A stretch of DNA of 60,050 bases from an uncultured Gammaproteobacteria bacterium (GCA_964478235.1 CAYZGX010000006.1:1-60050), one strand, 5' to 3'; counted from the stretch's first letter, positions 1 to 60,050 are shown. The notes: a model not told the origin generated them from the sequence alone. Numbers and translations are program-made.

Positions 1-758
<758 letters not shown>

Positions 759-874
759 CTGGAGATACTTAGTCGAAAGACTATGATCTTCGTCGAATAG
801 ACGTTATCGCAAGATAACGGGCTATAAAGGTAGATAGTATGCGTTTTTGTCACATCTGTATTTGTCAAAAAAAT

Positions 875-903
875 CAGCCCCACAAGGGCTGGTTTTTGTT
901 TTT
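875..903 (+). terminator. Intrinsic terminator downstream of 16S
   Basis: Stem CAGCCC (875-880) / GGGCTG (886-891), loop CACAA, then GTTTTTGTTTTT. Confidence 0.6.
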
Positions 904-922
904 AAAAAGATTTTTTAATTAT

Positions 923-950
923 AAAAAAACAGCCGGCTCTAAGCTGGCTG
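923..950 (-). terminator. Intrinsic terminator for the minus-strand ORF 967..1314
   Basis: On the minus strand, CAGCCAGC-TTAGA-GCCGGCTG is followed by a T7 run (plus-strand A-tract 923-929). Confidence 0.55.
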
Positions 951-966
951 CTGTAAGATAGTAGAG

Positions 967-1314
967 TTAGGCAGCGCGACGGATCTCGCCGGTAGCTGGC
1001 TTGGAGCCTGGTTTTTTAGTTTGGGCATCACGTTTTTTCCACCAGTCGCCACCAGCGTCTAGGCTGAGCTCGTCTTTTGATAGGTCGTCTCCGCCTGTAG
1101 CGAGCTGTTTGGCGTCAATTTCCCGATAACCACTGATTAAATTGTCCTTCTTGGTTGGTTTTCCAGCCTCAGCTTCTCGTTTGGCCTTCATTTCGGCATT
1201 AAACGATTCGGCAGCGCGGTGCATGTCCATCATGGATTCTCGCATAAAGAATAGGTTAGAGATAAGTTGTGCGTAGTGTAACATAGCTCCAAAAAACCGG
1301 CCATATGGCGCCAC
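967..1314 (-). CDS. Hypothetical protein (start uncertain)
   Basis: 115-aa ORF with a matching downstream terminator. No convincing SD before the GTG at 1314, and no recognisable family motifs. Confidence 0.35.
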   Translation of the reverse strand: MAPYGRFFGAMLHYAQLISNLFFMRESMMDMHRAAESFNAEMKAKREAEAGKPTKKDNLISGYREIDAKQLATGGDDLSKDELSLDAGGDWWKKRDAQTKKPGSKPATGEIRRAA

Positions 1315-1335
1315 AAGAAGAGGGGGTGGGCCATC

Positions 1336-1364
1336 TTGACGTCTTAGCCTATTTTTTGTATACT
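1336..1364 (+). promoter_or_regulatory. Sigma70-type promoter for the tRNA pair
   Basis: TTGACG (1336-1341), 17 nt, TATACT (1359-1364), 20 nt upstream of tRNA-Val. Confidence 0.6.
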
Positions 1365-1383
1365 GTTCGTACCTTTGGCATTC

Positions 1384-1457
1384 GGACCTATAGCTCAGCT
1401 GGTTAGAGCGTTACATTGACATTGTAAAGGCCAGTGGTTCGAGTCCACTTAGGTCCA
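1384..1457 (+). tRNA. tRNA-Val (anticodon GAC)
   Basis: Hand-folded cloverleaf: acceptor GGACCTA/TAGGTCC, D arm GCTC..GAGC, anticodon stem TTACA/TGTAA with loop TTGACAT, T arm AGTGG-TTCGAGT-CCACT. 74 nt, no encoded CCA. Confidence 0.95.
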
Positions 1458-1472
1458 CAGGTAAAAATATAC

Positions 1473-1546
1473 GGGCGTGTAGCTCAGATGGTTAGAGCGC
1501 GTCACTGATAATGACGAGGTCCCAAGTTCGATTCTTGGCACGCCCA
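1473..1546 (+). tRNA. tRNA-Ile (anticodon GAT)
   Basis: Acceptor GGGCGTG/CACGCCC, anticodon stem CGTCA/TGACG with loop CTGATAA, T arm CCAAG-TTCGATT-CTTGG. 74 nt. Confidence 0.95.
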
Positions 1547-1556
1547 CTCAGATAAG

Positions 1557-1583
1557 ACAGATCAGACACGATCTGTTTTATTA
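1557..1583 (+). terminator. Intrinsic terminator after tRNA-Ile
   Basis: ACAGATC (1557-1563) / GATCTGT (1570-1576), loop AGACAC, then TTTTATTAT. Confidence 0.6.
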
Positions 1584-1595
1584 TAGAAGTACACT

Positions 1596-2867
1596 ATGGA
1601 ACAAGTTATTATTGAAAAAATTGTCTTCGGCGGGCAGGGGATGGGTCGCCTTGGTAACAAGGTTGTTTTTATTTGGGGCGCACTGCCGGGCGAGACAGTT
1701 ACTTTTCGTGTCACTAAAAAGAAAAAGAATTTTGTTGAAGGAGTAGTTGAAGAAATTATTGTTGCTTCTCCAAGTCGTCTCGCTCCACGCGAAGCTCACT
1801 ATATGTCCTGCTCGCCATGGCAGGTTATTTCCGAAGCTGATGAGGAAAAATGGAAAATAACCATGGCTAAAGAGACCTTTTCTCGCCTTGGAAAATTGAC
1901 TGCACCGGAAAATTTGTCTCTTAAAACCGACAGTCAAAGCTACGGCTATCGCAATAAAATTGAATATAGTTTTGCCCTCAACGAAGCTGGTGAAATTTGC
2001 TTTGCGTTTCATGAACGCGGGCAGTACTGGAAAAGCACTCCGCAAGAGCATTGTTTGTTGGCGAGTGACGCTATCAACGCGACAGCTCACGAGCTGTTGA
2101 CCTGGATTCGCAGTGCCGGCTTTACTGTTGAACAGCTTAAAAATCTGACGGTGCGTAGCAATCTTCAAGGCGAAACAATCGCGGCGTTGTTTACGACCAA
2201 CGAAACCTGGGCAGGTGCTGTGCCAGCTTTACCAAAGAAATGTCTCGGATTTCAGGTGTGGTATTCGTTCCCACTCTCGCCAGCTGCTGTCCCAACAAAA
2301 CTCTTGGCTGAGGCAGGGGAGATGCGATTGTCTGAAAAAGTTCGTGGTGTAGCGCTCACCTACGGTCTCCACAGTTTTTTTCAAATCAATATTCCACTCT
2401 TTGAAATGGCGCTCAATGATATCGCGCCGTATGTTTCCGATGGTCCAGTCGTTGATTATTATGCTGGTGTAGGGTCAATCGGTCTTTCTACCACCACCAA
2501 CAAACAGCCATTAAAAATTATTGAAAGCAACCAAGAGGCAGTAAATTTTGCTAAACATAACGCTGCCGACAACGACCGAACACAGGTGGTGTTCACCGGA
2601 AACTTTGCTGAGCGTGAAACTAAGCAGATTGACCCTCTGGCCACAGTCATTGTCGACCCGCCTCGAGCCGGTCTCGACCCTCGTATGGTTACCACTTTGC
2701 TTGAAGTTCGTCCAAAACGCCTCGTCTATTTATCGTGTGATGTTGCCACTCAGGCTCGCGACCTAGGTCTCTTGACAGAAGGGTATACACCTGTATTTTG
2801 GCAGTTATACAACTTCTTTCCCCGCACCCCGCATATTGAAAGTTTGGTTATTCTAGAGCGAAAATAA
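1596..2867 (+). CDS. SAM-dependent RNA (uracil-5-)-methyltransferase, TrmA/RlmD (RumA) family with N-terminal TRAM-like domain
   Basis: 423 aa. N-terminal TRAM-like beta region (GGQGMGRL..VVFIWGALPGE), FFQIN motif, SAM site VVDYYAGVGSIGL, and VIVDPPRAGL plus YLSCD catalytic-Cys region typical of the family. Confidence 0.85.
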   Translation: MEQVIIEKIVFGGQGMGRLGNKVVFIWGALPGETVTFRVTKKKKNFVEGVVEEIIVASPSRLAPREAHYMSCSPWQVISEADEEKWKITMAKETFSRLGKLTAPENLSLKTDSQSYGYRNKIEYSFALNEAGEICFAFHERGQYWKSTPQEHCLLASDAINATAHELLTWIRSAGFTVEQLKNLTVRSNLQGETIAALFTTNETWAGAVPALPKKCLGFQVWYSFPLSPAAVPTKLLAEAGEMRLSEKVRGVALTYGLHSFFQINIPLFEMALNDIAPYVSDGPVVDYYAGVGSIGLSTTTNKQPLKIIESNQEAVNFAKHNAADNDRTQVVFTGNFAERETKQIDPLATVIVDPPRAGLDPRMVTTLLEVRPKRLVYLSCDVATQARDLGLLTEGYTPVFWQLYNFFPRTPHIESLVILERK

Positions 2868-2871
2868 GCAG

Positions 2872-2900
2872 TTGCCAAAAGCCGTTTTTTAGGGTAAAAT
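2872..2900 (+). promoter_or_regulatory. Sigma70-type promoter upstream of lepB
   Basis: TTGCCA, 17 nt, TAAAAT, ending 18 nt before the ATG at 2918. Confidence 0.5.
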
Positions 2901-2917
2901 GAGCTACATACTATTTT

Positions 2918-3517
2918 ATGTCCACCAATCATTCCCCAAGCAGTCGCCCTCTCGACGGAGACGATAAGACAACTAAAGAGATTGTTCTCGAGCTCCTCAA
3001 GCTCGTTGTTTTGGCAGTTTCCACCATCGTTATCATCCGCCATTTTCTCTTCAAGCCGTTCTACGTCAAAGGCGCTTCTATGGAGCCAAATTTCTTTGAT
3101 CACGAATATTTGGTGATTGATGAGTTGTCATACCGACTCCGTGAACCAGCTCGTGGGGACGTGGTTGTCTTCCGCTATCCAAATGATCCAAAAGAATTTT
3201 TCCTAAAACGTATTATTGGTTTGCCGGGAGAGCGAATTAAGATTGCCGAAGGAACTATTACTATCTACAACTCCGCCCACCCAGAAGGAAAAGAGCTCCA
3301 CGAATCCTATCTACCAACTGATCTCTTCACTATCGGCGAAGAGACGGCGGTAATTGGCGAAAACGAATATTACGTGATGGGGGATAATCGCTCTAATAGC
3401 TTTGACTCTCGCCGCTTTGGCGCTGTCAACAAAAGTGCGATTGTCGGACGAGCCTGGTTCCGCGGTTGGCCATTTTCTAGAATTGAAAAATTTGAAGCCC
3501 CACTATTTAATTTATAA
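2918..3517 (+). CDS. lepB: Signal peptidase I
   Basis: N-terminal TM segment, catalytic-Ser box GASMEPNF, RGDVVVF, KRIIGLPGE and GDNRSNSFDSR boxes. Confidence 0.9.
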   Translation: MSTNHSPSSRPLDGDDKTTKEIVLELLKLVVLAVSTIVIIRHFLFKPFYVKGASMEPNFFDHEYLVIDELSYRLREPARGDVVVFRYPNDPKEFFLKRIIGLPGERIKIAEGTITIYNSAHPEGKELHESYLPTDLFTIGEETAVIGENEYYVMGDNRSNSFDSRRFGAVNKSAIVGRAWFRGWPFSRIEKFEAPLFNL

Positions 3518-3537
3518 GGTTGTCGAGTATCCTATTT

Positions 3538-4938
3538 ATGAAACCAAAAAAACCAGCTGTTAAAAACAGCAAAGAACAACCAAAAAAAGATAAAAAACCA
3601 GCTAAGCCAGCTGCTGTTCCAGCCGGTGAAGCTAAGCCAGCCAACAAAAAGACCTACAACGTCTTGCGTGGCATGCGTGACATTCTTCCAAAAGAAGAAA
3701 AGTATTGGAAAAAACTCTACCACACCGCTGAAGGTTTGGCTGAGTACTTCCAGTTTGGCCGCATTGAAACTCCGCTTCTCGAAGAGGCTAATTTGTTTAT
3801 CCGCTCTATCGGCAAGGGGACTGATGTGGTTGATAAAGAAATGTATTTGTTTGAAGATAAGGACGGTTCTCGTGTCTGTTTGCGCCCTGAAGCCACTGCT
3901 TCGGTGGTTCGCGCCTATATCGGCAACGGTATGTGGAACATGTCTCAGCCGGTCAAAGTTTGGTACTGGGGTCCAATGTTTCGCCATGATCGCCCACAGG
4001 CTAATCGCTACCGTGAATTTTTTCAAGTTGGTTTTGAAACCCTTGGCGCCAAAGACCCATCAGCTGATGCTGAGCTTATTTTAAGCGCTTGGAACTTCTG
4101 TAAAGATATTAGTTTGCCAGTGGAAATTCGCATCAACAGTATTGGTACTGTTGAAGAACGCGAGCGTTATATCAACGAATTGACCAGTTATTACCGCTCC
4201 AAAAAGAGTTATCTCTGTGAAGATTGTCGCAATCGTATCACTAAAAACCCACTTCGTTTGCTTGATTGTAAAGAAGCTGGTTGTCAGCCAATCAAAGAAG
4301 GTATTCCACACATTCTCGACTGGCTCGAAGAAGATTCCAAAAATTATTTCATGAAAGTTTTGGAATATCTTGATGAATTGTCTATTCCTTACACCCTCAC
4401 CCCAACATTGGTGCGCGGTCTTGATTATTACACTCACACCGTTTTTGAACTTTTCCCAACGATTGGCGAAGAGGGGAGCCAAAGCGCAATTGGTGGCGGT
4501 GGACGCTACGATCTCTTAATTGAAGAGTTGGGCGGCAAGCCAACCCCAGCTGCTGGCTTTGCGCTTGGTGTTGATCGTGTCGTGAGCGCTCTCAAACGAG
4601 CTAACGAAGAGAATAAAGTCGTTATGCCTGAGCCAAAATATGATATTTTCTTTGCTCAGCTTGGTGATGAAGCTAAACGTCTCTCTTTGCGCCTTATTGA
4701 CGAGCTCCGTAAGTCAAACGTCAAAGTTGCTTTCAACTTCTTCAAAAACTCTCTCAAAACTCAGTTAGAGATCGCGAACACCCTCAAGGTATCTTATGTT
4801 ATTATCCTCGGACAAAAAGAAGTCCAGGACAAAAGTGTCATTATTCGCGATATGGAATCCGGTGTTCAGGAAATTGTTGACCAGAAAAAGCTGGAAAATA
4901 TCGTGCAGAAAAAGCTTGGTTTGACGGTGACCGAATAA
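3538..4938 (+). CDS. hisS: Histidine--tRNA ligase with Lys-rich N-terminal extension
   Basis: Class II HisRS motifs: LRGMRDILP, LRPEATASVVRAY, YWGPMFRHDRPQANRYREFFQ, GGGGRYD, GFALGVDR. The first ATG is at 3538; the ORF track begins at a TTG at 3520. Confidence 0.9.
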   Translation: MKPKKPAVKNSKEQPKKDKKPAKPAAVPAGEAKPANKKTYNVLRGMRDILPKEEKYWKKLYHTAEGLAEYFQFGRIETPLLEEANLFIRSIGKGTDVVDKEMYLFEDKDGSRVCLRPEATASVVRAYIGNGMWNMSQPVKVWYWGPMFRHDRPQANRYREFFQVGFETLGAKDPSADAELILSAWNFCKDISLPVEIRINSIGTVEERERYINELTSYYRSKKSYLCEDCRNRITKNPLRLLDCKEAGCQPIKEGIPHILDWLEEDSKNYFMKVLEYLDELSIPYTLTPTLVRGLDYYTHTVFELFPTIGEEGSQSAIGGGGRYDLLIEELGGKPTPAAGFALGVDRVVSALKRANEENKVVMPEPKYDIFFAQLGDEAKRLSLRLIDELRKSNVKVAFNFFKNSLKTQLEIANTLKVSYVIILGQKEVQDKSVIIRDMESGVQEIVDQKKLENIVQKKLGLTVTE

Positions 4939-4988
4939 CCCCCAGTGGATAAGTGTCAAAAACCGCTTAGCTTAGCCAAATAGACCAT

Positions 4989-5017
4989 TTGACGTTTTCG
5001 CTAAAAAGCGGTATACT
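4989..5017 (+). promoter_or_regulatory. Sigma70-type promoter upstream of rpsU
   Basis: TTGACG (4989-4994), 17 nt, TATACT (5012-5017). Same architecture as the tRNA promoter. Confidence 0.6.
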
Positions 5018-5064
5018 ATTTTGTAGTTATTAATCTTAACAGAAAGGATAGGAGGTGAACTCCT

Positions 5065-5301
5065 GTGGCCGGCATTAAACGAAAAAAGAACGAATCATTC
5101 GAAGCATACATGCGTCGGGTGAAAAAAGTCTGGCAACAATCTGGTAAAGTATTACAAGTCAAAAAGACACAATACTTTAAAGGTGAAAAAAGTCGTAACG
5201 TACGACGTAAAAGCGCCTTACACCGCTTAGCAGTAGCTGATAAAATCAACTACTTGAAGAAGATTGGTCGCTTACCAGAAGATACATTCAAAAGAAAATA
5301 A
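5065..5301 (+). CDS. rpsU: 30S ribosomal protein S21
   Basis: 78-aa very basic protein. The pattern ESFEAYMRRVKKVWQQSGKVLQVKKTQYF..KSRNVRRKSA matches S21 (xxFExALRRFKR..GxxxExRRRxxYEKP..R). GTG start preceded by AGGAGGTG. Confidence 0.8.
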   Translation: MAGIKRKKNESFEAYMRRVKKVWQQSGKVLQVKKTQYFKGEKSRNVRRKSALHRLAVADKINYLKKIGRLPEDTFKRK

Positions 5302-5350
5302 AACCTGATCTATCGTTTGATAGAGAGTTTTTATCTAACCTCCATTGCTC

Positions 5351-7369
5351 ATGCTTCAATGGATTATGATACAGCTCAAATGTCTTCAGACAAAAACCAC
5401 CGTTATTATAGGGGTAACGACGGTGTTTTTTTGTTTTTTGTTTGGCTTTAGCCAGCCGGTTTTGGCGCAAACCATCGGCGACAGTGCCGCTCTCGACACA
5501 GGGCTTACGCAGGTTGAGCAATCTGGACTCGTCAATACCGACATTCGGGTAGTTGTTGCTCGTGTTATCCAAGTAGCCCTCGGCCTGCTTGGTATTATTT
5601 TTTTAATCATCATCATTTACGGCGGATATTTATACATGACTGCTGGCGGCAATCAGGAGCAAGTAGCCTCAGCAAAAAAAGTCCTCACCAATTCAGGTGT
5701 TGGCTTAATTATCATTCTGAGCGCCTATTCCATTGTGCTTTTGGTGATGCGCATGCTCGGTATTGGAGCTGAGTCAGCTGTTAATCTTGGAGATATTTTG
5801 GGCGGCACAAATGAAACTTCCGAACAAAACTTCTCTGGAGTCGGCGGTTTGGGTGGTTTGATCAAAGACCATTTCCCAGCTCGCGATCAAAAAGACGTTG
5901 CTCGCAACGCCAAAATTATCATCACTTTTAAAAAATCAATTCTTCTTTCGTCGGTTGTTGAAAATACGAACGGTAGTAAAAATGCCTCTGGTCAGGATTT
6001 ACTTGGTGACTGTATCAATGTCGGGGCGGCTATGAAATGGGAAACTGACTGCGACACTTTGAAAAAAGGTACTGATCTTATCAGTATTAAACAAACTGCC
6101 ACCGGCGAAGAAGTTCGCGGGGCGACTGTTTTGTCGGCTATAGAAAATGGTAATTATTATACTTTAGTTATTCGTCCGTTTGATGCTCTTGGTAACGCTT
6201 CAAATAAGCTCGGCTATACAGTTAGAATCGGTAAAAATGTATTAGAAGCTGATGGTGGGCAATCACTCTTTGAGGGGCGTTCAGCCGGCCGTGATTTCTA
6301 TGATTGGCAATTTTTCACCAACACTGTACTCGACACCTCAGCTCCTGTCGTCACTTCCGTTTTTCCAGAAAATGCCTCCACTGAAAGTAAAAACAGTGTT
6401 ATCCAGATTAGTTTTAGCGAGGCCATGGATCCAACCGGGCTCCAAGGTTCTTTTGTAGCTCAAGGTGACCACTATGCTGTTAATGGTGGCACTATTTTCT
6501 TAAAAAGCGACAACAGCTCTGTTCCAGTTGGTGATTTTCGTTTAGTAAATAATTACAAAACCTTAGAATTTACCCCTGCAAAAGAATGCGGCCAAAATAG
6601 CTGTGGCGGCAAAATTTTCTGCTTGCCAGTTTGTGATGAGACAGGGGCAAGTTGCCAAAAGGATGCCTATAAAGTTTTAGTCAAAGCAGCGACAGCCTTT
6701 AGTGCTAGCTCGTTTGAATCAGCGCCGTTCACTGGTGCAGCTGATCTCGCTGGTAATGCGCTTGATGGTAATCGTAACGGCCGAGTAGACGTCGCTTCTT
6801 CCACTGGTGCAGTTTTTCCAACTCAAGAAAAACCAGACAACTTTGTCTGGGGCTTTAGTCTCACCAATCAAGTAGACGCTACTGAACCATATCTCAAAAA
6901 AGTAACTCCTGGCCCAGATGCGCAAAATGTCGCTCCAGATCAAGATTTAACCTTGCTTTTCAGCAAGCGTATGCGAGTTGAGCCTCTCTACTCAATTGAT
7001 ATTGAAGAAAAACCAACTCCAACCGAACCGGTCTGTGTGGTGCCAACAGCTTTCTTCAACAGCGACGGCACAACGCTTGTTCGGCTGAACCACTGCCCAT
7101 TCGTTGTCGATGCTAACCATTATTATTATCCAATCGTTGATTCACAAGTTGAAGACGTGAAGTTTAATTGTTTCTTCCCAGGCAAAGGGCCAATTTCCAC
7201 TGACCAAGCGACCAAAGCTTCGCTCGTCTGTGATGAAAATCGCCCTGATCGCTGTTGCCAAGTAGATAACACCCCTGATAACTCTTTCTGCTGTAACGGT
7301 TTGACAAGTATTACTAGTAAAACAGCTTGTTTGAACGCGCTTAAAGCGGGGAGCCCGATAGAGCCATAA
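5351..7369 (+). CDS. Surface protein: signal peptide + conjugative-pilin-like two-helix anchor + SbsA-type Ig-like domains + Cys-rich C-terminus
   Basis: Signal peptide ..FGFSQPVLAQT. Anchor TDIRVVVARVIQVALGLLGIIFLIIIIYGGYLYMTAGGNQEQVASAKKVLTNSGVGLIIILSAY. Ig-like signatures DTSAPVVTSVFPEN..ISFSEAMDP and DATEPYLKKVTPGPDAQNV..LLFSKRM. Start is ambiguous (TTG 5345, ATG 5351 or ATG 5366). Confidence 0.85.
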   Translation: MLQWIMIQLKCLQTKTTVIIGVTTVFFCFLFGFSQPVLAQTIGDSAALDTGLTQVEQSGLVNTDIRVVVARVIQVALGLLGIIFLIIIIYGGYLYMTAGGNQEQVASAKKVLTNSGVGLIIILSAYSIVLLVMRMLGIGAESAVNLGDILGGTNETSEQNFSGVGGLGGLIKDHFPARDQKDVARNAKIIITFKKSILLSSVVENTNGSKNASGQDLLGDCINVGAAMKWETDCDTLKKGTDLISIKQTATGEEVRGATVLSAIENGNYYTLVIRPFDALGNASNKLGYTVRIGKNVLEADGGQSLFEGRSAGRDFYDWQFFTNTVLDTSAPVVTSVFPENASTESKNSVIQISFSEAMDPTGLQGSFVAQGDHYAVNGGTIFLKSDNSSVPVGDFRLVNNYKTLEFTPAKECGQNSCGGKIFCLPVCDETGASCQKDAYKVLVKAATAFSASSFESAPFTGAADLAGNALDGNRNGRVDVASSTGAVFPTQEKPDNFVWGFSLTNQVDATEPYLKKVTPGPDAQNVAPDQDLTLLFSKRMRVEPLYSIDIEEKPTPTEPVCVVPTAFFNSDGTTLVRLNHCPFVVDANHYYYPIVDSQVEDVKFNCFFPGKGPISTDQATKASLVCDENRPDRCCQVDNTPDNSFCCNGLTSITSKTACLNALKAGSPIEP

Positions 7370-7383
7370 TTTTCTAACTACCT

Positions 7384-10300
7384 ATGTCATTGTTTCGTTC
7401 ACTTGTCGTGCGAACTTTATTCACTACCACTCTCGTGGTTGGATTAGTATCCCTTTTCTCGTTGGTAGCGCTACCGGCCGAGCCAGCCTTGGCGCAGTCG
7501 GCTAGCTCTTCCTTAGATTTGGGTTTGAGCGCTGGTGCCGAAACAGGTCTTTCTAACACCGATATTAGAATTACTATCGCTCGTATTATTCGGGTGGCTC
7601 TTGGGCTTCTTGGTATTATTGCTTTGGTTTTGACTCTTTACGGCGGTTTTGTGTACATGACAGCCGCTGGTAATGAAGAAAAAATCGCACAAGCAAAAAA
7701 AATTCTTCTCAACGCTGGCGTTGGTTTGGTAATCATTCTTTCAGCTTTTGGAATTGTCAGCTTTGTTATTAGTAGCTTGGTTGGAGCAACCACAGGAGAC
7801 GGCGGTATTAGTATTGATGGTGGCAGTGGTGGCGAAGATGACGGCGGTGGCGGTGGTGGTTTTAGTCAATCATTTTACGTCTCAAGTTTGCCTCAAGTGG
7901 GTGCTGTTTGTATCCGCAACATTAAATTGGCAGTTCAGTTTAATAAAGATGTTGATTTGACCACAGTTGCTAATAACATTGTGGTTCAAGATACAACCTT
8001 GGCCGATCAGCCAGTCGCTGGTAGTTGGGACTATAGTTCCACCAGTACAAAAAACAGAATTGTCTTTTCGCCCGAAGGCTCATGTGCTCCAAGTGTCGGT
8101 AATGATTGTTTGAAGCCAGCAACTGCCTACAAATTAAATTTTGTTAATCCGGGAAACATTAAAACGCTCAGTAAAGCACCGGAGATGACACTCAATTGTC
8201 GTTTACGAGCTGGTTGTGGCCCGGTAGATTTCACCAGTGGTGATGGTGTTGATAGATTACCACCAACCGTGACCATTAATTATCCAACCACTGCCACCGT
8301 GCTGGAGGCCGGTGCTTCTGTGCCTGTCGCTATCACTTACACTGATGATAACGGTGTGCAAGGTTTGGATTTGCGCCGAAAGATTGCCGGGAACGACGTC
8401 TTTGTTGATTCAGTCTCGTTTGCTGGTTGTAAAAAAACTGACACCGTGACAATTAACTGGCCAACGCGCACTGCTGATGCTGGAGCAGTTATCTTGGAAT
8501 CGTCAGTGATTGACTGGGCTGGTTTATCAGCCAAAGATACACAGTCAGCCACCCTTCGCCCAAGTCATTGTTTCAACGGTGTCGTTGACAACACTCTCGG
8601 CGAAGAGGAATTAGGTCCGCCAGAATGTGGTGGGGTGTGCGGTGCTTGCGGTGGAACAACTTGTACCACCAGCGGATCATGTGCGAGCGGTGTTTGTAGC
8701 TCGGGTGTCTGCGCGAACGTCATGAAAATTACCCGTTTCTCACCAGCCAGCGGTGCTCCGGGAACATTTGTAACTATTGTTGGTCAATTTTTTGGTACTA
8801 AGCCAGGTAAAGTATTTTTTGCCACCAAAGATGCTCCAGTGGTAGAAAATGCCAGTGACTGGGTAGAAGCTGGACTCGTTACTTGTGGTGGGGCAGTTGG
8901 TAGTTGGGGGAGTGGTCAGATTATTGTTCGAGTGCCAGCTGGCATTGCGTCATACGCTCACATTAAAGTTGAGTCTGCTCCGTTTTTGAATGCGAGCGGT
9001 GCTCAAACAAAAAATATTGATTCTACCTCACGTCATATTGAACTTAATCCATTTGAATCAAACAATGTTGTTCGTCCAAGCATTTGTTCAGTTAGTCCAG
9101 TAAGTGGTAAGCCGGGCGACACTGTCACTGTTCGCGGTGTTGGTTTTGGTGTTTTAAGTAGCGCTACCGACGCTGTATTGTTTGGTGATACCGAAGCAAC
9201 CGTCGCTCAAAATGCTAGCGGTCAGAGCGCTTGGTCGGACACGCAAATCAGTGTCACTGTGCCAGCTGTTGAAGCTGGGGCAGTCGGCCTTACTGTTGCC
9301 AAAAACGATGTTGATAGCAATAGTGTTCGCTTCACTATTGAACAAGGTGTTGACAGTGGTTTACCAACCATCACCAGTGTTTCTCCAGCGGTCTCTCCAG
9401 CTGGCGGGTATATTACGCTTACTGGTAGAAATTTTGGTAGTCGTTTGGGAACAGTTACTTTTAAAACATCAGCCGGCGCCTCAAGTATTTTAGGGGATTT
9501 TTCTTTCCCAGCCGCCTGCCGTGAAACTGTCTGGACCGACAATAGTATAATTGTTAAGTTTCCAAAAAATGCCGGAGTTGTTGGACAAAAATATGCTATT
9601 CAGGTGACGTCGGCTAATGCTGAAACAAGTGTTTTTGACAGTAGTCAAGCGGTAACGTTGGCGAGTGGTGATCCATCGCCAAGTATTTGTGCGATTTCTC
9701 CAGCTTCAGCACCTGATCCATTTCCAGCGGGTCAGACTGTTAAAATTTATGGCGACTATTTTGTCACGGCCAGTGCTCCATCGCCAACAATTTATTTTTC
9801 CACCGCGGGCGCTAGCGCCAACAGCACTTCCACCGGTCGCGTCGCTGTTTCGAGCGCTAATATCATTCAAGTTACCACCAATGCTGCCACGGTTGTTCCT
9901 CCGGTTGGTATTTCTACCGGTCCGGTTTCAATTTATCGTCCAACTGATAATCAGCTGAGTAATCCAGCCCAATTCGGCATCTTTGATTGCCGTAGTGGTG
10001 GCACGTGTGGCGAAGGTACTCGCTGTTGTTCGGCAGGTGCTCAGGCTGGTCTTTGTAAGGCTGATACAGAACTGTGCAGTGGCGAAGTGCTATCTGCTGG
10101 TTACGTCTGGCGTTTTGCCACCAAAGATATTCCGCCAGTGCCTCGTGTTGTTGAACGCTGTGACGATGTTGTGTCCGAAGGCTTAGCTTTGCCGTCGCCA
10201 GCTCCAAGCACTCAGTGGGACGCTAATCAGGCAGGGGATAGTTACAAAGTATGTCGAAGTGCTCTCGCGACAGTTGAGTTTACTGCTTTTCTTGATCCAA

Positions 10301-13300
10301 CTACCGTCAACGCTTCGTCAGTTAAAGTTTCCCGTTGTGAATCTATCGATGAAAATGACACTTGTGTTAGTCCAACGCCAATTACTTTGACGCCAGGTAG
10401 TTTTGAGCTCAAAGCTGCTGGTGGAAGCGCTAACGCCGCGCGTCATTATTTGGAATTACAACCAAACGACCGCATTTGGGCCGACAACAGTTGGTATCAA
10501 GTATCTATCGGCGACACCGTCGCTAGCTTAGCGAGTGATGGCACTCGTGGCCCAACAGTCCCAGAAGAAAAACCATGTGGCGCTGGCACTGCGTATTGTT
10601 TTGCTTTCCGAAGTGGGGCGGTTGATTGTCAATTAAAAAATGTTTTAGTCACTCCTTCGTCGTTCGTTACTCAAGTGCTAGAAGCACCGATCCGTTTTTA
10701 TAACGCTTCTGGTCCGCTTGATCCGGTTATCTATCGGGCTAATGGCCTCAGTTCTCAAAAATGTGTCATGATGGACGTCAGCACTGTTCCGTGGGAATGG
10801 GAGACTGCTGGTATTCAGTATGCTGATATTTTTGGAGGACGAAGTGGTCAAACTGTCCGAGTTGAATCAAAAGCTAATACCGTTGGTGTTGGTGTAGAAA
10901 AAGATGCTGTCGACGTGTCGGCTAACGCTCGTTTGGTGACCGGTAGTGGCTCAAGTGTTAAAACCGGCGTCAGTCCATTGACCGTTGATTTAAGCACTCC
11001 AACTGTTATAGATTATTGGCCGAAATGTTTAGAGGCTTGTACCAACGCCGAGGTCGGTGTGCGTTTCAATGTCTCCATGTCTGACCGCAACCTTAACGGG
11101 GCAGTTGAAAAAGGTTCAGTCCAACTTCTTAAATGTAGCGATGAAAATTGTATCGACACAACTTCGGTTGGTAATTCTTCAGATATTTCGCTCCACCCAG
11201 AAAGTTCTGGAACAGTATTGCAAATCGCTAATTCATCCCAAACAGCTCGTGAACTGGAGCCAAATACTTTATATCAAATTGTTATCTCGACCAGTAGCAC
11301 CAATCCAACAACTGATAGTAAAGTTTTGTGGGCTCGGGCGAAGTCTACTGATGCTTCATCGGTCGGTAAGCCGTTTAACGAAACATTCACCTGGCGTTTC
11401 CGCACCAAGCAAGATCGCTGTAAGATTGATCGTGCTGAAGTGTTACCGAAATCATTTTTAGCCCGCACTATTTCTGAGCGTACAGTCTACACGGTACAAC
11501 CATACGCTTCTCCGGATGCTTGTTCGGCCAAAGGACAAAAATTAAACCCATGGACTGTTTCTTGGAGTTGGAGTTCGAGTGATACTGCTGTGGCGAGTGC
11601 TACTTCATTCACTACTCGCGGCACCAATCCAGCCTGCACTAATAAATGTGTAGTCAAAGGCAGTTCCTTGCCAGCCTCAACCAGCGCTAAGCCACTGCCA
11701 GTTTGTGGTAATGCCGTTATTGAAGCTGGTGAAGATTGTGACGGTCCAAGTCTAGAAAAACGCTGTAGCCTCGACTGTCGATTTATGGGAGTCGTTGGAG
11801 GTACTTGTGGTAACGGTGTAGTCGATAGATACGAAGCCTGTGATCCAAAAGATGCGACAACAGGTGCTGGTTGTTCTATTGACTGTCGCCGCACCGGTTC
11901 TGATAAAGCCACCTCCGCCGAAGCTGTATCGAGCTCTATCTGCGGTAACGGTCTTATTGGTTTGGGTGAAGATTGTGACGTTGGCATCAAAGCTTCAGTT
12001 GATAACAGCCAGTCTTCAGTCAATTGTTCTGCGCGCTGTCTCCATACAGGAAGTCGTTTGTCCACTAAATGGTGTGCTGACAATCGTAGTAACTTCGCTG
12101 GTTTTGAAGCCTCTGTATACAAAACAGCTTGCGCCACCGCCTTTAGTCAATGTGGCGACGGCGTCCAAAATCCAGACGAAGATCCAGGGTGTGATTTAGG
12201 CGACGGAAAGTTTGCTTCATTCTGTAATCAATATTGCATTATCAATTCAGCCACCAAGAGTGAATGTAGTGCTGGATCTGAAGGTTGTGGGGCCAACGGC
12301 CAACACCTTGGTTCGTCATTGTCATATTCAGTTCCTTCGCTATGTGGTAACGAGCGCGCAGAAATCGGTGAAGACGCTGTTTGTGAGCAGTCACTCACTG
12401 TTTCTCGTTCAAATTTATTTGATCCATGGGTGCTCGTTACGGCAGTTGGTCGGGGTGTTACGTCAGGTCAGCCCCCAGCACAGACAAGTAATATTAGAGC
12501 AGCCACCAACCAAGGGACTGCCAGCGGTGCTGTTGAGGGTGCTGCCGAATTTACTTTGAGTTGTGGCTATCGCAACGACGTGGAATGTTCTGAAGCAATG
12601 AACTCTACAGCTTACGGTGTAGGGGCAAATTCCTGTTGTTTTATAAAACCAACCCTACTCAGCACTGTCCCGGCTAACGGATCAACCAGTATTTGTCGCA
12701 ACACCGTTCTTGAAGCCAAGATTAACGGCGTCGTTGATTCCCGCACTCTGCCAGGTAATGTATTGATTGCGCGCGGTGTCTACGGTGCGAGTGCTACTTG
12801 TGGCTCAGGAGCAATCGACGTCACTGATTTGATGGCCCTCTATACTGGCGGCGAAACATCTGCCCCATGGTATTCTCGTGCTCTCGCCGTGGTCAAACGA
12901 TTGTTTGGTCAGTCTGTTTCTGCTGCCCCAGCCCTTCCAACCAAATGGTGTGCTGGTGAAATTCAAGGAACTGCCCATACTAGACAAGATGCTCTCAATA
13001 CTTCTACATCTTACATCACTGTTGACCTGCTTAAGCCTTTAGAAGAAAAAACCTATTATGCAGTTATTCTTGAAGACGGTGTTCGTGACTCCCGCGGCGT
13101 TAGTTTGTCAGTCAAAGGTGTGCCGCTTAATTGGAAATTTGAAACAGCCAGTAAGATTTGTGAAGTTGACGCTGTTAACGTAACGCCAGCCAACTGGTTC
13201 TTCTCCAAAACAGGAACAACAACCACACTGTTTGCCGAAGCAAAATCCCTGGCTTTTGGGGCTGTCCAATCTATCCCAGGAGTTTATTCTTGGAAGTTTA

Positions 13301-16300
13301 TTTGGGAACCAGATGATAATCCCTATGTTTTTGTACCAGACGTCGCTTCGGCCACCAACACTATCACTGCTCAAAACAGAAATGGTGAGTTGGATGTACG
13401 TGCCTTTGCAAGAATAGTCGATAATACCTTTGGCACAGCCACCGGCACTGTCGGCAACGGTAGCTCGCATGTTATTGTGTCGTTATGTGAAAATCCATGG
13501 CCATCACGTCAGGCGAGAAATAATGCCGGTGTATGGTTCAGTGCTTTCCCATTCAAAGACGCCAAGGGCAACACTAGTGGTTTTGACAGTCTCGCCAAAG
13601 TGTTCAACGGATCGGTAATTCCAAAATCGACAGTCGTTGCGCTAGGGGTAGGGGATGGCTATTTCAATTTTAGTACTCACTATTGTGCTGATAATGGCGG
13701 TGTAGGGACATTTGATGATTTACCATATCTACAACCAGCTGTTCCAAGCGACTCAGCGCTTTTCCGCTCCAACACTGGTAGTTGTGAAAATAGTGGTGAC
13801 ACCTGCCAAGTAGATAGTGATTGCGGTATTTATTATAATGACCCAGGCTTTGTTGCCCCTTCAAATGCTACGAGCGTCTGCGGCGGCACAACAGCAAATG
13901 GTGGTAAGCAGTATTTCTTCAACAGTACCGCCGACACGGTTCGCTGCTCTGCAGTGAGTGATTGTGCCAGCACCGAGTTCACTAGTTGGGCATCTCGCAA
14001 TAGCTATTCTCCAGCCTGTGTAGCTGTTCCAACAACCAACAAACGTCAATTATCTTGTTATAAATATCCTCCACTCAAACGATTTATCTTCACTAACACG
14101 GTGAATAGTGATGCTATCGGCATCCAGGTATTTGCCAACCCACAACACCTGACAGCTGAGCAATGGTATCAAAAAGATAAGAGTGCTGGCGGACAAGGAT
14201 TTGTCGGGTCGCTCCAAAAAGCTAGTATCTCAGGCTACCAAGCAGCCACCGACGGTAGTAATGTCTATGTTGATGCGCTTAACTATTCACCAGATTCAAA
14301 ACAACTGGAAAGTAATATTTATCTTTTCAGTATCAACCAAAATGCTAAACCAGAAACACGACAGGTTTTTGAACAACTGCTTAGCAATCTTAAGCTCAAC
14401 ACCAACCTAACCTACAACGACGGATACTGTGGTAGTTCAATGACTAATCCAGAATTCACTACCCGCTGCTCCAGCGATCTCGATTGTTCCGGCAGCCAAG
14501 TGTGTGTTAATCAGGTGGCAAAACTAAAAAATAACTATCAGCGTCTACGTGATCTGAAGCAAATTGATTCGTTACTCCAAGGGTATAGTCGAAATAACAG
14601 CGGTGCTTACCCAACGCTCGCGACCGGCAGTTTCTTACCAGGTCAAAGTTTGAGTGTCTGGGATTGGGCCGGTTTGTCACAAGCCCTCAATGTCGGCATT
14701 CCTCGTGATCCGATCAACAAGCTTGGTCGCGCTGGGACCTGCACCAAGAGTCCTTCTGCTTACTGCACCAAAGATAGCGACTGCTCTAATGACACTTGTA
14801 CACTTCACGATCCGCTCACTGGTTGGAGCACAGCCGACCGTCGTTTTAGTTTTGCTTGCTCACCAGATTCGTATGCCTACCGCTACACCTACACCCCAAA
14901 CGCTGGGTTTACTGTGCTTAGTAACTTTGAAGATGTTGGCTTTGATCCAAGTAATATAAAATCATTTATTGATGGTTTTAACTTCAGTGATTTGTCTCGA
15001 TTTAAAGGTGTCTTGCCTGATGGCGCTAGTTCAGGTGTGTGTGGGTCCGATAGAGAAGTGACCACTATCAACACTGGTACCTGTGGTGACGGTCAGATCA
15101 ATCTCACTAAAGGTGAGCAGTGTGATCCTCCAGGTTCCAAAGTGTATGACAGGAGTGCTTGTACCACAGTTGGTACCGGCTCAGCTACGATGAGAACCTG
15201 TAGTTCTGATTGTCGCCTAAGTACCCCTTCAACAGTTAGTTGTTTGGACGCCACCAAATGTGGTAATGGCCGTATTGATACCGGTGAGCAATGTGACGAC
15301 GGTGTTCAAAATGGTAAATGGAATAAATGTTCCACCTCCTGCACCTTCCCTCCGACCACGCCAAACCCTGGCTACTGTGGCGACAGAACGCTTCAGTCAG
15401 CTAATGAAGTGTGTGACGGCGGGCGACAAGTAACAACCTGTTCAACTGTCCAAGACTGTGCTCCTCAGCAAGTTTGTGTCGATAACACTACTTGTGGTAG
15501 CAAATGTCGTTGGAACAACACGCTGACAAATTCAAGCTGCTCTAGCGTAATGGGTTGCCGTGGTTATTTTAGTAATAGCCAGCAAGTTTTACAGTCGTGG
15601 TATGTTCCATCAGCCTCTCCAGCCACCGTTACTCCAGACAGTTTCATGACAAAAATTAATCTCGTTTCAGGGGTTAGTGGTATTACTAACATTCAGTACG
15701 TCTCCGCCAACTGTTCGACAGTTAGTTTCCCATACAACTGTACGATAGTCTTTAACTATAATGCAGCTGCCAACCCAACGTGTAATATAGCCATGAATTT
15801 GCGCGGTGAAGCCACGATGACCCTTGATCCGCGAACGCAATGTGTGGGAACAAATTGTCTTGGAACTATAAGTCAGATTAGCTCAAGTGGACCTGGCTGC
15901 GTCGGCGGAAGTACCCTGGCTGATAAAGATAAGATTACTATTTCTTTGACCAAAGACATCACTCCGTTGTCATGCGATCAAGATCCAGCATCGTGTGTGA
16001 CTACTCAGAGTTGCACCACCCAAAGTGTCTGTACTGCTCGCGAAGTTTGTACTACTGCGACCGTAGATATCGGACAGCCAACCTACGCCATGACCCGTAA
16101 CCAGTCGTGTAGTTGGGATTGTCAAAATTATGGTCCATATTGTGGTGACGGGGTTGTTCAAACACAATATGGTGAAGAATGCGATGGGGCCAAAACCTGC
16201 TCGCTTGGGGCTGTCTCTGGCAGTAAAGCTTGCTCGGCTTCTTGTAAATTTGTTGATTCATCCTCGGCTGGCTGGTGGCCACTCTCCACTCCATCGTCTT

Positions 16301-18471
16301 CGCCAACAGTCTTTATGAATAAGGCTACTTCTGGAAACGGTACTTGTTCAGGAAGTGGCTGTCCTTCGTTCTCGTCAGATGGTAGTAAAAACGGCCAAGG
16401 AACCTATCGTTTTGATGGCAGTGATGATGTGATAACCATTGCTAATAATGCCGCTTTGAATCCAACTGCTACACTATCTATTGAAGCCTGGGTTAAACCG
16501 GAAAACACTCGCAACTATCAGCGCGTGCTTGAAAAAGGCGGCTTCGCTGTTGGTGGTGGGTATGGAATTGAGCTTAACAATGGGAATTTGCCAGCCTTTG
16601 TTGTTTGGGGGGCAAGTGGAGCTAATGATCCAGCCACCAAGCGAGCAATTGATGCGACAACAGCTGTACCGGCGGGAGTATGGTCGCACATTGTGGCTAC
16701 CTACGAGTTCCGCGCTACCGCTCAGCAAGAAATTTTGAAAATATACATCAACGGCGTTCTCGATAATACGGTTACTCGTTCGGCCGCTGTGTCTGCCCTC
16801 AATACCAACACTTCGCCAATCACTCTTGGTCGAGCTGGCCGAGGAGCAAGTGACTTCTTCACTGGTTTCATGAACGATATTCGTATTTTAAATCGAGTTC
16901 TTCAGCAAAACGAAGTGACTGACAGATATAACAATACCGCCTGGCCATGTGGCGTACCTGCACAATCCTCAAATATCACTGTCGCAGCTGGAACCTGTGG
17001 CGATGGTATGGTTGATGCTGGTGAAGCATGCGATCTGGGGCTTGGTAAAAACGGCGATCGCAATTGGTGCAATCCAACGACTGGTCAAACCTGTCAGTAC
17101 TGTTCAGCTGACTGTCGAGCTAGTACCAACGCCACCTCAGAACAATTCTGTGGCAACGGCGTGCTTGAAGGTGCTGAAGTCTGTGAAACAGATCAGAGTA
17201 CCGGCCGTATGTACACTCGTTTCCAAGATAGAACATCTACCTATCCAAATCTAACTACTGCTCGCGGTGGTTATTTGGTGAAGCAGTGTGCGGCAGTAAT
17301 TCAAAACGACCCTAACGCCGAACTAGTTGAAAATAACATCTTTAAAAAAGGTACTAAAGTGTGTGCTCCGGATTGTACGCGCATTACTATTCAAGAAACA
17401 GGCAGTAACACTTGTGAACGTTGTGGTATCGATCCAAATGGCGTAGAAGTGCGTGGTATGGCGGTAAATGTCTTGTTGCCTAATCAAGCAACACCGTTTG
17501 ATGACCCAGCTTCAAGCAATGTTCCGCTCCTTGGTTTGTATGGCTATAATGCGTCTCCAGCCACAACAAGTTCAAATGCTTATCGTCTAGTACCAGTCTT
17601 ATTCGGATCGATGACTGCACCATTTACAGCTTTGCTCAACCCAAACAACGAGCCGAAATCATTTGTCTTTGCTGACAACGCCGGCACTCCGCTTCGTTTC
17701 AACCCAGACCCACTCTGTTCAGACAGTTCAAGTGGTATGAGTTATACTGTTGTTATGAATAATAACGGTCTTCATCATCCGATTTCGATTTTGAAACAGG
17801 CGCAATTATGGCAATACGATTTCGCAGTGTCACCGGTTATTCGTCAATCTATTCGACCAAATGATATGCGCGTGGTGGTCAGTTGGGTTGGGCCATTTGA
17901 CTTCAACGTCGGCTTAGCGCAGACAACAGCAACTGGTGTTAAAAACGACAATGACACTAATTTTGCGCCAAACGCTCGAACCGGTCTTGATTACTACACC
18001 AAAGCCTTCAGTGACAAATCCGTGGGTGGTTGGAATGTCTGGTATCATGGGTTAGGTCAAACAACCAACGGAACATCTGTTGAAGCCTTCACGATCGACA
18101 CTTCTCGAATGGTTGCCGAAACGTATAAGTTGTTTGTTCATTCACCAGGTCAATCAATTAAAAATTTCTCTTCGAACGCTCGTATCAAAGTGGATGTCTA
18201 CTTACCAAAAGCTCTGAGCACTGGTTACGAAGGTTTGATTAATGGTAACTATTACTATCCAGACAAACCAACCAAGACCATCTACTTTAGCGCTTCGGAT
18301 ATGACTACTACCAACCAATCAGCTTCATATTGGCATGCACTCACTATCAAACGAACTGGCGCTACGATGGTTGAAAAGATTGGTAAAGCCGCCTTCTTCA
18401 ATGCGACCAACGGCCAAGTATTAGAATTTGAAAATGGTCGTATTGTTACTAATGCTGCTGAAATGCAATAA
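7384..18471 (+). CDS. Giant (3695 aa) surface protein: pilin-like anchor, Gly linker, Ig-like and IPT/TIG domains, cysteine-rich CGxG..CD repeats, LamG-like domain
   Basis: Uninterrupted 11-kb ORF. Signal peptide ..PAEPALAQS. The anchor TDIRITIARIIRVALGLLGIIALVLTLYGGFVYMTAAGNEEKIAQAKKILLNAGVGLVIILSAF is paralogous to the preceding gene. IPT/TIG-like units: ITRFSPASGAPGTFVTIVGQFFG, ICSVSPVSGKPGDTVTVRGVGFG, ITSVSPAVSPAGGYITLTGRNFG. At least 11 CG(N/D)Gxxxx(G)E(x)CD repeats. LamG-like YRFDGSDDVITIANNAALNPTATLSIEAWVKPE. Confidence 0.9.
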   Translation: MSLFRSLVVRTLFTTTLVVGLVSLFSLVALPAEPALAQSASSSLDLGLSAGAETGLSNTDIRITIARIIRVALGLLGIIALVLTLYGGFVYMTAAGNEEKIAQAKKILLNAGVGLVIILSAFGIVSFVISSLVGATTGDGGISIDGGSGGEDDGGGGGGFSQSFYVSSLPQVGAVCIRNIKLAVQFNKDVDLTTVANNIVVQDTTLADQPVAGSWDYSSTSTKNRIVFSPEGSCAPSVGNDCLKPATAYKLNFVNPGNIKTLSKAPEMTLNCRLRAGCGPVDFTSGDGVDRLPPTVTINYPTTATVLEAGASVPVAITYTDDNGVQGLDLRRKIAGNDVFVDSVSFAGCKKTDTVTINWPTRTADAGAVILESSVIDWAGLSAKDTQSATLRPSHCFNGVVDNTLGEEELGPPECGGVCGACGGTTCTTSGSCASGVCSSGVCANVMKITRFSPASGAPGTFVTIVGQFFGTKPGKVFFATKDAPVVENASDWVEAGLVTCGGAVGSWGSGQIIVRVPAGIASYAHIKVESAPFLNASGAQTKNIDSTSRHIELNPFESNNVVRPSICSVSPVSGKPGDTVTVRGVGFGVLSSATDAVLFGDTEATVAQNASGQSAWSDTQISVTVPAVEAGAVGLTVAKNDVDSNSVRFTIEQGVDSGLPTITSVSPAVSPAGGYITLTGRNFGSRLGTVTFKTSAGASSILGDFSFPAACRETVWTDNSIIVKFPKNAGVVGQKYAIQVTSANAETSVFDSSQAVTLASGDPSPSICAISPASAPDPFPAGQTVKIYGDYFVTASAPSPTIYFSTAGASANSTSTGRVAVSSANIIQVTTNAATVVPPVGISTGPVSIYRPTDNQLSNPAQFGIFDCRSGGTCGEGTRCCSAGAQAGLCKADTELCSGEVLSAGYVWRFATKDIPPVPRVVERCDDVVSEGLALPSPAPSTQWDANQAGDSYKVCRSALATVEFTAFLDPTTVNASSVKVSRCESIDENDTCVSPTPITLTPGSFELKAAGGSANAARHYLELQPNDRIWADNSWYQVSIGDTVASLASDGTRGPTVPEEKPCGAGTAYCFAFRSGAVDCQLKNVLVTPSSFVTQVLEAPIRFYNASGPLDPVIYRANGLSSQKCVMMDVSTVPWEWETAGIQYADIFGGRSGQTVRVESKANTVGVGVEKDAVDVSANARLVTGSGSSVKTGVSPLTVDLSTPTVIDYWPKCLEACTNAEVGVRFNVSMSDRNLNGAVEKGSVQLLKCSDENCIDTTSVGNSSDISLHPESSGTVLQIANSSQTARELEPNTLYQIVISTSSTNPTTDSKVLWARAKSTDASSVGKPFNETFTWRFRTKQDRCKIDRAEVLPKSFLARTISERTVYTVQPYASPDACSAKGQKLNPWTVSWSWSSSDTAVASATSFTTRGTNPACTNKCVVKGSSLPASTSAKPLPVCGNAVIEAGEDCDGPSLEKRCSLDCRFMGVVGGTCGNGVVDRYEACDPKDATTGAGCSIDCRRTGSDKATSAEAVSSSICGNGLIGLGEDCDVGIKASVDNSQSSVNCSARCLHTGSRLSTKWCADNRSNFAGFEASVYKTACATAFSQCGDGVQNPDEDPGCDLGDGKFASFCNQYCIINSATKSECSAGSEGCGANGQHLGSSLSYSVPSLCGNERAEIGEDAVCEQSLTVSRSNLFDPWVLVTAVGRGVTSGQPPAQTSNIRAATNQGTASGAVEGAAEFTLSCGYRNDVECSEAMNSTAYGVGANSCCFIKPTLLSTVPANGSTSICRNTVLEAKINGVVDSRTLPGNVLIARGVYGASATCGSGAIDVTDLMALYTGGETSAPWYSRALAVVKRLFGQSVSAAPALPTKWCAGEIQGTAHTRQDALNTSTSYITVDLLKPLEEKTYYAVILEDGVRDSRGVSLSVKGVPLNWKFETASKICEVDAVNVTPANWFFSKTGTTTTLFAEAKSLAFGAVQSIPGVYSWKFIWEPDDNPYVFVPDVASATNTITAQNRNGELDVRAFARIVDNTFGTATGTVGNGSSHVIVSLCENPWPSRQARNNAGVWFSAFPFKDAKGNTSGFDSLAKVFNGSVIPKSTVVALGVGDGYFNFSTHYCADNGGVGTFDDLPYLQPAVPSDSALFRSNTGSCENSGDTCQVDSDCGIYYNDPGFVAPSNATSVCGGTTANGGKQYFFNSTADTVRCSAVSDCASTEFTSWASRNSYSPACVAVPTTNKRQLSCYKYPPLKRFIFTNTVNSDAIGIQVFANPQHLTAEQWYQKDKSAGGQGFVGSLQKASISGYQAATDGSNVYVDALNYSPDSKQLESNIYLFSINQNAKPETRQVFEQLLSNLKLNTNLTYNDGYCGSSMTNPEFTTRCSSDLDCSGSQVCVNQVAKLKNNYQRLRDLKQIDSLLQGYSRNNSGAYPTLATGSFLPGQSLSVWDWAGLSQALNVGIPRDPINKLGRAGTCTKSPSAYCTKDSDCSNDTCTLHDPLTGWSTADRRFSFACSPDSYAYRYTYTPNAGFTVLSNFEDVGFDPSNIKSFIDGFNFSDLSRFKGVLPDGASSGVCGSDREVTTINTGTCGDGQINLTKGEQCDPPGSKVYDRSACTTVGTGSATMRTCSSDCRLSTPSTVSCLDATKCGNGRIDTGEQCDDGVQNGKWNKCSTSCTFPPTTPNPGYCGDRTLQSANEVCDGGRQVTTCSTVQDCAPQQVCVDNTTCGSKCRWNNTLTNSSCSSVMGCRGYFSNSQQVLQSWYVPSASPATVTPDSFMTKINLVSGVSGITNIQYVSANCSTVSFPYNCTIVFNYNAAANPTCNIAMNLRGEATMTLDPRTQCVGTNCLGTISQISSSGPGCVGGSTLADKDKITISLTKDITPLSCDQDPASCVTTQSCTTQSVCTAREVCTTATVDIGQPTYAMTRNQSCSWDCQNYGPYCGDGVVQTQYGEECDGAKTCSLGAVSGSKACSASCKFVDSSSAGWWPLSTPSSSPTVFMNKATSGNGTCSGSGCPSFSSDGSKNGQGTYRFDGSDDVITIANNAALNPTATLSIEAWVKPENTRNYQRVLEKGGFAVGGGYGIELNNGNLPAFVVWGASGANDPATKRAIDATTAVPAGVWSHIVATYEFRATAQQEILKIYINGVLDNTVTRSAAVSALNTNTSPITLGRAGRGASDFFTGFMNDIRILNRVLQQNEVTDRYNNTAWPCGVPAQSSNITVAAGTCGDGMVDAGEACDLGLGKNGDRNWCNPTTGQTCQYCSADCRASTNATSEQFCGNGVLEGAEVCETDQSTGRMYTRFQDRTSTYPNLTTARGGYLVKQCAAVIQNDPNAELVENNIFKKGTKVCAPDCTRITIQETGSNTCERCGIDPNGVEVRGMAVNVLLPNQATPFDDPASSNVPLLGLYGYNASPATTSSNAYRLVPVLFGSMTAPFTALLNPNNEPKSFVFADNAGTPLRFNPDPLCSDSSSGMSYTVVMNNNGLHHPISILKQAQLWQYDFAVSPVIRQSIRPNDMRVVVSWVGPFDFNVGLAQTTATGVKNDNDTNFAPNARTGLDYYTKAFSDKSVGGWNVWYHGLGQTTNGTSVEAFTIDTSRMVAETYKLFVHSPGQSIKNFSSNARIKVDVYLPKALSTGYEGLINGNYYYPDKPTKTIYFSASDMTTTNQSASYWHALTIKRTGATMVEKIGKAAFFNATNGQVLEFENGRIVTNAAEMQ
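8720..9960 (+). repeat. Array of IPT/TIG-like beta-sandwich repeats inside the giant ORF (protein-level repeat)
   Basis: Four or more units of about 80-100 aa, each opening with I(T/C)xxSPxSGxPGxxVT(I/V)xGxxFG. Confidence 0.6.
11698..12390 (+). repeat. First cluster of cysteine-rich CGNG..E(D)CD repeats inside the giant ORF
   Basis: CGNAVIEAGEDCDG, CGNGVVDRYEACDP, CGNGLIGLGEDCDVG, CGDGVQNPDEDPGCD, CGNERAEIGEDAVCE. Further copies lie at 15078..15420 (3 copies), 16138..16188 and 16992..17187 (2 copies). Confidence 0.65.
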
Positions 18472-18483
18472 CCAACGTTTCAT

Positions 18484-18927
18484 ATGATGAAAAAAATTGC
18501 TATACTATCACTATTCGTTCTCCTTGGTTTTGGCTGTAAGGAAGGGGAGGGGCAGTTGGTAGAGGTGTCCAAAGAAGAAGGAATAAAAGTATCCGAAGCA
18601 GTGTCGCCAAAAGCGACAAGTACTGCGAGCGCCCCGGTTGTTACTACTTCCTCTAGTCAGATCGCTGAAAAGAAAGCAGAGTATGAAATAATTAAGACAG
18701 CTGTACTCAAAGATGCCGATCTCGACGGGTTGTCTAATGAAGAAGAAAAAACGCTCGGCACTGACCCAAACAACGCTGATACTGACGCCGATGGGGTGCT
18801 CGACGCTTCTGAAAAAACGTACAAGACCGATCCGCTCAAAGCAGATACCGACGGCGACGGGTATAATGATGGTATAGAAATTAAAAAAGGTTTCAACCCA
18901 GCGGGTCCTGGTAAATTGACTCTCTAA
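18484..18927 (+). CDS. Probable lipoprotein with thrombospondin-type-3-like Ca-binding repeats
   Basis: Signal/lipobox-like MMKKIAILSLFVLLGFGC. Asp-rich repeats DADLDGLSNEEE, DPNNADTDADGVLD, DPLKADTDGDGYNDGIE. C-terminal GFNPAGPGKL. Confidence 0.8.
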   Translation: MMKKIAILSLFVLLGFGCKEGEGQLVEVSKEEGIKVSEAVSPKATSTASAPVVTTSSSQIAEKKAEYEIIKTAVLKDADLDGLSNEEEKTLGTDPNNADTDADGVLDASEKTYKTDPLKADTDGDGYNDGIEIKKGFNPAGPGKLTL

Positions 18928-18936
18928 ACAATCTGT

Positions 18937-19707
18937 ATGTTTGACGATCAACCACTCGAACCAGAATCACAAGTGCCGCACAATTTGCCATCTGAGCCAG
19001 CTGACATGCTCGAAAGCGTTGAAAAAGACGACTCTGCACTGTCGTCGGCTGAAAAAGCTCCTCTGGCGTTTCCAAACGCCCTGTCATCGGGCCTTCTCAA
19101 GAAAAAAGAATCAGGTAGTGTGCCAGTTGGTGGAAGCCCTATGTCTGTGCCAGCTATGGCTACAGTTGAAGCTGGTGGTGGTTCGTTTGTAGGCGTTGCC
19201 TTCAAGATTCTCGGTGCGTTCGTGGTGGTTGGTGGTCTCGGAGTGGGCGGTTGGTGGTTCTACAGTAGTTTTGTAGCCGTCGAGCCTGAAATGACGACGG
19301 TGGTAGAAGAAACCGCCGCTCCGGCAGCCGTTCAGACTTCGGTGAGTGATACTTCGCTCGAAGTCGCTCCAGCAGTAACAACCTATCAAACACCAGCAGT
19401 TTCTCAATCTGCAACGGTCACTGCACGCACCAATAATGATGCAATCTTATTTGGTGAATTGACCGATACTGACAAAGACGGCTTAAGCGATATGCGCGAG
19501 CGCGAGCTTGGCACGGGTGTAAACAGTCTTGATTCCGATGGTGACACCGTGTCTGACAGTGATGAGGTGTTGGTTTGGAAGACCAACCCACTTAGTAGCG
19601 ACACTGATGGTGATTCGTATCCTGATGGTACGGAAATTAAAAATGGGTATAATCCGCTCGGTCCAGGTCGCCTGGTGTTACCAGGGGCATCAACCAGCAC
19701 TCAATAA
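18937..19707 (+). CDS. Membrane-anchored protein with thrombospondin-type-3-like repeats
   Basis: Central TM (VAFKILGAFVVVGGLGVGGWWFY). C-terminal TDTDKDGLSDMRERELG..DSDGDTVSDSDE..DTDGDSYPDGTEIKNGYNPLGPGRL. Confidence 0.8.
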   Translation: MFDDQPLEPESQVPHNLPSEPADMLESVEKDDSALSSAEKAPLAFPNALSSGLLKKKESGSVPVGGSPMSVPAMATVEAGGGSFVGVAFKILGAFVVVGGLGVGGWWFYSSFVAVEPEMTTVVEETAAPAAVQTSVSDTSLEVAPAVTTYQTPAVSQSATVTARTNNDAILFGELTDTDKDGLSDMRERELGTGVNSLDSDGDTVSDSDEVLVWKTNPLSSDTDGDSYPDGTEIKNGYNPLGPGRLVLPGASTSTQ

Positions 19708-19725
19708 TTATAAGGAGGACTATTT

Positions 19726-20922
19726 ATGTTAGGATTTGGCAAAAAAGAAACAGCCCCGCTTGAAAAACCGATTGACGCTTCGGCTTCTGTTGCCGTCACT
19801 GCTATTCCTGCAGATTTTTATGGCGGAGCCAACCCAACAATTACTTTTAAGGAAGTTGCCAAGGTGATCACCGCTCGCGAAGAAGGCACAATGACGCCGG
19901 GCGATAAAAAGGCACTAGACACAGCCACCGCTGCCGGCTCTGGTGCGCCGCTCCATCCAGCAAACCTGGCAAGTAATCATAAAAAAATCGCCTTTCTCGG
20001 GGGCGGGTTGTTTATTTTATTCGTTGCTGGTGCAACTGGTTACTATCTCCTTACTGCCAAAAAACCAACACCAAAACCAGTGGCCAAAGCACCACAAATT
20101 GCCGTGCCAGTTGAGCCAGTTCCAGTTATCTCTTCAACGCCAGTCGTGGTTGAGCCAGTCGTTACCCCTCCGCCGCCACCAACAATCAGTGATGCGCGTT
20201 TAGAATTTCCGTCAATTCTGCTCGGTCGTTCGGCTGATCTTGATAACGACGGCCTCACCGATCTAGAAGAAGAGATTTTTTCCACTGACACAACTATCCC
20301 TGATACTGATGAAGATACACATACAGATGGTACAGAAGTTTTCTTCCTCTATAATCCAGATGGTAAAGAGCCTGTCCGCCTCATCGAAAGTCCAACTGTT
20401 AAAGAATATGTAAACCAAGCAGTTAATTATCGTTTGTATTACCCAGCTACTTGGCTAGCCGACTCAATTGATGCTGGTTTCTTGGATGTTTTGTTTAGCA
20501 CCACAAACGGTGATAATATTGAAGTCCGTGTTTTTGAAAAAGATAGTAATCAGTCTTTTGCTGACTGGTTTGCAGTCAATGCGCCACAAGAACAATATGG
20601 TAGTCTCGTTGATTTTGAAACTCGCTTTGGTGACAAAGCACTGCGCCGCTCAGATAAATTAGTTTACTACTTTGTTTCAGGGTCAAAAGTATATGTGATG
20701 GTGTATCACACCACCAACGCCACTATCGTGAGCTACCCAACAATTCTTGAAATGATGGCGCGCAGTTTCCGAGTTGATGGACAATCATTTGTTTTGCCTT
20801 CACAACAACCGCTGACAGTTATTCCAGAGCCGGCGCCAAATGAAGAAAGCGCAGTCGTTACCTCAACGCTTGAAACCGCCACTACTACAGAAGAAGTTCC
20901 TGCTACTGGTATTACCCTATGA
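19726..20922 (+). CDS. Membrane-anchored protein with Pro-rich linker, TSP3-like repeats and unknown C-terminal domain
   Basis: AAGGAGG 7 nt upstream. TM IAFLGGGLFILFVAGATGYYLL. DLDNDGLTDLEEEIF..DTDEDTHTDGTE. C-terminal domain of about 190 aa with no motif I recognise. Confidence 0.8.
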   Translation: MLGFGKKETAPLEKPIDASASVAVTAIPADFYGGANPTITFKEVAKVITAREEGTMTPGDKKALDTATAAGSGAPLHPANLASNHKKIAFLGGGLFILFVAGATGYYLLTAKKPTPKPVAKAPQIAVPVEPVPVISSTPVVVEPVVTPPPPPTISDARLEFPSILLGRSADLDNDGLTDLEEEIFSTDTTIPDTDEDTHTDGTEVFFLYNPDGKEPVRLIESPTVKEYVNQAVNYRLYYPATWLADSIDAGFLDVLFSTTNGDNIEVRVFEKDSNQSFADWFAVNAPQEQYGSLVDFETRFGDKALRRSDKLVYYFVSGSKVYVMVYHTTNATIVSYPTILEMMARSFRVDGQSFVLPSQQPLTVIPEPAPNEESAVVTSTLETATTTEEVPATGITL

Positions 20923-21350
20923 TCCGCGTCATCTTTGATTCCACTGTCGAGACCCCGATAACTAAAAAATTAGTTGAACATGTTGTTGTTGCTGCCAACC
21001 GGGTGGAGAAAAAAATTACCGGAGTGGTTGAAGTTACTATCGTTGGCGAAAAAAGAATTCGGCGTATCAACCGCGATTTTCGCGGTAAGGATAAAGTAAC
21101 CGATGTTATTTCGTTTGGTTGGCAAGAAGATAGTTTGGTGCCAAGCGATGTTCTCGGCGAAATCTATATCTGCTACAAACAAATAGAGCGACAGGCTAAG
21201 CATTTTAAATGCTCCACCAAAGAAGAATTTGCTCGTATGCTCGCGCATGGATTGCTCCATAGTGTTGGCTATGATCATATTTCCAAAAGTCAGGCGAGCC
21301 GAATGTTTCCCCTCCAAGAACGCATTGTTTCGTCAGTTATGAAATCCTAG
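20919..21350 (+). CDS. ybeY: rRNA maturation endoribonuclease YbeY
   Basis: Zinc motif HGLLHSVGYDH. 143 aa. ATGA start/stop overlap with the preceding gene. Confidence 0.9.
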   Translation: MIRVIFDSTVETPITKKLVEHVVVAANRVEKKITGVVEVTIVGEKRIRRINRDFRGKDKVTDVISFGWQEDSLVPSDVLGEIYICYKQIERQAKHFKCSTKEEFARMLAHGLLHSVGYDHISKSQASRMFPLQERIVSSVMKS

Positions 21351-21353
21351 TCT

Positions 21354-21719
21354 ATGAATATTCACCAGTTCACAAGTAGTCTGAGGCACGCTGGTCGGGG
21401 ATTGGTCTACGTCTTTAAAGGCGAGCAAAATTTTCGCCTCCAAACAGTCGGCGCTCTTTTGGTCATCGCTTGTATCATTGCTTTCCCCCTGTCCACCTGG
21501 GAGCGAATTCTCCTTTTAATTTTAGTGATGATGGTTCTCACGATGGAATTGGTTAATACCGCTCTTGAGCGCTTCACTGATTTGCTCAAACCGCGCCTTA
21601 ATTACTATGTGGGGACAATCAAGGATATTATGGCTGGAGCGGTCCTTATCACTTCGCTTGGAGCGGTGATTATTGGCGGAATTCTGCTTTTTCCGCACTT
21701 TATGACTTTGGTTAAATAG
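21354..21719 (+). CDS. dgkA: Diacylglycerol/undecaprenol kinase (prokaryotic DagK family)
   Basis: 121 aa, three TM segments, EQNFRLQ and ELVNTALERFTD motifs typical of DgkA. Confidence 0.8.
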   Translation: MNIHQFTSSLRHAGRGLVYVFKGEQNFRLQTVGALLVIACIIAFPLSTWERILLLILVMMVLTMELVNTALERFTDLLKPRLNYYVGTIKDIMAGAVLITSLGAVIIGGILLFPHFMTLVK

Positions 21720-21740
21720 TGTATACTACCCCCGTACTGT

Positions 21741-23009
21741 ATGAAGAAAGACCATCAACTTATCGCCGGTCTCGATATCGGATCCTCCACGGTCCGTATT
21801 GCTGTTGGTCAGGCTATGGCTACCAACGACATTGATCGAGGGGAAGAATTGCAAATACTCGGAGCTGGCGAAGTTCCGTCTGTTGGCGTTCACAAAGGGG
21901 TGGTTAATAGTATTGAAGATGTTGTTTCGTGTGTATCGGCTTGTCTAGAAGTCACCGAGCGCATGGTTGGTGTACCGATCAACTCTATTTGGGTTGGTAT
22001 TTCTGGTCTACATATCGTCTCTCAAACCAGTAAAGGCGTTGTGGCAGTCTCCAAAGCCGATAATGAAATTACTGAAGAAGATGTGGCTCGCGCTATCGAT
22101 GCGTCGCGCACTATTGCGACCCCGCTCAACTACGAAGTTCTTCATGTATTACCGCGCAGTTTTAGTATTGACGGGCAAAGCAAAGTCAAAGATCCGGTTG
22201 GTATGACGGGTATCCGCCTCGAAGTAGATTCTCAGATCATTCTTGGTTCATCTTCTCAAATTAAAAATCTCACTAAAGCTGTCTATAGAACAGGACTTAA
22301 TATTGATGATCTTGTTTTATCTATTCTTGCTACCGCCGAAGCTGTCATCACCCCTCGTCAAAAAGATATCGGGGTAGTGGTAGTTAATATCGGTGTATCA
22401 ACCACCAGTTTGGTAGTGTTTGAAGCGGGGGATATCCTCCACACAGCTATTTTGCCAATTGGCTCGGAACATATTACCAACGATATCGCAATCGGACTCC
22501 GCACTTCAATCGAAGTCGCTGAAGCAGTAAAAGTTGAATATGGCGACTGTGCTCCAGCCGAAGTTTCCAAACGTGAAGAAATCGACCTCTATGATCTTGG
22601 TGCTGCCGGACACGAAATGGTCAAAAAACAATACGTCAGCGAAATCATTGAAGCTCGGGTTGAAGAAATTCTCCAAAAAATCGACGCTGAACTGATGAAA
22701 ATTAAACGTAACGGGCTTTTGCCAGCTGGGGCTATCTTCACCGGCGGTGGTTCAAAATTACCAGGTCTGATTGAGACAGCCAAAAAAGTCTTGCGTTTGC
22801 CAGCTGTTCTTGGCTATCCGCTCCATGTGACAAGCGTCACCGACAAAGTCAACGATTTAGCTTTTTCCACAGCTGTCGGGCTCGTAAAATGGGGGAATAC
22901 CATGCAGGGCTACGGCTACACTGCTCGCCCTGACCGTGGCGGTTCAATGAAAAAGATGGGTCGGATGTCGAGCCAGCTTAAAAAATGGATTAAAACCCTG
23001 ATTCCGTAA
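21741..23009 (+). CDS. ftsA: Cell division protein FtsA
   Basis: Actin-fold signatures GLDIGSSTVRIAVG, VVVNIGVSTTSLVVF, FTGGGSKLPGL, and a C-terminal amphipathic tail. Confidence 0.92.
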   Translation: MKKDHQLIAGLDIGSSTVRIAVGQAMATNDIDRGEELQILGAGEVPSVGVHKGVVNSIEDVVSCVSACLEVTERMVGVPINSIWVGISGLHIVSQTSKGVVAVSKADNEITEEDVARAIDASRTIATPLNYEVLHVLPRSFSIDGQSKVKDPVGMTGIRLEVDSQIILGSSSQIKNLTKAVYRTGLNIDDLVLSILATAEAVITPRQKDIGVVVVNIGVSTTSLVVFEAGDILHTAILPIGSEHITNDIAIGLRTSIEVAEAVKVEYGDCAPAEVSKREEIDLYDLGAAGHEMVKKQYVSEIIEARVEEILQKIDAELMKIKRNGLLPAGAIFTGGGSKLPGLIETAKKVLRLPAVLGYPLHVTSVTDKVNDLAFSTAVGLVKWGNTMQGYGYTARPDRGGSMKKMGRMSSQLKKWIKTLIP

Positions 23010-23018
23010 GACTTTTAG

Positions 23019-23048
23019 CTTGACAGTGCGGAACGAAAGACGATACAC
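23019..23048 (+). promoter_or_regulatory. Candidate promoter upstream of ftsZ
   Basis: TTGACA (23019-23024), 18 nt, TACACT (23043-23048). Confidence 0.4.
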
Positions 23049-23146
23049 TAGAGTGCGTAGCTCGGCTCTAGTTTTTGTAATACTGACCGAATGAATACAA
23101 AATGTATTCATGAGCCAGCCCTTACTTGATATATAAGCAATGTTTT

Positions 23147-24388
23147 ATGCCACAAGTTAAACCTGATATTGAAGCTTTTGCAAAAATTAAAGTAGTTGGT
23201 GTGGGCGGTTCTGGCGGTTCGGCGGTGAATCGTATGGTGGCGAGTAAAATTCGCGGTGTTGAGTTTGTTGTTATGAACACCGATATTCAAGCGCTCCATC
23301 ATAATAGTGCTCCAACCAAAATTCATATTGGTAAAAGTGTTACTCGTGGCCTTGGTGCTGGTATGGATCCAGAAATTGGTCGCAAAGCTGCCGAAGAAGC
23401 TCAGAACGAAATTCGCGAAGCCCTCAAAGATTCTGATATGGTGTTCATCACCTGTGGTATGGGTGGCGGGACTGGTTCTGGCGCTGCGCCAATTGTCGCT
23501 GAGGTCGCCAAAGAAATGGGTGCGCTCACTGTCGCTGTCGTTACCAAGCCATTTTCATTTGAAGGACCACAGCGTAGTTCTATCGCGAGCAAAGCTTGGG
23601 AAGAGTTGGCAAAAAATGTTGACACCATCATCACTATTCCCAACGATCGTATTTTACAAGTGATTGATAAAAAAACAACTTTGCTTGATTCGTTTAAAAT
23701 TGTTGATGATATTTTGCGCCAAGGTGTGCAAGGTATTTCTGAGCTCATCACTATCCCTGGTCTTATCAATGTGGACTTCGCTGATGTGCGCACTATTATG
23801 CGCGACACGGGCTCGGCTCTTATGGGTATTGGGACTGGTACTGGTGAAAATCGAGCGATTGAAGCTGCCAAAATGGCAATCTCCAGCCCACTTCTTGAGT
23901 TATCCATCGACGGAGCTCACGGTATTCTCTTTACTATCACCGGCGGCCCTGATCTCACCATGAACGAAGTAAGTGAAGCTGCTAAAATTATCACTTCTTC
24001 AGCTTCGTCTGATGCTAAGATTATTTTTGGTGCCATTATTGATGAATCCATGACTGGTAGCATGCGTATCAGTGTTGTGGCCACAGGTTTTGATGATCGT
24101 CGTCCAAGCATTCTCAAAGATGACGAGTCAACCGGTCAGTCACTTTTCACCGCTGGTAAATATATGCCAAGCACTTTCCTCCGCAAGGCTCAAAAAGAAG
24201 AAGAGGAAGAAGAAAAACGTTTTAAAAACTTCACTCAAAAAAATCAGCCGATCACGCCTCCTCGTCCTGAGCCATCAGTGGCTAATTCGGTGAATATGAA
24301 TCAGGTACCAAGCGCCACTCCGGCCAAGACCAGCGCCGATGATGAAATTGAAATCCCAGCTTTTATCCGCCGTAAAATGGGTATGTAA
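23147..24388 (+). CDS. ftsZ: Cell division GTPase FtsZ
   Basis: Tubulin signature GGGTGSGAAP, NTDIQAL, acidic linker EEEEEEK, and C-terminal peptide DDEIEIPAFIRRK. First ATG at 23147 (ORF track starts at TTG 23126). Confidence 0.95.
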   Translation: MPQVKPDIEAFAKIKVVGVGGSGGSAVNRMVASKIRGVEFVVMNTDIQALHHNSAPTKIHIGKSVTRGLGAGMDPEIGRKAAEEAQNEIREALKDSDMVFITCGMGGGTGSGAAPIVAEVAKEMGALTVAVVTKPFSFEGPQRSSIASKAWEELAKNVDTIITIPNDRILQVIDKKTTLLDSFKIVDDILRQGVQGISELITIPGLINVDFADVRTIMRDTGSALMGIGTGTGENRAIEAAKMAISSPLLELSIDGAHGILFTITGGPDLTMNEVSEAAKIITSSASSDAKIIFGAIIDESMTGSMRISVVATGFDDRRPSILKDDESTGQSLFTAGKYMPSTFLRKAQKEEEEEEKRFKNFTQKNQPITPPRPEPSVANSVNMNQVPSATPAKTSADDEIEIPAFIRRKMGM

Positions 24389-24396
24389 CCCGCCTT

Positions 24397-24852
24397 ATGC
24401 GTTGCCCGGTTTGCAATCATCCTGATGTCAGTGTTGTCGATACCAGGTCTGCCGAAGACGACTTGGCGGTGCGCCGTCGTCGTGAATGCGAAAAATGCCT
24501 CTATCGCTTTTCAACATTCGAAGAAATTGAACTGTTGGATATTATCGTTGTAAAACAAAACGGCGAGCGCCAGAGTTATATGCGCGAAAAAGTAGAGAAT
24601 GGTATTCGCCGTTCGCTCACTAAGCGTCCTTACACCCAAGAAAAATTTCGTCGCCTCATCCATAATTTAGAGCGCGATATTCAAAAAAAACGTCGCCGTG
24701 AAATCGCTAGCAAAGAAATTGGCGAACTTGTAATGAAACATTTAAGCACCTTTGATAAAGTCGCCTACATTCGTTTTTCGAGCGTCTACCGCGATTTCAA
24801 AGATGTTAAGACATTTGAACGAGAGCTGAAAAAGATTAATAAAAAAGTATAA
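24397..24852 (+). CDS. nrdR: Transcriptional repressor NrdR
   Basis: Zinc ribbon MRCPVCNH..CEKC followed by an ATP-cone region. 151 aa. Confidence 0.92.
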   Translation: MRCPVCNHPDVSVVDTRSAEDDLAVRRRRECEKCLYRFSTFEEIELLDIIVVKQNGERQSYMREKVENGIRRSLTKRPYTQEKFRRLIHNLERDIQKKRRREIASKEIGELVMKHLSTFDKVAYIRFSSVYRDFKDVKTFERELKKINKKV

Positions 24853-24861
24853 GGCACGGCT

Positions 24862-25287
24862 ATGTATAAGCACGAAAAAAAACCTACAGCAGTTGCCTCG
24901 GAAGTGATAGGCGCAGAAGTCTCTAACGAAGCTCCGCTTACTTCGCTATCAAAAAAAGCGACACCAGAAGAAATTCATGAATTGCTAGAAAAGAATTTGA
25001 AGTGGTCGCAGATTATTTACGAACAAAACAGAAAAATTTCTCACACGCTCATGTGGTCGGCGGTCGCGAGCTGGTTGCGCTTTTTGATTATCGCTGTTCC
25101 TTTTGCGTTAGCTATTATTTACCTTCCTTCCTTCCTCCGGACATTTGAACAGAAATACGGTGCTTGGCTTAAAGTTTTTCAAAATCCAGCTAGTGCAGTT
25201 GTCTCGCCACCAGCTATTCAAGATCTCGTTAATTTATTACCACTCACTGATTCTCAGCGTGAGCAGGTAAAAGCCATGATGAAATAA
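24862..25287 (+). CDS. Hypothetical membrane protein
   Basis: 141-aa ORF with one or two hydrophobic helices (MWSAVASWLRFLIIAVPFALAIIYL). No family motif recognised. Confidence 0.6.
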   Translation: MYKHEKKPTAVASEVIGAEVSNEAPLTSLSKKATPEEIHELLEKNLKWSQIIYEQNRKISHTLMWSAVASWLRFLIIAVPFALAIIYLPSFLRTFEQKYGAWLKVFQNPASAVVSPPAIQDLVNLLPLTDSQREQVKAMMK

Positions 25288-25309
25288 ATTTAGTCGTTGA
25301 AGGAGAACT

Positions 25310-26746
25310 ATGTTTAAACATACAAAAATTGGGGCAACTATTGGACCGTCATGCGACAGTGCTAGCATACTCGAAAAAATGGTGAAGTCAGGCATGAACT
25401 TCGCTCGTCTTAATTTTGCGCATGGGACTTATCCGTCGCACACGAAACTTATCAAAACAATTCGCGCGGTGGAGAAAAAAACCGGCGAACCAGTAGCGAT
25501 TTTGCAAGATCTCCAAGGTCCGCGTATTCGTGTCGGCACGCTGCCTGAAGCGGGGATAGTGACAAAAGTTGGTCAAAAAGTCACTTTCGACACTTCGATT
25601 AAAGACTATGCTGGTAAAGCGATTCCTGTTGACCACAAAGAGCTTCATCGGTTTATCAAAAAAGATCACCGTATTTTAATTGACGATGGTCGAGTAGAGG
25701 CAGTGACTATTAAAGTTGTCGGCACGGTAGTGACCGCTAAAATCGTTCAAGCCGATCTCATTAAATCTCACAAAGGGATTAATCTGCCAGATAGTCATGT
25801 AGCTATTCCGGCTTTGAGTGACAAGGATAGATCAGATTTACATTTTGGTGTTCTCGCTGGTGTTGATATGGTTGGCCTATCGTTTGTTAGTTCTCCAAAA
25901 GATATTCACGATGTTAGAAAATTAATTGCTGAAATTGCTAAAAAAGAAAAAATAACTTTACAGCCAATTGCAATTATCGCCAAAATTGAACGAGTTGAGG
26001 CGGTAGCAGCCATTGCTGAAATTGTTGAATCAGCCGACGGTGTCATGGTTGCTCGGGGCGATCTAGGGCTCGAGCTTCCAACGGGTGAAGTGCCGGTTAT
26101 TCAAAAAAGAATTATTGAAGAAGCTAATCGCCAAGCCAAGCCGGTGATTGTGGCAACACAACTCCTCAACTCAATGCAAACCAGTCGTCGCCCGACTCGC
26201 GCTGAAGCTTCTGATGTTGCTAACGCTGTAATTGATCATGCTGACGCATTACTTCTTACCAATGAAACAGCCAGCGGTGACTACCCAGTTTTAGCAGTCA
26301 AAACAATGTCTGATATTATCAGGTCGACCGAATCGTCAGTCTATGATGATCTGCCGTTTATTCCAACGTATAAAAAGAATCTGCCAATTGATACCGTGCT
26401 TGCGAACGCAGTTCGCCTCATGACTGATGAAACAGATATTCATGCTGTGGTCGCAGCCTCAAACGACGGCATGATTGCTCGACTCCTAAGTCACGTGCGT
26501 TCTGAAGTTCCAGTATTTGTAGCCACGACGACAACTATTTTGTGGCGACAGCTCAACATGTTGTGGGGTGTTATGCCGGTAAAACTACCAAGCTATGAGG
26601 CAACAGCTGATAAAAGTTTGCAGAAAATAATAAAAACGCTTGTAAAAAATAAACAACTTAAGAAAAAACAAAATATTCTAGCAGTTATTGGTGAACCAAT
26701 CGGCGAGACCGAAGCGGTCGATATGATTGAAATAAAAAATGTCTAA
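25310..26746 (+). CDS. pyk: Pyruvate kinase
   Basis: TKIGATIGPS, MNFARLNFAHG, ILQDLQGPRIR, MVARGDLGLELP, VIVATQLLNSM. GAAGGAG 6 nt upstream. Confidence 0.93.
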   Translation: MFKHTKIGATIGPSCDSASILEKMVKSGMNFARLNFAHGTYPSHTKLIKTIRAVEKKTGEPVAILQDLQGPRIRVGTLPEAGIVTKVGQKVTFDTSIKDYAGKAIPVDHKELHRFIKKDHRILIDDGRVEAVTIKVVGTVVTAKIVQADLIKSHKGINLPDSHVAIPALSDKDRSDLHFGVLAGVDMVGLSFVSSPKDIHDVRKLIAEIAKKEKITLQPIAIIAKIERVEAVAAIAEIVESADGVMVARGDLGLELPTGEVPVIQKRIIEEANRQAKPVIVATQLLNSMQTSRRPTRAEASDVANAVIDHADALLLTNETASGDYPVLAVKTMSDIIRSTESSVYDDLPFIPTYKKNLPIDTVLANAVRLMTDETDIHAVVAASNDGMIARLLSHVRSEVPVFVATTTTILWRQLNMLWGVMPVKLPSYEATADKSLQKIIKTLVKNKQLKKKQNILAVIGEPIGETEAVDMIEIKNV

Positions 26747-26748
26747 CT

Positions 26749-26779
26749 AAAAACCCCGACCAGTTGGCCGGGGTTTTTG
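26749..26779. terminator. Bidirectional intrinsic terminator between pyk and glyA
   Basis: AAAAA-CCCCGACC-AGTT-GGCCGGGG-TTTTT between convergent genes. Confidence 0.65.
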
Positions 26780-26781
26780 TT

Positions 26782-28029
26782 TTACATGAGAGTAGGGTAG
26801 AGAGGGAAACGCTTCATAAGCTCTTTGACTTCAGAGCGGATGCTCGCCAGCACAGTGTCGTCGGAGTGATTCATAAGTGCTTTATCAATCCAGCCCGCCA
26901 CCAATTCCATTTCAGCTTCTTTGAGCCCGCGAGTGGTAATCGCTGGTGTGCCGAGACGAATACCAGATGGATCCATCGGTGAGCGAGGGTCGTCGGGAAT
27001 CATATTCTTGTTGACGGTAATACCAGCTTTATCAAGAGCGATTTGGCCAATTTTACCGGTGAGACCTTTGGTGGTTACATCGATCAATAATAGATGGTTG
27101 TCGGTGCCGCCGTGGCATAAGGTGTAACCTTTTTCACGGAATACTCGCTCCAAGACTTTGGCATTCTTTTTAATCTGATTAGCGTAGTCCTTGAAAGCTG
27201 GTTCAAGCGCTTCTTTGAAAGCCACCGCTTTGGCAGCAATATTATTTTCGTGTGGGCCACCTTGGAGGCCAGGGAAGACAGCTTTATCAATTGCCGGAGC
27301 ATGAACCGCTTTGCACATAATCATCCCGCCACGAGGGCCACGAAGGGTCTTGTGAGTTGTAGTAGTGACGACATCAAAGAGGGGTACTGGGTTATTCATT
27401 TGTCCGCCAGCAATCAAGCCGGCGATATGAGCAATATCAGCCATAGTGAGAGCACCGACCTCGTCAGCGATTTTTTTAATTTCAGCATAGTCAATTTCAC
27501 GAGAATACGCCGAGTAGCCAACTAAAATCATTTTTGGTTTGTGCTCTAGCGCCATTGCTCGCAAATTGTCCAAATCAATTTTTCCTTCAGCATTTGTTTT
27601 ATAGCGGATGAAATTAAAAATCTTGGCCATCGCAGTCACCGGATGTCCGTGGGTCAAATGTCCACCGTGTGACAAGTCCATACCAAGAATAGTGTCGCCT
27701 GGTTTGAGGAGAGCGAAGTACACTGCAATATTAGCTGGCGCGCCAGAGAGTGGTTGTACATTAACATGTTCAGCTCCAAAAAGTTGTTTGGCGCGGTCAA
27801 TCGCTAACTGCTCCACTTCGTCAATAAATTCACAACCGCCATAGTAGCGTTTGCCAACATATCCTTCGGAGTATTTGTTGGTTAAAACTGAGCCAAGCGC
27901 TTCCAAGACAGCGGGGGATACAAAATTTTCAGACGGAATCATCTCCAGTCCTTCTTCTTGGCGTTCCTGTTCGAGTTTAATACTTTTTAAAATAGCTGGG
28001 TCAAAATCTTTGAGAGTATGGGTGTACAT
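26782..28029 (-). CDS. glyA: Serine hydroxymethyltransferase
   Basis: SHGGHLTHG and PLP-lysine box [14 protein letters not shown]. 415 aa. Confidence 0.95.
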
Positions 28030-28231
28030 AAAAAATAGCCACTGCTGAATAAATCCTCCTCAAAAGTACACGATTTAGATCATACGAAAGGGTTAGAATG
28101 GGATTATAGTAACATTAACTATCTGTAGAAGCAATAGGTTGTTTTGGTTGACTTTATAAACCTCAACAGCTAGTATTAAAGTAAGAAGTCAAGCGATTCA
28201 TTTCACCCTTTTTCCTCGCAGGAGGTTGGTC

Positions 28232-28441
28232 ATGGGTCGACAATTGGAAAAAAACACGAAAAGTAAAGTAAGGCTGAACATTGGCAGGCTTCTGACCTTC
28301 AGAAGTGTGGTTCCGCTCAAGCCCCGGAAATCTGTGGAGGAGATGACTTGGGCCGACATCACTGTCAGTACCTTGTGTCCCACCCAAGCGGAGCTCGAGG
28401 ATGCCAAGCGCCGCCACCCCGAACGCTACGCGTCCGACTGA
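28232..28441 (+). CDS. Small GC-rich hypothetical protein (69 aa)
   Basis: ATG preceded by GGAGG at a 6-nt spacing, and composition is GC-rich relative to the flanks. No family recognised, and overlapping antisense ORFs make coding uncertain. Confidence 0.4.
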   Translation: MGRQLEKNTKSKVRLNIGRLLTFRSVVPLKPRKSVEEMTWADITVSTLCPTQAELEDAKRRHPERYASD

Positions 28442-28467
28442 CTGAGAATTCTATTTTTCGGGCGCGA

Positions 28468-28531
28468 CTACCCATCAGGTCGTCTCGCTCACTTTGCCCA
28501 GAATACTTCTGGGTAGAGTGAGGACGACCTG
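28468..28531 (+). other. Long structured RNA/DNA element with alternative pairing
   Basis: CAGGTCGTC(28476-84)+CTCACT(28488-93) pairs with AGTGAG(28517-22)+GACGACCTG(28523-31), enclosing CCCAG/CTGGG. The 5' CTACCCA (28468-74) is a perfect complement of TGGGTAG (28510-16). Confidence 0.4.
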
Positions 28532-28535
28532 TAAA

Positions 28536-28559
28536 ACAACCCTTGAGTGGGTTGTTTTT
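28536..28559 (+). terminator. Intrinsic terminator
   Basis: ACAACCC / GGGTTGT stem, loop TTGAGT, T-run. Confidence 0.55.
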
Positions 28560-28646
28560 GTATATAAAACTTTATCTTTTCTTTATCTAGGATTTGGTAG
28601 GCTACCCATCGTTGACGCCTTAGCGTTAACTTTATATACTAACCCT

Positions 28647-29024
28647 ATGAAAAAGCCCACAACGACAGCCGAGCCAAAAATGATGGAAGTTCTCATTGAA
28701 TACACTGAGACTTTTTTGATGCCTCTCCTCGATGAGCGGTTTGGAATGATAGATAAAAAGTTTGAAGCAGTAGATAGTCGTTTTAAGTCAATAGATCAGG
28801 GGTTTGTAAATATGCAACAAGAATTCAAGGTTGAATTAGGTCTGTTTAGACATGAGTTAAAAGACTATATCAACACTAAGCTCGCCGATACGACCGCCGA
28901 TCTTATTAAGCGATTAGACAGGCGAGAAAAAGCTATCAAATTTGAACGAAAAGTCACCTCTATCTTTAAAGAAAATCACATTGGTACCAAAAAAGACATT
29001 GCCTATCTAGAAAGTCTTGCCTAA
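28647..29024 (+). CDS. Hypothetical coiled-coil protein
   Basis: Most plausible start is ATG 28647 (MKKPTTTAEP..). The upstream part of the tracked ORF overlaps the terminator/hairpin region. Heptad-like charged sequence, no family recognised. Confidence 0.55.
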   Translation: MKKPTTTAEPKMMEVLIEYTETFLMPLLDERFGMIDKKFEAVDSRFKSIDQGFVNMQQEFKVELGLFRHELKDYINTKLADTTADLIKRLDRREKAIKFERKVTSIFKENHIGTKKDIAYLESLA

Positions 29025-29026
29025 CT

Positions 29027-29056
29027 AAAAAAGCTCCTTAATCAGGGAGCTTTTTT
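29027..29056. terminator. Bidirectional terminator between convergent genes
   Basis: AAAAAAGCTCC-TTAATCAG-GGAGCTTTTTT. Confidence 0.6.
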
Positions 29057-35721: not shown

Positions 35722-37548
35722 ATGCGCTCGGATAAGCACTCGTACTTTGATACTAGTCAGCCAAGAATCAAGCACTTGAAGTGGAGCGTGCTCGTCGATT
35801 TTGCGGAAAAGTTGCTCTATGGCACGGCCGTCCTCACGTTCAATCGTGGTGGCTCGGTGGTGGATCTTGACACCCGCGATCTCGAAATCGCGGAGGTCAC
35901 GAACACCAAGAAGGCGAGCCAGCGGATCGACTGGGAACTCGGCGACAACGACCCGATCACGGGATCGCGCTTGCGCCTCACCCTGCCCAAGGGTGTGCGC
36001 TCGGTCACGATCGTTTATCGGACGTCGCCGACGGCGGTCGGTCTGCAATGGCTCACGCCCGAGCAGACCACTGGTGGTAAGCAGCCGTTCGTCTTCTCGC
36101 AGGGCGAGGCTATCAACACCCGCTCGTATTTGCCCTGTCAGGATTCGCCGGCGGTGCGCTTCACCTTCGAAGCTGTCATGACGGTCCCCGTCGGCCTCAC
36201 AGCCGTTGTGGGGGCAGATGTGTTTGATGAAGTCTCAGTTGGTGTCAACAACACCGTTCATCGAGATTGCCGAGATTTTCACTGGCAGATGACGCGCCCG
36301 ATTCCGGCCTACCTCATCGCGTTCGCGGTGGGGAATTTGGACCGGCAGAAGATTGGTCCGCGCTCGTATGTCTGGGCCGAGCCCGAAATGCTGAAAGCCG
36401 CGGCGAGCGAATTCAAGGATACCGAGTCGTTCATCGTGACGGCGGAGAGATTGTTCGGTAAGTACCGCTGGGGCAACTTCAGCATCCTTGTGATGCCGAA
36501 GAGCTTCCCCTACGGCGGCATGGAGAATCCGACGCTCACCTTCGTGACGCCCGCGCTCGTCGCTGGCGATCGCTCGATGGTGGACGTCATTATCCACGAG
36601 CTCATGCATCACTGGTTCGGCAACTACGTCACGAATGCCACCTGGGAAGATTTTTGGCTCAATGAAGGTTGGACGATGTACGCCGAAGGGCGTGTCACCG
36701 AAGCGCTCCATGGCAAGGACGTAAAACTCCTCAACATGGCGCTGTTTGGTCGCGAGTTTGAACGCGATTGCCAGATGTTTGATGGTATGGGGCAGTCGCA
36801 TCTCACGCACCTGAACCCGAACCTGACAGGGCTCAACCCGGACGACGTGTTCTCGCGCGTGCCCTACCACAAGGGCCATCTGTTCCTGGTGGCGCTCGAG
36901 CAGGCGGTCGGACGCCGTAAGTTCGACCGGTTCATCCGGAAGTTCCTGAAGCGCTTCGCCTTCAAGTCCATCACGACCAAGCAGTTCATGCGGTTTTTGA
37001 ATGCGGAACTGCCGGGTGCGGCGAGTCGTGTGGACGCCCAGGCTTGGCTCTATGGCCCCAATCTGCCCGCCACGTCCCCGAAGATCGAGCTCCCGCTCAT
37101 CGACGAGGTCGTGAAGCTGGCCAATTCCGGGAGCACCCCCGACCCGAAGACGGTGAAGTGGGGTAATACGACGTGGGCGCTCTACCTCGAATCGCTCCCG
37201 CGCGACGAACGCTCGTACGAAGTCTGTCTGGAATTGGACGGTGATTTCCCGCTCGATCAGAGCCCACACGCCGATGTCCGTTTCGCGTTTCTGCTCTTCG
37301 CCATTGATTCCGGCTACTTCCGCAATCTCACTGGTGCGGTTGAGGAGTTCCTCGGCCAGCACGGCCGGGTGAAGTACCTGAAGCCGTTGTATGGCGCTCT
37401 GGCGAAGAAGGATTTTGAGTACGCTCGGGCGCTCTTCGAGAAATTCAAGCCGTCCTACCACCCGCTCGCGCAGGTGGCTGTCGAGAAAACGATCGAAAGG
37501 TGCGACCCGAAGCCGCAACCGACGCCCGTCGGAGTGGTCACGGTCTAA
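35722..37548 (+). CDS. M1-family zinc aminopeptidase (leukotriene A4 hydrolase / cold-active aminopeptidase-like)
   Basis: GGMENP exopeptidase motif, zinc site HELMHHWFGN followed by WLNEGWTMY (HEXXH-18-E). GGAGG 6 nt before ATG 35722. Strongly GC-rich with a 427-aa stop-free antisense frame. Confidence 0.9.
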   Translation: MRSDKHSYFDTSQPRIKHLKWSVLVDFAEKLLYGTAVLTFNRGGSVVDLDTRDLEIAEVTNTKKASQRIDWELGDNDPITGSRLRLTLPKGVRSVTIVYRTSPTAVGLQWLTPEQTTGGKQPFVFSQGEAINTRSYLPCQDSPAVRFTFEAVMTVPVGLTAVVGADVFDEVSVGVNNTVHRDCRDFHWQMTRPIPAYLIAFAVGNLDRQKIGPRSYVWAEPEMLKAAASEFKDTESFIVTAERLFGKYRWGNFSILVMPKSFPYGGMENPTLTFVTPALVAGDRSMVDVIIHELMHHWFGNYVTNATWEDFWLNEGWTMYAEGRVTEALHGKDVKLLNMALFGREFERDCQMFDGMGQSHLTHLNPNLTGLNPDDVFSRVPYHKGHLFLVALEQAVGRRKFDRFIRKFLKRFAFKSITTKQFMRFLNAELPGAASRVDAQAWLYGPNLPATSPKIELPLIDEVVKLANSGSTPDPKTVKWGNTTWALYLESLPRDERSYEVCLELDGDFPLDQSPHADVRFAFLLFAIDSGYFRNLTGAVEEFLGQHGRVKYLKPLYGALAKKDFEYARALFEKFKPSYHPLAQVAVEKTIERCDPKPQPTPVGVVTV

Positions 37549-37566
37549 GTTGTTCTTTTAAACGGT

Positions 37567-37605
37567 GGCCTGCGTACTGACACAATGAATGTCGGTACGC
37601 AGGCC
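37567..37605 (+). terminator. Strong 15-bp hairpin after the peptidase gene (no clean T-tract)
   Basis: GGCCTGCGTACTGAC / GTCGGTACGCAGGCC with loop ACAATGAAT. Confidence 0.45.
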
Positions 37606-37681
37606 TCCTCGCAATGCCTTACCCAGGGCGTTTTTTTATTTCTATACTAATTTCTTCAAGCGTTAGTTTGTGGTATACTAG

Positions 37682-38812
37682 ATGAAACCTATGGAGGTCG
37701 TATTACATAAAGGAGTCTACAAAAAAACCGTCAGCCTCAGTCAGGCTGTCTTTATGATTACCGGCATGACGATTGGCGCCGGCATTTTTGGTTTGCCCTA
37801 TGTTATTTCGCGAGTCGGTATTCTGACTGGTGTTGCCATGATTATTTTCTTCGGGTGTATCATGCTCGGCGTTAATTTGATGGTTGGCGAAATTGTGCAG
37901 AAAGCCGGCGAAGATCTTCAGCTTCCGGGATTAGCTGGAAAATATTTGGGCACGTGGGCTAAATGGCTTCTGTCTATTACTATTGTCATTAGCTGGTTTG
38001 GCACACTCACCGCGTATTTGGTGGGGGAGGGGCAGTCGCTTTCGGCGCTTCTTGGCGGGAGTAGTCTCCTCTGGGGGCTTATTTTCTGGTCAATTGCCAG
38101 CTTCTGCTTATGGGGCGGGCTCAATCGTCTCAAGAATGTTGATCGCATTGTGAGCGCGCTCGTGATTGCGCTTCTGGTCGGTTTGGCACTCTGGCTTCTG
38201 CCGTCGGCCAACACCACCTATCTGTTTGTCGCCGACAAAGCTCATTTTTTCTTGCCAATCGGCGTGATTATTTTTGCCCTTCATGGCACGCCAGCGATTG
38301 CTGAGGTGCATGCACTAAGTCCATCGCCAAAAGTATTTCGCCAAGCATTAATTATTGGAACCTTGATTCCGGTCGCCGTGTACTGCCTCTTTACTGTCGC
38401 AGTTGTTTTGGCGACGGGTCTCGCTACCACTGAAGTTGCAACTGTCGGTATTGGGGAGCTATTTGGTCCGCGAACTACTATTGTTGCGAACCTCATCGCT
38501 ATTGCCGCCATGTTTACCTGCTACCTTGGTCTTGGTAACGCGCTGCGCGAAACGTTTACCTGGGATCATCAGATCCATGACAAACTTACCACCCTCTTAG
38601 TTGTGGTTGTTCCGCTCGCGCTTTATCTTATCGGTTTTCGGAGTTTTATCTTGCTTCTTGAAATTGTCGGCGGGGTGTTTATTACTATCGAGCTTCTCCT
38701 GATGTTCGCCGTCTTTTTGGTGATTCGTCGAAAGTCGGGCTCGCCCAAGCTTCAACCGCGCAAAAAAACCAGCCCACCACTTTTTCGGCACAACGCTAGA
38801 GCTCGGAAATAA
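37682..38812 (+). CDS. Amino-acid permease (APC-superfamily, aromatic amino acid/Trp-Tyr permease-like)
   Basis: About 11 TM helices. N-terminal SLSQAVFMITGMTIGAGIFGLPYV is typical of amino-acid:H+ symporters. Confidence 0.65.
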   Translation: MKPMEVVLHKGVYKKTVSLSQAVFMITGMTIGAGIFGLPYVISRVGILTGVAMIIFFGCIMLGVNLMVGEIVQKAGEDLQLPGLAGKYLGTWAKWLLSITIVISWFGTLTAYLVGEGQSLSALLGGSSLLWGLIFWSIASFCLWGGLNRLKNVDRIVSALVIALLVGLALWLLPSANTTYLFVADKAHFFLPIGVIIFALHGTPAIAEVHALSPSPKVFRQALIIGTLIPVAVYCLFTVAVVLATGLATTEVATVGIGELFGPRTTIVANLIAIAAMFTCYLGLGNALRETFTWDHQIHDKLTTLLVVVVPLALYLIGFRSFILLLEIVGGVFITIELLLMFAVFLVIRRKSGSPKLQPRKKTSPPLFRHNARARK

Positions 38813-38843
38813 AAATCCCCCAACGAGTAGTTAGGGGATTTTT
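38811..38843. terminator. Bidirectional terminator between convergent genes
   Basis: AAATCCCC / GGGGATTT stem flanked by an A-run and a T-run. Confidence 0.55.
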
Positions 38844-38849
38844 GACTGC

Positions 38850-39197
38850 TTAGGCAGCGCCCTCAGGGGCTTCTGTTGGAGCTTCAGCTTCATCAGCTGG
38901 GCCGGCAACAGATTTTGGGTTAGGGGAGTAGAGTGGGTTTTTAATCTTCCAACGATCGACAAACTGCCCAATTCCTCGTTTCGCGAGCTTATTGCGAACG
39001 GTGGTATGGCGTTGTGACCATTTGACCAAACTCTCAAAATTAAGCTTGTACCGACCGGATACGACCACATAGGTCACTTCCTGGCCAGCGATAGCTCGAC
39101 GGATAGTCTGGTTGTTGACCCCAAAGAGGCGAGCGGCTTCCGAGACGGAAACACGGATCATTTCTTTAGAATCTGGCTTTAAAGGGATGTTTTCCAT
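38850..39197 (-). CDS. Helix-turn-helix DNA-binding protein (excisionase/MerR-type HTH)
   Basis: IRVSVSEAARLFGVNNQTIRRAIAGQEV is a classic excisionase-family HTH. Ala/Glu/Pro-rich tail. Confidence 0.7.
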   Translation of the reverse strand: MENIPLKPDSKEMIRVSVSEAARLFGVNNQTIRRAIAGQEVTYVVVSGRYKLNFESLVKWSQRHTTVRNKLAKRGIGQFVDRWKIKNPLYSPNPKSVAGPADEAEAPTEAPEGAA

Positions 39198-39200
39198 AAG

Positions 39201-39224
39201 TTTGTCTACAATAGACTACACAAA
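39201..39224. promoter_or_regulatory. Operator-like inverted repeat 1 (TTTGT-N14-ACAAA)
   Basis: TTTGTCTACAATAGACTACACAAA, 4 nt upstream of the HTH gene start. Contains TAGACT. Confidence 0.4.
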
Positions 39225-39277
39225 TATAGCACAAACCAGCCTTTTTGTCAAGCCCTGCCACCAAAACCAAGATTTAG

Positions 39278-39301
39278 TTTGTATAGACTAGTGTATACAA
39301 A
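39278..39301. promoter_or_regulatory. Operator-like inverted repeat 2 (TTTGT-N14-ACAAA)
   Basis: TTTGTATAGACTAGTGTATACAAA has the same arms, the same 14-nt spacing and the same TAGACT core as repeat 1. Confidence 0.4.
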
Positions 39302-39367
39302 AAGAGGGAAGTAGGGGAGGGGAAGTTGAGCCGTCTGCCTCAAACAGGCCGGATATGCCTAGTTTGT

Positions 39368-39396
39368 TTGACCAAGACCCCTTTTTATGGTACAAT
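39368..39396 (+). promoter_or_regulatory. Sigma70-type promoter upstream of the ECF sigma gene
   Basis: TTGACC, 17 nt, TACAAT (with TGG just upstream), preceded by a third AGTTTGT half-site. Confidence 0.5.
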
Positions 39397-39442
39397 CGTC
39401 TGCGTCTTTACCGATGGTTTTTGACCCTAAAAAGACCCCAAC

Positions 39443-39469
39443 TGTAACATTTTTACTACTGAGCCGTCT
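39443..39469 (+). promoter_or_regulatory. ECF-type (autoregulatory?) promoter TGTAAC-N16-CGTCT
   Basis: -35 TGTAAC (39443-48) and -10 CGTCT (39465-69). The -10 ends 6 nt before ATG 39476. Confidence 0.4.
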
Positions 39470-39475
39470 TCTAGA

Positions 39476-40018
39476 ATGCTAGAGAAACTTGCCGACAAAT
39501 TGCTTCTGTATCAAGTTCTTACGAAACACGACCCAGAAGCCTATGCGAAGCTCTACGACGCTTATGCTAAACAGATCTACCGATTTGTTTATTTTAAGGT
39601 TTCGTCGCACGAAGAAGCTGAAGACATCACCTCAGAAGTCTTCCTCAAAGCGTGGCACTATATTCAAGAGAAAAAAGAAATCAAGAGCTTTAGCGGTCTT
39701 TTATACCGCATTGCCCGAAACAGCATCATTGATCTATACCGCGCTCGCGCCTCAAAAGGCGAAGTGCTGATGGATGAAGAGTTTGAAATCGGAGATGGCG
39801 GCAAATGGTATGCCAACCTCAACACTAAAGTTGAAGCACACCGTGTCGTCGAAGCTCTCAAAAAATTGAAACATGAGTATCGAGAAGTTATAACACTCAG
39901 ATATATTGATGAGTTGGAAATGAGTGAAATTGCTGAAATCACTGGAAAAAATAATCTCGCGCTCCGCGTCACGCTCCATCGAGCGCTTGCGAAGCTCAAA
40001 ACAATGCTTGAAAAATAA
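39476..40018 (+). CDS. RNA polymerase sigma factor, ECF (sigma-24) subfamily
   Basis: Region 2 (IYRFVYFKV..EEAEDITSEVFLKAW, YRIARNSIIDLYR) and region 4 HTH (ITLRYIDELEMSEIAEITGKNNLALRVTLHRALAKLK). Confidence 0.88.
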   Translation: MLEKLADKLLLYQVLTKHDPEAYAKLYDAYAKQIYRFVYFKVSSHEEAEDITSEVFLKAWHYIQEKKEIKSFSGLLYRIARNSIIDLYRARASKGEVLMDEEFEIGDGGKWYANLNTKVEAHRVVEALKKLKHEYREVITLRYIDELEMSEIAEITGKNNLALRVTLHRALAKLKTMLEK

Positions 40019-40025
40019 CGAGACT

Positions 40026-41342
40026 ATGAGTCGAAACATTATTCGACAACTCAAAGCACTTAAACACGAGACGGTCAGTCCTCGTGAAGCTTGGTTACAA
40101 AGTAACCGAGCTGTTTTGCTGTCTCAAATCAAAAACACTCTCCCAACCGAAGAAACCCGTGAAGCCCGCTTAGAAAAGCTCTGGAGTGGCATGGCAATTT
40201 TTCTCCCTCGCCAAATGGTCTACTCGGTAATCCGTCCGATCGCTGTCCTCATTATCGTTTCCTTGGTCGCTTCGTCCACCTACTCTGGCACCGTCAAAGC
40301 GTCCTATGAATCAGTCCCTGGCGATTGGCTCTATCCAGCGAAGCGCTTATCCGAAAAAACACAAGGCGCGGTTATTTCCCTCTTGGGCGACACCAACACG
40401 GAAACAAAATTCCACGTTACTCTCGCTCAACGTCGCGCTGAAGAAGTTAGTCAAATTATCAAAAACGACGCTCCAAACAAAGCCACTCAAGTCTCAGCAG
40501 CGGTGGCCGAGCTCAAAAATGAATTAGCAACCATCACCGATAAATTAGAAGGCGATACCGGCGTACAAGCTGTAGTTGCCAAAGATGTTCGCCAAGACAC
40601 TGAAGCGATTACTCAAGCGCTTCAAACAGTGAAAAACGAACTTCTTCTCAGTAACGGCGGTGAAGAAGGTGCTTATCTAGCCAAAGAAGTGGCTGAAACC
40701 AAAGATTTAGCCAAAGGTGTCTCGGTCAAAGCAGTGGAAAAACTCGTGACCAAACACTTAAGTGGCGACAACTCAGTCACCACCGACGAAGTAAGACAAG
40801 TAGTTGATGCAGCTATCACCAACGTCGCAGTTGAAGCGATGGAATCCAAACAAACCGTTGATGGTGCTCAAACAATCGTTGATACGGTCAAAACACAAGT
40901 GGCTGACCTCAACGCTGAAGCCAAAAAACAATCTTCGCTTGAAACATCGGTCGCCAACCTCGAACTCACCAAAAAAGTTTCTGACATCGTCAATCAAACA
41001 AAAGATGCAGTTATCAAAGCTGGAGCGGTTTCGGTAGAGGTAGACAAAAAAATTGTTGAAGCGCGCGAAGCGGTTATCAGCGGAGACCTCACCGGAGCGG
41101 TTGATAAAATCAAAGAAGTAACTGAAGTAGCGAAAGAAGCTGAAAAGATTTCCGAAACAACTATTATTAAAACGCAACAAGTTCTGCCAGTGGTAGCGGT
41201 CATCAAAGATTCCGCCATCACGACAGCCTCCACCACAAGCAGTGGTGCCACAAGTTCTCTCAAAGATATCTTCTCAGTCCGCACCACCACTAGTGGAACA
41301 ACAACCACCAGTGCAACCACTTCAAAGACAACTCCTCAATAA
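40026..41342 (+). CDS. Putative anti-sigma / membrane-anchored coiled-coil protein
   Basis: Immediately follows the sigma gene. Short cytoplasmic N-terminus, one TM (IRPIAVLIIVSLVASSTY), long alpha-helical ectodomain, Thr/Ser-rich tail. ATG 40026 is preferred over the sigma-overlapping upstream extension. Confidence 0.6.
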   Translation: MSRNIIRQLKALKHETVSPREAWLQSNRAVLLSQIKNTLPTEETREARLEKLWSGMAIFLPRQMVYSVIRPIAVLIIVSLVASSTYSGTVKASYESVPGDWLYPAKRLSEKTQGAVISLLGDTNTETKFHVTLAQRRAEEVSQIIKNDAPNKATQVSAAVAELKNELATITDKLEGDTGVQAVVAKDVRQDTEAITQALQTVKNELLLSNGGEEGAYLAKEVAETKDLAKGVSVKAVEKLVTKHLSGDNSVTTDEVRQVVDAAITNVAVEAMESKQTVDGAQTIVDTVKTQVADLNAEAKKQSSLETSVANLELTKKVSDIVNQTKDAVIKAGAVSVEVDKKIVEAREAVISGDLTGAVDKIKEVTEVAKEAEKISETTIIKTQQVLPVVAVIKDSAITTASTTSSGATSSLKDIFSVRTTTSGTTTTSATTSKTTPQ

Positions 41343-41353
41343 GTAATCTCAGG

Positions 41354-41413
41354 TTATCTCTCTCCACCTCAGCTCCTCTCGTCGACAAGGGGATCAGAAG
41401 CGGAGAGAGATAA
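41354..41413 (+). other. 12-bp perfect stem-loop in the long leader of the surface-protein gene
   Basis: TTATCTCTCTCC (41354-65) / GGAGAGAGATAA (41402-13). Further hairpins GCCGA-ATAA-TCGGC and CTCCGA-GCAA-TCGGAG lie downstream. Confidence 0.5.
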
Positions 41414-41569
41414 ATTCAAAAAGTCAAGTCAGCGCCTCAAGGTCGAGGGCCGAATAATCGGCTTGCCTGACTCTTGTACTCCGAGCAATCGGAGCCTCTC
41501 TACAGCATTGACGTTTCCTCCTAAAAGCAGGGAATGCGCAGTCGCCTAGAGATTTATTTATAACATATT

Positions 41570-44500
41570 ATGTCGAACGTATTAAAAGCTAGTAAAAAAG
41601 TACTCACCACTGGTGTAGTATTTAGTACCATGCTTTGGTCGGTTGGTGTTTCAGCATTGTTGCCAGTGGCAGCTGCTGCAGCTTCCTGCCCTACCTTCAA
41701 GTCTGGCGACATGCTCAAGGTAACTGGGAAACCAGCTATCTACGCTGTTGACTCCAACGGTAAAGTTCTCTATTTCCCAACAGGCGATGAATTCAAGAGT
41801 TGGACTTCAGACAACAAATATGGTGGTTACACCACTGTATCTCAGGAATGCTATGACTCCTTACCAGTGCCTTCAATGGCTCCATATGGCGTCACTTTCC
41901 GCCCAGGTACCTACGTTGTAAAGCGTGCATCTTCGGATCAGCTCTACGTCGTACAACCAGGCAACAAATTGGCTAAGATCACTGTAGAAGCTGCAAAAGC
42001 TCTCTATGGTTCTTCTTACAAAGTCATGACAACTGCTGATGTATTTTGGCCAAACTACTCCTCCGTTCGCGGAGCTGATGTAACTGAAGCTAAAGTTCAT
42101 CCAGGTATGCTCGTAAGTAACGGTGGCAAGAAATGGTACGTAAACTCCGACAGTAAGTTACAAGAAGTAACTGATGCTGGTTTTTCCGCTAACCGCTTCC
42201 AAAGTGCCTTTACTCGCGTAGCAAGTGATGCGATGATCGCTGGTCTCTCCTTCGGAGAAGTTATCTCCGGTGCAGTTTCCACTCTTTCTGACCGCACTCA
42301 AACTGGTGGTGGCTCTTCTGTCATCCCAGGCGCAACTGGCGGTAATTTGACCGTTAGTCTCGCAGGTAATAACCCAGCAGGCATGGTTCTTGCTTCCGGT
42401 TCTGCTTTCAACCAAGTGTTGAAACTTAACTTGTCCGCAGGTGCTAACGATGTTTCTGTTACTGGTTTGACCCTTCGTAAAGGTGGTTTCGTAGCAAACA
42501 CTGCAGTTAGTGGTGTTGATGTTATCGATTCCGCTGGCGTACGTCATGGTAACGTTGCTTCCTCTATCTCCACTGATAACGATGTAACCTTGCTTTTCGC
42601 AGGTGCTCCTATCTTGGTTAAAGCTGGTGCAACTGAAACTGTTACTATCCGTGTTAACTTGGGCTCTTCTGCTACAAGTGGCACAATCTCATTCAGTGTA
42701 GCTAGTGCTTCCGCTGTTGCCTCAAACGGCACTGTTGGTGGTTCTTTCCCAGTATCTGGTAACACTTTCTCTCTTGAAAGTGGTGCAAGTTCTATTGGTA
42801 CCGCTACTTTGAACATTGCTGCTATCAACGCTTCTGGGGCAACCTTGAACGTTGACGCAAACAACCAGCAAGAAATTGCTAAATTCAATATCGCTGCTGG
42901 TAGCAATGAAAACATCAAGCTCGGCAAACTCGTACTCTACAACAATGGTACAGCTTCCGACTCTGATGTAGCTGATGTACAACTCGTCGCTCAAAATGGT
43001 GACGTATTGGCAACAGCACAGCAAGTTAGTAAGACTGTCACTTTTGACTTGTCTGCTAACCCACACTTGATCGAAAAAGGTCAAACTAAGAGTGTAACTG
43101 TTCGCGCGAAAATCGTGAACGGCGCAGCTCGCACCATCCAATTCGTTATCTATAACGACTACGATGCAGTTTTGACTGGCGTAAACACAGGCACATCCCT
43201 CTTACCTTCCACAACAACTGGTGGTACAGGTGGTGCTAGTACCTCGTTCCCAGTTGGTAACAAGACCAGCTACAACTTGGCTACTATCGGCAGTGGTACT
43301 ATCTCCTTCAACAAGGATACAAGTTCCCCTTCCGCTGCTGTCGCTCCAAACACCAACAATGCAGTTTTGGCGAAATTCTTCGCTAAACCAAATGGTGAAA
43401 ACATGGAGCTCCGCAAGATCGGTCTCGGCTTCGTAACTGGTACTGTAGGCATGTTCTCCGGTTCCTTCACTGTGAAGGTTAACGGCTCAAGTGTTTACTC
43501 CGGTACAGCTACCGACATTGCTAACACAAGTACTTCAGCAACTTTGACAAGTATCACTTTGTCAACTTACCCAACTTTGACTGTAGGCGTAAACAACTAC
43601 ATCACTGTTGAAGCAAACATCAATTCCCAAGCTACTAACGGTTCTACAAGTACTGTTTCCTTGGACTTGACTGAAGTTAAACGTTTAGTTACCAACGACA
43701 TCACTGATCCATCGGTTTCTGTTTCTACAGCTAACCAGATCACTGTTCAGGCAGCTGCTTTGAAGGTTTCTAACCTTTCAACTCCTGTTGCACAGTCTGT
43801 TGTAGTAGGTACAAGCGGTGTTACCTTGGCTACTATCGAGCTCAGTCCTTCCGTTGTTTCTTCTGGTGAAGATGCACGCGTAAGTCGCATTGTGATCTCC
43901 GATACAGTCGCAGGTGGCGCAGCTGTTGGTGATATCTCCAACTTGAACCTCTACGATTCTAACGGTAACTTGATTACCACTTCTGCAAGTACAGCAACCA
44001 ACGCAGCATCCAACACCTTCACTTTCAGCAACCCATTGAACATCAGTAAGACTGGTTCAATCGTGTTGACTTTGAAAGGTGATGTAATTGCTAACGCTGG
44101 TAGTGGTACACATACTTTCGCTGTGAAAGATGCAGGCAACCACGTAACTGCAACCGGTAAAGATACAGGTAACTCTGTAACTCCTACTGGCTCTACAGCT
44201 GCTGGTCAAGCTTTGACCGTTGCTAACTCTGGTACTTTGACCTTGTCCTTGGTTTCCGGCACTAACGCCGCTCCTTCCAACGATCAGGTTGTATCTGTAG
44301 GTGCAACCAACCTCCCAGTATTTGCTTTCCGATTGACGGCTCAGAAGGAAGCTATCAAGCTTACTTCCCTCACTTTGATGGCTACTGGTACAATCAACAC
44401 TTTGAACGACCTCGTTAACATCAAGTTGTATCGCGATAACGAAACATCTCCATTTGCAACTGCAAATCAGATGAACAGTTACGCAGGTGGTCAATCGACC

Positions 44501-45265
44501 TCCACCTTCTTCACTTGGACAGCAACCGACAATTTGTTGGCCTCCCCAGTGCAGCCAGGTACTTCTGTAACGATCTACGTCAAAGCTGACATTGGTGCAG
44601 CTGGTCAAGCTTACCTTGGCGACTCCTTCCACTTCGGTATCCGCACTACATCTGATGTAGTTGCTAAGGGTGCTGCTAGTGGTCAGACCGCTACTGTAAG
44701 TGGCGTACCAAACGTAACAACCCTCACTTACATTGCTCCGTTCAGTGTATTGGCAACTTCCGATGCACCTACAGCGGGTAGTAGTGTAACTCAGGCTGTT
44801 TTGGCAGGCACACAATTGGCTCGTATCAAACTTACGAACAATGGTAGTGCTAAGGTAACCATCACAGGTGTTAAATTCACCGACAGTGGTTCCCACACCG
44901 GTTCTACAACAACTTACAAGTTGATGTACTCCGATCAAAACTCTAGTAACTACACACAAAACACAGCTTCTAGTACACATTCCAACTCCGTTGATTTCCG
45001 CAACTTGGGTACAATCGGTACAGGTTCAACCTTCACTATTGATGGTGGCTCCTACCGCTTTATCACTGTTGCTATCAACACGATTGGTTCGTCTGTAGCT
45101 GGTGATAGTTATCAGATGTCTGTCGCTTCTATTGGCGACATCACTTACACCGCTGCTGAATCTGACCTCGGTTATGATTCAGACAACAGTGGTGCTCTCT
45201 CTGGCAACACCGCTAGCCTCTATGCTGACGGTAAGCCAACAATGGGTACCTTGGTTAAACAATAA
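41570..45265 (+). CDS. Large secreted S-layer-like / surface array protein (1231 aa)
   Basis: Signal peptide ..LLPVAAAAAS. Three N-terminal units of about 50 aa (G.PAIYAVDSNGKVLYF / DQLYVVQPGNKLAKI / GKKWYVNSDSKLQEV). Then T/S/A/G/V/N-rich repeated beta-type modules with almost no Cys and few charges. Codon choice is strongly biased (GGT/GCT/ACT/GTT). Confidence 0.8.
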   Translation: MSNVLKASKKVLTTGVVFSTMLWSVGVSALLPVAAAAASCPTFKSGDMLKVTGKPAIYAVDSNGKVLYFPTGDEFKSWTSDNKYGGYTTVSQECYDSLPVPSMAPYGVTFRPGTYVVKRASSDQLYVVQPGNKLAKITVEAAKALYGSSYKVMTTADVFWPNYSSVRGADVTEAKVHPGMLVSNGGKKWYVNSDSKLQEVTDAGFSANRFQSAFTRVASDAMIAGLSFGEVISGAVSTLSDRTQTGGGSSVIPGATGGNLTVSLAGNNPAGMVLASGSAFNQVLKLNLSAGANDVSVTGLTLRKGGFVANTAVSGVDVIDSAGVRHGNVASSISTDNDVTLLFAGAPILVKAGATETVTIRVNLGSSATSGTISFSVASASAVASNGTVGGSFPVSGNTFSLESGASSIGTATLNIAAINASGATLNVDANNQQEIAKFNIAAGSNENIKLGKLVLYNNGTASDSDVADVQLVAQNGDVLATAQQVSKTVTFDLSANPHLIEKGQTKSVTVRAKIVNGAARTIQFVIYNDYDAVLTGVNTGTSLLPSTTTGGTGGASTSFPVGNKTSYNLATIGSGTISFNKDTSSPSAAVAPNTNNAVLAKFFAKPNGENMELRKIGLGFVTGTVGMFSGSFTVKVNGSSVYSGTATDIANTSTSATLTSITLSTYPTLTVGVNNYITVEANINSQATNGSTSTVSLDLTEVKRLVTNDITDPSVSVSTANQITVQAAALKVSNLSTPVAQSVVVGTSGVTLATIELSPSVVSSGEDARVSRIVISDTVAGGAAVGDISNLNLYDSNGNLITTSASTATNAASNTFTFSNPLNISKTGSIVLTLKGDVIANAGSGTHTFAVKDAGNHVTATGKDTGNSVTPTGSTAAGQALTVANSGTLTLSLVSGTNAAPSNDQVVSVGATNLPVFAFRLTAQKEAIKLTSLTLMATGTINTLNDLVNIKLYRDNETSPFATANQMNSYAGGQSTSTFFTWTATDNLLASPVQPGTSVTIYVKADIGAAGQAYLGDSFHFGIRTTSDVVAKGAASGQTATVSGVPNVTTLTYIAPFSVLATSDAPTAGSSVTQAVLAGTQLARIKLTNNGSAKVTITGVKFTDSGSHTGSTTTYKLMYSDQNSSNYTQNTASSTHSNSVDFRNLGTIGTGSTFTIDGGSYRFITVAINTIGSSVAGDSYQMSVASIGDITYTAAESDLGYDSDNSGALSGNTASLYADGKPTMGTLVKQ

Positions 45266-45320
45266 GCTTGTTTAGCTCTCGTATTCAGAGACGTTTGTCA
45301 GTATCGTAAACTGGCACAAA

Positions 45321-45352
45321 ACACCCTCGGCTTCGGCCGGGGGTGTTTTTTT
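45321..45352 (+). terminator. Intrinsic terminator after the surface-protein gene
   Basis: ACACCCTCGGC-TTCG-GCCGGGGGTGT followed by TTTTTTT. Confidence 0.7.
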
Positions 45353-45359
45353 AGCTTCG

Positions 45360-45388
45360 TTGACAGAAAATAGCCTTGGTTATATACT
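45360..45388 (+). promoter_or_regulatory. Sigma70-type promoter for the glycan cluster
   Basis: TTGACA (45360-65), 17 nt, TATACT (45383-88). Confidence 0.65.
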
Positions 45389-45423
45389 CATAGCACACGT
45401 TTTACGCGTATTTTTTATTATAT

Positions 45424-47484
45424 ATGAAGCTATATATTGAGCGTTTTACCAAATGGTGTATCTATGCGACTTTCTTTGTCCCGCTCGTTGTTTTACCCTC
45501 TTCGTTCATCTTCCCATTTATCGTCCCTAAAATCGTTATTTTCAGATCGCTTGTTACCTTGATGCTTGGAGGCTATATTTTGCTTCTGGTGAGTAATTGG
45601 GAGACGTATCGCCCTCGTCGTAACCCGGCCACCATCGCTTTGTTCGCCTTCCTCTTGAGCTTCGCTGTCTCCACTTTTATTGGCACCGATCCGTACCACA
45701 GTTTTTGGGACAACCACGAGCGCATGCTTGGCCTCTTCACGGTGGCTCATTATGTTGCTTATTTCTTTGTAGCGAGTAATGTTTTTAAAAATTGGACCGA
45801 ATGGAAAACGGCTTTGCGTTGGTTTTTGGCTGCTGGCTCCATTGTAATGATTATTGGTGTATTCCAAGTTATTGATCCAAATTTTTTGTTAAATAGGGGA
45901 GATGTCCGGGTTTCGAGCACCCTTGGTAATTCTATCTATGTTGGTGGCTATGGCCTGTTCCTGTTGTTTGTGGCCACTTTGCTTTTTTTGAAAGAAACTA
46001 ATGTTGTTGTCCGAACAGCCTACGGTTTGGCTGGGGCGCTCGGTATTGCCGGTATTATTTTTAGTGGTGCGCGTGGTGCTTTCTTGGGGCTCGTAGCTGG
46101 GGTAGCGACAGTCATCGCTCTCTACGCCATTCTTCTCAAAGATAAACCCCGTATTCGACATATTGTTTGGGGGTTGGCTGGGGCCGCTCTTCTTCTTTCG
46201 GTTATTCTCTACACCAATCGCACCAGTAGTTTTGTACGGGCTGTTCCGGTATTAGATCGTGTCTTGTCAACGACCTGGTCAGGTTTTTCAGCTAGTCCTC
46301 GTTTCTTGGCCTGGCAGGTGGCAATTGAAAGCTGGAAAACATACCCGCTTTTTGGCTGGGGTCCAAACAATTTTTTCTATGCCTACAACCAAAATTTTAA
46401 TCCACGCGCTCTTGAATATGGTTATGGCGAAACCTGGTTTGATAACGCTCACAACATTATCCTAAATACCTTGGCTGTGCAGGGTATTGTCGGCCTCGGC
46501 GCGTATTTGGCCATCTATATTGCCGCCTGTCTATTGCTCCTCAAAGCGTTTCGTGAATCGCGGGTCAGTCGTGAGGTGTATATTATTGGAACGAGTTTTT
46601 TGGTAGCGCATTTGGTGCAAAATGTTACCGTGTTTGAAAATCCAACTTCTTACCTCTATTTCATGTTCTGGCTCGCTATGATTGTCTCGCTCGTAACTAG
46701 TCAAAAAGTTACTCCGGACATTAAAAGTGAAAGCGTGGATAGGCCGATTAAAACAGAGTTTTTGGCCGGTATCGGAGCTGTCGTTCTTCTATGTATCTTT
46801 ATTTTCAACATCAAACCAGCTCAGGCTAATATAAGCACTCTCAGGACTCTTCAGGCGCTTAGCCAAAATATGTTGGGCAATCTGCCGGTCCTTGAAAAAA
46901 CATTAAACGGCAACTCTCCGCACATTGATGATATTCGCAACGACCTAACGAGTTCAATCCTAGGCTTTGTTAGTAGCGCTGTCGGAAAAATTTCTCCAGA
47001 GCAAGCCTTTAAGATTTTAGACATTCTTGAACCGGCAATACTCAAAAACATTGAGCTCCACCCGCGCGATATTCGAGTGTATCTCACCATGAACCAGCTC
47101 CAGCAAATTCGTCTGGCCTTTAAACAAGATGTGCGCTACGTGATCGCTTCGGAATATTATTTAGAAAAAGCTTTAAGCAATTCGCCGCGTCGTCAGCAAA
47201 TCGTTTACAACTTAGCCACCGCCAAACTACAGCTTGGTAAGAATCAAGAGGCAATTGATATGCTCGAAAAAGTAGTGGAAGAAAAAGTGAAAGTTAGTGA
47301 ATCCTATTGGCGCCTCATGATTGCTTATCGTATCGCTGGGGAGTATAGCAAAGTGGACGAAGTGTATAAGCGCGCCTTGTCTCGCGGAATCATCTTCTTG
47401 CCAGACGAACAGGCGACAGTAGCCCAAGTGCTTGATTATAAAGAAGAAGCGGCCGCCAAAAAAGCCGCTGCAGCCAAAAAATAA
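45424..47484 (+). CDS. O-antigen ligase/polymerase-like (Wzy_C-type) polytopic membrane protein with C-terminal TPR repeats
   Basis: More than 10 TM helices, large loop with WGPNNFFYAYN..DNAHN, C-terminal TPR-like helices (YNLATAKLQLGKNQEAIDMLEKV..YWRLMIAYRIAGEY). Confidence 0.75.
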   Translation: MKLYIERFTKWCIYATFFVPLVVLPSSFIFPFIVPKIVIFRSLVTLMLGGYILLLVSNWETYRPRRNPATIALFAFLLSFAVSTFIGTDPYHSFWDNHERMLGLFTVAHYVAYFFVASNVFKNWTEWKTALRWFLAAGSIVMIIGVFQVIDPNFLLNRGDVRVSSTLGNSIYVGGYGLFLLFVATLLFLKETNVVVRTAYGLAGALGIAGIIFSGARGAFLGLVAGVATVIALYAILLKDKPRIRHIVWGLAGAALLLSVILYTNRTSSFVRAVPVLDRVLSTTWSGFSASPRFLAWQVAIESWKTYPLFGWGPNNFFYAYNQNFNPRALEYGYGETWFDNAHNIILNTLAVQGIVGLGAYLAIYIAACLLLLKAFRESRVSREVYIIGTSFLVAHLVQNVTVFENPTSYLYFMFWLAMIVSLVTSQKVTPDIKSESVDRPIKTEFLAGIGAVVLLCIFIFNIKPAQANISTLRTLQALSQNMLGNLPVLEKTLNGNSPHIDDIRNDLTSSILGFVSSAVGKISPEQAFKILDILEPAILKNIELHPRDIRVYLTMNQLQQIRLAFKQDVRYVIASEYYLEKALSNSPRRQQIVYNLATAKLQLGKNQEAIDMLEKVVEEKVKVSESYWRLMIAYRIAGEYSKVDEVYKRALSRGIIFLPDEQATVAQVLDYKEEAAAKKAAAAKK

Positions 47485-47497
47485 TATCTCTATTTCT

Positions 47498-48289
47498 ATG
47501 AAAACGATTATTTTGTGTGGGGGTACTGGTACCCGTATGAAGGAGGAGACAGAGTTCAAACCAAAGCCGTTGGTCTTGGTTGGTGGTAAGCCAATTTTAT
47601 GGCATATCATGAAGCTTTATTCTCATTTTGGTCATAATGAGTTTGTTTTGGCGCTTGGTTATCGTGGCGACATGATCAAACAGTACTTCCTCAACTGGCG
47701 CAGTTTGCTCAGCGATTTCACCCTCAATACCAAAACGCACGATTTGTCGTTTCACAATAATGAATGCGACGATTTTACTATCACCTTCGGTGAAACCGGT
47801 TTAGAAAGTTTGACCGGCGAACGTGTTCGTCGCCTCAAAAAATATATTGGCAACGATGAACATTTTATGGTGACCTATGGCGACGGTGTCGCTGATATTG
47901 ATATTAACGATTTGATTGAGTTTCATAAAAAACAAAACACCTTAGTCACTATCACCGGCGTGCGCCCATCACACCGCTTTGGTCTCTTGGATGTTGATCA
48001 TACCGAAAACAAAATCAAAGGGTTTTATCAGAAGCTTGTGACTGATGATAAAGACAAAATCTCAAGCGATTACATCAACGGCGGTTTTATGGTGATGAAG
48101 CGTGAAGTGTTGGATATGATTGAGCCTGGTTCAATGATTGAAAGTATCTTTGAGCCACTCGCTGCCAAACGCGAATTATCGGTCTACAAACATAAAGGTA
48201 CCTGGAAGTGTATGGATACCTTCAAAGAAGTCGAAGAAATGAACGAACACTGGCGAAAAAATCCGTTTTGGAAAATTTGGAAAGACTAA
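47498..48289 (+). CDS. rfbF: Glucose-1-phosphate cytidylyltransferase
   Basis: MKTIILCGGTGTRMKEETEFKPKPLVLVGGKPILWHIMK is the hallmark RfbF N-terminus. 263 aa from ATG 47498. Confidence 0.88.
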   Translation: MKTIILCGGTGTRMKEETEFKPKPLVLVGGKPILWHIMKLYSHFGHNEFVLALGYRGDMIKQYFLNWRSLLSDFTLNTKTHDLSFHNNECDDFTITFGETGLESLTGERVRRLKKYIGNDEHFMVTYGDGVADIDINDLIEFHKKQNTLVTITGVRPSHRFGLLDVDHTENKIKGFYQKLVTDDKDKISSDYINGGFMVMKREVLDMIEPGSMIESIFEPLAAKRELSVYKHKGTWKCMDTFKEVEEMNEHWRKNPFWKIWKD

Positions 48290-48295
48290 TACCAT

Positions 48296-49255
48296 ATGAG
48301 TGTCCTTACTGGAAAAAATGTTTTAATCACTGGAGCAAGCGGGCTTGTCGGTTCGCATTTGGTGGAAGAGGTTTTGAAATTACAACCAGCCACTATTGTT
48401 GCCTTGTCGCGCAGTCGCGACCCTAAGTCGTACTTTGTACGCTCGGGATTAGAGAGTAAAGTGACGCTCGCTTATGGCGACCTCAAAGACAAAGAGCGTA
48501 TTTTTGATATTGTCACCAAATACGAAATCTCTCACATTTTTCATATCGCTGCTCAGCCAATTGTGGCGACAGCCTATATCAATCCCTACGAAACACTTTC
48601 GAGCAATATTATGGGCACTATTCACGTGCTCGAAGCGGCTCGTTTATCGCCAATGGTGAAAAGTGTCGTGGTTGCTTCGAGTGACAAAGCTTATGGCAAA
48701 GATTGTGTGCGAGCCGAAGAAGGCCACGAGCTTCGCGGTGATCATCCATATGACGTGTCCAAATCATGTACTGATCTTATAACTCAAACCTATGCCAAAA
48801 CCTACAATGTACCAGTAGCGATTAGTCGTTGCGGCAACATCTTTGGCCCGGGAGATATGAATTTCAACCGCATTGTCCCAGGGGCTCTCAAAGCGGCTAT
48901 TCAGGGTGAAACCTTGGCAATTCGCAGCAACGGCGAATTTGTTCGTGATTACGTCTATGTCAAAGATGTGGTCGCTGGCTACATTCTTTTGGCCGAAAAA
49001 ATGGATACCATTCGCGGCGAAGCTTTTAACTTTAGCACTGGTGGAAATTATTCAGTGATTAAATTGGTTGAAGCGATTGGCGCTGTTCTCGGAAAAAAGA
49101 TTCCCTACACAATTGTTAATAATCAAAAGAATGAAATTGTGGAGCAGAGTTTGAATTATGCCAAAGCAGTCGATAAGCTCGGTTGGAAATCGGCCACGTC
49201 ATTTGAACAAGCCATGCAAGAAACGTACGATTGGTATAAAAAGTATTTCGTCTAA
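48296..49255 (+). CDS. rfbG: NAD-dependent sugar dehydratase, CDP-glucose 4,6-dehydratase-like
   Basis: Rossmann motif ITGASGLVGSHL, catalytic YDVSK, and CGNIFGPGDMNFNRIVP resembling the RfbG G(N)VIGGGD..R(I/L)IP block. Adjacent to rfbF. Confidence 0.7.
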   Translation: MSVLTGKNVLITGASGLVGSHLVEEVLKLQPATIVALSRSRDPKSYFVRSGLESKVTLAYGDLKDKERIFDIVTKYEISHIFHIAAQPIVATAYINPYETLSSNIMGTIHVLEAARLSPMVKSVVVASSDKAYGKDCVRAEEGHELRGDHPYDVSKSCTDLITQTYAKTYNVPVAISRCGNIFGPGDMNFNRIVPGALKAAIQGETLAIRSNGEFVRDYVYVKDVVAGYILLAEKMDTIRGEAFNFSTGGNYSVIKLVEAIGAVLGKKIPYTIVNNQKNEIVEQSLNYAKAVDKLGWKSATSFEQAMQETYDWYKKYFV

Positions 49256-49272
49256 CTTTTTCAGTGTTCGGT

Positions 49273-50154
49273 ATGTCCAAAGTACACGTCGCGATTATTG
49301 GCACAGGCAATATCGGGAGCGACCTACTTCGTAAAGTGGAGCGCTCGCCCTTTTTGCGTTGCGGACTTTTTACCGGACGCAACCAAGATTCCGAAGGTAT
49401 TCGTCAGGCCAAGCGGATGGATGTGACTGTGTCATATGAATCAATTGAGGCAATTGAAAAAAATCCTGATTGCTGTGAAATCGTTTTTGACACCACCAGC
49501 GCCGAATCGCACAAGCGTCATGCTGAAATTCTCAAAAGACTTGGCAAGTTTACTATTGATTTGACGCCGTCGCGCATTGGCACCTTGTGCGTGCCAAGTA
49601 TCAACAGTGATGTTGTATTAACTTCGGACAATATTAACATGGTCACTTGTGGTGGGCAAAGCCTTATTCCAGTTGCCAAAGCGATTATGGAAACGCATCC
49701 GGACACCACCTATATTGAAGTAGTTGGAAGTATTGCCTCCAAATCAGCTGGCCCAGGGACACGCGCGAATGTCGAAGAATATATCACCACCACTTCTCGA
49801 GCCATTGAAGTTTTTTCTGGCGTGCCAAAAGCCAAAGCTATTTTGATTTTGAATCCAGCTGAACCGCCAATTTTGATGCACAACACGCTCTACGCCGATA
49901 TTCCGAATCCCGATCTCACCGCTCTCAGAAAAAAAATCGCTGAAACAGAAAAAATGATTCAAGCCTATGTTCCTGGTTATCGTGTTGCTGCCGGTCCGAT
50001 TATTGAAAAAGGTAAAGTGATGGTGATGATTGAAGTCGTGGGGCAAGGGGATTATCTCCCGACCTACGCTGGCAATTTAGATATTATCACCTGCGCTGCT
50101 GTTCGCGCTGCCGAAGAATACGCCATCAAAAAATTAGGAGCCATTGCTGTCTAA
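49273..50154 (+). CDS. Acetaldehyde dehydrogenase (acetylating), DmpF/MhpF family
   Basis: VAIIGTGNIGSDLL, catalytic-Cys block NMVTCGGQ, and size of about 293 aa. Confidence 0.85.
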   Translation: MSKVHVAIIGTGNIGSDLLRKVERSPFLRCGLFTGRNQDSEGIRQAKRMDVTVSYESIEAIEKNPDCCEIVFDTTSAESHKRHAEILKRLGKFTIDLTPSRIGTLCVPSINSDVVLTSDNINMVTCGGQSLIPVAKAIMETHPDTTYIEVVGSIASKSAGPGTRANVEEYITTTSRAIEVFSGVPKAKAILILNPAEPPILMHNTLYADIPNPDLTALRKKIAETEKMIQAYVPGYRVAAGPIIEKGKVMVMIEVVGQGDYLPTYAGNLDIITCAAVRAAEEYAIKKLGAIAV

Positions 50155-50155
50155 T

Positions 50156-51166
50156 ATGTCCTCACCACTTATCTTTGATTCTACTTTGCGCGACGGCTCG
50201 CATGCTATCGCTCACCAGCTCACCGCCAAACAAGTCGGTGACTATTGTCGAATCATTGATTCCGCTGGTTTTTATACAGTTATTGTTGGCCATGGGAACG
50301 GCCTCGGAGCGTCGTCTATTCAAGTTGGTTTGTCCAAAACGCCTGACAGCGAGCTTTTGATTGCTGCCAAAAGTGAACTCAAAAAAACCAAGCTGGGCGC
50401 CTTTATTTTGCCAGGCTTTGGCACTATTAAGCACGATCTCGCTCCAGCTTTGGCTCTTGGGGTAGAGGTAGTCTGCGTGGGGGCGCACTGCACCGAAGCA
50501 GATGTCACCAAGCAATATATTGAATATGTTGTCGCTGAAGGCAAAGAAGCTTACGGTGTTCTTATGATGTATCACATGACCACCAAAGAGCGTTTATGCG
50601 ACGAAGCTCAAAAAATGATTGGCTATGGCGCTCGTGGAATTATTCTTATGGACTCCGCCGGCTCGTCAACGCCTGACACCGTCAAAACAACCATTGCCTA
50701 TTTGGTAGAAAATCTGTCAGTACCAGTTGGTTTTCATGCCCACAATAATTTGGGTATGGCTGTGGGCAACACCGTGGTAGCGCTAGAGTCTGGGGCTAGT
50801 ATTGTTGACGGTACAATCAAAGGTTTTGGGGCGGGAGCTGGTAATTGTCAGCTTGAAGCTTTAGCTGCACTTCTTAAAAAAATGAATCGTCCGGTAGGTG
50901 TAAATCTGTACGCCACTCTTGATGCGAGCGATTATGTCGCCGAGCATATTATGGCTAAACCACAAGATATTTCCTCGGTCAGTGTCACCAGCGGTGTTGC
51001 TGGAGTATTCTCTGGCTTTGCTTTGCCGGTAAAACGCGCCGCTGAAACATTCGGTGTTGATCCGCGAGATATTTTTATGGAACTTGGTCGTCGCCGAGTG
51101 GTTGGCGGTCAAGAAGATATGGTGGTGGAAGTGGCGATGGAATTATCTAAACATAAAAAAGCCTAA
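50156..51166 (+). CDS. 4-hydroxy-2-oxovalerate aldolase-like (DmpG/MhpE family, HMGL-type TIM barrel)
   Basis: DSTLRDGSHA metal/substrate motif, GFHAHNNLGMAVGN, plus the DmpG C-terminal communication domain. Translationally adjacent to the DmpF-like gene. Confidence 0.85.
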   Translation: MSSPLIFDSTLRDGSHAIAHQLTAKQVGDYCRIIDSAGFYTVIVGHGNGLGASSIQVGLSKTPDSELLIAAKSELKKTKLGAFILPGFGTIKHDLAPALALGVEVVCVGAHCTEADVTKQYIEYVVAEGKEAYGVLMMYHMTTKERLCDEAQKMIGYGARGIILMDSAGSSTPDTVKTTIAYLVENLSVPVGFHAHNNLGMAVGNTVVALESGASIVDGTIKGFGAGAGNCQLEALAALLKKMNRPVGVNLYATLDASDYVAEHIMAKPQDISSVSVTSGVAGVFSGFALPVKRAAETFGVDPRDIFMELGRRRVVGGQEDMVVEVAMELSKHKKA

Positions 51167-51171
51167 CTACT

Positions 51172-52980
51172 ATGAATGTCGCTGATTTTATCTTTACTTT
51201 TTTCTACAACCGCGGAGTGCGCGAAGTTTTTACTGTCACCGGTGGACATGCAATGTATCTCAATGATGCGGTGGCCAAGAATACAGGTCTTCGGTATACC
51301 TGCACCCACCACGAGCAGAGCGCCACGATGGCTGCTGAGGCCTATGGTCGCCTCCACAGCGTTCCGGCGGTCGCCATGGTCACAGCTGGCCCAGGGAGCG
51401 TTAACGCCTTAAACGGTGTTGTAGGGGCATGGGTAGACTCAGCCCCGCTCATTGTGATTTCTGGTCAATCCAACCTACCAATCGTGGCCTATGCCGAAAA
51501 AACTGGTATTCGTCAGTTTGGTGTGCAGGGGATTAGTATTCGCGAGATGGTCACTCCGGTTACCAAGTATTTTGTGACCATGGACGATCCAGCCAAAGTG
51601 GGGGAGTATCTAGAAAAAATGTGGACGGAAGTGACGACCGGTCGCCCAGGTCCTGTTTGGATGGAAGTTCCGCTCGATATGCAGCGCTCCGAGGTGTCGG
51701 CAGAAGTGGTTGAAAAATATAGCTTGCCAGCAGCTGAAGAAAAACAAATGGCTGTTTCAGAAACACTCCAAAAACAAATTGCCGAGGTTTATTCCCGCAT
51801 CGCCAAAGCTGAGCGTCCTTTATTTATTTTTGGCCAAGGTGTTCGTTTGTCAAAAGCCGTTGAATCGTTTCGCGCAGTTATTGAGCGGTTGCGTATTCCA
51901 CTTTTAACGTCTCGTTTGGGGATTGACCTCATTGAATCTAACCATCCGCTATATATTGGTCGCCCGGGAACATACGGCGAACGCTCCGCTAATTTCGCAG
52001 TGCAAAACGCCGATTTAATTATTGCGATTGGTTCGCGCCTCACGGTATCGCTCACTGGGCACAATGTCAAAGATTTTGGTCGCCATGCCGAAAAGATTAT
52101 TGTGGATATTGATGAAAAAGAATTACAAAAACCAGATCTCAACTGCACCCTACCAATTTTATCTGACGCTAAAGTATTTTTAGATGGTTTGGCGGTGTAT
52201 GTTGGCTCACAGCCAGTGGTGGAGCGACCAGAGTGGCTCGCTATTTGCCAAGGCTGGAAACAAAAATACCCAGTCGTTTTACCAGAGTATAAAGATGAAA
52301 AACCGGTTAATTCATATTATTTCACCGGCCGTCTCACTGATCTCACTCCGGAGAATGCCTATATTCTCGTAGATACCGGTTCGTGTTTTCATGTGGCGGC
52401 ACAAGCCTGGAAAGTTAAAAAAGGTCAACGTTTTCTCACTACCGGTGGTATTTCTACCATGGGCTATTGGGCAGCTGCGGTGGGGGCATGTATTGCCAAC
52501 GACCGCAAACCAACGGTTGTGATTACTGGCGATGGTAGTTTTCAAATGAACCTCCAAGAGCTCGCTACCGTAAAAGTAAATAAATTGCCACTTAAGATTT
52601 TTATTTTCAACAATAACGGCTACCTACTCATTCGTCATACCCAACGAAACTTTTTTAGCAGTCGGATGATTGGTGAAGGTCCTGAATCTGGTGTGTGGTG
52701 TCCTGATGCTCTCGAAATTGCCAAAGCGTATGGTATACCAGCCGTGCGTATTAATTCAGTCGAAGAAGTCGATGCTAAAATTAAAGAAGTGATGGAGTAT
52801 AACGACGGTCCGATTATTTGTGATGTGATGACACCTGAATGGCAACTTCTTATTCCGCGCGTTGCTTCCGAAAAAGGCGCTGATGGTAAACTGATTTCTA
52901 AACCATACGAAGACATGTTTCCGTTTTTGCCGGCTGAAGAGCTCGAAGCAGCCATGGTCGTCAAACCAAAAAAAGGTTAA
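51172..52980 (+). CDS. Thiamine-diphosphate-dependent enzyme, acetolactate-synthase-large-subunit-like (YerE-like candidate)
   Basis: N-terminal pyrimidine-binding HEQSATMAAEAYGR and the ThDP motif GDGSFQMNLQELAT..IFIFNNNGY. Confidence 0.85.
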   Translation: MNVADFIFTFFYNRGVREVFTVTGGHAMYLNDAVAKNTGLRYTCTHHEQSATMAAEAYGRLHSVPAVAMVTAGPGSVNALNGVVGAWVDSAPLIVISGQSNLPIVAYAEKTGIRQFGVQGISIREMVTPVTKYFVTMDDPAKVGEYLEKMWTEVTTGRPGPVWMEVPLDMQRSEVSAEVVEKYSLPAAEEKQMAVSETLQKQIAEVYSRIAKAERPLFIFGQGVRLSKAVESFRAVIERLRIPLLTSRLGIDLIESNHPLYIGRPGTYGERSANFAVQNADLIIAIGSRLTVSLTGHNVKDFGRHAEKIIVDIDEKELQKPDLNCTLPILSDAKVFLDGLAVYVGSQPVVERPEWLAICQGWKQKYPVVLPEYKDEKPVNSYYFTGRLTDLTPENAYILVDTGSCFHVAAQAWKVKKGQRFLTTGGISTMGYWAAAVGACIANDRKPTVVITGDGSFQMNLQELATVKVNKLPLKIFIFNNNGYLLIRHTQRNFFSSRMIGEGPESGVWCPDALEIAKAYGIPAVRINSVEEVDAKIKEVMEYNDGPIICDVMTPEWQLLIPRVASEKGADGKLISKPYEDMFPFLPAEELEAAMVVKPKKG

Positions 52981-52985
52981 CGCCT

Positions 52986-53864
52986 ATGCGCATTCTTCTC
53001 ACTGGTGGTAGTGGATTTATTGGGCAAAATATTGTACGCCAATTGGCTTCGCGCTACACTATTTTGGCTCCGAGCCACAGTGAGCTTGAGCTCGGTGATA
53101 CTCAGGCGGTGGTGGCATATCTCAAAAAAAATCCAGTTGACGTGGTTATTCACGCTGCCAATCGCGGTGGTACTCGCAAAGTCAAAGATCAAAGTGGGGT
53201 AGCAGTGGAGAATCTCCGGGTGTTTTTTAATCTACTGGAAGCCAAACCCTATTACAACCGTCTCATCATGCTCGGCTCAGGTGCTGAATACGACAAAAGT
53301 CGTCCGCTAGTGCAGGTAGCAGAAACTTCTTTTGGCGAGCGTATTCCGACTGATGAATATGGGTTGTATAAATACACCGCTGCCAAATTTGCTGAGCAGG
53401 TTGATTTCATTACCCATCTTCGGCTGTTTGCTGTCTTTGGAGTTGGTGAAGATCCAGAAATTCGTTTTATCTCCAATGCTATTTGCAAAGCGTTGCTTGG
53501 TTTACCAATTACTATTAAACAAAACGTTCGCTTTGATTATCTCTCTATCAATGATTGCGTGCAAATCATTGAGGCGTGCGTAGCCAAAAAGCCAACAGAA
53601 AAATTTTTAAATGTGGCAAGCGGTGCTCCGGTTGATTTAATCACTATTGCTCAAAAAATTGTTGAACTAACCAGCGCGAACGTCCCTGTGATTGTCGCCA
53701 CAGAAGGTTTGGGCAATGAATATTCGGCCGACGTCTCCCGCTTGAAAAAAACCATAGAAAATGCTAGGGTAACACCATTGGAAGAGGCGCTCCAAGAGCT
53801 TATTGCCCATTACCGAACCATCCTCCCAACCCTTGATAAGCAACGTTTTATTATCGATCCATAA
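52986..53864 (+). CDS. NAD(P)-dependent sugar epimerase/reductase (extended SDR)
   Basis: MRILLTGGSGFIGQNI Rossmann motif and YGLYK catalytic Tyr-x3-Lys. Confidence 0.8.
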   Translation: MRILLTGGSGFIGQNIVRQLASRYTILAPSHSELELGDTQAVVAYLKKNPVDVVIHAANRGGTRKVKDQSGVAVENLRVFFNLLEAKPYYNRLIMLGSGAEYDKSRPLVQVAETSFGERIPTDEYGLYKYTAAKFAEQVDFITHLRLFAVFGVGEDPEIRFISNAICKALLGLPITIKQNVRFDYLSINDCVQIIEACVAKKPTEKFLNVASGAPVDLITIAQKIVELTSANVPVIVATEGLGNEYSADVSRLKKTIENARVTPLEEALQELIAHYRTILPTLDKQRFIIDP

Positions 53865-53866
53865 AT

Positions 53867-60050: not shown

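Follow-up and report, generated by a model that had tools for sequence, protein, structure and literature searches.

The analysed stretch of DNA (the window, 60,050 nt) derives from an uncultured ultra-small bacterium of the Patescibacteria/CPR and carries two adjacent genes, A and B, whose products are a medium-sized and a giant surface protein (Table 1). B starts 15 nt after A, and in the gene calls of a public assembly whose B protein is identical, A begins at window position 5366 (protein beginning MIQLKCLQ...) and B at 7384. More than 200 full-length homologues of A (42-94% identity) all have the PF18895+Big_5 architecture, and B-like partners of 1,500 to >3,470 aa lie behind A-like genes in 43 loci. 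A and B were aligned by BLASTP in a single significant segment (A 18-142 / B 15-135; 64/125 identical, 51%; E 4e-28), with no similarity detected outside the N-terminal ~125 aa; a 75-aa core has 46 identical residues. The sequence-only reading of this locus described a signal peptide and a two-helix module shared by both N-termini; its motif is readable in both translations, and the ORFs, BLASTP, hydropathy and AlphaFold2 (AF2) agree with that description.

Table 1. Features of the A-B locus in window coordinates
Feature	Position	Strand	Description
lepB, type I signal peptidase (S26)	2918..3517	+	Pfam Peptidase_S26, E 9e-45
hisS	3520-4938	+	Pfam tRNA-synt_His; housekeeping context, not a functional part
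rpsU/S21	5065-5301	+	assigned from the ortholog in related locus L004; housekeeping context, not a functional part
gene A	5366..7369	+	667-aa modular pilin-family surface protein; ORF and called start
signal peptide of A	5366..5467	+	aa 1-34, predicted cleavage VLA/Q; hydrophobic 9-33, AF2 helix 5-27
pilin-family hairpin of A	5537..5758	+	aa 58-131; helix 1, loop GGNQEQVASAKK, helix 2; PF18895 33.9 bits
linker of A	5759..5839	+	aa 132-158; disordered, poorly conserved; pLDDT <50 over 135-158; conservation 0.45
ectodomain of A	5840..7366	+	aa 159-667; tandem Ig-like (Big_5) domains and Cys-rich C-terminal part
gene B	7384..18471	+	3,695-aa giant modular pilin-family surface protein; ORF and identical product called on public contig
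signal peptide of B	7384..7494	+	aa 1-37, predicted cleavage ALA/Q; hydrophobic 6-37, AF2 helix 3-29
pilin-family hairpin of B	7558..7791	+	aa 59-136; PF18895 match; AF2 helices
Gly/Asp-rich linker of B	7792..7863	+	aa 137-160; translation ...GATTGDGGISIDGGSGGEDDGGGGGGF; pLDDT drops past residue 136
ectodomain of B	7864..18468	+	Big_5, Big_7, four TIG/IPT, CGxG...GExCD Cys-rich repeats, ConA-like lectin; Pfam
lectin domain of B	16414-16917	+	aa 3011-3178; Laminin_G_3, ConA-like
three TSP3-repeat proteins	18484-18927, 18937-19707, 19726-20922	+	TSP3_bac; lipobox or TM segment visible in each

C-terminal to the module, A continues for about 536 aa and B for 3,559 aa, in line with the fusion to ectodomains of ~560 and ~3550 aa proposed earlier. 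The A ectodomain matches Big_5 (Pfam, E 1e-15), is modelled by AF2 as an all-beta fold with pLDDT mostly >90, and in Foldseek retrieves Ig-like domains of L,D-transpeptidases, the S-layer protein SbsC and CopC; 14 of its Cys residues are invariant among 82 orthologs. The B ectodomain contains 144 Cys (4.1%), and ~1,900 aa of B have no Pfam family match. Neither protein carries an SLH domain, an LPXTG motif, a T1SS C-terminal signal or a C-terminal TM segment by Pfam and hydropathy, the latter also revealing no C-terminal anchor in B.

Genomic setting of the gene pair

In other species, the A-B pair is preceded by a LepB homologue, hisS and rpsU in 37, 38 and 39 of the 43 loci, respectively, within a wider operon-like housekeeping context (lepB-hisS-rpsU ... 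ybeY-dgkA-ftsA-ftsZ). The order lepB-hisS-rpsU-A-B, found in 43 of the best 80 loci from species-representative genomes and confined to class ABY1 wherever the class is known, is a new conserved cassette. At least 8-11 pair loci have homologues of the TSP3-repeat proteins downstream of B, many loci ending within B; the three proteins, which bear Ca-binding repeats of thrombospondin type 3 and are attached through a membrane segment or a lipid, may be accessory proteins of the cell surface.

As the sequence-only reading had remarked, T4SS machinery is absent from the window, none of its genes encoding VirB4, VirB6, VirD4 or another T4SS component, and in neither the window nor the 43 related loci does a T4SS gene or pilin array adjoin the pair. 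A search with an HMM of the module retrieved no further copies in any frame of the 60-kb window. At other sites in related genomes, arrays of 5-13 genes code for free PF18895 pilins, some members of which bear an N-terminal ectodomain, and four clear cases of such arrays and the A-B pair within one genome were found. VirB4 is listed for four of five pair-bearing related genomes in Table S1 of PMC12102498, the fifth being a 619-kb draft. In related locus L049, a lone free pilin has a VirD4-like gene at a distance of 2.5 kb.

The N-terminal module as a member of PF18895

Hydropathy analysis delineated exactly three hydrophobic segments per protein, all N-terminal and corresponding to the signal peptide, helix 1 and helix 2, with none past residue 141 in A or 137 in B. 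The signal peptides, as read from the sequence, are of type I with AXA-type sites, and A34 and Q35 are nearly invariant among 82 A orthologs. AF2 predicted a helical hairpin at residues 60-92/97-130 of A and at 61-93/98-136 of B (pLDDT 90-95).

The CPR-enriched T4SS-pilin family with a YGG..Y motif that had been proposed for this module is PF18895 (T4SS_pilin), and both proteins exceed its gathering threshold of 26.6 bits, A as listed in Table 1 and B with 39.1 bits (44.6 for the N-terminus alone). All 80 close module relatives match this family. The closest of them are free pilins (median 129 aa, 45-68% identity) with a near-identical consensus, and the similarity of A and B to hundreds of free pilins covers the invariant Gly, Asp and Lys residues as well as the polar loop. 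Judged from these comparisons, the hairpin truly belongs to PF18895, a family of VirB2-like Patescibacterial pilins, although A and B do not have the usual stand-alone size of that family (~120-130 aa).

A generic origin of this resemblance, in which the shared segment is a double-TM anchor and its pilin likeness a product of composition, is highly improbable. Matches due to hydrophobic bias are indeed common, with 34 of the 80 module relatives also giving matches at E <= 0.1 to DUF898 and further TM families, and the hairpin fold fits any helical hairpin in the PDB; however, compositional bias accounts poorly for scores above a curated threshold in A and B, for PF18895 matches in every module relative, for the extent and positions of the free-pilin identities and for the E value between A and B. 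This generic double-TM alternative, which the sequence-only reading had also raised, is effectively refuted by the PF18895 scores, the free-pilin identities and the uniform matches of the relatives.

The TrbC/VirB2-type assignment made in that reading holds at the level of PF18895, whereas the direct link to classical pilins is weak. With PF04956 (TrbC/VirB2; gathering threshold 27.9 bits), A gave a full-length alignment below the cutoff (11.9 bits, E 0.27) and B no match; 38 of the 80 module relatives match at E <= 0.1, the best at E 8e-6. Using hhalign, module residues 57-119 were aligned in register to residues 52-107 of Agrobacterium VirB2 (sequence confirmed against 8cue) with a probability of 12% and E 0.0025, and the module profile gave no matches at E <= 10 against all PDB sequences. 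The modelled B hairpin (residues 1-149) returned generic helical hairpins from the PDB in Foldseek, all at E >1 and with no pilin in the top 50; structure prediction bore out the hairpin itself and provided no specific pilin match, a two-helix hairpin being too simple to discriminate. Pfam detected no PF07963 (N_methyl) match in A or B. Since the direct TrbC/VirB2 link is weak, the label "conjugative pilin" rests on PF18895 and the published Saccharibacteria work.

Constraint and homogenisation of the hairpins

When 74-aa windows of A are compared across 82 orthologs, conservation peaks at the hairpin (0.76); the ectodomain has a median of 0.63 and a maximum of 0.74, and the signal-peptide helix reaches only 0.43. 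Across 42 species, identity to the window proteins is 51% for module A, 64% for module B, 54% for HisRS, 55% for LepB and 27-30% for the ectodomains, indicating strong constraint on a hairpin that, by this measure, evolves as slowly as HisRS. Moreover, hairpins A and B have been homogenised within genomes: module identity is 66% within a genome and 52% between genomes (A-A, B-B and A-B), a module's own partner is the closest of 43 in 24 cases, and the alignment has no columns specific to A or B modules. Four-fold synonymous sites of A and B match at 47.3%, compared with 34.7% expected, a pattern seen in 35/43 loci (p 2e-7). Small pilins from the same genome resemble the A and B modules no more closely than small pilins from other genomes do.

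These data bear on whether the hairpin was recruited purely as a stable, perhaps self-associating anchor for constitutive envelope proteins (an S-layer-like coat or long surface fibrils), with no link to a T4SS or free pilins, which we regard as somewhat unlikely. Such an origin would suit the housekeeping, operon-like context far from T4SS genes and pilin arrays, the presence of SbsC and Ig-like stalk domains among the top Foldseek matches of the A ectodomain, and the lack of co-variation between the modules and same-genome small pilins. A high prevalence of S-layers among Patescibacteria has been reported (bioRxiv 10.1101/2024.05.28.596244), and one pair-bearing genome is listed without VirB4, although its draft status and small size weaken this point. 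A passive anchor, however, would be expected to evolve like the signal-peptide helix; the hairpin, its cytoplasmic loop GGNEE..AKK included, is instead more conserved than any other part of the protein and retains the consensus of the free pilins. Conservation and concerted evolution argue against the role of mere membrane anchor given to the module in the heading of the sequence-only reading and fall short of proving a pilus; the choice between an anchor or polymerisation module and display on a fibre lies beyond sequence. Conservation of the hairpin could alternatively reflect homo-oligomerisation unrelated to any T4SS.

A carrier function is improbable: here the hairpin would only guide insertion, and the ectodomain would be cut off within the Gly-rich linker and released or passed to the cell wall, yielding a mature protein that lacks the pilin module. 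The disordered, poorly conserved Gly-rich linker after helix 2 in both proteins would fit this route, as would the C-terminal trimming that classical TrbC/VirB2 propilins undergo during maturation. Nevertheless, the linker shows neither a protease site nor a conserved motif, a throw-away part needs neither HisRS-like conservation nor A/B homogenisation, and the plain signal peptide already present on both proteins would be enough for export.

A and B as candidate modular pilins

The best explanation is that A and B are modular pilins and more than passive anchors, an interpretation whose chances we consider evenly balanced. As modular pilins, both proteins would be exported via Sec and their signal peptides cut by signal peptidase I, possibly by the LepB encoded three genes upstream, which is a candidate for this step. 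The two-helix hairpin would stay in the membrane with its short charged loop in the cytoplasm and both ends outside, an orientation required because array-locus family members carry an ectodomain on the N-terminal side. A flexible Gly-rich linker would connect its C-terminal end to a disulfide-rich, adhesin-type ectodomain, Ig-like in A and composed of Ig-like, TIG, Cys-repeat and ConA-type lectin domains in B. The hairpin would contact other pilin hairpins (including A with B) and/or dock on a T4SS assembly platform encoded elsewhere; being under the same sequence constraints as free pilins, it probably makes the same contacts. A and B would in this way be held at, or built into, the assembly of the free pilins, giving a host-binding surface. 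With a conserved T4SS-linked pilin module at each N-terminus, they may be the first conjugative-type pilins with their own adhesin domains. In favour of this reading are the PF18895 scores, the closeness to free pilins, the topology, the constraint on the hairpins and their homogenisation, the conserved cassette, and the free-pilin arrays and VirB4 entries of pair-bearing genomes; in addition, a cultivated Saccharibacterium cannot do without its VirB2-like pilin array (PMC10633639).

Against the modular-pilin reading stand the location of the pair apart from T4SS genes and arrays, and the lack of a match between its modules and own-genome small pilins. The sub-threshold similarity to classical VirB2/TrbC and the non-specific fold search also count against it. 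Pili built from PF18895 proteins have yet to be observed in a Patescibacterium, reviews treating them as a possibility only (PMC12857230). Size sets a further limit: a tight helical filament could not accommodate a 3,500-aa appendage on each of its subunits, which leaves the role of a minor or tip subunit.

A more specific form of the modular-pilin reading, tentative and rather doubtful, makes A and B true subunits of a T4SS-assembled VirB2-type filament, either incorporated first (at the tip) or sparsely as minor subunits, with hairpins packed among free pilins, ectodomains facing outward and gene conversion keeping the hairpins matched. As filament subunits, A and B would be the first conjugative-type pilins of modular build and would fill the place of the "missing" adhesin in the T4SS of Patescibacteria.

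The free Patescibacterial VirB2-like pilins, including those of the essential arrays of Southlakia epibionticum and TM7x (PMC10633639, PMC12102498), belong to the same curated HMM family as A and B, co-occur with them in the same ABY1 genomes, and share with them the signal peptide, TD.R motif, helix 1, GGNEE..AKK loop and helix 2. Known free pilins, at about 120-130 aa, are encoded in arrays of 2-13 genes, often near virB4; in contrast, A and B add a C-terminal ectodomain and always occur as a pair downstream of lepB-hisS-rpsU, at a distance from arrays and T4SS genes. In its accessible portion, the survey PMC12102498 counts PF18895 matches with no mention of such fusions and reports having found no adhesins of the PrgB kind in Patescibacteria.

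Classical TrbC/VirB2/TraA pilins (PF04956; T-pilus 8cue/8exh, F pilus) likewise combine a signal peptide, two hydrophobic helices and a short polar loop, and in the F pilus both pilin termini face outward, which is compatible with terminal fusions. A and B differ in falling below the PF04956 threshold and show no evidence of cyclisation, acetylation, lipid binding or polymerisation. We know of no classical member with a large folded domain.

Giant adhesins and S-layer proteins (SiiE, SbsC, Vampirococcus giants; PMC8080830) resemble A and B in being very long, Ig-like- or lectin-rich and Cys- and Ca-associated, and in the setting of a host-dependent ultra-small bacterium, but use T1SS signals, SLH, LPXTG or a single C-terminal TM segment in place of an N-terminal pilin-family hairpin. 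Among T4SS adhesins and extended subunits (VirB5 tip, PrgB-type LPXTG proteins, extended VirB6; PMC12857230), A and B would fill the same target-binding slot, and extended VirB6 illustrates that T4SS membrane subunits can gain large hydrophilic domains (PMC12857230). No sequence relationship of A or B to VirB5, PrgB-type adhesins or extended VirB6 was detected; their anchor is a pilin hairpin rather than LPXTG, a soluble tip protein or a polytopic VirB6, and they are not encoded with a T4SS.

A similar design is known from the modular type IV pilins PilB and PilC of Streptococcus sanguinis, in which a filament-entering pilin module is followed by a C-terminal ligand-binding module (PMC8179133, PMC9934059). 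The order in A and B, namely PF18895 hairpin, linker and then Big_5/TIG/Big_7/Laminin_G_3, corresponds to a pilin module plus exposed folded modules. Type IV pilins, however, are built on one N-terminal helix and depend on a class III signal peptide and a prepilin peptidase; their fold and machinery are unrelated to those of A and B, and the likeness is one of analogy, not homology. The lectin module of PilC belongs to the ConA-like family, and B likewise carries a ConA-like lectin domain.

Module identity, topology and ectodomains

The sequence-only reading held that the adjacent surface proteins A and B share an N-terminal module, and BLASTP of A against B returned exactly that: one segment (A 18-142 vs. 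B 15-135; 64/125 residues identical; E 4e-28), with no other significant segment beyond it. The motif quoted in that reading is directly readable in both translations, and the 75-aa core of the module is identical at 46 of 75 positions. Each protein contains exactly three hydrophobic segments, all N-terminal, and a hydrophobic-segment scan of the full proteins found no C-terminal anchor in either. Both proteins begin with a signal peptide, whose AXA site reads VLA↓Q in A and ALA↓Q in B, and two TM helices come next; thus, both ends of the hairpin are extracellular and the inter-helix loop (GGNQEQVASAKK / AGNEEKIAQAKK) is cytoplasmic. AlphaFold2 models agree with the two-helix topology claimed earlier, giving a confident helical hairpin at residues 61-93/98-136 of B (pLDDT 90-95) and 60-92/97-130 of A.

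In Pfam, the T4SS_pilin family PF18895 (curated cutoff 26.6 bits) matches A with 33.9 bits and B with 39.1 bits (44.6 bits for the B N-terminus alone), in line with the family identity first suggested. A query with the first 149 aa of B returned 359 proteins, and the best 120 of these are almost all stand-alone PF18895 proteins (median 129 aa, 45-68% identity) from Magasanik-, Uhr- and Falkowbacteria and other Patescibacteria; these free pilins are the closest known relatives of A and B. PF18895 was matched by 80/80 module relatives, whereas the classical TrbC/VirB2 family PF04956 was touched by 38/80 (best E 8e-6) and DUF898, an unrelated TM family, by 34/80, the latter indicating that hydrophobic bias contributes to the weaker family matches. 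At the sequence level, the A and B modules belong to PF18895, and a chance resemblance to that family is effectively excluded.

The more specific assignment to TrbC/VirB2-type pilins stood only as far as PF18895 membership. A matched PF04956 at a sub-threshold 11.9 bits (E 0.27), in a full-length alignment, a module profile matched nothing among all PDB sequences at E <= 10, and hhalign against Agrobacterium VirB2 (sequence verified against 8cue) placed both helices in register with only 12% probability. When the hairpin model was compared with the PDB by Foldseek, every match was a generic helical hairpin (chemoreceptor, ATP synthase c, ESCRT) with E > 1; since any helical hairpin is matched in this way, the fold comparison is non-discriminating rather than negative evidence. 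With only weak direct similarity to pilins of solved structure, the reading of PF18895 as "conjugative pilin" depends on Pfam curation and the literature: the essential T4SS locus of Southlakia includes VirB2-like pilin arrays (PMC10633639), and PF18895/PF04956 matches, 441 arrays of 2-11 genes among them, are on record for 1,948 VirB4-positive Patescibacterial assemblies (PMC12102498).

The proposed fusion to large ectodomains was borne out, these being Ig-like in A and Ig-like/TIG/lectin in B. Helix 2 is followed in both proteins by a disordered Gly-rich linker. The A ectodomain is modeled by AlphaFold2 as an all-beta string of Ig-like domains, mostly with pLDDT above 90, and carries 14 invariant cysteines; Foldseek neighbors of full-length A are the Ig-like stalks of L,D-transpeptidases, the S-layer protein SbsC and CopC, and no enzymatic or specific receptor-binding homologue emerged from that search. 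In B, the ectodomain comprises Big_5, Big_7, four TIG domains, CGxG...GExCD Cys-rich repeats, a ConA-like lectin domain (aa 3011-3178) and long unannotated stretches, and the protein contains 144 cysteines in total. No enzyme domain was found in either ectodomain, and both look like extracellular binding or stalk domains.

Genomic setting and distribution of pairs and arrays

The window is ordinary chromosome (see table). As the sequence-only reading had noted for T4SS machinery, Pfam searches of every sizeable ORF in the window detected no VirB4, VirB6 or VirD4, and no further module copy was present in any frame. A scan for sigma-70 promoters and terminators around the cassette yielded only consensus-level matches, by which operon limits are not defined.

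Features of the window and of related loci (L-numbers denote loci within the best-80 set, with locus-local coordinates)
Feature	Location	Description
A	window 5345/5366-7369	co-directional with B; public gene call starts at 5366, giving 667 aa
B	window 7384-18471	co-directional with A; 3,695 aa; start 15 nt after A
Gene order, upstream side		16S rRNA 3' part, tRNA-Val, tRNA-Ile, TrmA-like methyltransferase, lepB, hisS, rpsU, A, B
Gene order after B		three TSP3-repeat membrane or lipoproteins, ybeY, dgkA, ftsA, ftsZ, nrdR, further housekeeping genes
rRNA/tRNA segment	window 1-1547	16S rRNA 3' part, then tRNA-Val(GAC), tRNA-Ile(GAT), then protein-coding genes directly
G+C islands	window 32000-34000, 36000-38000	two islands of ~56% G+C (rest of window 42-48%); EamA-type transporter with glycosyl-hydrolase-like gene; M1 aminopeptidase (LTA4-hydrolase-like); islands flank a tRNA-Val(TAC)
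Sigma factor group	window 39476-45265	co-directional ECF-type sigma factor, DUF5667 protein (anti-sigma-like position), 1,231-aa protein without Pfam match; upstream of Wzy_C/TPR protein and sugar-nucleotide/glycosyltransferase cluster
Reverse-architecture ORFs (examples)	L011:8380-9507, L045:242-1480, L053:899-2230, L078:4961-6451	hairpin at extreme C-terminus
VirD4-like region (Magasanikbacteria contig)	L049:4854-7409 to 9950-10396	TrwB_AAD_bind/T4SS-DNA_transf VirD4-like gene, dnaX, Peptidase_C39_2 directly upstream of lone pilin
Peptidase_C70/C39_2 protein	L002:1-142	near A-B pair
SBP_bac_1/SBP_bac_8 protein (examples)	L011:6268-7686, L006:5051-6436, L007:6701-8134	ahead of arrays
N_methyl protein (example)	L019:1569-3380	604 aa; type IV pilin N_methyl motif and CarboxypepD_reg domains
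bAvd/23S_rRNA_IVP family gene	L006:4628-4996	two genes upstream of pilin array
Split B	L004:12051-19754 and 19759-22049	two ORFs
Split B	L016:9974-16753 and from 16783	two ORFs

The frequency of such fusions in CPR genomes, raised as a question at the outset, was surveyed by scanning one genome per species, which revealed at least 551 module-encoding stretches. Among the best 80 loci, chosen by rank of similarity to the module of B, 43 contain an A-like and a B-like gene in tandem with the module N-terminal in both, 31 contain arrays of 5-13 small module genes, and the other 6 are mostly short contigs; given the ranking criterion, the 43:31 ratio is not a population frequency. A-like proteins at pair loci span about 570-1,030 aa and B-like proteins about 600 to >3,470 aa, the shortest B-like lengths arising where a contig or flank ends. 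The lepB-hisS-rpsU-A-B cassette is conserved, with the three upstream genes present in 37-39 of the 43 loci. Homologues of A form >200 clusters (640-750 aa, 42-94% identity), nearly all PF18895+Big_5; judged by these matches, A is the founder of a well-conserved family.

Pair and array never occur at one locus among the best 80; both are found in assemblies JACOYB01, CAYXJO01, CAYPPF01 and MFQN01, and probably in JBAYLH01. One to three members of an array have the reverse architecture (26 ORFs in the 80 loci), in which a signal peptide and a Cys-rich ectodomain of 200-420 aa precede the hairpin and the protein ends right after helix 2. With ectodomains N-terminal in array members and C-terminal in A and B, the family tolerates large fusions at either end, in keeping with exposure of both termini.

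Regarding T4SS genes elsewhere, Table S1 of PMC12102498 lists VirB4 for four of five pair-bearing genomes, all of class ABY1: Magasanikbacteria GW2011_GWC2_37_14 and RIFCSPLOWO2_12_FULL_43_12, Falkowbacteria RIFOXYA2_FULL_47_19 and Buchananbacteria RIFCSPHIGHO2_02_FULL_39_17, but not Parcubacteria CG2_30_45_37, a 619-kb draft. At locus L049, a VirD4-like coupling-protein gene lies 2.5 kb from a lone free pilin.

Constraint on and homogenization of the hairpin

No other 74-aa window of A is as conserved across 82 orthologs as the hairpin (mean top-residue frequency 0.76); ectodomain windows reach 0.74 at most, with a median of 0.63, and the signal-peptide helix, a hydrophobic helix of generic type within the same proteins, has 0.43. 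In 42 other species, module identity to the window is 51% for A and 64% for B, in the range of LepB (55%), HisRS (54%) and S21 (47%), versus 27-30% for the ectodomains. The A/B consensus is essentially that of the free pilins, cytoplasmic loop included. These comparisons indicate that the hairpin is under strong constraint. According to one alternative, it has been exapted, perhaps with self-association, to anchor an S-layer-like coat; conservation exceeding that of both the ectodomain and the signal-peptide helix would not be expected of a passive anchor, and this alternative is considered possible rather than probable.

The A and B hairpins also evolve in concert, as judged from 88 core columns at the 43 pair loci. 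Between-genome identities (A-A, B-B and A-B) are all 0.52-0.54, versus 0.66 for A and B of the same genome; out of 43 candidates, the own partner is the closest in 24 cases and one of the two closest in 32, and none of the columns separates A-type from B-type modules. No co-variation with same-genome small pilins was observed, the small pilins of other genomes being at least as close; a compositional artifact is thereby ruled out. At identical residues, four-fold synonymous sites match in 47.3% of cases vs. 34.7% expected from the codon usage of each genome, with an excess in 35/43 loci (Wilcoxon p 2e-7) and values of 66-76% in some pairs. Same-genome identity and synonymous-site excess together indicate that the 5' ends of A and B have been repeatedly homogenized by gene conversion; selection to keep the hairpins matched may have reinforced this. 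The pair in the window shows no recent conversion (8/25 sites match).

Proposed function and further observations

The best-supported reading, given roughly an even chance, is that A and B are modular pilins with a working pilin-family hairpin. The contacts made by the hairpin would be those of free pilins, whether hairpin to hairpin or to a T4SS platform encoded elsewhere, and large adhesive ectodomains would thus be kept at the surface of the cell or on the assembly itself; processing by LepB, co-assembly, an adhesive role and any filament are putative steps of this scheme. A cleaved carrier, the other function considered for the hairpin, is unlikely. F-pilus subunits turn the inter-helix loop toward the lumen and both termini outward (PMC5018250), a geometry that is compatible with the modular-pilin reading; on steric grounds, only a role as minor or tip subunit is open to A and B. 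PF18895 pili have not been observed to date. The closest functional analogy is provided by the modular type IV pilins PilB and PilC of Streptococcus sanguinis (PMC8179133, PMC9934059), although their fold and machinery are unrelated. The Pam pilus of CPR bacteria, built from Ig-fold pilins by donor-strand exchange with single C-terminal TM anchors and described without mention of T4SS pilins (PMC13278184), was rejected as an explanation, and a giant-gene survey concerning Omnitrophota proteins with SecA-like domains (bioRxiv 10.1101/2023.11.21.568195) proved unrelated.

Patescibacteria account for a substantial part of bacterial diversity and lead a life attached to other cells, and to our knowledge conjugative-type pilins are always tiny proteins. 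The A-B pair is class-wide and strongly conserved, one pilin hairpin bearing 0.5 to 3.5 thousand residues of Ig-like/lectin domains, and sister genes bear the ectodomain on the opposite terminus. A literature search found no paper on PF18895 modules fused to large ectodomains; their co-occurrence is visible in precomputed Pfam annotations and is thus known at the database level only. The available part of the main survey counts PF18895/PF04956 HMM matches with fusions unmentioned, and reports adhesins such as PrgB as undetected in Patescibacteria (PMC12102498). In the one Patescibacterial system tested genetically, the T4SS and a VirB2-like pilin array are essential (PMC10633639). A and B are concrete candidates for host recognition, and their large antigenic ectodomains offer a natural handle for locating the pilin assembly by immuno-EM or cryo-ET; should the hairpin be only an anchor, they would present a clear case of a secretion-system pilin exapted to hold giant surface proteins.

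Several minor observations were also made. The two G+C islands of the window may have been horizontally acquired, and the rRNA operon appears unlinked, as 23S rRNA is absent from the remaining 58 kb. In some species B is split, the second ORF containing a Laminin_G_3 part without a pilin module, which could reflect a genuine fission of the gene or an artifact of assembly or frameshift. Many species-representative records titled "uncultured Gammaproteobacteria bacterium" (L008, L011-L014 and about 35 other loci) contain the same cassette or arrays as named Magasanikbacteria; the titles are apparently placeholders or taxonomically wrong. The representative closest to the window is L008 (CAYUBH010000003.1), with 92-100% protein identity. 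The solute-binding protein precedes arrays in 22 loci, and the N_methyl protein occurs in ten array loci. The bAvd family, found near one array, comprises accessory proteins of diversity-generating retroelements.
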